Positions 1 to 64,000 of a stretch of DNA of 64,000 nucleotides are shown piece by piece (position 1 is the first letter of the stretch; each line of letters starts with the position of its first letter). This DNA comes from Mobula hypostoma (lineage: Eukaryota). The notes below the pieces were generated by a model. That model was not told where the DNA came from. It did not search any database and worked only from the letters and a program-made list of their open reading frames with translations. The translations under genes and the position numbers were made by a program. Location of the stretch: assembly GCF_963921235.1 (NCBI RefSeq), contig NC_086098.1, forward strand, positions 237,646,001 to 237,710,000, given 5' to 3'.

Positions 1-559
1 TCGGCTACTCAACCCTAATAGCCCTTTGAGCAGCTGGGGGTGAACCTCCTTCTTAATTCTGTGTTGTCCGTGATGATCTCACAGTGTGGTTGGGAGAGGC
101 TGCCGGGAATTAGACACGGCAACGATGAAAGAAAGGCGCTGTCTTTCCAAGTTGGGATGGTGAGCTGGGGAAATGATTGGAAGCGGCAAGATGGCTGCGA
201 GGAAAAGCGAGAAAACGGTCTGAGGAGCCGTATAGCCTCATGCGCTATTTCATTCTTTGCGTCGTTCTTCATCTGATATTGCTGTGGGCTTCTGGTTGTA
301 CAATATAGTTTGAGGATCAAAGATCAAACTTGTTCCCTATATACATTTATACGTATTACGAGTTTGTTGTAATTGCTACTCAGGGCACGACACGCAACAG
401 AAGTAAAAACTCTCAAATGTTATAAAAATAAAGATTGATATATAAATATTTAAAAGTGCATCGACTGATGTAAAGTTATTCACATAAAACCAAATGAAGT
501 CGCTAATAATATGTTCTTGGAAACCATGAATTCACAAAGCAACATCTCTCCTTCTCTAG

Positions 560-649
560 GCTGGTGTGTTCCCACTGCGATCCTCCTTGGGATCCTTGCC
601 TTCCTGGTTATCCTAATAATTATTCGGATCTCTAAACAGCGTAGATCAG
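560..649 (+). CDS. Transmembrane exon of a plus-strand membrane protein gene
   Basis: Acceptor atctctccttctctag|, donor TCAG|GTGAGG, phase 1-1. Translates as WCVPTAILLGILAFLVILIIIRISKQRRS. Confidence 0.8.
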
Positions 650-929
650 GTGAGGGTTAGCTTTTCCCAGACATATCCATATATCTATTAACAGTTACCG
701 CGGTCCCTGTTTCAAGGCATTGTGTGATCACTGCTCCCAATGGGTTTAGAAGGAGGGACGCGGGAAGGAGTTACGGCGGGGAGTGCGGCGAATTGGACTG
801 AAATTCCAGAGGGTAGAGATCCGAGGTCTCAATCCCTGAAAACCTCTTTTCTGCCATCAGTGGTGTCTCTATGTATGTTGCTTATATTAGTATTATTGCT
901 GATTTTTAATTTTTTTTTCCTGGATCAAT

Positions 930-2380
930 CTGGTAAAACCTGAGGTACGGATACAGCCAAGCATAGCCTCAATTGCTGGGAACTTTGTACTATTCTAGAG
1001 GTGTTTAGCATTGTCGTTCTCTGAAGATTTATAGAAATATTGCTGAGTAGACCTAAAAATTTAATCCTACCTTCTAGAGACTTTGAGGAGATACTCGTTG
1101 TTGATATCACTTATAGGTCATGGCATACCCTGATCCTGTTCTATAAACTTCCAATTTCCTCTTTTAATTCCGCATACATCTGGTGTTATTCACTTAATAA
1201 TTTCTCTATATTACGTGTGTTTGGAATGGCTATGTCTGTTAAGTAAGTTGTTCTTTCTTGTTTTTTTTTCCTGTAATATTATATCCAGGCAGCGACTGTG
1301 GATAGCCATATCAGTAATAATGCATCGGTCATAACATAATTTGTCAGACATTGACTCGAAAACTGAATTAGGCTTATATTTAGAGTAAGGTACAGTGCAC
1401 TTTATGCGTTTGGATGATATAACAAGATTTTGTTGAATGACAATTGATTGTGCTTGGGTAGGTAATCAGATTAAGATAAACTGCTAGAATGTTCTGGATT
1501 GTTTCCGGTGTTTCCGGGCATTTTCTGAATTTATCATCTTGAATTTGTTTGTATTTTGTTATATATTTTTGATATTATTCTGTTACTGACCTGGTCCTGT
1601 CTTCGCACAAGGAAGAGTTATTCAACTCTTAGCTAGGCATTCGACATTTCCTTTTCGACATCAGGTCTGCTCGGATCATGGAAAGTTTTCCATGGAGAGT
1701 TATGCTGTTCCATTGATTACCCTTTTCTTTTGTGATGATAATTTCTTCATTTTTTTCTGAAGTGTGATTTCATAGAAGTTTCGTATTGCACCCAATAGTG
1801 TTGTATAGCGTGGATACTGAATACTGTTTTCTGTGTCGAAAATATATCCTTAAAAGTTTTGTCTAACTGTTATGTAGATTTTTAATCTCTGTTATTCCTC
1901 TTCCTCCTTCTGTCCTAGGTAGTGTTAATCTAAGTACGTTCAAGTGTACAAAGTGTTTTCTAACATTTATCATTTCAGTTCTTATTTTTCCTTCTAAAAT
2001 TTCGGGACCGGTTTCAGACAAAGATATTATGCCAAATGAATGTGCTTATATTATACAGTGAAAGTGTTTATTCCCGTCGTTCTATTTTTACTTTGGGTGG
2101 AGTGGGTGGAGGTACATCCACCCCCTAACGTGGAGGGGGTGTAAGCTGCTCTTTTACTCCAATAGCTTGTAGATCAACCTCGGGCAAGTTGCAGCACTTG
2201 CTTGGTACATGGAATTCCATGACAGTGCGGTTTGTGTGTTTGGGAAATATTCTCATGCTGGGTGTCATTTTCAGACTTGGAAATGAATAAGAATGTCGCG
2301 ACACATATGAAAACCATTGGTGAATTTGAAAGTATTAGAAACTATTAGCAGAGTCCTACAGCTGGTATACTGGGGGCCAC
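930..2380 (-). mobile_element. Degenerate R4/Dong-like non-LTR retrotransposon 3' part (restriction-like endonuclease region)
   Basis: Minus-strand remnants resembling DIAIPNTxNIEK...YAELKEEI...VISTT and an upstream zinc-knuckle-like segment, with many stops and frameshifts. Confidence 0.5.
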
Positions 2381-2833
2381 TGTCATATTTGGATTGCTGG
2401 CATATAAGACATTTCAGAAACTAACTATTAGTTGGCCAGACCGAATAATAGTTCCAATTCGTGTTCTTTCAATATACAGGGAACCGTGGTCAATTAGCGA
2501 CGTACCAAGTACACGGCACTGCGGCTCAGGTACGTATGGTGACTGCAACCCGTTGTAAGTTTCACAAATTTGATGTTTGTGATTGGGTACAAAGAATGAT
2601 GAGTTTGAACGGAGTCCACAGGGAATTATGAAACGGAAGCCGTACTTTACTAATCTGCTGAGGTTACTTAAGAGGTTATCTCGCAGAGGAAGGTTGGCAC
2701 AGTCGTGACTGTTGAAAAATGGTAGATCGTGCTGTGCAATATCTTTGATTGCCAATGTTTGCTATACATTCCAGTCCCAAGCACCGATCCTTTACGCCTC
2801 TCTCGAGTTCGCTGCATCATCCTTACCCCGCAG

Positions 2834-2925
2834 ATGAGAATCTGGTTGGAGAGTACGAAGAAGTGGACCGAATCTGGGGTCACACTGAAACCCACAGAAC
2901 GAATCATCTGACGCTGATGGATTGA
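2834..2925 (+). CDS. Probable terminal cytoplasmic exon of the plus-strand gene (YEEV motif)
   Basis: Acceptor catcatccttaccccgcag|. The phase-1 join to exon 560-649 gives DENLVGEYEEVDRIWGHTETHRTNHLTLMD*. AATAAA at 3115-3120. Confidence 0.6.
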
Positions 2926-3460
2926 CAAGATTTCTGCGGCTCATTTGATATGTGAATATAATGTTGGACTAATATTGATGTCGTGATTTTGGCATATTCT
3001 AAACGTATGTGAAGAACAGAGGCTTTTTTCATAGTTTCCGTAAGTCTCATCTCAAAGCTTTCCTCTGTGTTATCATTTTGGATTGTCCTTTGTATAAAAA
3101 ATATATTATAACATAATAAAAATCTGAATTTCATTTATAAATAGTCACTTTATTCTGCCTGTGGTTACAACTTACGCTGCAGCTCAACGATTGTGCATTG
3201 TGCCTTATAAGATTGCCTTTATATTTGTTGCACTTCTTTGTGTTTCCATTGTGCTTTATGCTGCGTCGAATCGGGAGTAATTATCATTATTTTTGATGTA
3301 GCTAAATAATGACAATAAACAATCTTGACCCTTGAATTCTGAGCTGTCGAGACCGCTGTTTGAACAACAAGCGATGCACTTGGCAGGGAAGTTAAACGCC
3401 CGCATCTGACGAAGAGGTCTTTGGCCTGAGAGGGAAAACATCGTGGTTTTAAACCAAAAA

Positions 3461-4020
3461 CCATAAGACCCCATGACATAGAAATCGAATTAGGCCATTC
3501 GGCCCATCGAGCTTCCTCCGCTATTCCATCATGACGAATTTATTATCGTTTTCACTACGCCATTCTTCTGCATTTTTCCCGGAACCTTTGACATCCTTAC
3601 TAATCAACAAACAATCAAACTCTGCTTTAAATATGCTCAAAGCTTGGCCTCCACAATCGTCCGTGGCAATGAATTCTATAGATTCATCACCCTCTCGGTA
3701 AAGAAATTCTCCTCATCTCTATTCTAATGGGACGACCCTCTATTCTGAGGTTGTGCCGTTGGCCTTAGTCTTTCCCACTGTATGACACATCATCTCCAAG
3801 TCCGCTGTATCTGTACCTTTCATTGTTCAGTATGTTCTACTGAGACTCCCCCCCCCCCCATTCTGCTAAACTACAACCATCAAATGCTCCTCATCCGTTC
3901 ACCATTTCATTCCCGAAATTAATGTCGTCAACCTTCTCTGGAACCTCTCCAATGTCAGCTCATTCTTTCCTAGATAAGGGGACCAAATTGCTCACAAATC
4001 ACCAAGGGTCATCTGACCAA
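3461..4020 (-). mobile_element. CR1-type LINE 3' fragment
   Basis: Reverse copy of the CR1 3' end (ataagacc...taggccattcggccc) that recurs throughout the window. Confidence 0.6.
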
Positions 4021-5851
4021 AGTCTACCTGAGAAGATTTACAAGAAGCATTACTCAAACCGGGTTTAAAGTTTCAGAACGATCTTCCGCTTCTATTTAAC
4101 AGTTTGGAAATAACGTTGCCGGAATGTAATACCGAGGACTTATTAGGCACTGGTGAGGTCTTATCTTGAGAATTGTAAACTGTTTCGGGCTCCTTATCTA
4201 TGAAAAGATGTGCTGGCATTGGGGAGGGTTCAGAGGAGGCTCATAAGGATGATTCTGTGAATGAAAGTGTTATCATATGTGGAGCGTTTGATGGCTCTGG
4301 AGCTGTACTCGCAGGATTTAGAAGGAAGAGTGCAGGGGATCTCATTAAAAGTTTTTCAATGTTCAAAGGCCTAGACATGGTGGATATGGAAAGGATGTTT
4401 GCCTTGTTAGGGGAGCTTAGGACAAGAGGGCACAGCCCCAAGATAGAGGAGCGTCCGTTTAAAAGAGATGCAGAGAATTTATTTAGCTAGAGGGCGGTGA
4501 ATTTCCAGAATTTGTTACCATGGGCGGCTATGGCCATGTCGTTGGGTGTATTTAAGGCGGAGATTCATATATCCTTGATCGGCCGTGGCATTAAAGGTTA
4601 CAGGGAGTACGCCAGGGAGTGGGACTGAGGGGGGTCGATGTGGGAACGGCCAGCCACGGTGTTAGAAGAATAGAGAGAGATTGGATTAAGTTTCTAAGGT
4701 GTTACTGGCGGTATTTAGGGAGTATCGAACAGGAGGAGGCAGGGCCAGGTTTTCAGGAGTGACGTTATGGAATTCTTTGTATCAGAGGCTAGAAGAAATG
4801 TAAAGTACTCTGGAGGAAAAGGCAAAGAAAGTTGAAAAATTCTTTCGCTAAAATCTGCTGCTCAACGTTTTGTTATTAACTGTGGATAGACGGATCAGTC
4901 CGAATGGCCTCTTCACGCCGATCATATATCTTATTTCCACCTGGAGGAAAAGGCTCAAAAATATGAATTTCCCATATCTCCATCTTCTGGTTAATAGATG
5001 AAACCTTTGTCTCTTCAGAACCGCACTGAGCCTCGACTGAAGGGAAACAACATCGCAAAACGTTTAGGCTGATGAAGTGAAGATTGACTAAATGTCAGTT
5101 CTAGAATTTATTGTTATTTCTGGTAATATTAATGTATGTGTTGTGTAGGAGGTATACGTACTCTGCTGTACGCCTTCTCCGGAAGGACCGACTTTTCATT
5201 TGGCTGCCTACATGGGTACGATTTGAACTAAATCCTCCCACACTTACCATAAGAGTAGCAAATATTTTTAGATCTAAAGCAGTGCGTCTGCAGACGGCAA
5301 TCAAACTGAGTTCATTGTGTTTCTTGCCGAATGTGTTTTCATTGTGTAAGTATTTTACCCAGTGTTTTCTTAATCAGAGGAAGCTCCCAGCAAAATTGGA
5401 GACCAATGCCATGAATATATTGATAGTGGTGGGTTCAAAGACACTCCATCCTTTCGCCCATTCTCCCCTTCCCTCCCCCAATACCAGCCCCAGTTCCAAG
5501 CTCTTAGTTGTGGGCTCCACTGACCTTCGCACATCAGCAGTGATACAAGCAACCTGCTAAGTGTGTGAATTGGCCCAGTTTTGAGATTCACTATCAGAAT
5601 CAGGATTAATAACACTTGCATATTTCGTGAAATCTGTTGACTTGCGGCAGCAGAAAATTTCAATACATATTAATAAAAACTATAAATTAAGAAGCAGATA
5701 TAAGAATTAAATTAAATATTTGGTGCATAAACAGAGGAAAAATAATGATGTAGTGTAATGGGTTCATTATCCATTCAGCATCTGATGGTAGAGTCGAAGA
5801 GTCTGTCCTGAAACGGTGTGAGTGTCATCAGCCTCCTGTAACTCCTCCTTG

Positions 5852-7145
5852 AGTCATGGTCCGGTCCGTGAATTCCGCATTCCGTTTCACGGTCCGAGTT
5901 ATCGATCCTTACTTTGGGTTTTACTGTTTCCCTTGTTTCATTTGCTGCCTTAATTGAGGCACCTGATTCGCGTTTTGGGGTGATACATAAATACCTCTGC
6001 AAACCAAGTGTTCCCTGCTGGACTGTCCACTTCCCCTCCCTATCCGAATCCCTGACAGTTACCTCGGCAGTCACCTCGGCAAGTATCCTCAGCAATCAAC
6101 CCGGCTCTGTGTCCGAGAAAGGGTCACGGTCCTGCGTCCTAGAAAGGGTCCCGGCCCCGCGGTCCAAGAAGGAGTTCCGGCTCCGTACCCAAGGACATAA
6201 ACAAGCCGAGTCAAAAGACCGAGCCTAGCCTGGTCGAAGAGCCAACTCCTGCACAGTACAAGGCACATAGACAGGACGAGATCACAAAGCCTTGACTTGG
6301 ACAGGAAGAGATTCTTGAGCTACGCTTAGACAAGTCGAGGTCTACGACTTGTCTTGGACTAGAAGAGGTACTTCGACGTGGGTTGGACTAGACCAGGTAC
6401 TTGGAGGTGGTTTGGACCAGACGAGGTACTTGGACGTGGTTTGGACTAGACCAGGTACTTGCACGTGGCTTTGACTAGACGAGGTTCTTGGATATGGCTT
6501 GGACTGGACGAGGATCTTGGACGTGGCATGGACTGGACAAGCTTCCTGCACGTGGCTTGGACTGGACGAGGTTCTTGGAAGTGGCTTGGATGAGTCTAAA
6601 TTATTGTAAGTGGCTTGGATGAGTCTAAATTATTGGATGTGGCTTGGACTAGGCGAGGGCCTCCTGGACTGCACGAGGGAACTCCAGCACAGGACGAGAG
6701 AACGCCAGCACAGGACGAGGGAGCTCTAGCACCAGGCTGGGCAAGGTACTCCTGGGCAGGACTTGGCTCTTGGTCAAGGCTAGGCTCAGCCGTTTGATTC
6801 GGCTTGGTTAAGTCCTTGGGTACGGAGCCGGGACTCCTTCTTGGAGCGCAGGGCCGGGAACCTATCTAGGACGCAGGGCTTGGATGACTGCCGAGGATAC
6901 TTGCCGAGGTGACTGCCGAGGTAAACTTCCGAGGTAACTGTCGGGGATTCGGATGGGGATGGGAAGGGAACAGTCCAGCAGGGAACCCTTGGTTTGCAGA
7001 GGTATTTATGTGCCAGCCAAAAACGGGAATCAGGTGTCTAAATTAAGTGACAGAATGGAACAAGGGAAAACAGAAAAAACCGGAATAAGGATCGATGAAC
7101 CGGACCGTGAACGGGAAAGCAGTTTTCACGGACCGAAATATGGCA
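5852..7145. mobile_element. Fold-back (inverted) derivative of the tandem-repeat LTR family, with 5-bp TSD CCTTG
   Basis: 5852-6257 and 6753-7145 are imperfect inverted repeats of about 400 bp, and both are LTR 5' ends. CCTTG flanks the element at 5847-5851 and 7146-7150, and the interrupted host repeat resumes across it. Confidence 0.8.
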
Positions 7146-8992
7146 CCTTGATGGCAGCAATGAGAAGGAGTCATGTCAATTTTATTGGCCTTGCCCTGCT
7201 ACATACCTCGTGGGTATCTTCTGAGTACCTTATGACCATGATGTAATTGGGTATCTTGGGAGCATGATGTAAAGGTCTTGTGATGGTGGTGTGATGTAAT
7301 TTACCGCCCGTGTGATGTCACGTGATCACATGTCCTCAACGGGTATATAACGGGAAACCCCTATAGTTATGCAGTTTATTTCCTTGTTTAATTCGTCAGT
7401 TACTCCGTTATCCTGCGTATTTGTCTCATGACGCAGTTTCGTTTTAAAGTGGAGTTTTACTTTCTATTCTAAGTCTGGTATTGCAGAGTGAAGACCTTAC
7501 TAATGTACGGGAATCTGAAGGATTGAGTAAAGTTTTTATCCTTCGGCGGTTTAATACAGGATCGACTTATTGAATCTCCGTTTAGAAACAATGACCTGCA
7601 TCTGAGATAACCCCTGTAATATCAGGAAGGTTTGTGCAGTGTCCATTCGCCAGAAAAAGGTCAGTTCCTTTAAGCCGTTTTATTTCTTTCGTCGTGAATC
7701 CGTTGGACAGAATCAGCAATAACGTCACGTCCTCTAAGAAATCCGTTTTCAGAGAAGTCTCTCCTAATTGACTGTGTATGTCACTTGGACTTTCGGATTT
7801 ACCATTTTAAGACTGTGCTTCAATTTACCACTTTAAGACTGTGTTCGAATTTACCACTTTAAGAATTGTTCCAGAGTGGCCGTATAGCAGTTAATTTCCG
7901 GTTAAGTTAGTGGTTTGAATAATTTTCGCTACTGTTGAGCAAAGTTTAATAAATGTTGTGCTTGTTTCTAAAACCTAACTCAATTCTATATTCATTATTG
8001 CTGGTCACGTGACAATAGTGGGGGCTGGTCCAGGATGGTTCCGATTTTGAGCTTCAGTGCTTGTTTAACTATCAATCTGATTTGGAAAAGGGAAATACCC
8101 GATACTTTTGTTTGATTGGTCTGTGGGTGGTATTCGGCAGCAATGAATATTGACAACTTTATGGCATCGCCAGACCCGGAGTTATTAGCGACGGAGAAAA
8201 AGTGTGATGTATCCGAGCTTGCTAAAGGTTGGGCCTTAAAAACATTAGGAAGGTTACAGCATGGCCAGTAATTCAGAGGAAAATAGCGGCACACGATAAA
8301 GAGTCGGTATTTTAGATGAAGAAGTGTCAAATATGTTTCAAATGAGTAATCTAGAGATGCAATTACATATTGAACAGATAAAGTTGAAATTATTTAAAGC
8401 CGACATGGCCGGAAGTGAAGCCAATAGGATCAAGGAACTCGAAGTGAGAGAAGAAGATAAACATAAGGAATGCGCAGCTAGAGAAGCAGACAATAAGAGG
8501 GAATTTGAGATAGCGATGGAGTAATTAAAGATGAAGAATCAGCCCTCAGGTTTTAGGAAACAGTATGTTGCTGTTCGGGAAGTTATATTGGCTCCTGCAT
8601 TTAATGAAACAGAAGTGGACAAATATTTCCAACATTTTTAAACTTTTGCTCTGATTTCTGAGTGGCTGGAAGAGAAATGGCCAGTGATGTTACAACCTGT
8701 AATTCAAGGTAAGGCTTAACAGGTTTATGCAGCTTTAACTGCTGAGCAAGAACTTGATTATGATATTGTGAAAAAGCATATACTGAAAGCGTATCAACTG
8801 GTTCCTTAGGGTTATAGAGAATGATTCCGAATTTGAAGAAATCCGTTGAAAAAAATTACGTGGAATTTACCTATGATAAATCTGTGTGCTTTGAGCGAAA
8901 GATTTCTTCTAAAAATGTGAATGGGGAGCATAATAAATTAAAAGGGGTGATTTTATTGGAGGAATTTAAAAGAATCATCCCGGTTTAAGTAA

Positions 8993-9920
8993 ATCAGCAA
9001 ATTTGCTGATGATACAAAGATTGGAGGTGTAGTGAACAGTGAGGAAGGATTTCAAAGCTTGCAAAGGGATTTGGACCAGCTGGAAAAATGGGCTGAAAAA
9101 TGGCAGATGGAGCTTGATACAGACAAGTGTGAGGTATAGCACTTTGGAAGGACAAACCAAGGTAGAACATACAGGGTTAATGGTAAGGCACTGAGGAGTG
9201 CAGAAGAACAGAGGGATCTGGGAATACAGATACAAAATTCCCTAAAAGTGGTGTCACGGGTAGATAGGGTCGTAAAGAGAGCTTCCAGTACATTGGACTT
9301 TATTAACGAAAGTATCGAGTATAAGAGCTGGAATGTTATAATGAGCTTGTATAAGGCATTGGTGAGACCGAATCTGGCGTATGGTGTTGATTTTTGGTCA
9401 CCAAATTACAGGAAGGATATTAATATGGTTCAAAGAGTGTAGAGAAGGTTTACAAGGATGTTGCAGGGACTTGAGAAACTCAGTTACAGAGAAAGGTTGA
9501 ATAGGTTAGGACTTTATTCCCTGCAGCGTAGAAGAATGAGGGGAGATTTGATAGAGTTATATAAAATTATGATGGTATAGATAGGGTGAGTGCAAGCAGG
9601 CTTTTTTCAACTGAGGCAAGGGGAGAAAAAAAAACAAAGACATAGGTTAAGAGTGAAGGGGTTAAAGTTTAAAGGGAACATTAGGGTGGGGGCTTCTTCA
9701 CACAGAGAGTGGTGGGAGAGGGGAATGAGCTGCCAGACGAAGTGGTAAATGCGGGTTCTTTTTTAACATTTAAAAATAAATTGGACAGATACATGGATGG
9801 GAGGGGTATGGATCCGTGTGCAGGTCAGTGGGACTAGGCAGAAAATAGTTCGGCACATCCAAGAAGGGCCAAAAGGCCTGTTCCTGCGCTATAGTTTTTT
9901 CTATGGTTTCTATGGTTTCT
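8993..9920 (+). mobile_element. 5'-truncated CR1 LINE nested in the Gypsy gag
   Basis: Starts at ISKFADDTK (RT C-terminus) and ends in a (CTATGGTTT)n tail. The gag frame LEEFKRIIPV... resumes as VRAYLN...DSAKLAAEYAL after it. Confidence 0.9.
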
Positions 9921-12900
9921 TAAGGGCATACTTAAATTAGCGGGACACTGCTACTTTGCAGGACTCTGCTAAATTAGCAGCTGAGTATGCTTTAATCCAG
10001 AAGAGTAAATTTCCTCTGGGAAATTTAAAAGGAAAATTAGCACACGGAGTCAAGGTAAACGGGAACTTAAATCAGTAGTTAGTGAGAAAGTTAATGATGA
10101 AGGGAAAACGTGTGAAGGAAAGACAATTTTGTCCTATTGTAATTACTGTAAGAAACCTGGTCACTTAATAGCTTACTGTTTCCGATTGAAGGAGAAGGAA
10201 GTAGTCCCATATGCTTGTGTGCAACATATTGAAACACTTGTAAATCCACAGGGTTCGATAAATACAAATCAAGCTTTGTTAGAGTCTGACCAAGTTAAGA
10301 GGGGATATGACCATCTCATAACCGATGGATTTGCATACTTGAAAGAGGGATCCACACTAGTGACAATAAAAATCGTTAGGGATACTGGAGCTTCTCAGTC
10401 ATTTGTATTAGACAGTGTTCTAAAGTTTAGTGATGAGTCTGACATTATGAGTTAAACTCCATACGAGGTGCTGGGAGTGCCCTTATGCCTGTGCATTTGC
10501 ATAAAGTAAATTTAAGGTCAGGGTTAGTTACAGGAATTGTTAAAGTAGGATTACAACCCAGTTTATCTGTGTGTGATCTTTCTTTATAGTTAGGAAATGT
10601 TTTAGAAGTGGACAAGTTTTTCCTGAAGTGCACTTGAAATAAAGCTCATTTCTTTGGAATCGAAGGTGTATTCTAGCCCGGATTCCTCCTGTGTTGTAAC
10701 CAGAGCTAAGGCTAAAAAGATTGATGTGCAGAATGGGGCTATTACCCATGACTGTTCAACTCGGGAATCAGATTTTGAAGATGTGTCAGAAACTTTCTTA
10801 TCTCATTGTTTGATCAACATTCTTGTAATAACTCTGAGCATGAAAAATTGTCTCTGTCTCGGAAGGAGATGACAGCAGAGCAGAGTGGAGACCCTGAGAT
10901 TATCAAATTAAAGGAACAAGCTCTTTCCGATAATGAAACTGAGAAGGTGCCTCCAAGATATTATTTTGAGAAGGGAATATTAATGAGTAAGTGGAGATCA
11001 CCTGCAATTCCTAAAAGTGAGGAATGGAAGGTTTTTCACCAGGTAGTAGTTCCTAAAGTTTATCGGAATGCGATTTTAACTATGGTTCATAGTATGCCCT
11101 TAGGTTTTCATCGAGGTGTGAAGAAATATGTGAACAAGGTTTTAAACATTTTTATTGGCCTGGTTTAAGAAAAGATGTGGCGACATTTTGCACACCGTGT
11201 CATACTTGCCAGATAGTGGGTAAACCTAATCAAGTTACTCGAGTGGCCCCACTGCAACCTATTCCCGCATTTGGTGAACCGTTTTCCAAAATCATTATAG
11301 ATTGTGTCGGACCATTGCCAAAAACCAAAACTGGCCATAAATATTTGCTGACTAGCATGTGCACAGCGTCTAGGTTTCCAGAAGCAATACCATTTAGGAA
11401 TATAATGGCTAAAGCTGTATTAAAGTCTCTTACAAAATTCATTACTTACTTTGGGTTGCCAAAGGAAATATAATTTCATCAATTTAGTAATTTTATGTCT
11501 GGATTGTTCCAGCAGATGGCTTATAAACTGGGAGCAAAACAGATTACCTCGTCTGCATACCATCCAGAATCGCAAGGAGCCTTAGAGAGGTTCCACTCTA
11601 CCCTCAAAACTATGATTAGTTTGTATAGTGTGGAAAATGACAATAATTGGGAAGAGGGCGGTCATTTACTTTTATTTGCAGTACAGGAATCAGTGCAGGA
11701 ATCCCTAGATTTTAGTCCTTTTGAACTTGTGTTTGGCCATAGAGTTAGAGGACCTTTGGCTTTGTTAAAAGAACACTGGATTAATAAAGAGGTACATTCT
11801 AGTTTGCTGGATTACGTTTTAACATTTCAGGAAAGATTGCATAAAGCTTGTAGCTTAGCTAAGGATAATTTAAATCGGATCAGGAGAAAATGAAAACTTG
11901 GTATGATAAGAACGTTAAAATGAGGTCATGTAAGCCTGTAGATAAGGTGTTGGTTCTTTTCCCGGTGCAAATGAACCCTTTAAAAGCTAAATTTCATGGT
12001 CATTGTGAGGTTATATCTAAATTTAATGATGTGGATTATGTGATAAAAGCACCAGATCGAAGAAGGTCAATACAGCCTTGTCATATAAATATCGTAAAAC
12101 CTTAATATGAGAAACAGTCTTCTACTACAACTGTTGTGGTCAATAATAATGAGCCTGATCCCACTAGCAACTTAATGGATGATAAATCTGAAACTCATTT
12201 TAAACCGAACAATTTTCTACCAGGTTAGCAAACTCAACAAATCTGGAAAATATTGACGAGAATTTAGCTTATTGACAGCCAGAGCAGAGGCAGCAGATGA
12301 AGCAGTTAAATTTTAAATATAGGGATTTATTTCCAGACGTTCCTTAAAGAACTACAGTAGAGTCACATGATGTAGAAGTTGAATATGCCATACCCGTGAT
12401 GCAACATCCATATCGGATGAACATGGAGAAATGTGAACTTGCTAAACAAGAAATTAAGTATATGTTTAGGAATAATATTATTAGACCTTCTAATTTGAAT
12501 TGGAGTTCACCGTGTGTTATGGTGCCTTAGTCAGATAGTAGTATTCGGTTTTGTAATGATTACAGGAAGGTGAATGCTGTGACAGAAACTGGTGCATATC
12601 CAATCCCTAGAGTGGACGATTATGTGGATAAAGTGGGGAAAGCAAATTTCCTTCCAAAGGTAGATTTTTTAAAAGGTTATTGGTGTATTCCATTGACGGA
12701 TAGAGGTAGAGAGATTTCTGCATTTGTAATCCCATCTGGTTGAAATGAATATAATGTTCTTACCTTTATGAGGAAGAATGCACCAGGTACTTTCCAATGG
12801 ATGATTAATTCTGTGATTCATGGGTTAAAAGATACAGATGCTTATATTGATGATTTAGTTACAGGAAATGATACTTAGGAAGCTCAGATTACTCCGGTGG

Positions 12901-13653
12901 AGAAATGCTTTCAAAAAATAGCTTAACTATTAACTTAGCTAAAAGTGAAGTTAGTCATTCCACTGTGACTTATCTTGGTTAAGTTGTGGGTCAAGGTCAG
13001 TTAGCTCCTGTTCAGGCAAAAGTTCGGGCAATTTTAGCGGTAACCACTCCAACCGGTAAAAAAAGACTCTCAGAGACTTCTGAGGAATGGTAGGATATTA
13101 CCGTAAATTTTGTAAGAATTTTGTTGACATTGCCCTTCCATTAACTAGTCTCTTGAAGAAAAGTGAAAAGTTTGTTTGGACAAAGTCTTGACAAGAGGCC
13201 TTTGATAAATTGAAAACTATGCTATGTCATCAACCTGTGCTCAGGTCACCTGACTTTTAAAAAAAACATTTTTATTATCTGTAGATGCTAGTGGTGAGGC
13301 TGCAGGAGCAGCGTTACTTCAAAGGGATGAGTGTGATGAGCTTGATCGTCCAATAGATTACTTTTCTAAAAAATGTAAATTGCATCAAATAAATTATTCA
13401 ACCGTAGAAAAGGAATAATTATCTCTTGTTTTGGTTTTACAACATTTTGATGTGTTTGTTGGTACAACTCAGAAGCCACTCATAGTTTACACCGATCGTA
13501 ATCCGTTTTTTTTTTGAGTTAGATGAAAAACAAAAATAGAAGATTATTGAATTGGAGTTTGATGTTACATGAGCATAATATTTTGATAACTCATATTAAA
13601 GGTAAAGATACTGTTATTGCTGAAAGTCTATCTAGATGTTGAATGTACAATGT

Positions 13654-13825
13654 AATTTTTTGATGGAGTTGTATTTTAACATTTGTAACACTCCTACGGT
13701 ATATTAGTTTGCAAAGTGCTCTATATAACACTGTATATAATTTTTTGATGGAGTTGTATTTTAACATTTGTAACACTCCTACTGTATATTAGCTTGCAAG
13801 GTGCTCTATGTAACACTCTATATAA
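13654..13825 (+). repeat. Tandem duplication (85-bp period) in the Gypsy 3' untranslated region
   Basis: gatggagttgtattttaacatttgtaacactcctac occurs at 13662 and 13747. Confidence 0.85.
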
Positions 13826-16800
13826 CACTGCAAATATTGTGTATGTTGTAGATCTTATGCATTTGTTTCTTTTTGTGAATAGTTATTGTTAAAAATTTGA
13901 TCATTAAAGAGCAAAATTTTCCCTTTTTGGAGGGAGGTGTCATATACCTCGTGAGTATCTTGTGACTGTCTTATCACCATGATGTAATTGAGTATCTTGT
14001 GAGTATGATGTAATGGTTTGTGATGATGGGATGATGTAATTTTCCCGCCAGAGTGATGTCACGTGATAACATGTTCTCAACAGGTATATAATGGGAAACG
14101 TCTGCAGTTACGCAATTTAATTCTTTGTTTATTCGTCATTTACTCCGTTATATTGTGTATTGCTCTTATGACGCAAGTTTCGTTTTAAAGTGGAGGTTTA
14201 CTTTCTATAGTAAGTCTAGTATTGCAGGGTGAAGACCTCACTAAAGTACGGGAACCTGAAGGATCGAGTAAAGTTGGTGACGTTTGGCGGTTTAATACAG
14301 GATCGACCTTATTGCATCTTCCTTCAGAAATAATGTCCTGCATCTGAGATAACCCCAGTAATTATCAGGAAGGTTTTTGCAGTGTTCATTCGCCAGAAAA
14401 AGTTCAGTTCCTTTAAGCGGTTTTATTTCTTTCGTCACGAATCGTTTAGACAGAATCAGCAGTCATGTCACGCCTTCGAAGAAATCCGTTTATAGAAAAG
14501 TCTCTCCTAACTGCGTAAATCATTGGACTTTCGAACTTACCATTTTAAGACTGTGTTTGAATTCACCACTTTAAGACTGTTTTCGAATTTACCACTTTAA
14601 GAATTGTTCCAGAGTTGCCGTTTAACAGTTAACTTCCTGTTAAGTTAGTCGTTTGAATATTTTTCGCTATTCTTGAGCAGAGTGTAATAGATGTTTATGT
14701 TTGTTTCTAAAACCTGCCTCAATTCGACATTCATTGTTGTTGGTCACGTGACAGCCCATTGAAGCTATGCGGCTTTACACAATTATTTATGTAATACCAG
14801 GGAAAACACACGTCAGTCCATATTGTCATTCCTGGATCTTTATGCCAAAGGATTAAATCTGGATAAACAGTGTAAACCATGAACTGGGAAAGCGCATTTA
14901 CAGGATATTATGTACCTGGAGATTGACACCTTTCTGCGTTCACAGGCAAACGCCTGCCAGCTTCCGCTCAGCTACTTGGATTCACCTGCCACTCCTTCCA
15001 GACTCCTCACCTGCAGCCTATTTAACCTCAGTTCTCATCCACAGTCCTTGTTCACTCATCAAAACATCGAACCAGTTGCTCCTAGCTTTTACTCTCCCTG
15101 GCTAATGTATACCTTGTTGCCAGTTTTGCTTTGTTTCCGTTCACTCTGGTGTAGCGGCTCCTCGTGGCTTGTTATTTTGTGATCTTTTATTAAGGTTATT
15201 TTTCACCGCTAAATCGACTCCGCAGCTCTGCTTTGGGTCAGGCCTCTTCTGCATTTCTTGACCGCAATGCATGGAATCGAAAATACACAGCGTTCTCCTT
15301 CTGCAATCTGTTTTAATGTACATTGTAACTGATGCTGTAACGGATTTCTTGGGCATGACTTCCGGAAGTCCTCAGAAGAGGGCTTATGACTGGAACTGTC
15401 ACTGACTGCCCTTCCCACTGCAGACCTGCTATATGTCATATCCCCATAGCAAAATCCTCTCTTCCGCCTGCTCTCTCGCTAAACAGCCCACTTTAAATGT
15501 CAACTAGCGGAGGTACGTACCGAGCGAAAACGGAGAGCAGCATAAGAATGTCACGGGAACAGCAGGTAACGGTTCGTTCCATCAAAATACTTCCACAGTA
15601 CTATTAAATTCTGTTTCTCTTTGGTGGTGAGAAGATTTCACAAGAGCTCCTCAGAATCGGGATTGGGGAGTGAAGTGAAGGAGTAAGGAGAATACCTAAA
15701 AATCATAAGACATAGGAGCAGAATTAGGCCATTCGGACCATCAGGTCCTCTCCGCCATTCCATCATGGTTAATTTATTATTCCTTTCAACCATATTCTCC
15801 CGTCTTCTCCCCGTAACCTTTGCCACCATTCCTAATCAAGAACCGATGAACCTCCACTCTCTGGCTAAAGAAATTCATCCTCTTCTCTGTTCCAAAAGAA
15901 CTGTTGTATTCACAGGGGATAATGGTCATGGTGCTTTAAAGAGAATTAAGTTGTGGATGTTGGGAAGTAGACACACTTTGGATATAATCCAAAATAATAA
16001 ACGTCACAAATATGGTGCCATGGCGACTAGTGTTGAAACATCAACTTGTTACAATTGATATACCGGACGTAAACAAATGCTTTATAATTTCCTCAGGACA
16101 TGTAAACATTCAGAAAACGAAGTTCTGAAAGGGCCATAAAGAGGCCAAGACTGTTAAAGGTAGTATAAACTAGTGGGTAAGTAACGAACAAATGCAGTGC
16201 AGCACGGGTAAATGCGAAATTGGCCATTCAGGCAGAACATGTAACAATGAAGAAAGTGAGGTACAAGATCAGACACGGAAGATCTCTGAGGCACACAGCG
16301 ATGTGGATCTCCCAGTATTTCAGCGCAAAATATTAGCATACAAATACTGCAAGTATAAAACTAAGGAAAGTAAAGTAATTGTAGACTGGTTTCGATTATT
16401 ATTGTATGAACTGTAGTGTAATGGAATTCATTGTTTTCATGAACCTCACGGAGCAAACAGTAGATATCATCATATTAAATACAGAAATAAATATAGGATG
16501 AGCGGAAAACAAAAATTATGTTGCCTTAGCCGACATTCATTTTCAATGACTCCCATTATCCGGAAAATGCATTGCATCTATTGCTAAAATCAGGTCGGTG
16601 GTACAGCAGCCGGAAAGACACACATTCAACATTTATGAACGGAAGATGAATCAACCCATGGACGCTACTTCAATATTTTTTGCTCTATTTTTGTACTGTT
16701 TATTCAATTTTATTTTTAAACTAATATTATTGTAATTCATAGTATTTTTAAGTATGACATTTTACTACTGCCGTAAAACAACTAATTTCAAGACATGCGC

Positions 16801-19514
16801 CTGCCTCGACATTAAACCTGATTCGGATGTACATTACTTAATTGAGCAATCCAAGCCGTGACAAAAGTGCTGACGTGGCAATAATGGAATATCGGAGTAA
16901 GTGGCAGCACCATTACGTCAGTCGAAGCCCTGATCTAATGTTACTCTGCATTACTATTGCCAAAGCTCCACCGACTGCATATTTTTATATGCACTGAAAA
17001 CTCTTCAATTAAATTGATCCTTAAGTTCTCTGCAAATAAATTCAACAATTGTATTCCTCATTTAATTCGTGAGAAATCATTCAGTGATTATTACCTGGTA
17101 GGTTGATCTCGAAGGTGAAATCGTGAAGGGTCCAGAATGACATGGCCAACTGGATTGGAAATTGGCTTCCTAGAAGGAGCTAGAAGGGCTGTTACTGAGA
17201 CTGAAGACCTATGGCCAGTGGTGTGCTGCTGTTTCTCATAAAAAATGATTTGGATAATCAGGTAGGTGGCATGATTAGTAAATGCAAGAATGACGCTAAA
17301 GTTGGTAGTTTAACAGAGAGTGAAGAGGGCTGTCTTGGGCTGCCATAGGATCCAGATCAGTTCGGAAAGCGGGAAAAGGAATGGAAGATTAAACTTTACT
17401 GTGAAACACGGGAGTTTTGAAAAAGATCATGCTTCGATGTCATTCGCCATCTACATTGACATGTGTTCGGAATTTGCAGTGGTTTGTTGGCGCGACATTC
17501 AACAAAAGACGACAACATTCAACAATTATACAGAAATAAAAGGATTGCATGAAAATAAAATTAGAGGAAAGACATTGAATAAAAGGTGCATTAATACATA
17601 AATACTGGCATGCGTTTACGATATAAACAGCAATATAAATATTTGTTTAAAGGGCTGCCGAAAGGCTGCAGTGCTTGATGGCAGTAATACATAGAGGGGG
17701 CGGGGCTAAGTAGAATGGTTGATTGGATGAAATGCCTGGAGTGCAGGGACTTCTAAGGTGTTGTGAGGTTTTAGTTTTAATAGCCATATAGCCCTTTCCA
17801 GTGGGAGCTTTTTGAAAAGGCAGTTCTCTGGGTTAGTTGTGCTCACAATGATTTGTCGTACCCGCTTCTTGGTTCGGAAAAAAAGTTAGCTGGACCTAGG
17901 TTGTGTTGGTGGTGGTTGTGGTAAAATAGACATGGGGGCACAAGCCATAATTCTATATATGTGTCAACACAGTTTTAAATGCAAAGTTCAAAGTAAGTTA
18001 ATTAACAAAGCACAGACATGTTACTATGACCTGCCCTGAGGATCATTTTCATCCAGGTATTCACGGTACGTAATAGAAACACAGCAGAATTAATCTAAAA
18101 CTGCACACAAACAAATACGGACAAACAACCAATGTGCAAAAGAAAACCAACTGTGCCATAGAAAAACAACAGTACATAAGTATGTAAATAATATTGAAAT
18201 TTTGAGTTGTAGTGTCCCTGAACGTGCGACCATAGCTGGGGGAAGCATTTTAATCTATGGATTCAGGAGACTAATGGTTGAGCGGTAGGAGTTGGTCATG
18301 AACCTGAAGGCGTGGGACCCGAGATTTCAATACCTCATTCAAAAGCCAGAAGAAAGCATGGCGTGGATAATAGGGTTATTAATCATGATGGACGGTGTTT
18401 TCCTTCGACCGTCCTCCCGTGTTTAGTGGTGGGTTCAGTATCGTCCAGCTTGAATCTATAGAAGTTATCAAACTTTGACAACCCGAATCAGAGAGAGATC
18501 TGCAGATGGTGAAAAAGGACATGCTTGTCTCTCTCAGACGGGCCAAGCAGAAAATTGTGGTGAGTGGACGCATCTGGAATATTGGTTCATTTCTGATTGC
18601 CATACCATAGAAATAACCTGCTTCTTCAGTGGAGGGAGTGAATAAGAGATTCATCAGAATATAATTGAGGACTGGCGGGTTGAAGTTAAAAGAAGACACC
18701 GAAAATACTGGAAATGCTTTACCTAAAGCGATGGAGGTTCGGGGGCCACTCTGCGGGTGTTTATAAAATCTTGACTGACAAATTGGACTGGCATGTCATT
18801 TCCCAAGGTAAGGGAAGTAAAGCGAGACCACTAGGTCAAAGTGAAATAGGAAAGAGTTGAGGATGAATTGACGGTCATTTATTTAATACAGGACGGTCAG
18901 TACTCTATAGAGAACGACTTACCAGAAGATGAGGAAGAGGCGGGTACAGTTACAACATTCAGAAAACATTTGGATAGGTACATGGATAAGAAAGGTTTAG
19001 AATGAAATTAGGAAAGAGTAGGGAAAGGAGACTAGCCCAATAATGCATCAGAGTCAGCATGTACGAGCTGGGCCGAAAAGCCTTTTGCCGTGCTCCGTTA
19101 CTTTTATTAGTAGCTATCGCAGAATGTGGAGGTGCAAACGAAAGATTTGCGCCGTCTCATTCGGAATGTTTTAAAGCTTCTTAAGATAAACTTAGACAGT
19201 GACACGGATGAGGAATGTACACTTGTACAGGCCGAATGAATTACTTTCGTAGATTTATCAGCGTTCATTCCATTAGCTCAGCAGAACATTATGGTGGGGA
19301 GTGTCTGTTTCTGTACTGTACTGTGCTGTTCTTTATTTTCGAAATAAATCAAACCAAAAATAATTTATTCCTACTTCATTTCCTGCCGCGCGTGGTCTCA
19401 CTTCTGTAAAGTTCATCCGGCCGCTGTGTTGACTGAGATGGAAAGAGATTTAAGTGAACGACAGTGTTAAACCCAGAACCAGACAACAACGACAATAAAA
19501 ACAATCATAAGCAG

Positions 19515-19636
19515 TTAGAACGAATTTGGAATCTGACTGCGGGTTCCCACAGCGAATATATCCGTGAGGAGAAAGATAATCGCCACAAGAAAGCCGGCAT
19601 GATACAGTGAAAGGTAAACGTGCGTGGATGGGGCAT
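19515..19636 (-). CDS. Candidate orphan terminal TM exon with intramembrane Asp
   Basis: Strong acceptor cttcttttctcttgcag|. Phase-1 reading (D)APSTHVYLSLYHAGFLVAIIFLLTDIFAVGTRSQIPNSF*. Minus-strand AATAAA at 19364-19369 and 19332-19337. The other two frames are also open, so the coding call is uncertain. Confidence 0.4.
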
Positions 19637-20841
19637 CTGCAAGAGAAAAGAAGCGTTCGTATTTATATTCTCGAACATTTCTACCTCAGCATTTCCGACT
19701 CTAACGGTATACTTACAAAACGGGTACGCACGGTAGGAGGTTCGTAGCAGATCATAGTGTCACTAGATCCAGAAATAGATTTTAAAATATTTATGAAACA
19801 GTTAAAGATCGTCTACGTATCAAAAGAGAGAGGGAGGGGGAGGAAAGGAAGAGTGGGCGGATAATTAGATCAGGATCAGTCTTAATATCACTAATTCGTG
19901 TCGTGCAACAGTAAAGTCTATAAATCACGATAATAAACATATTTAAAAATAGATTTATTTTATAGATTAACAGTTTCTGGTGCAGAAAGAGGGCAAACCG
20001 TGAGGTAGTGTCAGGCAGTGATAACTAGATGAATACTATATACAGGCAGATTAATGTTCTGGAAGACAAAAGACCACCGCACTGAAAAATACAATGAAAC
20101 CATCCCAGTGTCAGGCACGGGGAAGTTTATGGTGCCCTTCTTCACCCACCGCGCTCTCCACAGTCAGATACCAAACACAGATCAATTCGAAAGACTCCAA
20201 CATGCACTGGAATGAAACGGTTGCAACCTATCTAGGGGTCATTGAAGGTCATTGCGAAAAACTTCAAAGAGATGTCAGAGGTAGGTATTTTTACACAGAG
20301 TGACGGCTGCGTAGAAGGCGCTGCCAGAGTTGGTGGCAAAGGCAGATACATTAGGGACCGTAAAGACGCTGTTAAATAGGCTCATGGATGATTGACAAAT
20401 GGAAGGCTCTATAAGCGGGAGGGTTAGAATAGGTTAAATCGTCAGCGCAACATCGTGAGTCGAGGGATCTGTACTGTGCTCTAGTGTCATACGTTCTGTC
20501 GCTAATCAGAGGAATACCCGACCAGCAACATTTTTTTTCCTTGAGTACTATTCAACGTTTCGTCTGCCTTGTCAGCGCCTATCAGCCCATCGGCTTATCA
20601 TTTTCCTTCCTCCTTTTCTGGCGAAACATGAGGTACCATTGTGTTCTGATGCCGTGGATAAAGAAGCCTCGTACACTTTGTGAAGTAGGTCTCCATCAAA
20701 AGTACGGTGAAAAGAAACGCAAGGGAAGAGAATGCCTGCGGAGTAAGGAAATATCCAGGAAACAGAAGAAAATGGTTTATTTCGGAGCTCTTAAGGGGTG
20801 ACAACTAGGAAAGGAAGAAATTCATCAGGATGCCATCTGAA

Positions 20842-21025
20842 NNNNNNNNNNNNNNNNNNNNNNNNNNNNNNNNNNNNNNNNNNNNNNNNNNNNNNNNNNN
20901 NNNNNNNNNNNNNNNNNNNNNNNNNNNNNNNNNNNNNNNNNNNNNNNNNNNNNNNNNNNNNNNNNNNNNNNNNNNNNNNNNNNNNNNNNNNNNNNNNNNN
21001 NNNNNNNNNNNNNNNNNNNNNNNNN
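20842..21025. other. Assembly gap (184 N)
   Basis: Run of N. Confidence 1.
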
Positions 21026-23844
21026 ATGCCTTGTCCGTTCACCAAATTATTAGGATTCCTAATTTCCATTGGGACCTGCGTCCTAAGGATTAAAATCGAA
21101 CATGGAGGATAGAGAGAAAAATAACGAGACAGAATAAAAAAGAAATGGAATTAGACATTGGACAGATAAAGTGTTTGGATGGGGGCGGAAATGTAATCAT
21201 CTCCAATAATATTTCAGTGATCCTCATTGATGGATTTCTCTGAGCTACGGAGGATGAGTAAATCCTCTGTCTTTGTTCCATAAGTCAATATAGGATACTT
21301 TATATGCATCAGGAGAGTCAGTTTGAGATCTGACGCGAAGCTATGATAATAATGTAACAAGCTGCACTTTGCTTACCCCGGAACAATTCCACATGAACAA
21401 ATCTGCTCCTAAGGCAGAGGGTTTCCAACATGGGGTCTACGGACCCGTTGGCTAATGGTAGGGGTCCATTGCATAATAAAAGCTTGGGAACCCCTGTCCT
21501 AAAGCAATCACTTCAATGATCTGGCGCAAGAATCGCTTCCCAACCAAATTCGATGCAGTGAAGACTAACCAGGAAGGAGATAGATCAGGACGCAGACCGT
21601 TGAAAAGCTCAATGTCGCAGTCACTACTAAATGTTTATCCAGTGATTGCGCAGATATCGGAGAGCATGGAAGGGAAGCGAAATGCAGGTCGGATACCATC
21701 ATTCTGTCTAGCATTTAAAGATACATCTGTGGAAAGTACCGCGCCGTGCCCATTCACGCTACAGGTTTCCTGTTTACGCTTTCAAGGTCAATGATTGCGT
21801 CAAGCTGCAAAGGGCGCAATGTGATAGATGAGCACGCGTGGAAAGTGTTGTGAGGACCAGGCTGCTTAAACCGAAGGCTAGAAACAGGTGGTGTCAGGTG
21901 ACATTCATTTGTTTCTCTCAACCTTGTGGCCCCTGTACTTTTTCTTTGTCACCCTTCAGTGAACTTCCGTTCTAACAGCAGCACTATGTTCTACATCCTT
22001 ATTCCCATTAAATACGGACCTGGTTGGCTTGGTACCTTGGAGCAATTTTCCGACACTAATCCAAGACATAGCTTTCAATTTATTATCTAAAAATCGATCC
22101 AGCTCGGTTTACATTTGAGCAGATACAAAGATCTGAATGCCATCCACGTAGAACATTCTGGAGATTTATTAACATTCTGGTTGAAGAAAATACCTCTCAT
22201 CTCATATCTGAAAGGGTAACCCTATTTTGAAAGTGTCGCCGTCATCCTAGGTACCTTCATCCAAGAGAATCAATAACCCTGCATCAACCCCGTCAGCCCA
22301 GAATGCAATTTGCAGGTCATGTGAGTTTACAACCAATTCTTCTAAGGACCGCAGACATTGACTTCTTCCTAATTTTAGCCTTGTAATCTATTCCTGATAC
22401 TAAAAGCCGGCAGGTTGTTTGTCGCCTAATTGTTCCTTGTACCTGTACATTAACTTTCAGTGATTTGTGTACAATTAACTCATTGTCCCCCTTGAAACCA
22501 ATATATTTCAGTCCTTGTTCATTTAAAATTCCTTTACTGCTCGTTGACTTACGTGCATGTTCTTGAACTTTTCCGCGCTACATTTCCTTTTCTTTGTTAC
22601 TTGGAAATTCGCTTATGGCATTGTTAAAATGATCTATTTCCGCTAATCAACCTTCTATTAATGCCAGATATATCATATAAACTTTAATAATTCTGTGTGA
22701 CATCTTATCAACTGTTTTCATAAAGTAAATACGTTAACTGTTTCGCCATTACCTCTTCTGTGAATTACAAAATCAAAATGTAGATTTGCCAAATATATTT
22801 CACTCTGCCAAATCCATAACTCTATCAAATCTAGTCATTATTTTTTTCCTGTTTCGACGTCTTTGCCATAATGTTCTGCTAACTATACATTGTATGTTAA
22901 TTCCTTTTGCTCCCCTTCTTTCAATGATGGAAATACATTTATAGTCGATGAATCTAAGGGATTGTCTAGGATGATGAAGATGATGACAACATCAGTACGT
23001 CTACGACATCCATAACTACCCTAGAAGAAAAAAAAATTCAGGATCTATATTGTATACATTTCTCTGACATTAAATGTATATCTGAATCCTTTGAAACCTT
23101 TAATTACGTAGTCTTAGGAATTTAACACTTCCTCTCTTGTCAATTTCACCAATAGTATATCGTTGCGGCAATCTCACTCGCTGATAGTTCTTCATCACAA
23201 TCTTGTACATCTCTGTGGCTTCCAAGAGAAATGGTTTCTTTTGCCTCTTGATGACAAACAAAATTGCATCGTTTAAATTGACAGTTTATAAATCAATTTA
23301 AATTGTCCTTTTTTTTGTTCTGTCTGAAATAATGCCAATGGAGTCTATAGAGACGAGATTCAAAATGGAGGTCTAATATTATCCACAACCAAGGCGTCAA
23401 CTAGTTCTCCGATAATCCAGTTATGCTGTTGTGTGGTGTGACAAGATATAAAATCAAACGGTCATTAGAAGATCAAATGTCGTAACATGGTCAAACGCTG
23501 AAACGCATGGTCAAACCCAATATGTTTTCTTAACAACCTTTCATCATTAGAAAGCATTTCTGACGTGTCTGTAGCGTCTCTGCAACGCTTTAGCTTTTAA
23601 CTGTAGTTAAAGTGAAGAATCTTTCGATTAAGTTCCAAACTAGCATACTGGGGCCATGCATTGAACGATACCTATTCACTAATTCCTCCACACCATCCCA
23701 GAGATACATGCGATTAAGAAACAGGTTTCTTATTACTTTTTTACTGTCGAATCTCTCAATTATTCTTCCTCAGAAAAGTACTTTAGATCAGAGGTGTGAC
23801 GGCAGATTGAGGACAACGCCTGTTTCGTAATATGCAAAATCGTC

Positions 23845-24720
23845 GACGTCGTGGCTATCCCTGAAGGTCCAGGATGATGGTCTTCGGTCTGTTGATCGAC
23901 TTATGGGCTCTCAAGTCGCTTATGAGTCCAATCTTGTATTTGAAAGTTTTTGGGCATTCCGGACAGGTAGTTCCAGATGGCAGATCGGGCTTTGGTTGTT
24001 GCTGCCTCTCTTTCCATTTTCTTCTCTTTTCTTCTAATTCTGAACATCTGTTGGCTTCGAAAGTTGCTATTCTCTAATGATGGCTTGCCAAAGTTTTTTG
24101 TCCTTGGCATTGGTTTCCTAATTGTTGATGTCGATGTTACATTTCTTCATGTTGGCTTTTAAGACGTCTTTGAATCTCTTCTGTTGTCCGTCGCTTTTAC
24201 GTTTGCCTTCTTTAAGCTGGGAGTAGAAGATTTGTTTCGGCGGTTTTTCGTCTTTCTTCCGAACAACATGACTACTGCATATTAGTTTCTTCTTGATGAC
24301 GTAGGGTTCAATGCATGTTGTTTTTGCTTCATTTAGCACACTGACGTTCGTTCTTCAATCTTCCCAGCTGATATTTAAGATGTTTCTTTAACAGCGTTGA
24401 TGGAACTTTCCAAATGCCTTCAGATGTCGTTGGTATGTTATCCAAGTTTCTGATACATACAGGAGCGTTGGGATTACCATTGCTTTGTACACTAACATTA
24501 TGGTGTCAGTTTGGATGTCACGATCATGAAAGAGTCTTGTTCAGAGACGTCGAAAAGCTGTTCCAGCGCAGTTAATACGATGTTGGATCTCGTCATGAAG
24601 GTCGACATTGGAGGAGAGGTGACTTCCAACATACGGAAAGTGGTCCACGTTTTCTAGGGTTGGTTCGCCAAGTTGAATTGATGGTTCTACCCGGTTTGTC
24701 TCAATTGGTCTCAATTGCGA
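23845..24720 (-). mobile_element. 5'-truncated RTE-clade LINE
   Basis: Minus-strand translation gives FPYVGSHLSSNVDLHDEIQHRINCAGTAFRRL and HVVR...PKQIFYSQLKEGKR...QQKRFKDVLKANMKKCNID, typical of the RTE ORF C-terminus. Confidence 0.8.
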
Positions 24721-26469
24721 AATAATCCCTGCATCGCATACTCAGTCGGTAACTTCAATGCAACAATGGAACTATAGATAAAAAATATTTAAAATGCAAC
24801 TTTTGGAAAATCAAAAATAAAACAGAAATGTTGGAAGCATCGGCAGATCAACCGCCGTCTGAGTAAAGTTATGGTTTCAGATAGATGAGTCTACTTCTAC
24901 TAATAATATCATGAAGTCTACGCCACCGAATGAAGACTTCCATTCGCCCTCTCTGCCGGAAGAATGCTGGCTTATCCCACCTATTGTCTTCTTAATACTA
25001 TCAGCAAGGAGAAAGAAGTAATGCAAACACTGAAGCCAGCGCTGTTATTCAAAATTTGTTCGCCTTTCTCCGGTTCTCTTTCCTGTCCGACAGTAGAACC
25101 TCTCACTTTAATATTTCAGCATTGCTCTGAAATTTCCGCTTGAATTACTTGTTGCAAAATCGTTCAGTTTCAATATGGTCCCTCCCTGAAATCTGACCAG
25201 GCTCGCTCCTGAAACCGTTTCTGGAGACTCCTATCACGTAAATCGTCCCCATCTCGGCCCTCCCTTTATCTGTAATTTCTTTCAGCCCTACGTGTCTTCC
25301 CATATCCTGTCCGTCTCGAAAATCAGCCGCGACCTAAATGATTATTGCAGGAGGCTCAATGCAAAGTCCTCGCTATGTTCCAAGTTCCTACACAGCATGA
25401 AAAAGTTTCTGGTCCAATTGTCCTGCAGGGAAAAAGCAAGCCGAGTTAGTTCTGGAAGAATTTTGTTGTATTCTATTTTCAGACTCCATAATCTGTATTC
25501 AGTACACTCCGTTAACTGCCTCCTCACATTTATAATTGGAAAGTTCTTTGTTTGCTGCTAACATCCGGTACCTCTGGCTCCCAATATCGCAACCGGAAAT
25601 CGCATCTAGCTCTTCGCCTCCCTCTTGTGACAGACATGGACCAGTACAACTACAGAGCACTTGTCAAAGCCACCTTCTGCCTTCCCCACTGAACGCGCAG
25701 AATAAAAGCATTTTGTGCGAAAGTGGGAGGTAACTCACTCACTTCTGCCGAAAGGCTCTTAGCTTGAATCGTGTGCGACGCCTATTTATTATCTTTGGCT
25801 CAATGATCGTCAATCTGGAATATTAAGGATATGAGGTTAGCTAGCCAATAATGTAAATGAGGGCACCAAAACTTTTATATCTATAAGTGCAAACGAGAGG
25901 CTAGTGTGGATGCCGGATGGTATGTTGCCTCCGACTGCTAGGGTCCGAGATATCCCGGATCGAGATCTGGGTGTTCCTGAGTTGGGTGGTGAACAGCCAG
26001 GGGTCGTGGTCTATATAGGTATCAATGACATGGGTAGGACGTGTGACGATCTTCAGCATGGAGAGTTCAGGAATTTAGGTGTCATGTTAAAGAACATTAA
26101 AAAAAAAGAAATAGGAGGAGGAGTAGACCATCTGGCCTGTCGAGCTTGCTCCGCCATTCAATACGATCATGATAGATCTGACCATGGACTCATCTTCACC
26201 GACCTGCCCTTTTCACTGTAACCCTTAATTCCCCTCCTATGCAAAAATCTATCCAACCTTGTCTTAAATATATTTACTGAGGTAGCCTCCACTGCTTCGT
26301 TAGACAGTGAACTCCACAGATTCACTACTCTGGGAAAAGCATTTTCTCTTCATATCTGTCCTGGATTTCCTCCCCCGAATCTTCAGGCAATTTCCTCTGG
26401 TTCTAGTCCCACTTAATACTGTAAACGATTTTCCTGCCTCTACCTTATCTATCCTATTCATAATTTTAT

Positions 26470-28925
26470 TGCCAGGGTCCGGTCCGTGAAGTCCGCATTC
26501 CGGTTCACTGTCAGGTCCATCGATCCGTACTCCGGATTTCCGTGTTTTTCCTGGCTCCGTTGGGCTCCTTAATAGATACACCTGATTCTAGTTTCGGGTC
26601 CTGCACATAGATACCTCTCAAAACTAGGATTCGCTGCTGAACTGTTCTCTTCCCCTCTCCATCTAAATCACTGACAGTTTCATCGACGGTTCCCTCGGTG
26701 GTTTCCTCGGTAATTACCTTGGCATTCACCGCGACCGTCATCTTGGCAAGTATCCTCGGCAGTCATCCCGGCCCTGCGTCCAAGAAAGGGCCCCGGTCCT
26801 GCATCCTAGAGAGCATCCCCGCCCTGCATCCTAGGAGGGTCCCGGCCCTGCCCTCCAAGGTGGTCCCGGCTCCATACACAAGAGCCGAATGAAGCCGAGT
26901 CCAAGATCCATGTCCTGTGCTGGAGTTCCTCGCCTTGCCCAGGAGTTCTTCGCCCTGCCCAGGAGTACCTCGCCCTGCCCAACTTTATCTCGCCCAGCCC
27001 AGAAGTACCTCTGCCTGCCCGGTGCTGGAGATTCCTCGTCCTGTGCTGGAGATTCCTCGCCCGGTGCTGGAGTTTCCCCGTCCTGGGTTGGAGTTCTCTC
27101 GTCCTGTGCTGGAGTTCCCTCATCCAGTTCGGGAGTCTCTCGTCCAATCCAAGAATCCCTCATCCAGTCCAACAGTCCCTCGTCTAGTCCAAGGCACGTC
27201 CAATTACCTGGTCTAGTCCAAGCCAGTCCAAGTACCTCGTCCAGTCCAAGCCAAATCCTAGAAGCTAGTCTAGTCCAGGCCTAGTGCAAGAACCTCGTCC
27301 TGTCCAAGTCAAGGCTTTGTGTTCTCGTCCTATCCGTGTGCCTCATCCTGTGCAGGAGTTCCACGTCCAGTCTTGCGCCACTTCCAGTCCTCTTCTCCAG
27401 CCACGTCCAGTCCTGTAGCCATGTCTTGTCCTCGCCTAGATCCGGGGTCCGAGCCCGAATCAAGACCCAGTTTCCGGGTCCCTGTACAGACTGTGGCTTG
27501 GAGTCTTAGCCCAGGTTCTTAGCTCCAAGTTCCTTGTCCCGCTCCCGCTTTCATCGCCTTAGTCCTATCCAGGCCCGGCGCCCTTGTCGCGTCCAGGGCC
27601 TGTGTCCCGATCCAGCGTCGTTTCTTCCTGACTCCTGTCTCCCCTTGCTTTCTTGATAAACCTTGTTCCGTTCCTTGTACTTCAGTGTCTGTGCTTGCAT
27701 TTAGGTCTGCTCCCAGCCCCTCCCCCCCCCCCCGACCACCCTAATGACAGAAAAGTCCATTCATATATGGACCTAGCAACACAGACAGTGTCGTTTAACT
27801 TTCGCCATCCTGGGTTCCCTCCTGTTGAATACCCTCCACCCCACTCGCCCGTGTCGTCCATAGTCTGGGAAAGCCTTCTGGCTCGCCAAGAGGCTCCCAT
27901 GACAGGCGGGGGGAGTGGTTTCTGTCATAGTCCGGTCCGTGAATTCCGCATTCAGGTTCACGGTAAGGTCCATCGACCCATATTCCGTGTTTTCCCTGTT
28001 TTCCCCCTTTCCGTTGGGAACCTTAATCGAGTTTCGCAGCTTGCACATAAATACCTCTCAAACCAAGGATTCCCTGCTGGACTGATCACTTCCCCTCCCC
28101 ATCAGAATCCCTGACAGTTTCCTCGGCGGTTTCCTCCGCAGTCACCTCAGCAAGGATTCTCGGCAGTCAACCCGTCCCTGCGTCCAAGAAAGTGTCCCGG
28201 CCCTGCTTCCTAGAAAGCATTCCGGCCCTGCGACCTAGGAGGGTTCTGGCTACGTACCCAAGAGCCTAATCAAGCCGATTCGAAGATCCGAGCCAAACCT
28301 AGTCCAAGAGCCACGTCCTGTGCTGGAGTACGTCGCACAGCCCAGGAGTACCTAGCCCAGCCCAGGAGTACCTCGCCCAGCCCAGCAGTACCTCGCCCAG
28401 CCGAGGGGTAAATCGCCCAGCCCAGGAGTACTTCGCCCTGCCCAGGAGTACCTCGCCTAGCGCAGGAGAACTTCGCCCGCCCAGGAATACCTCGCCCAGC
28501 CCGGTGCTGGGGATTCCTCGTCCTGTACTGGAGATCCCTTGTCCTGTTCAGGAGTTCCCTCGTCCAGTCCAAGAGTCTCTCGTCCAGTCCAGGAGTCTCT
28601 CGTCCAGTCCAGGAGTCGCTCGTCTAGTCCAGGAGTCTCTCGTTCAGTCCTGTAGTCACATATTGTCCTCGCCTAGATCAGGGGTCCGAGCCCGTCTCAA
28701 GACCCAGGTTCCGGGTCGCTGTCCAGTCTCTGGCTCGGAGTCCTAGCCCAGGCCCGGTGCCCTTGTCTCGTCCAGAGCCTGTGTATATTTCCAGAGTCGG
28801 TTCTTCCTGACTCCCCTTGCTTTCTTGATAAACCTTGACCTGTTCCTAGTACTTCAGTGTCTGTGTCTTGCATTTGGGTCCGCTCCCAGAGACCAGCCCC
28901 CCCCCCCCCACCTTGCCCCATAACA
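26470..28925 (+). mobile_element. Two-LTR mini retrotransposon with a 173-bp internal region, TSD TTTAT
   Basis: LTR1 26470-27749, internal region 27750-27922 (gag-like start ATGGACCTAGCA at 27767; G-rich PPT ~27905-27915), LTR2 27923-28925. TTTAT at 26465-26469 and 28926-28930. Confidence 0.85.
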
Positions 28926-29298
28926 TTTATATGTTTCTATAAGATTTCCTCTCATAATTCTGAATTCCAGTGTGTACATTCCCACGCTATTCAATCTATT
29001 CTCATAGTCCAACCACCTCATTTCTGGAATCAACCTCGTGAACCTCATCTGCACGCCCTCCAGAACCTATATATTCTTCCTCAAGTAAGGAGACCAGATC
29101 TGCACGCAGTACCCTAAATGAGGCCTCACCAGTATCCTATACAGTTGCAGCATAGCCTCCCTGTTCTTAAATTCAACAGCTTTAGCAGTGACCTACAGCC
29201 CGTTTGCCTTCTTGATAATTTGATCCACCTGCAAAGCAGCCTTTTGCGATTCATGCACGAACACCCCCAAGTCCTTCTGCACAGCAGCACGCTGCAAT

Positions 29299-30044
29299 TT
29301 TTATACAGGGGGCGCTGGGAGCGGACTCAAAGGCAAGACACAGATACTGAAGTACTAAGATCAGCTGTGCCAAGCAAACAAAGGAAGTGGAGAAGAAACA
29401 ACGCTGGACAAGACACAGGCCCTGGACGAAACTACGATACAGAGCCTGGGTAGGACAAGACTTGGAAAGAAAGACCTGGACGTGGAACTAGGAACTTGGA
29501 ACCTGGGTCTTGACTCGGGCTCGGACTCCAGATCCAGGCGAGGGCAAGTCGTGGCAAGGCAACAGGACTGGACGTGGCGGCAGGACGCGGGACTGGAACT
29601 GGATGAGGACACGAAGCTCAGACTTAGTCTTGGAAGACAAGAACGCAGAAAACAGAGCCTTGGTCTTGGGAGACAGGAACACAGAACACAGAGCCTTGGT
29701 CGAGGGAGAACAGGAACCCAGAACCTTGGTCGACGGAGAACAGGAACATGGAACACAGAGCCGGGACACCTCCTTGGGAACAGAACGTGGGGCCGGGGCG
29801 AGGCTTCAGGCGAAGGTAGCAGGCGAGGCTTCAGGCGGAGGCTTCAGATGGAAGGGGAAGGGGAGGGAACAGTCCAGCATTTGAAGCTGAACCTAGGAGC
29901 GGTTTATGTAGACAGCCCAAAATGAGAATCATGTGCCTCAATTAAGGCACACAACAGGACAAGAGGAAACCGGAAAACCTGGAATACGGATGAATGGACA
30001 AGACCGTGTACAGGAATGCGGATATCACGGACCGGACCCCGACA
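29299..30044 (-). mobile_element. Solo LTR of the tandem-repeat LTR family, TSD GCAAT
   Basis: Reverse copy ending ...tcacggaccggaccccgaca. GCAAT at 29294-29298 and 30045-30049. Confidence 0.8.
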
Positions 30045-30718
30045 GCAATCTTTTAACCTTTCAAATAATAATTTGATCTTACATTTTTCCTTCCAAAATA
30101 TATAACCTCACATTTACCAATATTGTACTCCAACTGTCACACCCTTGCCCACTCACTTAAGCTATCTATATTTCTCTGCAGACTTTCCCTTTGCTCTGCA
30201 CAACTTGTTTTTGGTGTCATCAGCAAACTTAGAAACACTACTCCTAGTCCCCTCTTCCAGATCTTTAATGAATACCGTGAACAGTTATGGCTTCAGCACC
30301 GACCCCTGCAGCACACCACTCGCCACTAATTGCCAACCAAAGAAACACCCATATATCCCAAATCTCTACTTTCTATTGGTTAACAAATCCTCTATCCTTG
30401 CTAATACATTACTCCCAACTCTATGCATCTTTATCTTATGGATAAGTCTTTTATGTGGTCTGTTATTGAATGCCTTCTAGAAATTCAAGTAAATAACGTC
30501 CAGGTGTTCCCCATTATCCACAGCCCTTGTTATCACCTTAGAAACTCCAGTAAATTTGTCAAACAAGACCTGCCTTTGCTGAATCCATGCAGCGTCTTTC
30601 CAGGTGCTTCGGATTCATTCTTACATGCCTCAAATATTTCTCTGTTTATTGTCCGTGCCACTGTAATGTTATTTTGCGGTGGCCAATAGAGAACTTCCTC
30701 CTGTGATTTTCCCCCTTT

Positions 30719-31533
30719 TGTGACGGGGTCCTCAATTACCCCTATAAACTGTGCTCGATTACCCCTATGAACTGGGCTTTTAAAGAGAGAGAGTAAGAGG
30801 TTCATTTAACACAACCACCTTGTTTAAAAGAGAGAGGCAAAGACGAGACCGCTCACAGGTTCTTTATACATCCATCAAGGACATCACCTGCTTATACATT
30901 CTTACACAGACAGGGAAGGGAGGAGCTGTTTGAATGACAGTTGGTACTCAGTACGGGGAGACAAATAGAAGGTCAGATGATAGACCTGAGACATATGGTT
31001 TTGGACACGGGATGAGCTTTTTTGTGCCCACAGAAAAAGTGGGTTTTTGGAGGATCGATCAGTGGCTCTTGCAGTGTGCAAAGGAAGGGACCGGTGGGGA
31101 GTGGTTCGTGTGTGTCAACCATCGCCTGGGTTTATAGCTCCACCACAGAAGAACCGTCCCCTTTCTTGTGGTCACAGTCGGTGACTTTTAAAGGATTTCG
31201 GAGGACAACGGGAAGATCAACGGCGTCAGCTCACCTGAAGATTCAAATCTCTCTCTCTCTCTCCATCACTACTCAACTCAATACCACGAACTGAACTGAG
31301 CTTTACTGATTATCGTAAGACTGTATCTATTTACCCTCGGAATTGAAGAAGCTTGGTTTTCATATATTTCCGCAATTACTTATATATAATCATTGCTAAC
31401 CTGCTTGATTTATCTGCATTTATATTACTGTATTGTGTAGTTAGTAATAAATGCTATTAGTTAATAGCAATATCGGACTCCAAAGTGTTTTCCATCCATG
31501 CTGGTTCTTTAACCAGTCACAGGGTACGTGACA
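30719..31533 (+). mobile_element. Solo LTR of a different family, TSD CTTT
   Basis: TGTGAC...GTGACA termini, internal AATAAA near 31446. CTTT at 30715-30718 and 31534-31537. Confidence 0.8.
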
Positions 31534-32354
31534 CTTTACTATTCTTAAACTCTACCCAGATGATTTCAGTATTCTACTCCTTAGATCTTATATCGTCTCT
31601 CACTATCGCCCTGATCTAATCTTTAATTAAGAGCACTTACCTTCCTGCCTGTCCTTCCATCTTGCCTGATATCCTTGGATATTTCATTCCTAATCCTCTC
31701 CACCCTGCATCCAGATTTCTATGTAGGCCACTGAATAGTACTCCTTTCTACTGATTTGGGCCACAAGCTTACTGATCGTGTTACGAATACTATGGACATC
31801 CAAGTCAAGTGCAGTTACACTCATTGTGCTTTTAAAATCTTCTAATCATTTATTCTTTCGTATTTCTGTTTTCTTCACTCCAAAACTTAAACTTTTTTTT
31901 TGCTTTTGTTTAATCTTTATCCGCACTTTTCTCTTTTACTTCTCCAATCTGTTGAACCCACCCCCTGCTATTGCGTTGAAAGGCGTATCTATAGCCCTAG
32001 TTATGAGATTCACTCGGATCCAGATCCCATCACGGATCAGATGGTGTCTGTCCCATTGGTACAGCTCCCTCCTTCCCAATACTGGTGCCGATTGCTCATG
32101 AATTCAAATCTACTTCTCCCACACGAATCCCTGAGCCACGCAATTAACTCGATAATCTTCTTGACCTCCTGTCAGTGAGAATGTCTTTCTGCACCATCAC
32201 TGGGAACGTTTCATGATCTGGAGAGAGAATTCAGGATCCATGGATACAGCGGTGATTATTCAATCAACCTTTGGACAATTGCATACAACCGGCTTACTAC
32301 AATTTGGACGTTAGATGACCAAGAAAAAAATTAACATTTCGTGCCAAATTATAA

Positions 32355-32360
32355 TTTATT
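32355..32360 (-). other. Candidate polyadenylation signal of the VJ-C1 receptor gene
   Basis: TTTATT on the plus strand (AATAAA on minus), downstream of the stop at 32764. Confidence 0.45.
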
Positions 32361-32763
32361 GAAGCAGTAGTTATGACAAGGGTTAGTTTTAATTGCAGCA
32401 AGCTGTACGTAATCAGGGATGGGACAACAGATTAACCGTTGTTCATTATTACCCATTGGTCAGAGTGAAGGAGCTCAGAGTTCGGCTTCGGATGGAGAGA
32501 TCTGGGAATATGACAAGCGCTCATGCAGCCGATCGATGGCGCTGTGAATCAATTGGACCACCTGCGTGCGGGCTTTCTTTCGAGTTTGCGGGTTTACGTC
32601 TCGGCGGGTCCGGTTTGTCGCTTTCGCACTGCAAGTTGCTCAGCTTGTGCCGTTACTCACACGACTCTTTACTACTCCGTTACTGTTCTTGCTCCGCACA
32701 TACGAAACAAGGTCTAAATCTGTCGCTTTTCATGGAGCATAATATTCACTCTGCCTTTCCAGA

Positions 32764-32796
32764 TCAGTTAGCATCAATCGCCAGCTGAGCGTAGAT
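32764..32796 (-). CDS. Exon 6: terminal cytoplasmic exon IYAQLAIDAN*
   Basis: Acceptor tcattcccttacag|; phase 0 matches exon 5. Carries a YxxL motif and a TGA stop. Minus-strand AATAAA lies about 400 nt downstream. Confidence 0.72.
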   Translation of the reverse strand: MYAQLAIDAN

Positions 32797-35700
32797 CTGT
32801 AAGGGAATGACATGAGATTGGTTACCGTATCAATTCCCACCCTGCACCATTCTTCGCCAGGTTGTGTGTATGGCGCAACTTAATAACGCGTTAATTCCAG
32901 ATCAAAGGGATGTGATATCATTGAGCAAAGAGTTTCATTCACCTTTAATATGCCTGATTACAGTCAACAACAAAACGCAGGCCTCTCTTTTGGTCGCTGA
33001 ACCTGCCCCTGTTATGTCCTTCCGATTTCAATATTATTCTTCGGTCCCTGCTCTGTGAAATCTTGTCCAGCCTTGGACCTAACATATCCATAATATCCTA
33101 CAGCCCGTGGAAGTCTGGTTCTCCCTTAAATACAGTATTTTTCGGCCTTACATCGTCCCTGTCTGCCTCTCCATCTGACGCCACCAGCACCAATGCCCTT
33201 CCCTATCTATCTAACTCCCTGCAGTCTTTGCACTGCTCTCTGCGTAACTGTTTAGGCACCTGCACGGCAGTCTATTTGCGTAACCCCTCCAGCCCGTATA
33301 CCCCTCTGTGTGACCCCCGTCCGACCTGCATTCGCATTATGTGACCCCTTCAGCCAGTATACACTCCGTGTGACCCCTCCAGCCCGTATACCCCTCTGTG
33401 TGACCCTTCCAGCCTCGAAACCCTCTATCTGTGTAACCTTTCTAAAACTTTCGCTATCTGTCTAATTCGTCCAAATCCTAAACTCCTTTATCAACGCAGC
33501 ACAATCGAACCTCTATCTCCTCGCAGATCTGTAATCCTCTTTTCTTTAACCTTTTTCCCTGAAACTGAAATCTCCTGAAATTTCCTGTCCAATTCCATTC
33601 CCTGTTGTACTCTTTCTTTTCTTCCGCAACTCCAAGACTTCCCAAGTTCTCTGCACTCCGCTGTTGCGGACATACGCCAGCAGTGGATACGTTCGCTGCT
33701 GTGGGTCTGGAAACCTGACTGCTCCTTGGTTAAAGTCCTCCTGCACACCGGGAGCGGCCAGCTGCGGGTAACATGAACGTGTATTGTCTGTTGTTAGGTT
33801 CTGTCTATTGTCGTATCTGTAATTTGTTTTAGGACAATGAATCCTACACAAAGCTCTTAAAACAACCGGGTTGTCGTGGGGAACTTCAAATTCCCTAATA
33901 CGGAGAAATTTCTGAAATGCCTGGTTTCGCTGCCGTTGTTACTCTGCGGTCGAGAATCTCCGGAGGGAAGGCCCCAAAATCCCCGGGATTGCCTGCTGCT
34001 GGCGATCGAGGCTGAGTTCGAAGCTTTCGGATAGAGATGGTGCTCGGTACTCATGTCCGAGGGTTGATCAGAGCTCGAGGTTTTCGGACCACTCGGAGTC
34101 GGACTGTGGTCGGGTATGGCAGGGAGAGTTTTCATCCTTCTCCCGTCTGCGTGAGATGTGGGGTGTTCAAGAGACTTTGAACTTTTTTTACTGTGCCATG
34201 GACTGTTCTTCATCAAGTTATGGTATTGTTGCACTGTTATAATTATGTGTTTTTGTTAGTTTTTCAGTCTTGGTCCGTCCTGTGTTTCTGTGATATCACA
34301 CCGGAGGAATATTGTATCATTTCTTAATGCATGCATTACTAAATGACAATAAAAGAGGACTGCGTGTCCTCATAATCTAATAATCTAATAATCTAATCTA
34401 ATCAAGTGGGATCTCCTTAAAGCGAGGGATTTATAGTGTGCAACATTTGCTTGGTGAATCCAAAATAGTTTCTGTATCAATGTGCAGATGTTCCAACAAG
34501 AAGATGGGGCAACATTGAACTGGAGTTTGACCATGAGCCTGGGCAAGCGACTGACTTTTCACTGGGAGAACATTGAGCGAACAGTTATCTCAACTCCAGA
34601 GGTTTTAAGATAGCCGTAGATGAGAATATTATAAATACCATTAAATTCAGTGAAGACCATGAAAAGTCATTGGCAAGACGGATTAAAGAGAATTCCGCGG
34701 GTGGGGGGGGGGTGGTTCTATTCACACATCAAGAGCAATATGATAGCTAGGAGCGGGTACAACAACTGAATGATAAATGAGGTAACGTGAATGGCTGTGA
34801 ATGATGTGGTTCGGTGCTTAATATCAAGGAGAAATAATGACAAGTGCCGAGATCAGTGTGGAGGGCACGAATTTGCTTGTGCATTATGAAATAAATAATG
34901 AGGTATTTCTGTGTCTTTTAAGGAACATTAAGTGGGTGTCTTGTTAGGATATACGCCGGGTTATTAAGAGGGGCAAGAGATGAGATTGCTGGAGGCTTGA
35001 CCAATATCTTAGTGTCCTCTCCAGCCACAGGAGAGGTTTCGGAGAATTAATACGTAGCTAACGGTGAAAGGAAATAGGGATAATCTTGAAAAGTATAGAC
35101 CGGTGAGTCTCGCATCAGCAGTAGGGAAGTTACTGGAAATAATTCTTAACGATCGCATTTATGAGCGTCTGGAAAACCTGTCATTGTGGGTGGCACGTCG
35201 ATTCTTCCTAACTTGATTAGGACTTTGGACGAAGTGACAATGGTGATTTCTTGCAGGCAGAGCTATGGATGTTGTCCACATGGATTAACTAAGGCGTTTG
35301 ACAAGGTCCCATATAGGAGGCTCAATCGAAGATTAAAATGCATGAGTTTTATGGTGAATTGGCCGTTGAGATTCAATACAGGCTTGTCCATAGAAGACAG
35401 AGGGTGCCAGTCGAGAGACTTATTCTAGCTGGAGGATTGTGACCCGCAGGGATCTGTACTGGGATCTCCGCCAGATGTGATGTATATAAATTACCTTGAT
35501 GAAAATGTAAATGGGTGGGTTAGTAAGTTTGCAGATGATACCAGAGTTATGGACAGTGTAGAAGGCGGTCAAAGGATACAGACCAGTTGCAGATACGGAC
35601 AAATAAGAGGGGGTTTGATCCCATCAAATGACAAATATTGCATTATAAAGGGATAGTACACTATTAATGACAAGCTCCTTAACACTCCTGACGTACAGAG

Positions 35701-38700
35701 GGATTTTGGACTTGAGTCCGTATCTCTCTGAATGTAACGACACAGCTTGTTAGGGTGGTCAAAAGGCACATGGCATTCTTTCCTTGATCTGTCAAGGAAA
35801 TGTGTTCCAGACTCTAGAAGTAATATTGGAGCCTAATAGATCCTGCAGTTAGACTGCATCTGAAGTATTGCATTCAATTTTGGTCAGTTCCATTATAGGA
35901 AAGATGTTGGGGCTTTGGAAAAAATGCAGAAGTATTCTCGGATGCTGTCTGGAAAGTAGATCATCTGATATGAGGAGAGTTTGGCCCTACGCACGAATTC
36001 TTCGCATTGTAAATAATCCGTCCCCTTCCTCCAACAATCTTTCTTATCCCCTACCATCAGGCAGGTGGTACCGGAGCATTAAAACAAGAACTTTTAGGGT
36101 GGGAAACAACTTCCTCCTGTAGGCCATAAGACTACGAAGCTCCCTGCCACCACCCACGTCTCAACATGTATGAAGTGCCAATAGCGTTGTACTGTTTATC
36201 TTTGACTTCTGCCGTATGCCTCGTATTATTTGTTAATTTATTTGTGGTTATTGTGATTACATTACTTAATGTGTGGTGTGTAAGTTATATGTACTGCGTT
36301 GTGCAACTTGGTCCGGAGGACCGTTGTTCCGCATGGCGATATACATGATAATAAACTGAACTTGAACTTGAACGTAAGCAAACTTGAGTTGTTTACTCTG
36401 GAAAATCGGAGATTGAGGGGCTATTTGACATCGATTTACATACTATGAGAGGCACAGATAGAAAAGGCAGCCAGTATCGCTTTTCCACATTGTTGAAACG
36501 TGGCATGTGCTTAAGTTGAACTGGGGTAAGTTCAAAGGAGATGTGCGGGTCCCTTTTTAACACAGAGAATGGTAGAAGCCCGGAATTCGCTGCCGAAGGT
36601 GTTGGTGGAGGCAAATGCGATAGACCCGTTCCAGAGGCTTTCCGATAGGCACATAGATTTGCTAGAAATTGAAGAATATGGGCATTCTTCAAGCGGGAGT
36701 GATTAATGTAGTTGGGTATTTGATTACTAATTCAATTAGCTCAATAGCACATCGTCGACTGAAGGACGAGTCCCCGTGTTGTACTATTCTAAGCGCAAAG
36801 CAATTATCTGCTTATAAATGGCATTACTGGGTACAGGAGTGGAACCCGCTGTGGTATTCTGCTGTTGTAGCCCATTCACTTCAAGTTTGGATGCTTTATC
36901 CTCTCAGAGATGGTCTTCTGACACCAAAAACATAACATGTGATTATTTAAGTTACTTTCACTTTCCTGTCAGCTTGAACCAGTCTGTCCATTCTCCTCTA
37001 ACCTCTCTCATTAACAATTTGGTTATGACCACATCACTGCCACTCTCTGGATTTTGCCTGTTTGCTTGTTTGTTTGTATTTTTTTGCACCAATCTTTGTA
37101 AGCTCTGGAGACTGGTATGCCTGAAAACGCCAGGATATCGCATTAACGAGCAGGTTTTACACGTGTACTTGAAATTGAGTGTACTTACATCACGTTCTCG
37201 ATCCTTTCGCCGGGTGTTGGTGATTTTGCTTGCCGTTTCTCCTTTTACTGATTGAAAGAGATGTTTAGAAGTGAGCTTTTCTTCAAAGGGATTATTCACC
37301 TTTTGGCGAGAAGTTCAGGTCATGATAATGTTAAGGCCAGCACGTTACCTGGTTCGCGTTCTTTCCGACACTTCCTAATAGCCACCGTGGACGCCCCTAC
37401 AGCAAGGAACACGAGTGTCGCCGCCAGGCCAATTGTAAGCATATGACAGAGTTCGACCTGCACGCTGTCTGAAGGACGTAAAAACAATTTTCAATTGAAA
37501 GTAATTTACCATTAGTTCCAATCTGCATTTGTTGCCTATGGATCCTAAATACTCAACAGATTGAACATAAAATGAAGGAATCATTAAAATCAGAATCAGG
37601 CATTTGTCCTGAGACTTGCTGTTTTGCTGTGGCAGTAAATTGCAATATTCAAACTATAAGTTACAATAAGAAGTATATGTATGTGTCTGCTTGTCTGCAA
37701 ATTAAGTAAGTAGTGCAAAATGAGAGGGAAATGGTGAGGTAGTGTTCATGGGTTAATTGACCATTCAGATGTCTGATGGTGGAGGAGAAGAAGCTGATCC
37801 TAAAACTTTGAGTGTGTGTTTTCAAACACTTATTGTTCCATCCTGAGAGCAGAAATGCGGAAAGGGCATGTCCTGGGTGATGGGGTCCATACTGATAGAT
37901 GCCCCATTTTGCAGCATGACCTTTTGATGGTGTCCTGGATATGAGGACACTGTTGCCCATGATGGAGCTAGATGAGCTTACAACTGATATATTTAAGGCG
38001 GAGGTTGATGGTATCTCGATTAGCAGGGACGTCAGAGGTGTCGGGGAAAGGGAGGAGAACAGGGCTGAGGGGAATAGTGAAAAGACGACGATGGAATAGC
38101 GGAGAAGACTCGATGAGCTTGTGGTCTTATGCTGTAATCTCTTATTCCTTCTGAAAATTGTGACCTTAGATCTATCCAAATAGCTCCCTGGTCGTCACAG
38201 GAACTGGCCATCCGACCCAACTAACCCATACTGGTACTTGAGACCCCGGGAGCATTTACATGTTCGTCCACCTCTGCTCTAGACTACTCCAGGTTGATAC
38301 CGATAACTTTAACGGGCCTCACTACAACACTTCTTTCAAGTTTGGGGCGTGTGGTCTCTGATTATCCTTCGAGTGCTGGCCAACGTCATTGGCTGTGCGT
38401 CGTTCTGCCTCAGATATGCTTGCTCCATTCTGCTGTAAAGGTAGCTCGTGACTCTAGGGACACGTTTTCTATCCAGCTCTCGAAGTGTGTGCACTTTTCC
38501 GCGTAATCATGTGGCATTCCACCACATATTGCCGCTGCCCCTCACTTAGGAAGAGCTTGCTGGTAAATATGTGGCAACAAAGAATCAAAGCAAGTATGAT
38601 TTCCGTTTCTATGCTGTAAGATTAAAGGGGATACAAATGTCAGAAAGCTGGTACAGGGTGTCTCGGGACTGACTCGGCCAATAGCAAGAACGAGATTGAG

Positions 38701-41700
38701 GATTGTCAGAGTCTGAGGGGATGTCACAGAAAGTGATCTGATTGGTCACTTGCCTTTGCAACCATTGTGTCTGGGGTCTAATTTGGAATGTAATAAATCT
38801 TGGAATTTTGTAGCAATTAGTATCAGGTTTATTATTATCACATAAACCGAGATGCAGTGAAAAGTTTGCCATCCAGACAGATCATATGGCACACGAAACA
38901 CCGAGTAGCACAAAAGGAGAAGCTGGTGAATGAAGTATTGCAGTTACAAAGAAGGCGCAGTGTGGGTGAAAACAAGATGCAAGAGCCATGACGACTAGAG
39001 TTTGAGATGAATAGATCACTGAACGGAAATCTGTCCAGCACAGTACAGGCATAACGATGTTGTGCCGACCTTTTAACTCAAAAATAAGTTCATCCTTCCC
39101 TTCTACATTGTCCTCCATTTTCCTTTCATCCATGTACATATCTGACAATCGTTTATATCGTACAAGAGGTCCGTTCAAACGGCCCATAGAGGTATACATC
39201 CTGGCGACGGCGGTTACTTGGTGTGAGACAGAAATTTAGCTAACTTTTGAGGTTATAGCTAATTTGATGGGTAAAGGCAAACTGGAACCGACAGGGTCCC
39301 GCATGTTCAGAAATATTCCATCTGTCTCAGCTAGCTCACAAGTTAAGCGCGCCCAACGCTGGGAAGTGGTATATTGGCCTGGAGAGGGGAATGGTTTACC
39401 AACCGAGAGTCGGCGGTGAATGAGTCATTTTCAGTCATTTGAACTACTTATGTATCGTGATGAACTGAATAAAGGACTGCGTATGTGTAACCGGATTCCC
39501 CTATTATATAAATTCTAAGGAGACTAATGGGAAATGTATATGGCCGTGCAATAACATAGCGGTGAGCGAAACGACGTAAAGTGCCGGTTGAAAGATCGTG
39601 GCTCGATTCCTGCTGCTGTAATAAAGACATTGTACATTCTCCAGGTAAAAACGTGGGATTCCTCCGGGTGCTCCGGTTTGCCCTCACATTCCAAGGACGG
39701 AGGGTTTGAGTTAGCAAGTTACAGGCATACTATGCAGCCGCCGGAAGCGTGGCGGCATTTGCGGGCTACCCCAGCACACTTTCGCTGAGTTGAATTGACG
39801 CAAAAGACGCAGTTCACTATATTTTTCGATGTACAGGTGACAATTTAATCCAAAATTTATCGGGAATCATATGTCGGGAGACGAGTAATTTCAAGGACTC
39901 TACAACTCAGTATTATTTTTGACTTATTATTTGTACGATTTGACTTCGTTTGTACATCGTTTGTTTGTCAGTCCTCGTTATTTATAGCCTTTCACAAATT
40001 CTGTTGTATTTCTTTCTTGTTCTACTGTGAATGTCTCTGATCTCAGTGGAGTATATCGTGACATATACTTCCTTTGATAATAAATGTACTTTGTATTTTG
40101 AAGAAACAAAAATGAATTATTCTGAATAAAAAGTCAATGATAATTAATCTGAATCTGATACTGATTCTGAACATTTCCCTTAACAGAGTGGCCAAACCAA
40201 GAGGTGCCCATTTAAAGTAAGTTTTGAGTGATGATGATAAAGTTAGTGAGGGAAAGAGCTTCACCCGGAGAGCGTTGGGAGTTTCAATGATCGGTGGGGA
40301 GGGAGGAGAAACTCTGCTCACATTTCCGTAGTGTTTAAATGCGACAGTAGAGCCGTTAGGGACACGGAGACAGCGCTAGAGAGCGGGATTTAGCTGGATA
40401 CTAGGCCTAAACACAGAGGGCCGAATAGCCTCGCTTCATAAAGCTGATGGGAATCACTAGCTTCTACGATACCTTTCTGAGCGGAGACACTGTCACTGAC
40501 CAGGTGTCCAGTGGCGCAAGTGCAGACGACGCCGCTACGCCATCTTTCCGCCGGGATCTGGAAGCGGCTGCTAACGCTGTATCCTCCGTCCGGATCAAAT
40601 ATCGGGGGATCAACGAGACCTTCTCTGGTATTTCCCGATATGTTCCATCGGATGTTCATGGAATGGGAAGACACGCCTCTCACCAAACACATCAAGGTCA
40701 CCAGTTGCATCCGGGGAATTTCATCCGCTTGCGGTGCTAACAGGTATATCGTGGGAGGCTGGGCTGAATGCGGAAAACACAACAACGCTGTATTAATTGG
40801 ATAGACACATTTTAATCTCGGTTTCAGAAACTGGTTATTCTGGCATCTTCTCCGTGCTGGTGGTCATGTACATATCTGTGCCAATTCTAGTTTACAAGGC
40901 CCTCTGTCTGTGATAGTTCGTCTACATAACTGAGCGAGTAGCTGCATCGCTACCCCTCAGGGTGTGAGATCCCAACGCTCCTCGGAGAGAAACATCCTTT
41001 TTCAAGCCTTCTCTAAGTCTGTCACCCTTAGTCTGTATAGGTTTATCGATACATTTACCATCGCCACAACAGCATAGCGTTTAGCGCGATGCTATTACAT
41101 CTCTGGGAGTGGGAGTTTGGATTTCAATCCCGGATTCCACTGTAAGCAGTTTGTCGCCGTGAAACGCCATTCCCCGTTTAAAGCGTGGGTTTCCTCCGGA
41201 TGCTCCGGTTTCCCCGCACAGTCCAAAATCGTAAGGGTTAATAGGGTTAATTGATCATTGTATATTGTCCCCTGATTAAGCTCAGCTAATGTTCCACATT
41301 TCTATCAGCTTACCGTCTCCACCGCAATGAAAGCAAAGTAACGTACATAACCGATCCTCGCAAACGAAACGACATCGTTGTGATAGAGACCCACAGCGGG
41401 GAAGCAGACAATACAGCTCATCGTATCGACGAGTGGGCACCAATCCACATTAATCCCATCTTCCTACACTTAGCTAAGACCCTTCAGTATAACTCATCAA
41501 TGAACACATCTAGACACCTCTTAGATGCTGTCAGCAAATCTGCTGCAACCATTCTAGGACATACTCACAGTTGGTCCTGTTCAGATCACCCCGAAACTCT
41601 TCTGTCTTATACTAAATCTATGCTCTCTTGTTTGTCCACCTCAATTATGTGGAAGGGCCTCCTGCTGTTAACCTCGTAATATGAAGTTGGTCTATGACCT

Positions 41701-44700
41701 CCCTACCTCTCTATTCAATAACCTGACTAATGAAAGGCCAATATCCATTTGCCGTCATAATCACAGTATGTACGTGCGATGCCACCTTGAAGGATCACTG
41801 GATTTGTAATCCAGGGTCCTTTTGTTCCTCAACTTCCATGTTTCCCATATCCTTCCCTCATTAGTCCTCCCAAAACGCATCCCCTCACGTTATCCCGGGT
41901 TAACATTTATAATTCGTTTCACCAACACTTCAGTATCAACCCTTGGACAAAGACTAACTTTTACACTAACCGTACAATCCACTATTTCGCCCTTCGTTGT
42001 TTTCTGCACAAATTTACTGATCCTGCTTCTTATATAAAAATCTAAACTGTTCAAGAATATTTCAAAGAACAAAGTTCCACTACCTATTCTCGGGGAACAC
42101 CGCTAGTAGCAGGCATCCAACCTTCCCTTGCCCCTTGTTTCCAGTCTAATGTGGAATCGTGTGACAAATTTCCCTGGTTGCTGTCTATGTGGGATCTTGT
42201 CAGCGGCCTCAATGAAGTGCATCTAAAACATACATTGATTTTACGGTCTAAATCATGGACTTGGAGACTTCTTCAAGAATTTCGATCAGATTGCTCCGAC
42301 ATGCTCAGCTGTTAACACAGCCAGCTTGGCTGTCTTTGATTAGACCTTGTCACTCCAAGATATTATTAAACCTGTCTCTCGGAGTTCAGTCTTTTAAGAT
42401 TGCTACGACTGTTGTTCGATTCATAGGTCTATAATTGCCAATGCTTTCCCTGGAACTCTAATCCCTACTTTCCAGGAATCTCACATGTACCCAGCGAGTA
42501 TTTACAATATCGCACTTAAAGACCCAGCAATCCCACAGTTTGCTTGCCGCAGAAGCTTAGGATAGATCCGGTGATTTTCGACTTTTAAAGCCGCTACGGC
42601 TTCAACTACATGTTCTTCATTTATTGGGATTTACACCAAAAGTTCACCTTTCCCTTCACTGAAGCCTCCATCTACAAGGTGCGCTTCCTTTGTAAATTCT
42701 GATGAAGCGTACTCATTTACGACCACTGCAATATCTTCCAGCTCCAAAGCCAGATTCGGCCGTTGCTCATAATGGACTCCAGTATTTCCTTGGATGATCT
42801 TTCGCTCTTAATACACTTTTAATAAACTTTTATCTGCTTGCCAGTGATATTTTGTGACTTCTATTAATCTGCCTTTTAAGCATCGCCTTGCATTTTTATA
42901 CCAGGAAGGGCTTCGCTCGTCTTTAACTTTCTATACATACCATCTGCCTCATTTTTTAATCTTTATCCATCCTCAAAAACCTTGTCGTCCATAGATCTCT
43001 GAGATTATCACCTCTACCTTTTACCCTTACTGGAACATGTTGGCTCTGAGCTCTTACTATTTATCCTTCCATGCACATACCGACTTACCAGCAAGCGGGT
43101 CCTCCGATTCAACTCTATCCTGCTCCTGTCTAATACCAACGAACATGGATTTGCCCAGTTTACGGGGTTTATTTCTGGTTCATGCCAACCTTTATTTCTC
43201 ATAACCACTTGAAATATGTGCATTCACTGCCACGATTCCAAATCAGCTCCCCAGCTGACACTTCTTCAAACTGACGAGCCACAAAGTCGTGTATCTGTGG
43301 AATTCATTGCCACAGGGGGCTACGAAGGCCAAGTCATTGGGAATACTTAAAGCGGAGCTTGATAGGATCTTAATTAGTAAGGGCGTCAAAGGTCACGGGG
43401 AGAAGGCAGGAAAATGGGGCTGAGAGGGAAAAAATCTGCAGTGAGAAATTGGCTCAGAAAACTCGATGGGACGAAAGGCGTAACACTGCTGAGATAATTT
43501 ATGGTCTTGTAATCAATTTCATTCACTTCTTGACGATCCAGTTCTATACCTCATTGGTAACCTACACACGAAATTAAAAACCTCTCTTGACCGGATCTTA
43601 AAAATCCTCTCCAGCGCAATCGCGCCCCTGCTATAGTTTAACGTCCAGGCTGCAATCTTACGGCACAACTCCAATTTTGGTTTGATTAATGTGTCACACA
43701 GTTTGAATATACACACTTCCTTGCTCTTATATTCTATTCCGTGGCAATCAAAGACAAGTATTTGGTATGTTTGTTTCACCACCTTCTCTCCAAGTCGCCT
43801 TTTGTACTGCCGTTCATTATATCTGTTCCCGAACTTCCAAAGCACTTCGCTCAAATTTCTCAGATTTAAACTTCATCTGCCATTGTTCTGACCACCTTTA
43901 GGGGAGGCACGGTTGCGAAGCGGTTATGGCAACGCTTTACTGAGCCAATTGTAAAACAATGGTTGAATCGCCGTCGCTATCTGTAAGGGGTTAATACGAG
44001 AACGCGTAGATTTCCTCCGAGTACTCCGATTCCCTCCCACATCCTAACGATGTGAAAATTAACTAGTAAATGGGCGGCGTGGGATCGTTGGACTGAAAGA
44101 GACTGATGCCGTGCTGCATCTCTAAATTAAATTGAGAATTAACCTCTTCAGTATTGCTCTGTAGCTCAAACCTAATCTCCACACTTCCAACAGTACCATA
44201 AATTCCCGTCTCATTTGTGGACGTATTAATTATAATCTCAACGTACCCTCTGGGCCCCAGCAAACGCCATCATGTACAGTCCTAAGCCCAGCTACGAAAG
44301 GAATAAGGTTGGGCATGGGATTCCCAACCCCATCCCGTAAAAATCCTGTGCTATAGTAACGCAAACAAAAGCTCCCTGCGAGAAGAAGGACCTTCGAAAA
44401 TTAGCTATACACTGGGACAATTTGAAAGTGGCCCATGACCGAAGACTCTGGTGAGCTGCTTTCAGCTCCTATGCTCAGTAGGGGTGATGGACTTTTAAAC
44501 AGGGTCCCAGCATCAGCAGAAATGTTGAACTTGTTTCGGCGGGTTACCTGTGACCACTAGATTGGATCCATTGCCGAACTCGCCGATGAGCTGATCTGCG
44601 CAGAAGTAGATCCCAGAATCATTTCGCTGGACGTTTTCAATCACCAGGGAGTAAGTGGCTGATTTTACGTCCACCTGCCCCGAGAACCGCCCCTCCGCTT

Positions 44701-45619
44701 CCACGAATCTGCCCACACTGTAAACGAACTGCAGATGCCTTTGGTTGCTCCGTTTATACCAGTTTATCATAGCATGCGCACCCCGATCCCGGCTACAATT
44801 CAGGATGGCCTGACCTCCGACACGGACGGTCTGGATCGGCGGAGACTGGAACAAGGCGGCCTGAGACACACAAACTAAAAAAAGGAAGATTTAATCACAG
44901 ATGTGGTCCTTTCACGGTTGACACAGCGACTTCAGCCTCGCGCCATCTTTTTTATAAACTGAGACTTCGGAACACAGAAAGAGCAGTTTACTCAGTCTCT
45001 GCAGTTAATTGTTCTACCCGCTTCTCTAATCCCATAATTCTTATCTGAATCCCTTTCTTAAAACTCCGTTGGAAATCATTCCAGTTTTACATTCCCTGGT
45101 GGGGTAGGAATTAATTTACCGCGCGTTTTCCCGAGTAATCTACCCTCCGAATTCTACCTCTGCCATCCGTGATTATTGACTATCTGTGATTAAATAAAAA
45201 TATCGACATAGTATATAGAACAGTACAGCACAGTTACGGGCCCTTTTGTGCCCAACCAATTGAATTAGTAATCAGGTGGTAATCTGAACTCTTCTGCCGA
45301 CACAATGTCAGTTTTCCCTGCATCAATGGGCCTATCTAAACGTATTTTAAAAGTCCTAAAATGTCTGCTGCTATCACACCCCAGGGCAATCCCCGCACCA
45401 CCATTATCTACCACTCACATTTCCTTCGAATCTACCCCCTTTCAAATTAAATCCATGCCCTCCGGCATTAGAAGTCACTTATTTATTCTACCAAATTCCT
45501 TCAGTTAATTAACGATCAGCATTCCCTCTAAACTAGCTGCCTAAGCTCTTCCCTGCTTGAAATTCGGGTCGTTCACCTTGCAGTAAGTGAAAGAGTGCGA
45601 AGACCGCGAAGCATCTCAT
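32764..45619 (-). CDS. Non-rearranging antigen-receptor-like IgSF receptor (leader-VJ-C1-TM-cytoplasmic YxxL), 6 coding exons, 290 aa
   Basis: Exons 45619-45577, 44874-44548, 40763-40473, 37468-37349, 37247-37189 and 32796-32764. All introns are GT-AG, with phases 1,1,1,1,0. The 873 nt join into one ORF: MRCFAVFALFHLLQVCVSQA-ALFQSPP...FGNGSNLVVT-AQPPTIYLLAP...SVSAQK-DSVQVELCHMLTIGLAATLVFLAVGASTVAIRKCRKEREP-VKGETASKITNTRRKDRERD-IYAQLAIDAN*. Confidence 0.85.
33281..33430 (+). repeat. ~30-bp minisatellite, about 5 units
   Basis: Repeated tgacccctccagcccgtatacccctctgtg-like units in the last intron of the receptor gene. Confidence 0.8.
33920..34403 (+). mobile_element. Non-LTR retroposon 3' end with (TAATC)n tail
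   Basis: Ends with aataaaagaggactgcgtgtcctca followed by taatc repeats, and sits inside a CR1 endonuclease remnant. Family not identified. Confidence 0.5.
34655..36000 (+). mobile_element. Degenerate CR1 RT fragment
   Basis: Remnants resembling KAFDKVP, SKFADDT and the downstream CR1 C-terminus. Confidence 0.7.
37189..37247 (-). CDS. Exon 5: first cytoplasmic exon
   Basis: Follows a 101-nt intron after the TM exon. Acceptor catctctttcaatcag|, donor GAT|GTAAGT, phase 1-0. Translates as (V)KGETASKITNTRRKDRERD. Confidence 0.85.
37349..37468 (-). CDS. Exon 4: connecting peptide plus transmembrane segment
   Basis: Acceptor tttttacgtccttcag|, donor CCAG|GTAACG, phase 1-1. Translates as (D)SVQVELCHMLTIGLAATLVFLAVGASTVAIRKCRKEREP: a hydrophobic span followed by a basic stop-transfer. 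Confidence 0.88.
39560..39800 (+). mobile_element. tRNA-derived V-SINE-like element (HE1-type core)
   Basis: B-box-like ggctcgattcc followed by the core cctccgggtgctccggtttgccctcacattcc. Confidence 0.55.
40473..40763 (-). CDS. Exon 3: C1-set Ig constant domain
   Basis: Acceptor ttgtgttttccgcattcag|, donor AAAG|GTATCG. Motifs PPTIYLLAP, VTLMCLVRG, IRW, DGGYSVSSRFQI and W..G..CTC..GH are C1-set hallmarks. Confidence 0.93.
41070..41280 (+). mobile_element. tRNA-derived V-SINE-like element
   Basis: Core gcgtgggtttcctccggatgctccggtttccccgcacagtcc. Confidence 0.6.
41380..43870 (-). mobile_element. Cluster of degenerate CR1 fragments in the V-C1 intron
   Basis: Mostly reverse CR1 RT, endonuclease and 3'-end remnants, with no Ig motifs. 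Confidence 0.55.
43905..44130 (+). mobile_element. tRNA-derived V-SINE-like element
   Basis: A/B-box-like head and core tttcctccgagtactccgattccctcccacatcc. Confidence 0.5.
44548..44874 (-). CDS. Exon 2: V-set Ig domain with germline-joined J-like G strand
   Basis: Acceptor tcttccttttttttag|, donor ACAG|GTAACC. Contains the B-strand Cys (AILNC), C-strand Trp (INWYK), YSLVI, DSGIYFC and FGNGSNLVVT (FGxG). Confidence 0.95.
45577..45619 (-). CDS. Exon 1: signal peptide MRCFAVFALFHLLQ
   Basis: ATG at 45619, hydrophobic h-region, phase-1 donor CAAG|GTGAAC. G+TT joins the V exon in frame. An in-frame upstream ATG is present at 45670. Confidence 0.8.
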
Positions 45620-45785
45620 TGTTCGTGACCGAGTTAAACTCCCGAGTGTTAATCGCAGACGCGTGTTCATCGGTTTGCAGAGTTGGAGCAAGGGAGGGGG
45701 AGTGAGATCCTTTGTAATTGATGAAAATCAAACGTAATGCTTATTAGTAAATGTTCGGTTGTATTGGAAAAAGGTAGAGGCGCGC

Positions 45786-45976
45786 TGTGGTTTCCTGTTT
45801 ACGCGGGGCCAAGTGCACCCAAATGGAACGAGGTTTGCAAACACGTAAAAAATACAAGTCTTCTCGTGTTGGTCAGACCACATTCGAGTATACTAAATAG
45901 TGCTAACCTTGGGCTGTGACACTGTGGACAGGATACTGGTTATATTTATCATGAGGGCCTAATTAGGACAGGAAGT
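45786..45976 (-). promoter_or_regulatory. Putative promoter with a composite RUNX/ETS site and a second ETS site
   Basis: TGTGGTTTCCTGT at 45786-45798 (RUNX TGTGGTT abutting ETS ACAGGAA) and ACAGGAAGT at 45968-45976, 170-360 nt upstream of the ATG in a CpG-richer unique segment. Confidence 0.45.
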
Positions 45977-47969
45977 CTTTCTCCAAAGAAGTACATACAG
46001 TGGGGTGGGCGGCTACCTTGTCGGGGTTTATTTTAAATCTAAAAATGTTTGATGAAATAGTTTGGCGATGTTTTCAGGTGGCAATGGTTGTGTTGGAGGC
46101 GGCCGAGGACGTTTCTGACATATTTCAAGCCTCCTGCATTCCCAAGTTGTTTAACACACCACGGAGTGTTTTTTCTCATCGATGTTGCAATGTTCAAAAG
46201 ACACCGAGCAATATTTACACAGAAAGCTCCCTCAAAGCGGTCACATAATGCTGCCTGGTCTGGATTTATAGATATAGTCTCCAGGGACGGAAGGGGGTCA
46301 CTTTCTCTTCTTTTCAGTGGAGTGGCAATGAATAGACGGGCTTCAGTTTAACTTCTCGCCTGAAGACCGCATAGTGGCAGCGCGGGTCGACTGCACTCGG
46401 GGTTCCTACTGGATATTTGCACAGAAGTTGAAGTTAAACAGAAGCTTGGTACGCAGCTTAAGGAGGAGAGGGATCAAGTTTAATGTTAAGGAGCGTGGGG
46501 GAGGAGGCTGGCATAGAGGGCGTTGCCAGTGACCAAAAGAAATTGTATTCATGTGATAAAGGATCTCTCTGGAATGGACGTGAAAGAAAGATTTTTTCAC
46601 TGTTCCTCGGTACAATTTAGTACAATTGGCTTATTTACAATAAGCCAATTTAACTGAGTGTTTTATTTCACTAAGTGGTTCTATTATCATGATCGGAAAT
46701 CACATCATATACACATATCAACTCATGTATAAACACATAGACGTATTCGGGATAGAGGTTTGTGACAAGTGGTGTCCCTCAGGGATCGGTGTTGTGGCCT
46801 GTTAAAGGTTACAGCAAAAATATGTGACAATTGCAGATTTGGACGACGAAAAGATAGATTTAGTCCTGATGACTAGTCTAGGCCCGAAACGTTGATTGAT
46901 TATACTTCTCCATAGATGCCGTCTGACCTACTGAGTTCCGGCAGCACTTTGTGTGTGTTTTCCAGCATCTGTGTTGACGATCGATTTACTCCGCCGAGTG
47001 TGAGGTTTTGCACTGATGGTAGGGAAGCAGTCAAATATAAGGGGAAAGTAAACACAAACGGCTGGACACTTAAAAATATAGATATACGCAGGTTTCTTGG
47101 AATGATTTGATCTGTCTAAACTGCATCCTAGAGAAGCTTTTCAATATATTTCGGTACATGTCACAATAATAAACTAATATTGATGCCAATATTTTAATAC
47201 CACCTACATTTAGTTTAATAACAGCAGGTAAACGTGGGAAACTGGGGTCTCTATATTTCGGAGACAATCTGTCTTCATTGGAAGCACAGATAAAGGGTCT
47301 TGACACGAAATCTCTACTTTCCAAAGATCCTCCCTGACCCAATGCGATCCTTCAATTCCTTTGTAAGTTGCCTCGGATCTTTCTTCAATCGCCAACTAGG
47401 CGATTGTGGTAGTTTGTTGTCCGTTTGCGATAGGCCATCCACAAGCGTATCAGCGACCAGATGAATTATCACCCTTCCCCTTTAATGGGAAGGGGAGGTT
47501 GCCGGAGTGGCAATACGTAACTGTTGAATCGGGTTGGAATTCAGACAGAGTGGAGAGGCCCTTTAAAATTCTATCGACTGAATTTCTAAAGAAGCGCTCG
47601 TTGGCCCCTGAAACTTAAGACTTTCCTTTGCACCCGCTGCGATGGAGGAGGGACACTGCCTCTTTAAGCGGCTGCTTCCTTTTCCGGCAGCTCCTAGGAA
47701 AACAAGGGACCCCGTCTTTTACATTTTCTCCTCTCAGCCCTCTTCCAGAAGGCGGCGACTGATTCCCAGTGGCACAGATGCGGGGAGCGGGCAGTTGGAC
47801 ACTTCGATCCGTAAAGACATTCTCAACAGGCACCATGAAACGCCGCGATCCCCGCGGGACGAGAAGTACCGTCTAGGAGGATGGGACTCCCCGTTCTGCA
47901 TACTGGTGAGACCCCGCTGAGCCCTTTCCAAACCGTTTCACTGAACGTACAACTCCACGGAACTGTCTT

Positions 47970-49925
47970 ACCGCGTAACTATTAGCACGCCAAAGAGAGT
48001 AAGGGAGCTATAGGCAAGTAGTCACACTGGAGCCTCAGGAGTCAGATATGTGGGTAAAAGAGGGAAGGACAAGAGTCCGATACTAGAGACTGCCCCTGTG
48101 GCTGTCCCCCTTAACAATACGTATTCCTGTTTGAGTACTGTTGGTGGGGTGGGAGGGATGGCCTACCTCGGGGAAGCAACAGTGGCCGCGCCTCTGGCAC
48201 AGATTCTGGCCCTGTGGCTCAGAAGGGTAGGGAAAGGAAGAAGGCAGCAGTAATAGGTGACTCTATAGCTAGGAGGTCAGACAGGCGATTCTGTGGACGC
48301 AGGAAAGAAACACGGATGGTAGTTTGCCTCCCAGGGGCCAGAGTCCGGGAGCTTTCTGATCGCGTCCACGATATGCTGAAGTTGGAAGGTGAACCGCCAG
48401 AGGTCGTTGTACATATTGGTACCAACAACATAGATAGGAAAAGGGAGGAGGCTCTGAAAACAGACCACAGGGAGATAGGAAGAAAGTTGAGAAGCAGGAT
48501 CTCAAAGGTAGTAATCTCGTGATTACTGCCTGTGCCAAGCGACAGTAAGTATAGGAATAGAATGAGGTGGAGGATAAATGCGTGGCTGAGGGATTGGAGC
48601 AGGCGGCATAGATTCTGTTTTCTGTATCATTGGGATCTAGTTTGGGACAGGCATGCCTTGTACAAAAAAGACGGGTTGCACTTGATTCACAAACGGGTCA
48701 ATATCCTGGCAGGGAGGTTTGCTCTTGGGGTGAGTTTAAACCGGAATTGTTGGGGGGTAGGAACCGAACAGTAAAGACGGAGGATGAGGCGATTGGCTCA
48801 CAAATGGAGAAAGCTTGGAGACACTGCGAGGGGGACGAAAAGCAGGTGATAGAGCAAGGATACGCCCAGACTGATGGTTTGAGATGTGTCTATTTTAATG
48901 CAAGTAGCATCGTGAACAAAGCGGATTGACTTAGTGGGTGGATCAGTACTTGGAGCGATAATGTTTTGAACATTACAGAGACTTGGATTGCTCAGGGGTA
49001 GGAATGGTTACTTACAGTGCCAGCTTTAAATGTTTCAGAAAGGACAGGGTGAGAGGCAAAAGAGGTAGAGGCGTGGCACTGCTGATCAGAGATAGTGTCA
49101 CGGCTGCAGAAAATGATGAAGTCATAGAGGGATTGTCTACTGAGTCTCTCTGGGTGGAAGGTAGAAACAGGAAGGGGCCAATAACTCTACTGGATGTTTT
49201 TAATAGACCACCCAATAGTAACAGGGACATCGAGGAGCAGATAGGGAGACATATTCTGGAAAGGTGTAATAATAACACGGTTGTCGTGGAGGGAGATTTT
49301 ACCTTCCCAAACATTGATTGCTATCACCTCGAGGAAGGGGTTTGGATGGGGTGGAGTTTGTTAGATGTGCTCAGGACGGTTTTCTGGCACAGTATGTGAT
49401 TGAGCATAAAAGAGAGGAGGCTGTACTTGATCTGGTATTGGGAAATGAACCTGGTCAGGTGTCAGGTCTCTCAGTGGGAGAGCATTTTGGAGATAGTGAT
49501 CAAAATTCTATCTCCTTTACCACAGCAATAGAGACGGATAGGAACAGAAAAGTTAGGAAAGCGTTTAATTGGAGTAAGGAGAAATATGAAGCTATCAAGG
49601 TGAAACTTGGAAGCAAAAATCGGGAACAGATTTTCTCGGGTAAATGTACTGCAGAAATGTGGCAAATGTTCAGTGGATATTTGCTGGGCGTTCTGCATAG
49701 TTACGTTCCAGTGAGACAGGGAAAGGATGGTAGAGCAGAGGAACCATGGTGTACAAACGCTGTTGAAAATCTAGTCAAGAAGAAAAGAAAAGCTTATGAA
49801 AGTTTCGAAAAACTAGGTAATGATGGAGATCTACAAGAATATAAGGCTGGCAGGAAGGAGCTTAAGAATGGATTTAGGAGAGCCAGAAAAGTCCATGAGA
49901 AGCCCTTGGCGAGCAGGATTAAAGA
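47970..49925 (+). mobile_element. CR1 LINE 5' part: SGNH-esterase ORF1 and AP-endonuclease start of ORF2, 3'-truncated
   Basis: AAVIGDS...VCLPGA...VVVHIGTNN (ORF1), LRCVYFNASSIVNK, and VVEGDFTFPNID...LDLVLGNEP (APE), with frameshifts. Confidence 0.85.
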
Positions 49926-52079
49926 AACCCCGAAGACAAAATTATGGCGACCGGATTTTTAAAGAGGTGCTTTTGTCACCAGAACCCGCTGCAGTCAATC
50001 CTGCAGTGTGCACTGGCTGGGATGGAGGAGGGACATTGCACCTTTAAGCAACTGCCTCCTCCACCAGTAACTCCGAGAAAAGCAACTGGCCCCGCCTTTA
50101 CATTTCCTCCAATCAGCCCTCTTTCAGAAGGTGACAAGTGAAGGAAAGAAAGAAAGAGAGAGAGAGAGAGAGAACTGAATCGGGAGTAAACATGCTATCC
50201 TCATTTCATCTCGCCTGTCACTTCCGAACCAAGGGGATACTGCTGGTTTTCATTTGTTCCCATGAATTTAGCGCAGTCTCAACAAATCAGGGATAAAGAA
50301 CTGGTACAATCCAAGCTGCAGGAGTAGATGCTGAGAGACGCACTGAAGTTTGGAGCAGGCAGCACAGGGCTCGGAATGGGAGGAGAATAGTGTAGGGTTC
50401 TTACGCCCCTGGAGAGAGAGGGGCCGATTTGGGAGAGGAAGCCAGTCAATTATGGTGGCACTTTACCACCCTCAGGGGGCCACATGAGTACGAGCCATCT
50501 CTGCACCACTGCTGAGAAAGTGCTTCATTTGTTGCTGGAAGTGGAGGAGAGGGAAGCGGGCGGACAGGGCACCGACCTCTCCGAGGGAAGAGCAGTAAGT
50601 ACAGCGCTACATATTGCCAGAGTGGGGGGACTGACTTGCAGAAAAAGGTGTGATGAGGGAGAGCCTTGCTGTCAGACGGTGTTCCGAAGGCAGTCCTAGG
50701 CACTCCGCTGTCCATCAGCCAGCGCCAAGGGCAGCTGGGAGTCACAACACTGAAGGGGAAAATGGCACCTGAGTTCATCTGTGAGATCTTGCTATGATTA
50801 GTGCTGCTGCTACACTTAGTGCGTTATAAGACCATAAGACATAGGAGAATAATGAGGCCGCTCCGCCACTCCATCTTTCTTCAACCCCATTTCCCTGCCT
50901 TCTTTGATTCCCAGCCTAATCAAAAATCATCCTCCGCTTTAAATATACGCAATGACTTGGCCTCCAACGGCGTCTGCGGCAATTAATTCCAAATATTTAT
51001 CACCCTCTGGCTGAAGAAATTCCCCCCATTTCTGTTCTAAATGGACGTCCCTCTATTCTGAGGCTGTGCACTCTTATTCTAGACTCGCCCACAATGGAGA
51101 AGAAATGAGGAATGGAATCAGCAGGGAATCCTGCTTTAAGATGACTATGATGCCCAAAAGAAGCTGTAGGTTTACTTTGCATTACAGAATATTTTTCCTT
51201 ATCTAAGAAAGGATGTGCTGCCATTGGAGAACCTGCAGAGGAGGTTTACGAGAATGTGCCTGGGTCCGATAGATTAATCTATGAGGAGTGTTTGATGGCT
51301 ATGGGCTTGTACTCGCTGGAGTTTAGAATAATAAGACTGGGCGGGTGGAACCTATCTAATATTGAAAGGCCTAAATAGAGTGTTGGTAAAGAGTATATTT
51401 CCTACAGTAAGGGAACTAGGAATAGAGGCACAGACACAGAATAGAAGAATTCCAATTTTGAACAGAGATGATGAGGAATTATTTCAGTCAGAAGGTGGTG
51501 AATCTGTGGAATTCATTGCCACAGACATTGTGTAAGCCAGGTCATTGGATATGTTTAGAGCAGAGATTGGTCTGTTTTTGATTAGTGAGGGCTTCAAAGG
51601 TTACAGGAGAATGGGGTTGAGAAGGATAATAAATCAACGATGACGGAATGGTGGAGCAGACCCGATGGAAAGAATGGCCTGACTCTGCTCCTCTGTCGTA
51701 TGATCTTATGGTTTATTTTAGGAAAACATAATCAGCTTGGGATCAGGAAAGAAATTTGTGCTGATGGTGATTGTGGAAGAGATGTTGCTGTCAATCCGAA
51801 CTGACCGGTGTCTGCCAGTAAGGAAATCCAGGATCCAGTTGCAAGGGCTGCACTCATCTATTTGTTAGGTTTCGCTATATTTCCCTGACAGGTAATAAAT
51901 TTAATTAAAACAGCGATACAGGCATTTATCTCTTAATTTTATCATATTAGCCCTCCAAATCTACTCGGCCTTCTGGTGGCGTTGTTCTTCATTTCAGATA
52001 TTTTTTCCTTCAAAATAGGTATTACCAATCTGGAGATCATCAACACTGTCTGCAATCCCAGTAACCCTTCTATACTGCA

Positions 52080-52360
52080 TCTGTGTTTGAGAGCTTGTTT
52101 GTATCCCTCTCTGCCCTCTGTTCACCCCTGTTTCTGTCTGTTTCTCTATCTCTCTCTATATCTGTGGCTGTGCCTTCCAGTCTGTTGTATGTCTGTCTGT
52201 ATGCCATTATCTCTCTCTCTCCGACTCACCATCTCCCTCTCCGTCTACCCATCCATTCTGTGTCTGCGTCTATCTATCTCCCTCTCCCTCTCTCACCCAT
52301 TTATCCCACCTTTCTCTCCCTTTCTTTCCCCTCACTCTACCTCTCCTCTCACTATCTTCC
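52080..52360 (+). repeat. CT-rich low-complexity tract
   Basis: Degenerate (CT)/(CTGT) repeats. Confidence 0.8.
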
Positions 52361-53899
52361 GAGATCCTATGCCGATTAATGCAATCTCCTCATCCTGCTC
52401 CATGACCGTTGTTGGATATATTGTTATGTGTGTGGGTGCATCTGTTTTACCGTTTGGTACTCCACGGTCTGGTTCTTTGTGCTAACCCATCTCTGTTGTG
52501 AATCCCGCAGGTGACCTCTGGAGCTGAGCAAGATGAGATGAGATGAGACATCTGACATCCACGGTGATCATCTGGTACAGGCTCCGTGTATGAACACAGG
52601 TCTCCAAGATGTTAACTTTCAAGTTGCCCCACCTATTAACCAATCACCAAGTTCCCAAAGTAAATCCAAGGAAACGGGTATCTTCTCTAAGTATCCTGTA
52701 CACAGGGAATTACCTGACACACTGATATCAATGCCTGAAACAAATTAGATCAAACTAAGGACCACAATTTGTAAGGCAGGGAAGGCGAAAGGTCAAGTGC
52801 TAACAAATAGCACGACAGTAGATGGGTTTTGTATGATCCACATATTCTTTGTAGGCTGTTGGGCCTGTTATGTGCTCTTTGACTCCAAAGCATGTTTACG
52901 TACAATCACATACATGCACCAGATATTCCTGGGAATCACTTTAGTTGTCAACAACAACAACAACAGCAACAAAACAAAAGAGAGTAATCTATCACCACAA
53001 ATAATTATTAATCCTGGGCATATTCCATTGTTCTGTGTCTGTCACGCCCCACTGACCAGCCTTCATTCTGACGGGCGTTAGTTCGTTCAATTCCGGGAGT
53101 TTAAGTCTCAGCCTTGAACTATTGGGTTTAAGTTGTATTGGGGTAAGGCTACGATGTGGGAGGGGAGGTGCTGAGGGAAGGACACAACATGCTTGCAGAG
53201 AGTAAGGAGTGCAGCGCTATGGAACTTGCGATGTTTTGAATTAATTTTCTAATCAACCTCCCATCGACCTGCTCGAGGGATACGACTGAGTACAATATTT
53301 ACCCTCCAGTCATCACTACAACACTAAGCAGACAATTTTCTATCTGTGGCATCTTCTGCATAAATTAGTCGATCTCGTATCGTAGCGTTACGTCATCCGC
53401 AGCGAGTGGGGCTTCAAAGATTCCCGGTGCGAGGAGCTGGGGAAATTTTGGACCGCATTAACCGTTTGTTCTCTGCGCTGCCAACCCATCCACGTTCGCA
53501 GGTTTTCCGTAACCCACAGAGCTCAAAAACGGACTGCCTCCTCAGCACGTTCCATATGACTAACAAGTTCTATTTCCTCTCCAAATTGGTACGCATTAGA
53601 GCGAAACATGGCAACAGGGTAAGATGTCGCTGGCAGCAAAACCTCAGAGGCTCTTCGGTCCCTCGGCTCCGTGCTTGTGTTCACTGCTCCACTCACGCAT
53701 CAGCCCACCTGAAGTGAGTAGGGTGGCATGTTTTGTGGAAAACGCAACCTGCGTGCAAAGGGGCGGTGGAACAGGATTCAGTACAAAGTAGCATGGTGTT
53801 TGCAATGAAATGTGATTTGATATTGAACTGGAATAAGTTGTAAATTTCCAGGTCACTCCAAGTCTCCCCGTTGGCCCCAGCTGCGCCAGGTGCATCGAC

Positions 53900-55680
53900 A
53901 TGTAGTTCCCTAGAGACCGTGTTCTGGAACTGGAGTTGCGCCTTTGGCTTGCTGTGAAAGTGAAGCAGTGATAGACTGAAGCTACGGGGAGATAGTTACC
54001 CCAGGGCTACAGGAGAAAGATAAACGAGTGGTCGTCACAAGAGGGAAGAGAGAAAGTCAGAAAGAGGAGAGCATCCCTGTGGCCGTCCCCATACACAATA
54101 AGTACTCCATTTTGAGGACTGTTGAAGGGGAACGATCTACCTGCGATAAACAATAGCGGCCGTACCTCTGGCACTGAGTGTGGCCTTGTGGCTCAGAGGA
54201 GTATGGAATTGAAGAGGATGGCAACAGTTACACGAGTCTCCATGGTTAGGAGGACAGATAGGTGATACTGAGACGCGAAAATGAAACATGGGTGGCAGTT
54301 TGCCTTGCAGGTGCCAGGGTCCAAGATGATTCTGGACGTATCGGTAATATCCTGAAAAGGGAGGGTGAACAGCCAGAATTATTGGTACATATTATGAAAG
54401 GTTAAAAAACTAGGTAATGATAGAGATCTAGATTATAAGGCCAGCAGGAAGGAGCTGGAGAATGAAATTAGGACAGCCAGAAGGGGCCACGAGAAGGCTT
54501 TGGCAAGCAGGATTAGGGAAACCCCAAGGTATTCCACAGGTAAGTTAAGAGCAAGAGGATAAGACGTGAGAGAATACTACCAATCAAGTGTGACACCAAA
54601 GGAATGCGGCTTTGGAGATCCCGAATTGCCTTGCTCACAGAAGGCAAAGAGTAGTTGTAGATTGGTCAAATTCTGCATGGAGGCCGGTGGCAGTAATGTG
54701 CTTTAAGGATCTGTTGTGGGACCCCTCCTCTTCGTGATTTTTTAAAATGATCTGGATGAAGAAGTGGAGGGTTGGGTTTGTCAATTTGCTGATAATACCA
54801 ATGTTGGGGGTGTTGTGGATAGTGTGGAGGGCTGTCCAAGGTTACAGTGAAACATCGATAGGATGCAAAACTGGGCTGAGAAGTGGCAGATGGAGCTCAA
54901 CCCGGATTGTCTCAGATGGTTCATTTTAGTAGGTCATATATGATGGCAGAATAGAGTATTAATGGTAAGACTCTTTGCAGTGTGGAGGATCAGAGGGATC
55001 TTGGGGTCCAAGTCTATAAGGCACTCAAGGCTGTTGCACCGGTTGACAGTGTCATACGGTCATTGGCTTTCATCAACCGTGAAACCCAGTTTAAGAGTCG
55101 TGAGGTCATGTTACAGCTCTTTAGGACCCTGGTCAGACTCCACATGGAGGACTGTGCTCAGTTCTGGTCAACTCACTACAGGAACCATGTGGAAACTATA
55201 GAAAGGGTGCAGAGGAGATTTACAAGGATGTTGTCCGGATTAGGGAGTATGACCTATGAGAATTGGTTGATCGAACTTGCCCTTTTCTCCTTGGACGGAC
55301 GGAGGATGAGAGGTGCCTTAGAGAGGTGTATAAGATAATGAGAGGCATTGATCGTGTGGATAGCCTGAAGCTTTTCCCCAGGGCTGAAATGGCTAACACA
55401 AGAGGGCACAATCTTAAAGGCTTGGAAGTAGGTACAAAAGATATATCAGTGCATTTTTTTTTCTTCTTACGCAAAGGGTGGTGAGTGTCTGGAATGGGCT
55501 GCCGGCGACTGAGGTGGAGGCGGATACGATAGGGTCTTTTAAGAGACTCCTGGATAAGTACATGGAGCTCAGAAAAAATAGAGGACCATAGGTAACCCTA
55601 GGTAATTTCTAAAATCAGTACATGTTCGGCACAGCATCGTCGGCCGAAATATCTGTATTTTGTTGTAGATTTTCTAAGTT
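53900..55680 (+). mobile_element. Internally deleted CR1 LINE (ORF1 remnant plus RT 3' end)
   Basis: ORF1-like start, then FVNLLII/KFADD-type RT remnants and the CR1 3' tail. Confidence 0.7.
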
Positions 55681-56230
55681 TCTATATTAGTACCAATGAC
55701 ATGGGAAGAAAAAGGGAGAAGGTCATGAAAGCAGAATACAGGGAGTTAAGAAGGAACCTGAGAAGCAGGCACTTAAAGGTAGTAATCTCGCTATCGCTGC
55801 CTGGGCCACGCGACAGTGAGGATAGGAATAAAATAAGGTGGCGGCAGATAAATACGTGGCTGAAGAGTAGAAGCAGGGCGCAGGGATTGAGATTTCTGGA
55901 TAATTGGGACCTCTTCTGTGCAGGTGAGAACTGTACAAAAGAGACGGAACGCATTTAAATCCCAGGGGTCCAATATTCTTTCAGGCAGATTGTTTAGAGC
56001 TGTTGGAAGTGGTTTAAACTAATATGGCAGGGGGATAGGAACCAGTATGGTAGAGCTGAGGATGAACCAGCAAGTTAACAAGTAGATGATGGCGGTTACA
56101 AGAACGTAAAGAAGAACAAGCCATTCATTGGGTACAAATGCAAACAGAGCAAGGATTTAAATTGTAGAGAGGCAAATTTCAAAAGGGAGAAAAATGCAGC
56201 AAGGAAGGTGATGTATTTAAATGCGCGCAG

Positions 56231-56467
56231 GTCGGCTGGTGGCACAGTGACATCAGTGCCGGACTCTGGAACGGAGGTTCCCGGGTTGGAATCGAGTGGA
56301 CCGCTCCCGAGTACGCTTTCCATCCGTGCCGGGTTGAGTGTTGAGCTCGCAACCCGACCTCGTAAAATAAAGAAAATTACCGCGAAATGTCTGTGCGAGG
56401 AGTGGCGCCCCACACAGATTTCCGATCCGCGCCCTGTAAGGCATAAAAATGTCATCAGCAGCAGCAG
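56231..56467 (+). mobile_element. tRNA-derived SINE with (CAG)n tail
   Basis: A box tggcacagtga and B-box-like ggttggaatcga. The CAG tail merges with host GCAG, and the host frame YLNAR-SIRDEVDEL is restored on removal. Confidence 0.75.
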
Positions 56468-56667
56468 CATTCGGGACGAAGTGGACGAACTCGTGGCGCA
56501 ATTAGAGATTTGTTGGTATCACGTTGTAGGCATCACTGAGTCGTGTTTGCTTGGAGCTTAACATCAAGGGATATAGTTTTATTGAAAGGACAGGAAGGAG
56601 GGCATAGTTAATGGTTTGGTTCTGTCGGTAAGCGATGGAATTACATCTTTAGAAAGAGTTGACATAG

Positions 56668-56910
56668 CACAAGTCAATGAATATGTTCTAAAAAAAAAGA
56701 TCACTCCCTACTTTGTACATAGTTTTCTTCTTTTAATTGTTCTTTCTTTCCTCTCCTTTCTATAAGTGTACTATATACCTCAGATAAATATTATGTGGAG
56801 ATTTGTGACAAATATGACTATTTGATATATATGTACAGTATCTGAAATACATCTTATGGAAAGTTTTGCTTGATGAAGAACTTCAATAAAAAATAAATTA
56901 CAAAAAAAAA
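56668..56910 (+). mobile_element. Short polyadenylated retroposed insertion (L1/Tx1-type 3' end) with 17-bp TSD
   Basis: AGAAAGAGTTGACATAG at 56651-56667 and 56911-56927; AATAAA and an A-tail at the 3' end. Confidence 0.85.
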
Positions 56911-57254
56911 AGAAAGAGTTGACATAGGGTCAGGGAATGTTGAATCTTTGTGGCTGAAGATGAGAAATTGCAAGTGTAAAAAAAAACATTATGGGATTCA
57001 TGTATAGGTATTCTGGGAATCATACATCCGCCTCCAAATAGTAGCTAGGATGTGGGATTGAGATTGTAAAGGTTGCTGCAAAAGACATGCAATTAGGGTA
57101 ATCCAATAATTGTAATGCGGAACTTCAATATGCATGGGGATTGGGAAAGTCGCGTTGGTGTGGGATGGCAAGAGGGGGAATTTGTTGGTGCCGAAGAGAT
57201 AGCTTTTTGAAGCAACTTGTGCTTAAGCCTACTTGCCGAAAGGCTATCTTATAG

Positions 57255-58492
57255 TGTCACAGAGAGGTGCTGGTAACGGACCCAAATGCAAGACACAGAC
57301 ACTGAAGTACAAGCAGCAGGACTTGACTAGGGAAGGGACGTGACAGGATTCAAACCAAGAGCAGGGACAACAACGCAGACTTGGGCTAGGGAAAGCGGGA
57401 CCAGGATTAGAAACCATGGACTGGGAGACAAGGCTTCGACTCCGAGACCGAGACTGGTCAAGGACCCAGAACCTGGGTATTGCCTCGGACTCGGACCCCA
57501 GAAACAGGCAAGGACATGACATGGCTTCAGGACAGGACGTGTTTGGGGTCTAGAGGCCTGAGTTTGGAGACAGGCTGGGGTTTTTGCTCATGAGGCTTGA
57601 GGCTGGGTCTTGGGTCTTGAGCTTTGCTGCAGGCTGGGGTCTTGGGTCTTGAGCTTCGCTGCAGGCTGCGGCCTTGGGCCGTGAGCTTGGAGTTTGGGGA
57701 CTTCAGGTTTGTGTTCTTGGAACTTGGCATGGGATCCTCGAGGCTTGGGTTCATGGAGCTTGGCTTGGGATCCTCGAGGCTTGGGTTCTTGCAGCTTGGC
57801 TTGGGATGCTCGAGGCTTCGGTTCTTGGAGCTTGGCTTGGGATCCTCGAGGCTTGGGTTCTTGGAGCTTCTCCTGGGCAGGAGACGGAATCCTGGGCAGG
57901 ACGCGGATCTCCTGGGCAGGAAGCGGAACTCCTGGGCAGGACGCGGAACTTCACCTGCTGGAGGCAAGGACAGGGAGGGAAAGACCCAACTGCAGGGTAA
58001 CGACAAATGGCTTCCTTACCCGACGGAGGCCAGGGACAGGAAGGGACAAAACCACCGCAGTGTAACGGCAATCGGACTGGCTCACCCGATGGAGGCAAGC
58101 ACAGGAAAGGAGCTCAGTCCAGGGTGGCTCTGAGATTCGGGGCAGCCAGCAACCTTGGCTGGCTACAGAAATGGCCGAATCCATACCACGTTGACTGCTC
58201 CGACGAGTGGCAACAAGGCTCCAGGAACCGGTGGTCCTCCAACCAGTCCAGGAGATCACGAATGGTTTCACTATCCTTCCATCAGTAGGTTGCTCCAAGG
58301 GGGACTGACAAGACAAACCAGGAGCCCACACTCAACCCCAAGGCTTTATATTCCAAACTACAAGATGGGAATCAGGTACCTATGCTTAACTGAATCAAAC
58401 GAGGGACAGCTGGAAGACTCGGAGTCCTGAGTCCTGAGTCCACTGACCGGACCGTGAACCGGAATGCGGACCTCACGGACCGGACCATGACA
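57255..58492 (-). mobile_element. Solo LTR of the tandem-repeat LTR family
   Basis: TGTCA...TGACA termini, internal tandem arrays, near-TSD TATAG/TAGAG. Confidence 0.85.
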
Positions 58493-61400
58493 TAGAGTTG
58501 GTGTTGTAGAATTACCCAGATCCTACTCGAGAGATTAACGTCACTGAACACTCAGGAGACAGTGACCGTATGATTGAATTCGTACAGCAATTTGAAAGAG
58601 GTAAGCGTAACTCGCATGTATCAGTATCGCAATGGAATAAAGGGAATTACAGAGTCATGAGGGACGAGCTTGCCGAGGTGGATTGGAGAAGGATACTGGC
58701 GGGGATGACAGCAGTGAAGAGTTACCTGAATTTTCTGGAGATAGTTCACAAATCGCAGGATAGGTATGTCTCACAGAGGACGAGGTTCTCAAATGGCAGC
58801 TGTGGCTGACAAAGGAAATTAAGGACTGCATAAAAACCAAAGAAAGGACATATAAGATAGCAAAATTGTGTGGGAATTTGGATGACCGGAAGCTTTTAAA
58901 AATCCAACAAAAGGCAACCAAAAAGCTACAAGAAAAGAAAAGGTGAATTATGAGGACAGACTAGGCAATCATATAAAGCAGGATACCAAAATATCTCAGT
59001 TACATAAAGAGTAAAAGGGAGGTAAGAGTTGATATTACACCACTGGAAAATGATGCTGGTGATGTAGTAATGTGGAACAAAGAAATGGCAGATGATCTTA
59101 ATGGGTACTTTGCATTTTTCTTCACTGTGGATGACACTAGAAGTATGCCAGAGATCCGTGAGTGTTACGGAGCAGGAGTGAGTGTCATTACTATTACAAA
59201 GGAAAAATTCACAGGCAAACTGAAAGGCCTTAAGGTGGCTGAGAGAGGTTGCTGAAGAGCTATCGGATGCATTGGTCATGATCTTTCACTTCATTCTGGC
59301 ACGGTCCGAAGTACGAGAAGATTACAAATTCACTTCTCACTTTAATAAAGGATAGGCCAGTTAGTCTAATCTCAGTGGTTGTGAAAGTGTTGGAGTCTAT
59401 TACTGAGGATGAAGTTTCGAGGTACCTGGAGACTAATGATAAACTAAGTCAAAGTCAGCATCGTTTCTGCAAAGGGAAATCTTGCGCAAGTCTGTTACTT
59501 CTTCGAGGAAGCAACAAGAAAGTGTGGACAAAGGAGAGGCAGTGGATATCATTTTCTTGGATTCTCAAAAGACGCTTAATAAGGTTCCACACGAGTCTGC
59601 TTAACAAAATGTAATCCTGCAGTGATACAGGAAAGATACTTCCATGGATAGCGCAATGGCTGACAGGTAGCAAGCCCCGAGTGGAATTAAAAGAGGCCTT
59701 TTCTAATTGGCTGGCGCTGACTATTGGTGTCAGGCGTCAGTGTTAGGACCACTACTTTTCACATTGTTTCTCAATAATAGGATTATGGAAACGATGGCTT
59801 TATGCCAAAGTTTGCAGATAATACGAAGAATGGAGGGACAGGTAGTGCTGAGGAAGCAATGTGATTACAGCACGACTTAGACAAATGGATAGAATGAGCA
59901 AAAAAGTGGCAAGTGGAATACAGTGTTGCGAAATATATGATGGTGCATTTTGGTAAAAATGAACAATAGTACGCATTATTATCTAAGTGGGGAAAGGGTT
60001 CAAACATCAGGGGTGCAAACGGATTTAGGAATCCTCCTACAAGAATCCCAGAAGGTTAATTTACAGATTGCGTCTTCGGTAAAGAAAGCAATTGCAATGT
60101 TGACACTTATTTCAAGGGGAATAGAATATAAAAACAAGGAGATAATGCTGAACATTTATAAGTCACTACTCAGGCCGCACTTGGAGTATTTACGGGAGTT
60201 TTGGGCCGTATATCTCAGAAAGGATATGTTGTCATTGGACAGAGTACAGACGAAGTTCGCGAGGATATTTCGGAGAATGAACATATGAGGAGAGTTTGGC
60301 CACTTTGGGCCTGTACTCACTGGAATTTGGAAGAATGAGGGTGGGTATTTTATTGAAACGAAACGAATGTTGGAAGGACTAGATAGGGTGAATGTGGAGA
60401 GGATGTTTCCTTAGGTTGCGTATGTAGAGTTAGAGGGCACAATCTAAAAAACAGGCGACCATTTAGAACAGAAGTAAAGCCAGAGAGTAGTAAATCATTG
60501 GAATGCTCTGACACCGAGTGCAGTGCAGGCCAAGTCCGTATATTTCAGGCGCAAATTGGCAGTTTACTGATCGGTCAGGGCATCAAAGGATATAGCGAGA
60601 TGACAGGTGCATGGTGTTGAGTGCGATCCGGGATCCGTCATGATGGAATGGCGGAGCAGACTCTATGGGCCGAATGGTCTACTTCATCGCCCATGGCCGA
60701 TGGCCCATGTCTTATGGTCTTACAGTATGTACATCTCTACCCACCAGATGGCCGGATCTATATTATTATGCAAGTGGATTTTGCAAGCAAAATAAAATAT
60801 CGAGAGGAACAGAATGCTGGAAACACTCGGTGGATCAAGCAGCGGCAATGGAGTACGCCGATGTTACTCGGTGACGCATCTCAAGGCAATGGATTTTAGC
60901 TGTAGCAGCCCGAAATGGGAATTTTAGACTATTCCCATCGGGGATACTTGTAAAGAGACGCCATTTATCGGCGCCATCTGAGACCACCTTGAAGACTGAT
61001 TACATCACTTTATAACCCTCATTGGTCTAAATATATTTGCCTTCACTTACATGTTGAAGTTCAAGTTCAGTTTCATAGTCATTCAATCAAACGAACTATA
61101 GTTTCTCCGGACCAAGGTGCACAACAAGGTGCATATAATGCACAATCAACACAAAATAATATTAGCACAAATACTTTAACACGTAATGACATATATTCCA
61201 GAAATTTGACATTCAGCATAAGGTGCATTTACGACACAAGTCGGAAAGTAAGCTGCACAACGCCATTGAGACTCCAGAGGTGATGAGACCTGGGTGGTCG
61301 CAGGGAGTTCAGCAGTCTCACGTCCTGGAGGAGGACGTTGTTCCACATGCTAACAGTCCTTGTCCTAATGCTGTAGTACTTCCTGTCTTATGTTGGGGAG

Positions 61401-61734
61401 GGGGGTCAAAGAGGGGATAATAGGTGTTGTCGGAAAACCCACCTCACCATTTTTTCGTTGTTGAATCTGGTTTACATTCTGCATTCCGGTGTATGGCTGT
61501 CTCCTATCGTCACCACATTATTAGTGCTCACCTTTCCAGTGGGCAGTCTTAAGGTTTTATACCAAGTATTATTTATACTTCAGTAAACCATAATGTTTCA
61601 ATGTTTATTACAAATGTGCAATACATCCTCTCTGCGTGCGTATTTCAGGCGCTTTTCAATAAAGGATAAGAATTTTTTATGAAATTTCCCTGTTATGTGC
61701 AATACTCACATGCCAGTTATAGAGTTTAAGGGGC

Positions 61735-62253
61735 TGTCCGGACGCTGGAGCAGGGATTCAATCGCAGACCCAGTACTGTGCACACAGTGATATTAATTGA
61801 GTAACAAATCCCGAGGTGCAAATAAAGTCAGCGTCAAAGTTCAGGCAGAGATAAAAACATTCAGAGAAATCCAAAAACTAGAATCAGGAAACAGGCAGAG
61901 TCGATGTTCAAACGTATAGAGTACAGATACAAATGCTGGAAAGGCTCAGCAAAATTCACTGGGACAATCTAACAACAAGTGAAAACACAGGACTAACGTG
62001 CACTCAGCAATAAACAGAGAGGCAGATGATAGCTGGAGTACAATGAGACGGAAGTGGCAGAAAAACGGATAATAATGAGAAACAGGTGAGAGGCGAAGTA
62101 CTCAGTAATACAAGTGCCGAAGTAGAACAGGAGCAGGGACAGGGGCAGATGGGTTACGAAAACAAACAAGAGCAAATGGCAATACAAAAACCACAGACTG
62201 AGCGCTAGGGGGAAAACACACATTAAGACAAATTTCAAATGGAGGTACTGACA
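61735..62253 (-). mobile_element. Possible solo LTR
   Basis: TGTC...TGACA termini and LTR-like composition, but the flanks (gggc / ggcg) are not a clean TSD. Confidence 0.35.
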
Positions 62254-64000
62254 GGCGTAACATCCTCCAGGTTTTCTGGTTTCCTTCCACAGTCAAAAGA
62301 AGTACCGGTTAGTAGATCATCTGGTTATTGTAAATTGTCCTGTGATTGCGTTTGTGTCAAAACAGTGGCTTGCTGGACGGTGCGAAGGGCCTGTTGCGCA
62401 CTGTATCTCTGAATGAATAAATATTTAAATAGACAGATAGATACACAGATAGACAGAGAGTTAGATAGATAGGTAAATGCATAGATACCAAAGCGTGGTA
62501 CCTCCGAACATGTTGTCGCCGAAAGCGTGGCGATACTTCCGGTCTGTCCCCAGCACAATCCTTATTGATTTGATTTGATGCAAACGGCGCTGTATGTTTG
62601 TCTTCATGTATGCCAAATAAAGTTAATGTTTTATAATATTTAATGTATTCTATTTATGTTCATTGATTTTTTTCTGTTTTTAGTGTTTCGTTGTGCGCTT
62701 GACAGTCTCGGTGTTTTCAAAGATGTTTAAAAACGTTAAAAGTGTTAATTATTCCAGTACACCAAGTGTGGACGTCATTTGAGCGATTGTTCATTTGACT
62801 TTTTTCTTATAAACAGGATTTATCTTCTCTAATGTCGTACAAGTTGCTCTGTGTTGTCCATAAATAGAGTGATTAACACAGTCCAGGAACAGTTTTACAC
62901 CATCCAACTAACATAAAAACCTCATTAATGACGAAGTGATATTTCAACACCAAATTCTTGAGAAAAAATATCAGCAGGTCAGGCAACCGTAAATAATTTG
63001 TGTGAAATGTACTGAATTCGTTGTGTGTGCGTGGAGCTAACACTCGCAGTCGTCTTATCAGTCACACCCTCCATAAAAAAAACACGCTATTGGTCAGACA
63101 AGATATAACATTAACATAATTAAACGGGTCTCTGTAATCATCTCATACGTATTTCACGCTTCCGCAACTTTCTCCCATCTGACAATTACAGTCTTAGATC
63201 CAGCACTACAAGTTTCAGGAAGAGTTCCACCATCAGGCTCCTGAACCAAAGTGGATGACTTTAATCACCACATCTCTGAACTGATTTCGCGTTCTGTAGA
63301 CTCACTTTCAAACTCATGTCCTCAATATTATGTATGATTTATCTATCATCCCTTTATCCGTTTGTTTATCTATTTATGATCGATTGAGTTTAATTGATCT
63401 GTCTATTCATGTGTGTTTTATTTATTAATCTGTCTCTCTTTCAATCTATCCATTTATTTATTTGCGGTTATTCGTCTTTGTGCTTCTCAGTCTTTGTGTG
63501 TAGTTTTTCATTCCATCTATTCTACCTTTTTATTCTACTGTGAATATCTGTAAGAACATGAAACTCAGGGTCGCATATGAAGACATGCACAGACTTTGAT
63601 AACAAATTTACCTTAAACTTTGAAAATAACTATGAGTTACAGAAGCTAGTGTGCGGGTGTGGCAGATGGTGACGGTGGTGTCAGGGCGGGAAGTGAGGCC
63701 GATGGCCTTCATTCAGGAACTAACGGAATCGATGGAGTGAATGGTCACGTCACGGGGAAACTTCCCTACTGTGTAACATTCCCAATGGTGGTAATACGTT
63801 GCCCAAAAGGCAGTGATATTGTTGCTCTCCCTCCCACAGGGATGGTTGTAAATGAAGAGAGAAATGCAGGGCACCGAGAAGTAGAAGATTCCGGAGATGG
63901 TGGGATCTGAGTGCCGACGGACAAAGAATGCTCAGGACGCAGAGGGCAGAAAAGCGGAATAAGATGTCTGAGGCGATATAACAGTAACTCTGATTGATGC

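Follow-up and report, generated by a model that had tools for sequence, protein, structure and literature searches.

A germline-fused VJ exon in the devil ray Mobula hypostoma lies in a transcribed gene of an old, non-rearranging VJ-C1-TM family

Introduction

Why does a V-type exon of the devil ray Mobula hypostoma run directly into a J-like strand, and is the gene that carries it a rearranging antigen receptor gene that was joined in the germline or something else? We addressed this question in a stretch of 64,000 nucleotides of contig NC_086098.1 (positions 237,646,001 to 237,710,000 of the forward strand), which is called the window below. A first-pass annotation, made from the sequence alone, had pointed out the fused strand and the lack of recombination signals (RSS), and had proposed either a primordial unsplit VJ exon or a germline-joined gene, with an innate-type receptor as the favored function.

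A joined VJ domain with a J-like GxG bulge is a recognised class that includes CD79, NITR, SIRP, CD8, NKp30, and PRARP (PMC11599192). PRARP has also been described as an MHC-located VJ gene (PMC10751288). Here, we consider it highly probable that the FGNG strand serves as the G strand in a V domain not joined somatically, and that the gene is a transcribed germline member of a VJ-C1-TM family, probably PRARP, which ranges from elasmobranchs to birds.

Results

The VJ Exon and Its J-Like Strand

The following features were recognised in the exon:

44548..44874, minus strand: VJ exon of 327 nt, phase 1 to phase 1, containing the last part of the signal peptide and an entire V-set domain that includes a J-like G strand
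44579..44599, minus strand: fixed CDR3-like loop ADQLIGE, 7 residues from the YFC cysteine to the F of FGNG
44548..44578, minus strand: J-like G strand FGNGSNLVVT and the first base of the split codon, recognised from the sequence, the family alignment, and the structure model of an orthologue (P0170)

The exon matched the V-set domain (Pfam PF07686, E 9.5e-16), and its best matches among solved structures (phmmer) were the V domains of antibody kappa and lambda chains and of TCR alpha chains. Positions 44548-44620 translate on the minus strand as DSGIYFC ADQLIGE FGNGSNLVVT plus one base and are followed by a phase-1 GT donor at 44547-44546. This agrees with the residues and the donor given by the first-pass annotation, and the donor is spliced in RNA contigs. 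FGxG in this strand is the bulge motif, and the NGS within it is an N-glycosylation sequon. Furthermore, a 40-sequence family alignment showed the F and both G of the motif to be conserved at 90% or more; of 147 V domains from the family, 138 had xGxG and 99 had FGNG[ST]. Thus, the FGNG motif is not a chance occurrence. The J-like strand is indeed joined to V in the germline, as had been claimed: the two lie in the same exon and in one open frame, and the exon boundaries are used in RNA.

A Six-Exon Gene for a Type I Membrane Receptor

The VJ exon is one of six in an intact minus-strand gene. The coding sequence of this gene (873 nt, 290 aa) is open throughout, and its splice sites are all canonical. 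The exons follow in the order leader, VJ, C1, CP/TM, cytoplasmic 1, and cytoplasmic 2, and the leader is split. Besides the VJ exon, the gene consists of:

45577..45619, minus strand: leader exon with the ATG at 45619-45617, MRCFAVFALFHLLQ (14 codons) plus 1 base, phase 1, donor GT at 45576-45575
40473..40763, minus strand: C1-set constant-domain exon of 291 nt, phase 1 to phase 1 (Pfam PF07654, E 8.3e-10)
37349..37468, minus strand: CP/TM exon with a lone Cys in DSVQVELC, the uncharged TM segment HMLTIGLAATLVFLAVGASTVAI, and RKCRKEREP, with canonical splice sites
37189..37247, minus strand: cytoplasmic exon 1, VKGETASKITNTRRKDRERD, ending in phase 0, with canonical AG and GT and tblastn matches to P0170, P0167, and P0164
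32764..32796, minus strand: cytoplasmic exon 2, IYAQLAIDAN and the stop codon TGA at 32766-32764, with the sole tyrosine motif of the tail

The CP/TM exon was 95% identical to P0170 in tblastn, and cytoplasmic exon 2 was 100% identical to the C-terminus of this protein. There is no Lys, Arg, Asp, or Glu in the TM segment. In a PDB sequence search with the C1 exon, Ig CH3-type domains were the best matches (7.9e-25), and UrIg2 (9dmx_A) was matched at E 1.1e-16. Meanwhile, an Ig-type octamer was not found upstream of the leader exon. The gene product is a type I membrane receptor that is shaped like one antibody light chain or TCR chain.

Splicing and Variation of the CDR3-Like Loop in RNA

Four public runs were searched as Logan contigs, and these runs are RNA because their contigs contain spliced forms. 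The joint between the leader and VJ exons (45577/44874) was spliced in contigs of three runs (X1, X2, and X3), and the joint between the VJ and C1 exons (44548/40763) in contigs of all four; both joints are GT..AG on the minus strand. In addition, contigs reached 5′ of the leader to about 45677. These data, together with the open reading frame, demonstrate the gene structure and, at these two joints, its splicing. One X1 contig corresponded to positions 44609-44864 with zero differences. Thus, this copy, or an identical one, is expressed. The remaining contigs differed from the window gene by about 3-10%.

Two variants of the loop were seen. In one, I is replaced by Y (44585-44587) and D by A (44594-44595), which gives AAQLYGE, the germline loop of the M. 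hypostoma protein P0167. In the other, I is replaced by F through position 44587 alone, which gives ADQLFGE, the loop of the orthologue P0170 from the manta Mobula birostris. Among the contigs of the four runs, which drop rare variants, we found no insertions or deletions in the loop and substitutions alone. The differences among transcripts fit germline paralogues and orthologues and not junctional diversity. It should be noted that contig data fall short of proving invariance, and rare, low-level junctional diversity could escape detection because of the loss of rare variants from such contigs.

Predicted Structure

A model of the orthologue P0170 was built by AlphaFold2 from the 40-sequence family alignment. 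Its mean pLDDT was 80, with values of about 90 in both Ig domains. In this model, two strands (113-115 and 118-123) flank the GxG, and residues 221-257 form the TM helix. A Foldseek search with the V and C1 domains of the model returned antibody light chains and TCR beta chains, with alignments of about 215 columns, E-values near 1e-16, and 21-29% identity. A homodimer prediction with two copies of the P0170 ectodomain (residues 20-228) scored 0.00, which is no answer for or against pairing.

Family Membership and Species Distribution

The V exon was used as a query in an exhaustive phmmer search. Single-domain matches were 72-76% identical in stingray and sawfish and 40-49% identical in skates, sharks, a lungfish, and a turtle. 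The relatives share a common build: FGNG(S/T) is found in the VJ domain, the B strand of the C1 domain is of the LMCLV type, a Cys directly precedes the TM, and the tail ends in (T/S)xYAxL. In addition, two profile searches retrieved 143 and 83 proteins from many sharks and rays, lungfish, turtles, crocodilians, lizards, and many birds. Family E-values ranged from 1e-136 to 1e-33 among the matches listed, and the first match outside the family in the second search was at 6.5e-9. The family is represented in all major elasmobranch orders and is strongly expanded in turtles. The names of the family proteins are all automatic, such as "uncharacterized", "immunoglobulin kappa light chain-like", and "Ig heavy chain Mem5-like", among others.

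The window protein was 94.5% identical to P0170 (M. birostris), 85.5% to P0167 (M. hypostoma), 81% to P0164 (Hypanus), and 67% to P0004 (Pristis). Its identity to shark, turtle, bird, and lungfish members and to the batoid B-type protein P0049 of M. hypostoma was 34-46%, and within this range the turtle, bird, and lungfish members were at 34-39%. On the evidence of full-length homology at the sequence level, with the VJ and C1-set domains, the Cys, the TM, and YAxL all in common, the window gene is a member of the VJ-C1-TM family, and this membership is taken as demonstrated.

The length of the loop is constant within each lineage: 7 residues in batoid A-type members, 8-9 in birds and crocodilians, and 11 in sharks and turtles. 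Batoid A-type copies vary mainly at CDR1, CDR2, and CDR3 positions, and their frameworks are conserved. Furthermore, the core YAxL of the tail is kept family-wide. In sharks, batoid B-type members, and sauropsids, the motif is (T/S/V)xYAx(L/V), which fits ITIM/ITSM. The batoid A-type motif is DIYAQL (EIYAQL in Narcine). DIYAQL, the motif of the window gene, has Asp at Y-2 and is outside the ITIM consensus (S/I/V/L)xYxx(I/V/L), but it is still YxxL/YxxPhi. By this consensus, the window copy, with D-I-Y-A-Q-L, does not qualify as an ITIM-bearing inhibitory receptor.

Recombination Signals

The window was scanned with an RSS consensus and not with an information-content model; CAC was fixed, up to 1 mismatch was allowed in the heptamer and up to 2 in the nonamer, and spacers were 11-13 or 22-24. 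The strict scan of the whole 64 kb returned 0 sites, against 1.15 expected by chance. Near the VJ exon, the consensus scan gave loose, chance-level matches alone, none of which adjoins the V or J coding end. In addition, V and J are 21 nt apart in a single open frame, and therefore no RSS is possible between them. The first-pass observation that no heptamer/nonamer pair with a 12/23 spacer lies around the exon was thus borne out by the consensus scan, and the absence of RSS is demonstrated at this threshold.

Age of the Fusion and the V-Domain Tree

In the green turtle (Chelonia mydas), one locus (L001) contains three family genes in tandem. One of them, P0185, matches the window gene in its six exons, which are a 14-codon leader, an exon in which V is contiguous through FGNGTRLIVT, and downstream the C1, the CP/TM, and two tail exons, the last of which begins just before the tyrosine. 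The ray and the turtle are alike in the fused VJ exon and in the six-exon layout, and thus V and J were already fused before the cartilaginous and bony vertebrate lineages separated.

We also inferred a tree from 49 V domains of the family together with the 62 non-family V domains that scored best in a 1.8-billion-protein library, a reference set that left out elasmobranch IgL, TCR, UrIg, and NKp30 V sequences. The family came together in this tree (SH-aLRT 89), with an elasmobranch clade (96*) and a sauropsid clade (97*), both starred; two long-branch goby sequences were the sole outsiders among the family rows. The other groups were Ig kappa/lambda-type and TCR-type V segments, shark SIRP-like V domains, and teleost NITR-like V domains. 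The Ig/TCR-like proteins that were retrieved as candidates for a V+C1 outgroup lacked a C1 domain, being scFv constructs or V-V gene models. In AU tests, neither constraint was rejected: the family as one clade had p-AU 0.66, and the elasmobranch members joined with the Ig/TCR-type V group had p-AU 0.52. Thus, it is features of the whole gene, and not the V tree, that bear on the deep placement of the family.

Discussion

Our results indicate that the fused J strand is the normal state in this gene because the gene is one copy of an old, non-rearranging VJ-C1 family. The fused strand that drew attention in the first-pass annotation is real. However, its unusualness was overstated, as the same feature is found in CD8, CD79, NKp30, SIRP, NITR, and PRARP (PMC11599192). 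The proposal of an innate-type, non-rearranging receptor fared better: the germline VJ without RSS, the uncharged TM, and the one tyrosine motif of the tail all speak for it.

Could the gene nevertheless come from a rearranging locus? A recent germline-joined Ig light-chain or TCR gene, of the type found in shark clusters, would account for the automatic annotation of relatives as "immunoglobulin kappa/lambda light chain-like" and for the fact that antibody light chains and TCR chains are the best matches among solved structures. However, the gene has an uncharged TM and a cytoplasmic tail and not the end of a secreted light chain, its identity to the solved Ig and TCR chains is about 21-29%, and the family occurs in all major elasmobranch orders. 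An elasmobranch germline-joined light chain was rejected on the TM and tail exons and on this low identity, and a TCR chain was rejected too, as there is no basic TM residue for CD3 assembly and no RSS separating V and J. Furthermore, a turtle gene has the same layout, and thus recent joining of the shark type is ruled out; we regard this explanation as refuted in practice, with hardly any probability left to it. This part of the earlier proposal did not stand, and the part that named a primordial unsplit exon is inseparable from an early rejoining. For the latter, RAG would have joined an RSS-bearing split V and J in germ cells ahead of the divergence of cartilaginous and bony vertebrates, and the product would have founded the family. 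Germline joining is documented for elasmobranch Ig clusters (PMC2193156, PMC2192082), the J-like strand with its phase-1 donor is exactly of J type, and the V-only tree does not reject a grouping of the elasmobranch members with V domains of the rearranging type. Against this, the exon carries no RSS remnant and no mark of a junction, and the CDR3 length is fixed in each lineage, as demonstrated above. In addition, many non-rearranging IgSF genes have the same VJ form (PMC11599192), and the family has a TM and tail of its own that are common to ray and turtle. We therefore think an ancient rejoining improbable, although at the level of sequence the present data would fit both an exon that was never split and one that was rejoined before the gnathostome radiation.

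Membership in the UrIg/UrIg2 lineage, the non-rearranging antigen-receptor-like genes of elasmobranchs, was weighed in the same way. These genes resemble the window gene in the single VJ exon, the split leader, and C1-type domains (PMC12227049), and the C1 exon matches UrIg2. However, UrIg2 has 9-11 C domains and the window gene has one, and UrIg and UrIg2 were described from elasmobranchs (PMC12227049), whereas the VJ-C1-TM family reaches tetrapods and has an ITIM-like tail motif family-wide. Furthermore, the window C1 is no closer to UrIg2, because Ig CH3-type domains outscore it (7.9e-25 vs 1.1e-16). This candidate was rejected on the single C1 domain and on the lower score of 9dmx_A, and we hold it to be very unlikely. 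NKp30, CD8, CD79b, SIRP, and NITR, which have innate or co-receptor roles, likewise carry a J-like GxG bulge in a germline V domain. However, NKp30, CD8, CD79b, and NITR are without C1 and SIRP has two, whereas the window gene has one; identity with NKp30, NITR, or SIRP was rejected on this count. In the V tree, the shark SIRP-like and teleost NITR-like V domains formed groups that are separate from the family.

Compared with Ig light and TCR chains, the window gene shares the V-set plus C1-set fold (about 215 columns), the split leader, the FGxG J strand, and the phase-1 J donor, and the Cys close to the membrane is also seen in TCR connecting peptides. However, it is without RSS or somatic joining and without TM charge for CD3, and it has its own tyrosine motif in the tail.

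Among described families, PRARP is the closest by architecture and distribution, and like the window gene it belongs to the IgSF, does not rearrange, and has its VJ domain joined. PRARP, described by Fu et al. in 2019, reportedly has a VJ-C1-TM build and a tail with a tyrosine motif, and is said to occur in birds and other non-mammals and to be absent from mammals. By this architecture and distribution, the VJ-C1-TM family is probably PRARP. Among the profile-search matches listed, none was named PRARP, and there was no chicken protein among the bird matches. The batoid A-type subfamily differs in that it carries Asp at Y-2, which is not an ITIM residue.

For the function of the gene, we propose the following arrangement. 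The protein runs from a signal peptide through VJ, one C1-set domain, and a membrane-proximal Cys to an uncharged TM and a tail of 39 residues that has one YAQL, and the window gene is one of several tandem paralogues in a devil-ray cluster. The germline V domain may serve as the ligand-binding face of a type I surface receptor, with the FGxG bulge retained for structure, that is, for the geometry of the G strand and possibly for V-V pairing. The membrane-proximal Cys could join two chains in a disulphide-linked dimer, whether of two identical chains or of one chain with a linked B-type paralogue. Diversity in recognition would come from germline paralogues that differ mostly at CDR1, CDR2, and CDR3 positions; the clustering of variation at these positions among batoid A-type copies means that tandem copies may give a small germline repertoire. 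Signalling or trafficking would go through the tail tyrosine and not through ITAM adaptors that are recruited by a charged TM, and such adaptors are disfavored because the TM is uncharged. An inhibitory role appears plausible for the family, judging from its tail motifs, and is uncertain for the window copy.

The window gene is real and expressed, and it is one copy of an old and little-studied non-rearranging family. As a single copy it adds no new principle, and the family had already been annotated by machine in related species. Going further, one might suppose that the VJ-C1-TM family survives in elasmobranchs as a third non-rearranging relative of the precursor of antigen receptors, apart from UrIg/UrIg2 and NKp30, and that in rays the tandem cluster of CDR variants acts as a germline repertoire of paired A-type and B-type chains; we offer this as a speculative and rather doubtful possibility. 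Work on UrIg/UrIg2 (PMC12227049) and on the MHC of cartilaginous fish (PMC10751288) centres on unsplit-VJ genes. Genes with an unsplit VJ exon and a C1 domain are natural candidates for the target of the RAG transposon, and the present gene is of moderate relevance to work on the origins of antigen receptors. Because one gene layout persists from ray to turtle, the family is a usable comparison set for this purpose.

Conserved sequon and tail C-terminus

In the alignment of the VJ-C1-TM receptor family, the x of the FGxG motif was Asn in about 90% of the members and was followed by G-S/T. On this pattern, the J-like bulge bears a conserved N-glycosylation sequon. Sequence and family alignment place it in the receptor gene as follows:

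44564-44572: N-glycosylation sequon N116-G-S, J-like bulge of the VJ exon

At the other end of the protein, the tail of P0167, a paralogue from Mobula hypostoma, contains IYAQLAID and then TDLERQSEYY. In the window, by contrast, TDLERQSEYY is encoded at 32739-32768, just beyond the stop codon of the receptor gene and in a different frame. Thus, a frameshift separates the two species or paralogues at the extreme C-terminus.

Transcript signals within the introns

A single contig from X2, one of the public RNA runs, joined the VJ exon to a 71-nt piece at 42648-42718 in the VJ/C1 intron and then to the C1 exon; one of these joints included 31 unmatched letters. The piece represents an alternative cassette exon or else stems from a paralogue in the related species. 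In addition, each of the four runs showed contig depths ranging from the hundreds into the thousands at four intronic stretches:

41024-41385: high-depth intronic stretch
43196-43557: high-depth intronic stretch
44282-44462: high-depth intronic stretch
45187-45367: high-depth intronic stretch

Presumably, these stretches are interspersed repeats that are transcribed elsewhere in the genome. The window is rich in repeats, and on visual inspection two long open frames resembled retrotransposon protease/integrase/RT and LINE endonuclease/RT. A TM-like frame was also visible; when the TM exon of the receptor gene was used as a tblastn query, no match was found to the surrounding region (560-2925, plus strand).

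10009-12740, plus strand: long open frame
48115-49959, plus strand: long open frame
728-940, plus strand: TM-like frame, inside 560-2925

Paralogous and tandem copies

Downstream of the receptor gene and on the same (minus) strand, the B-type paralogue is represented at 15432-21612 by a remnant or a partial copy, with these pieces:

21571-21612, minus strand: leader-like exon
19545-19649, minus strand: connecting-peptide and transmembrane (CP/TM) exon, conserved Cys changed to Tyr, Asp within the TM
19375-19431, minus strand: cytoplasmic exon
15432-15503, minus strand: tail piece

Neither a V nor a C1 exon was found in this copy, and an assembly gap (20842-21025) lies between the leader and TM exons.

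In the turtle Chelonia mydas, a 27-kb stretch (locus L001, 1-27242) carries three family genes as a tandem array, all on one strand. This tandem trio agrees with the large turtle expansion among the protein matches.
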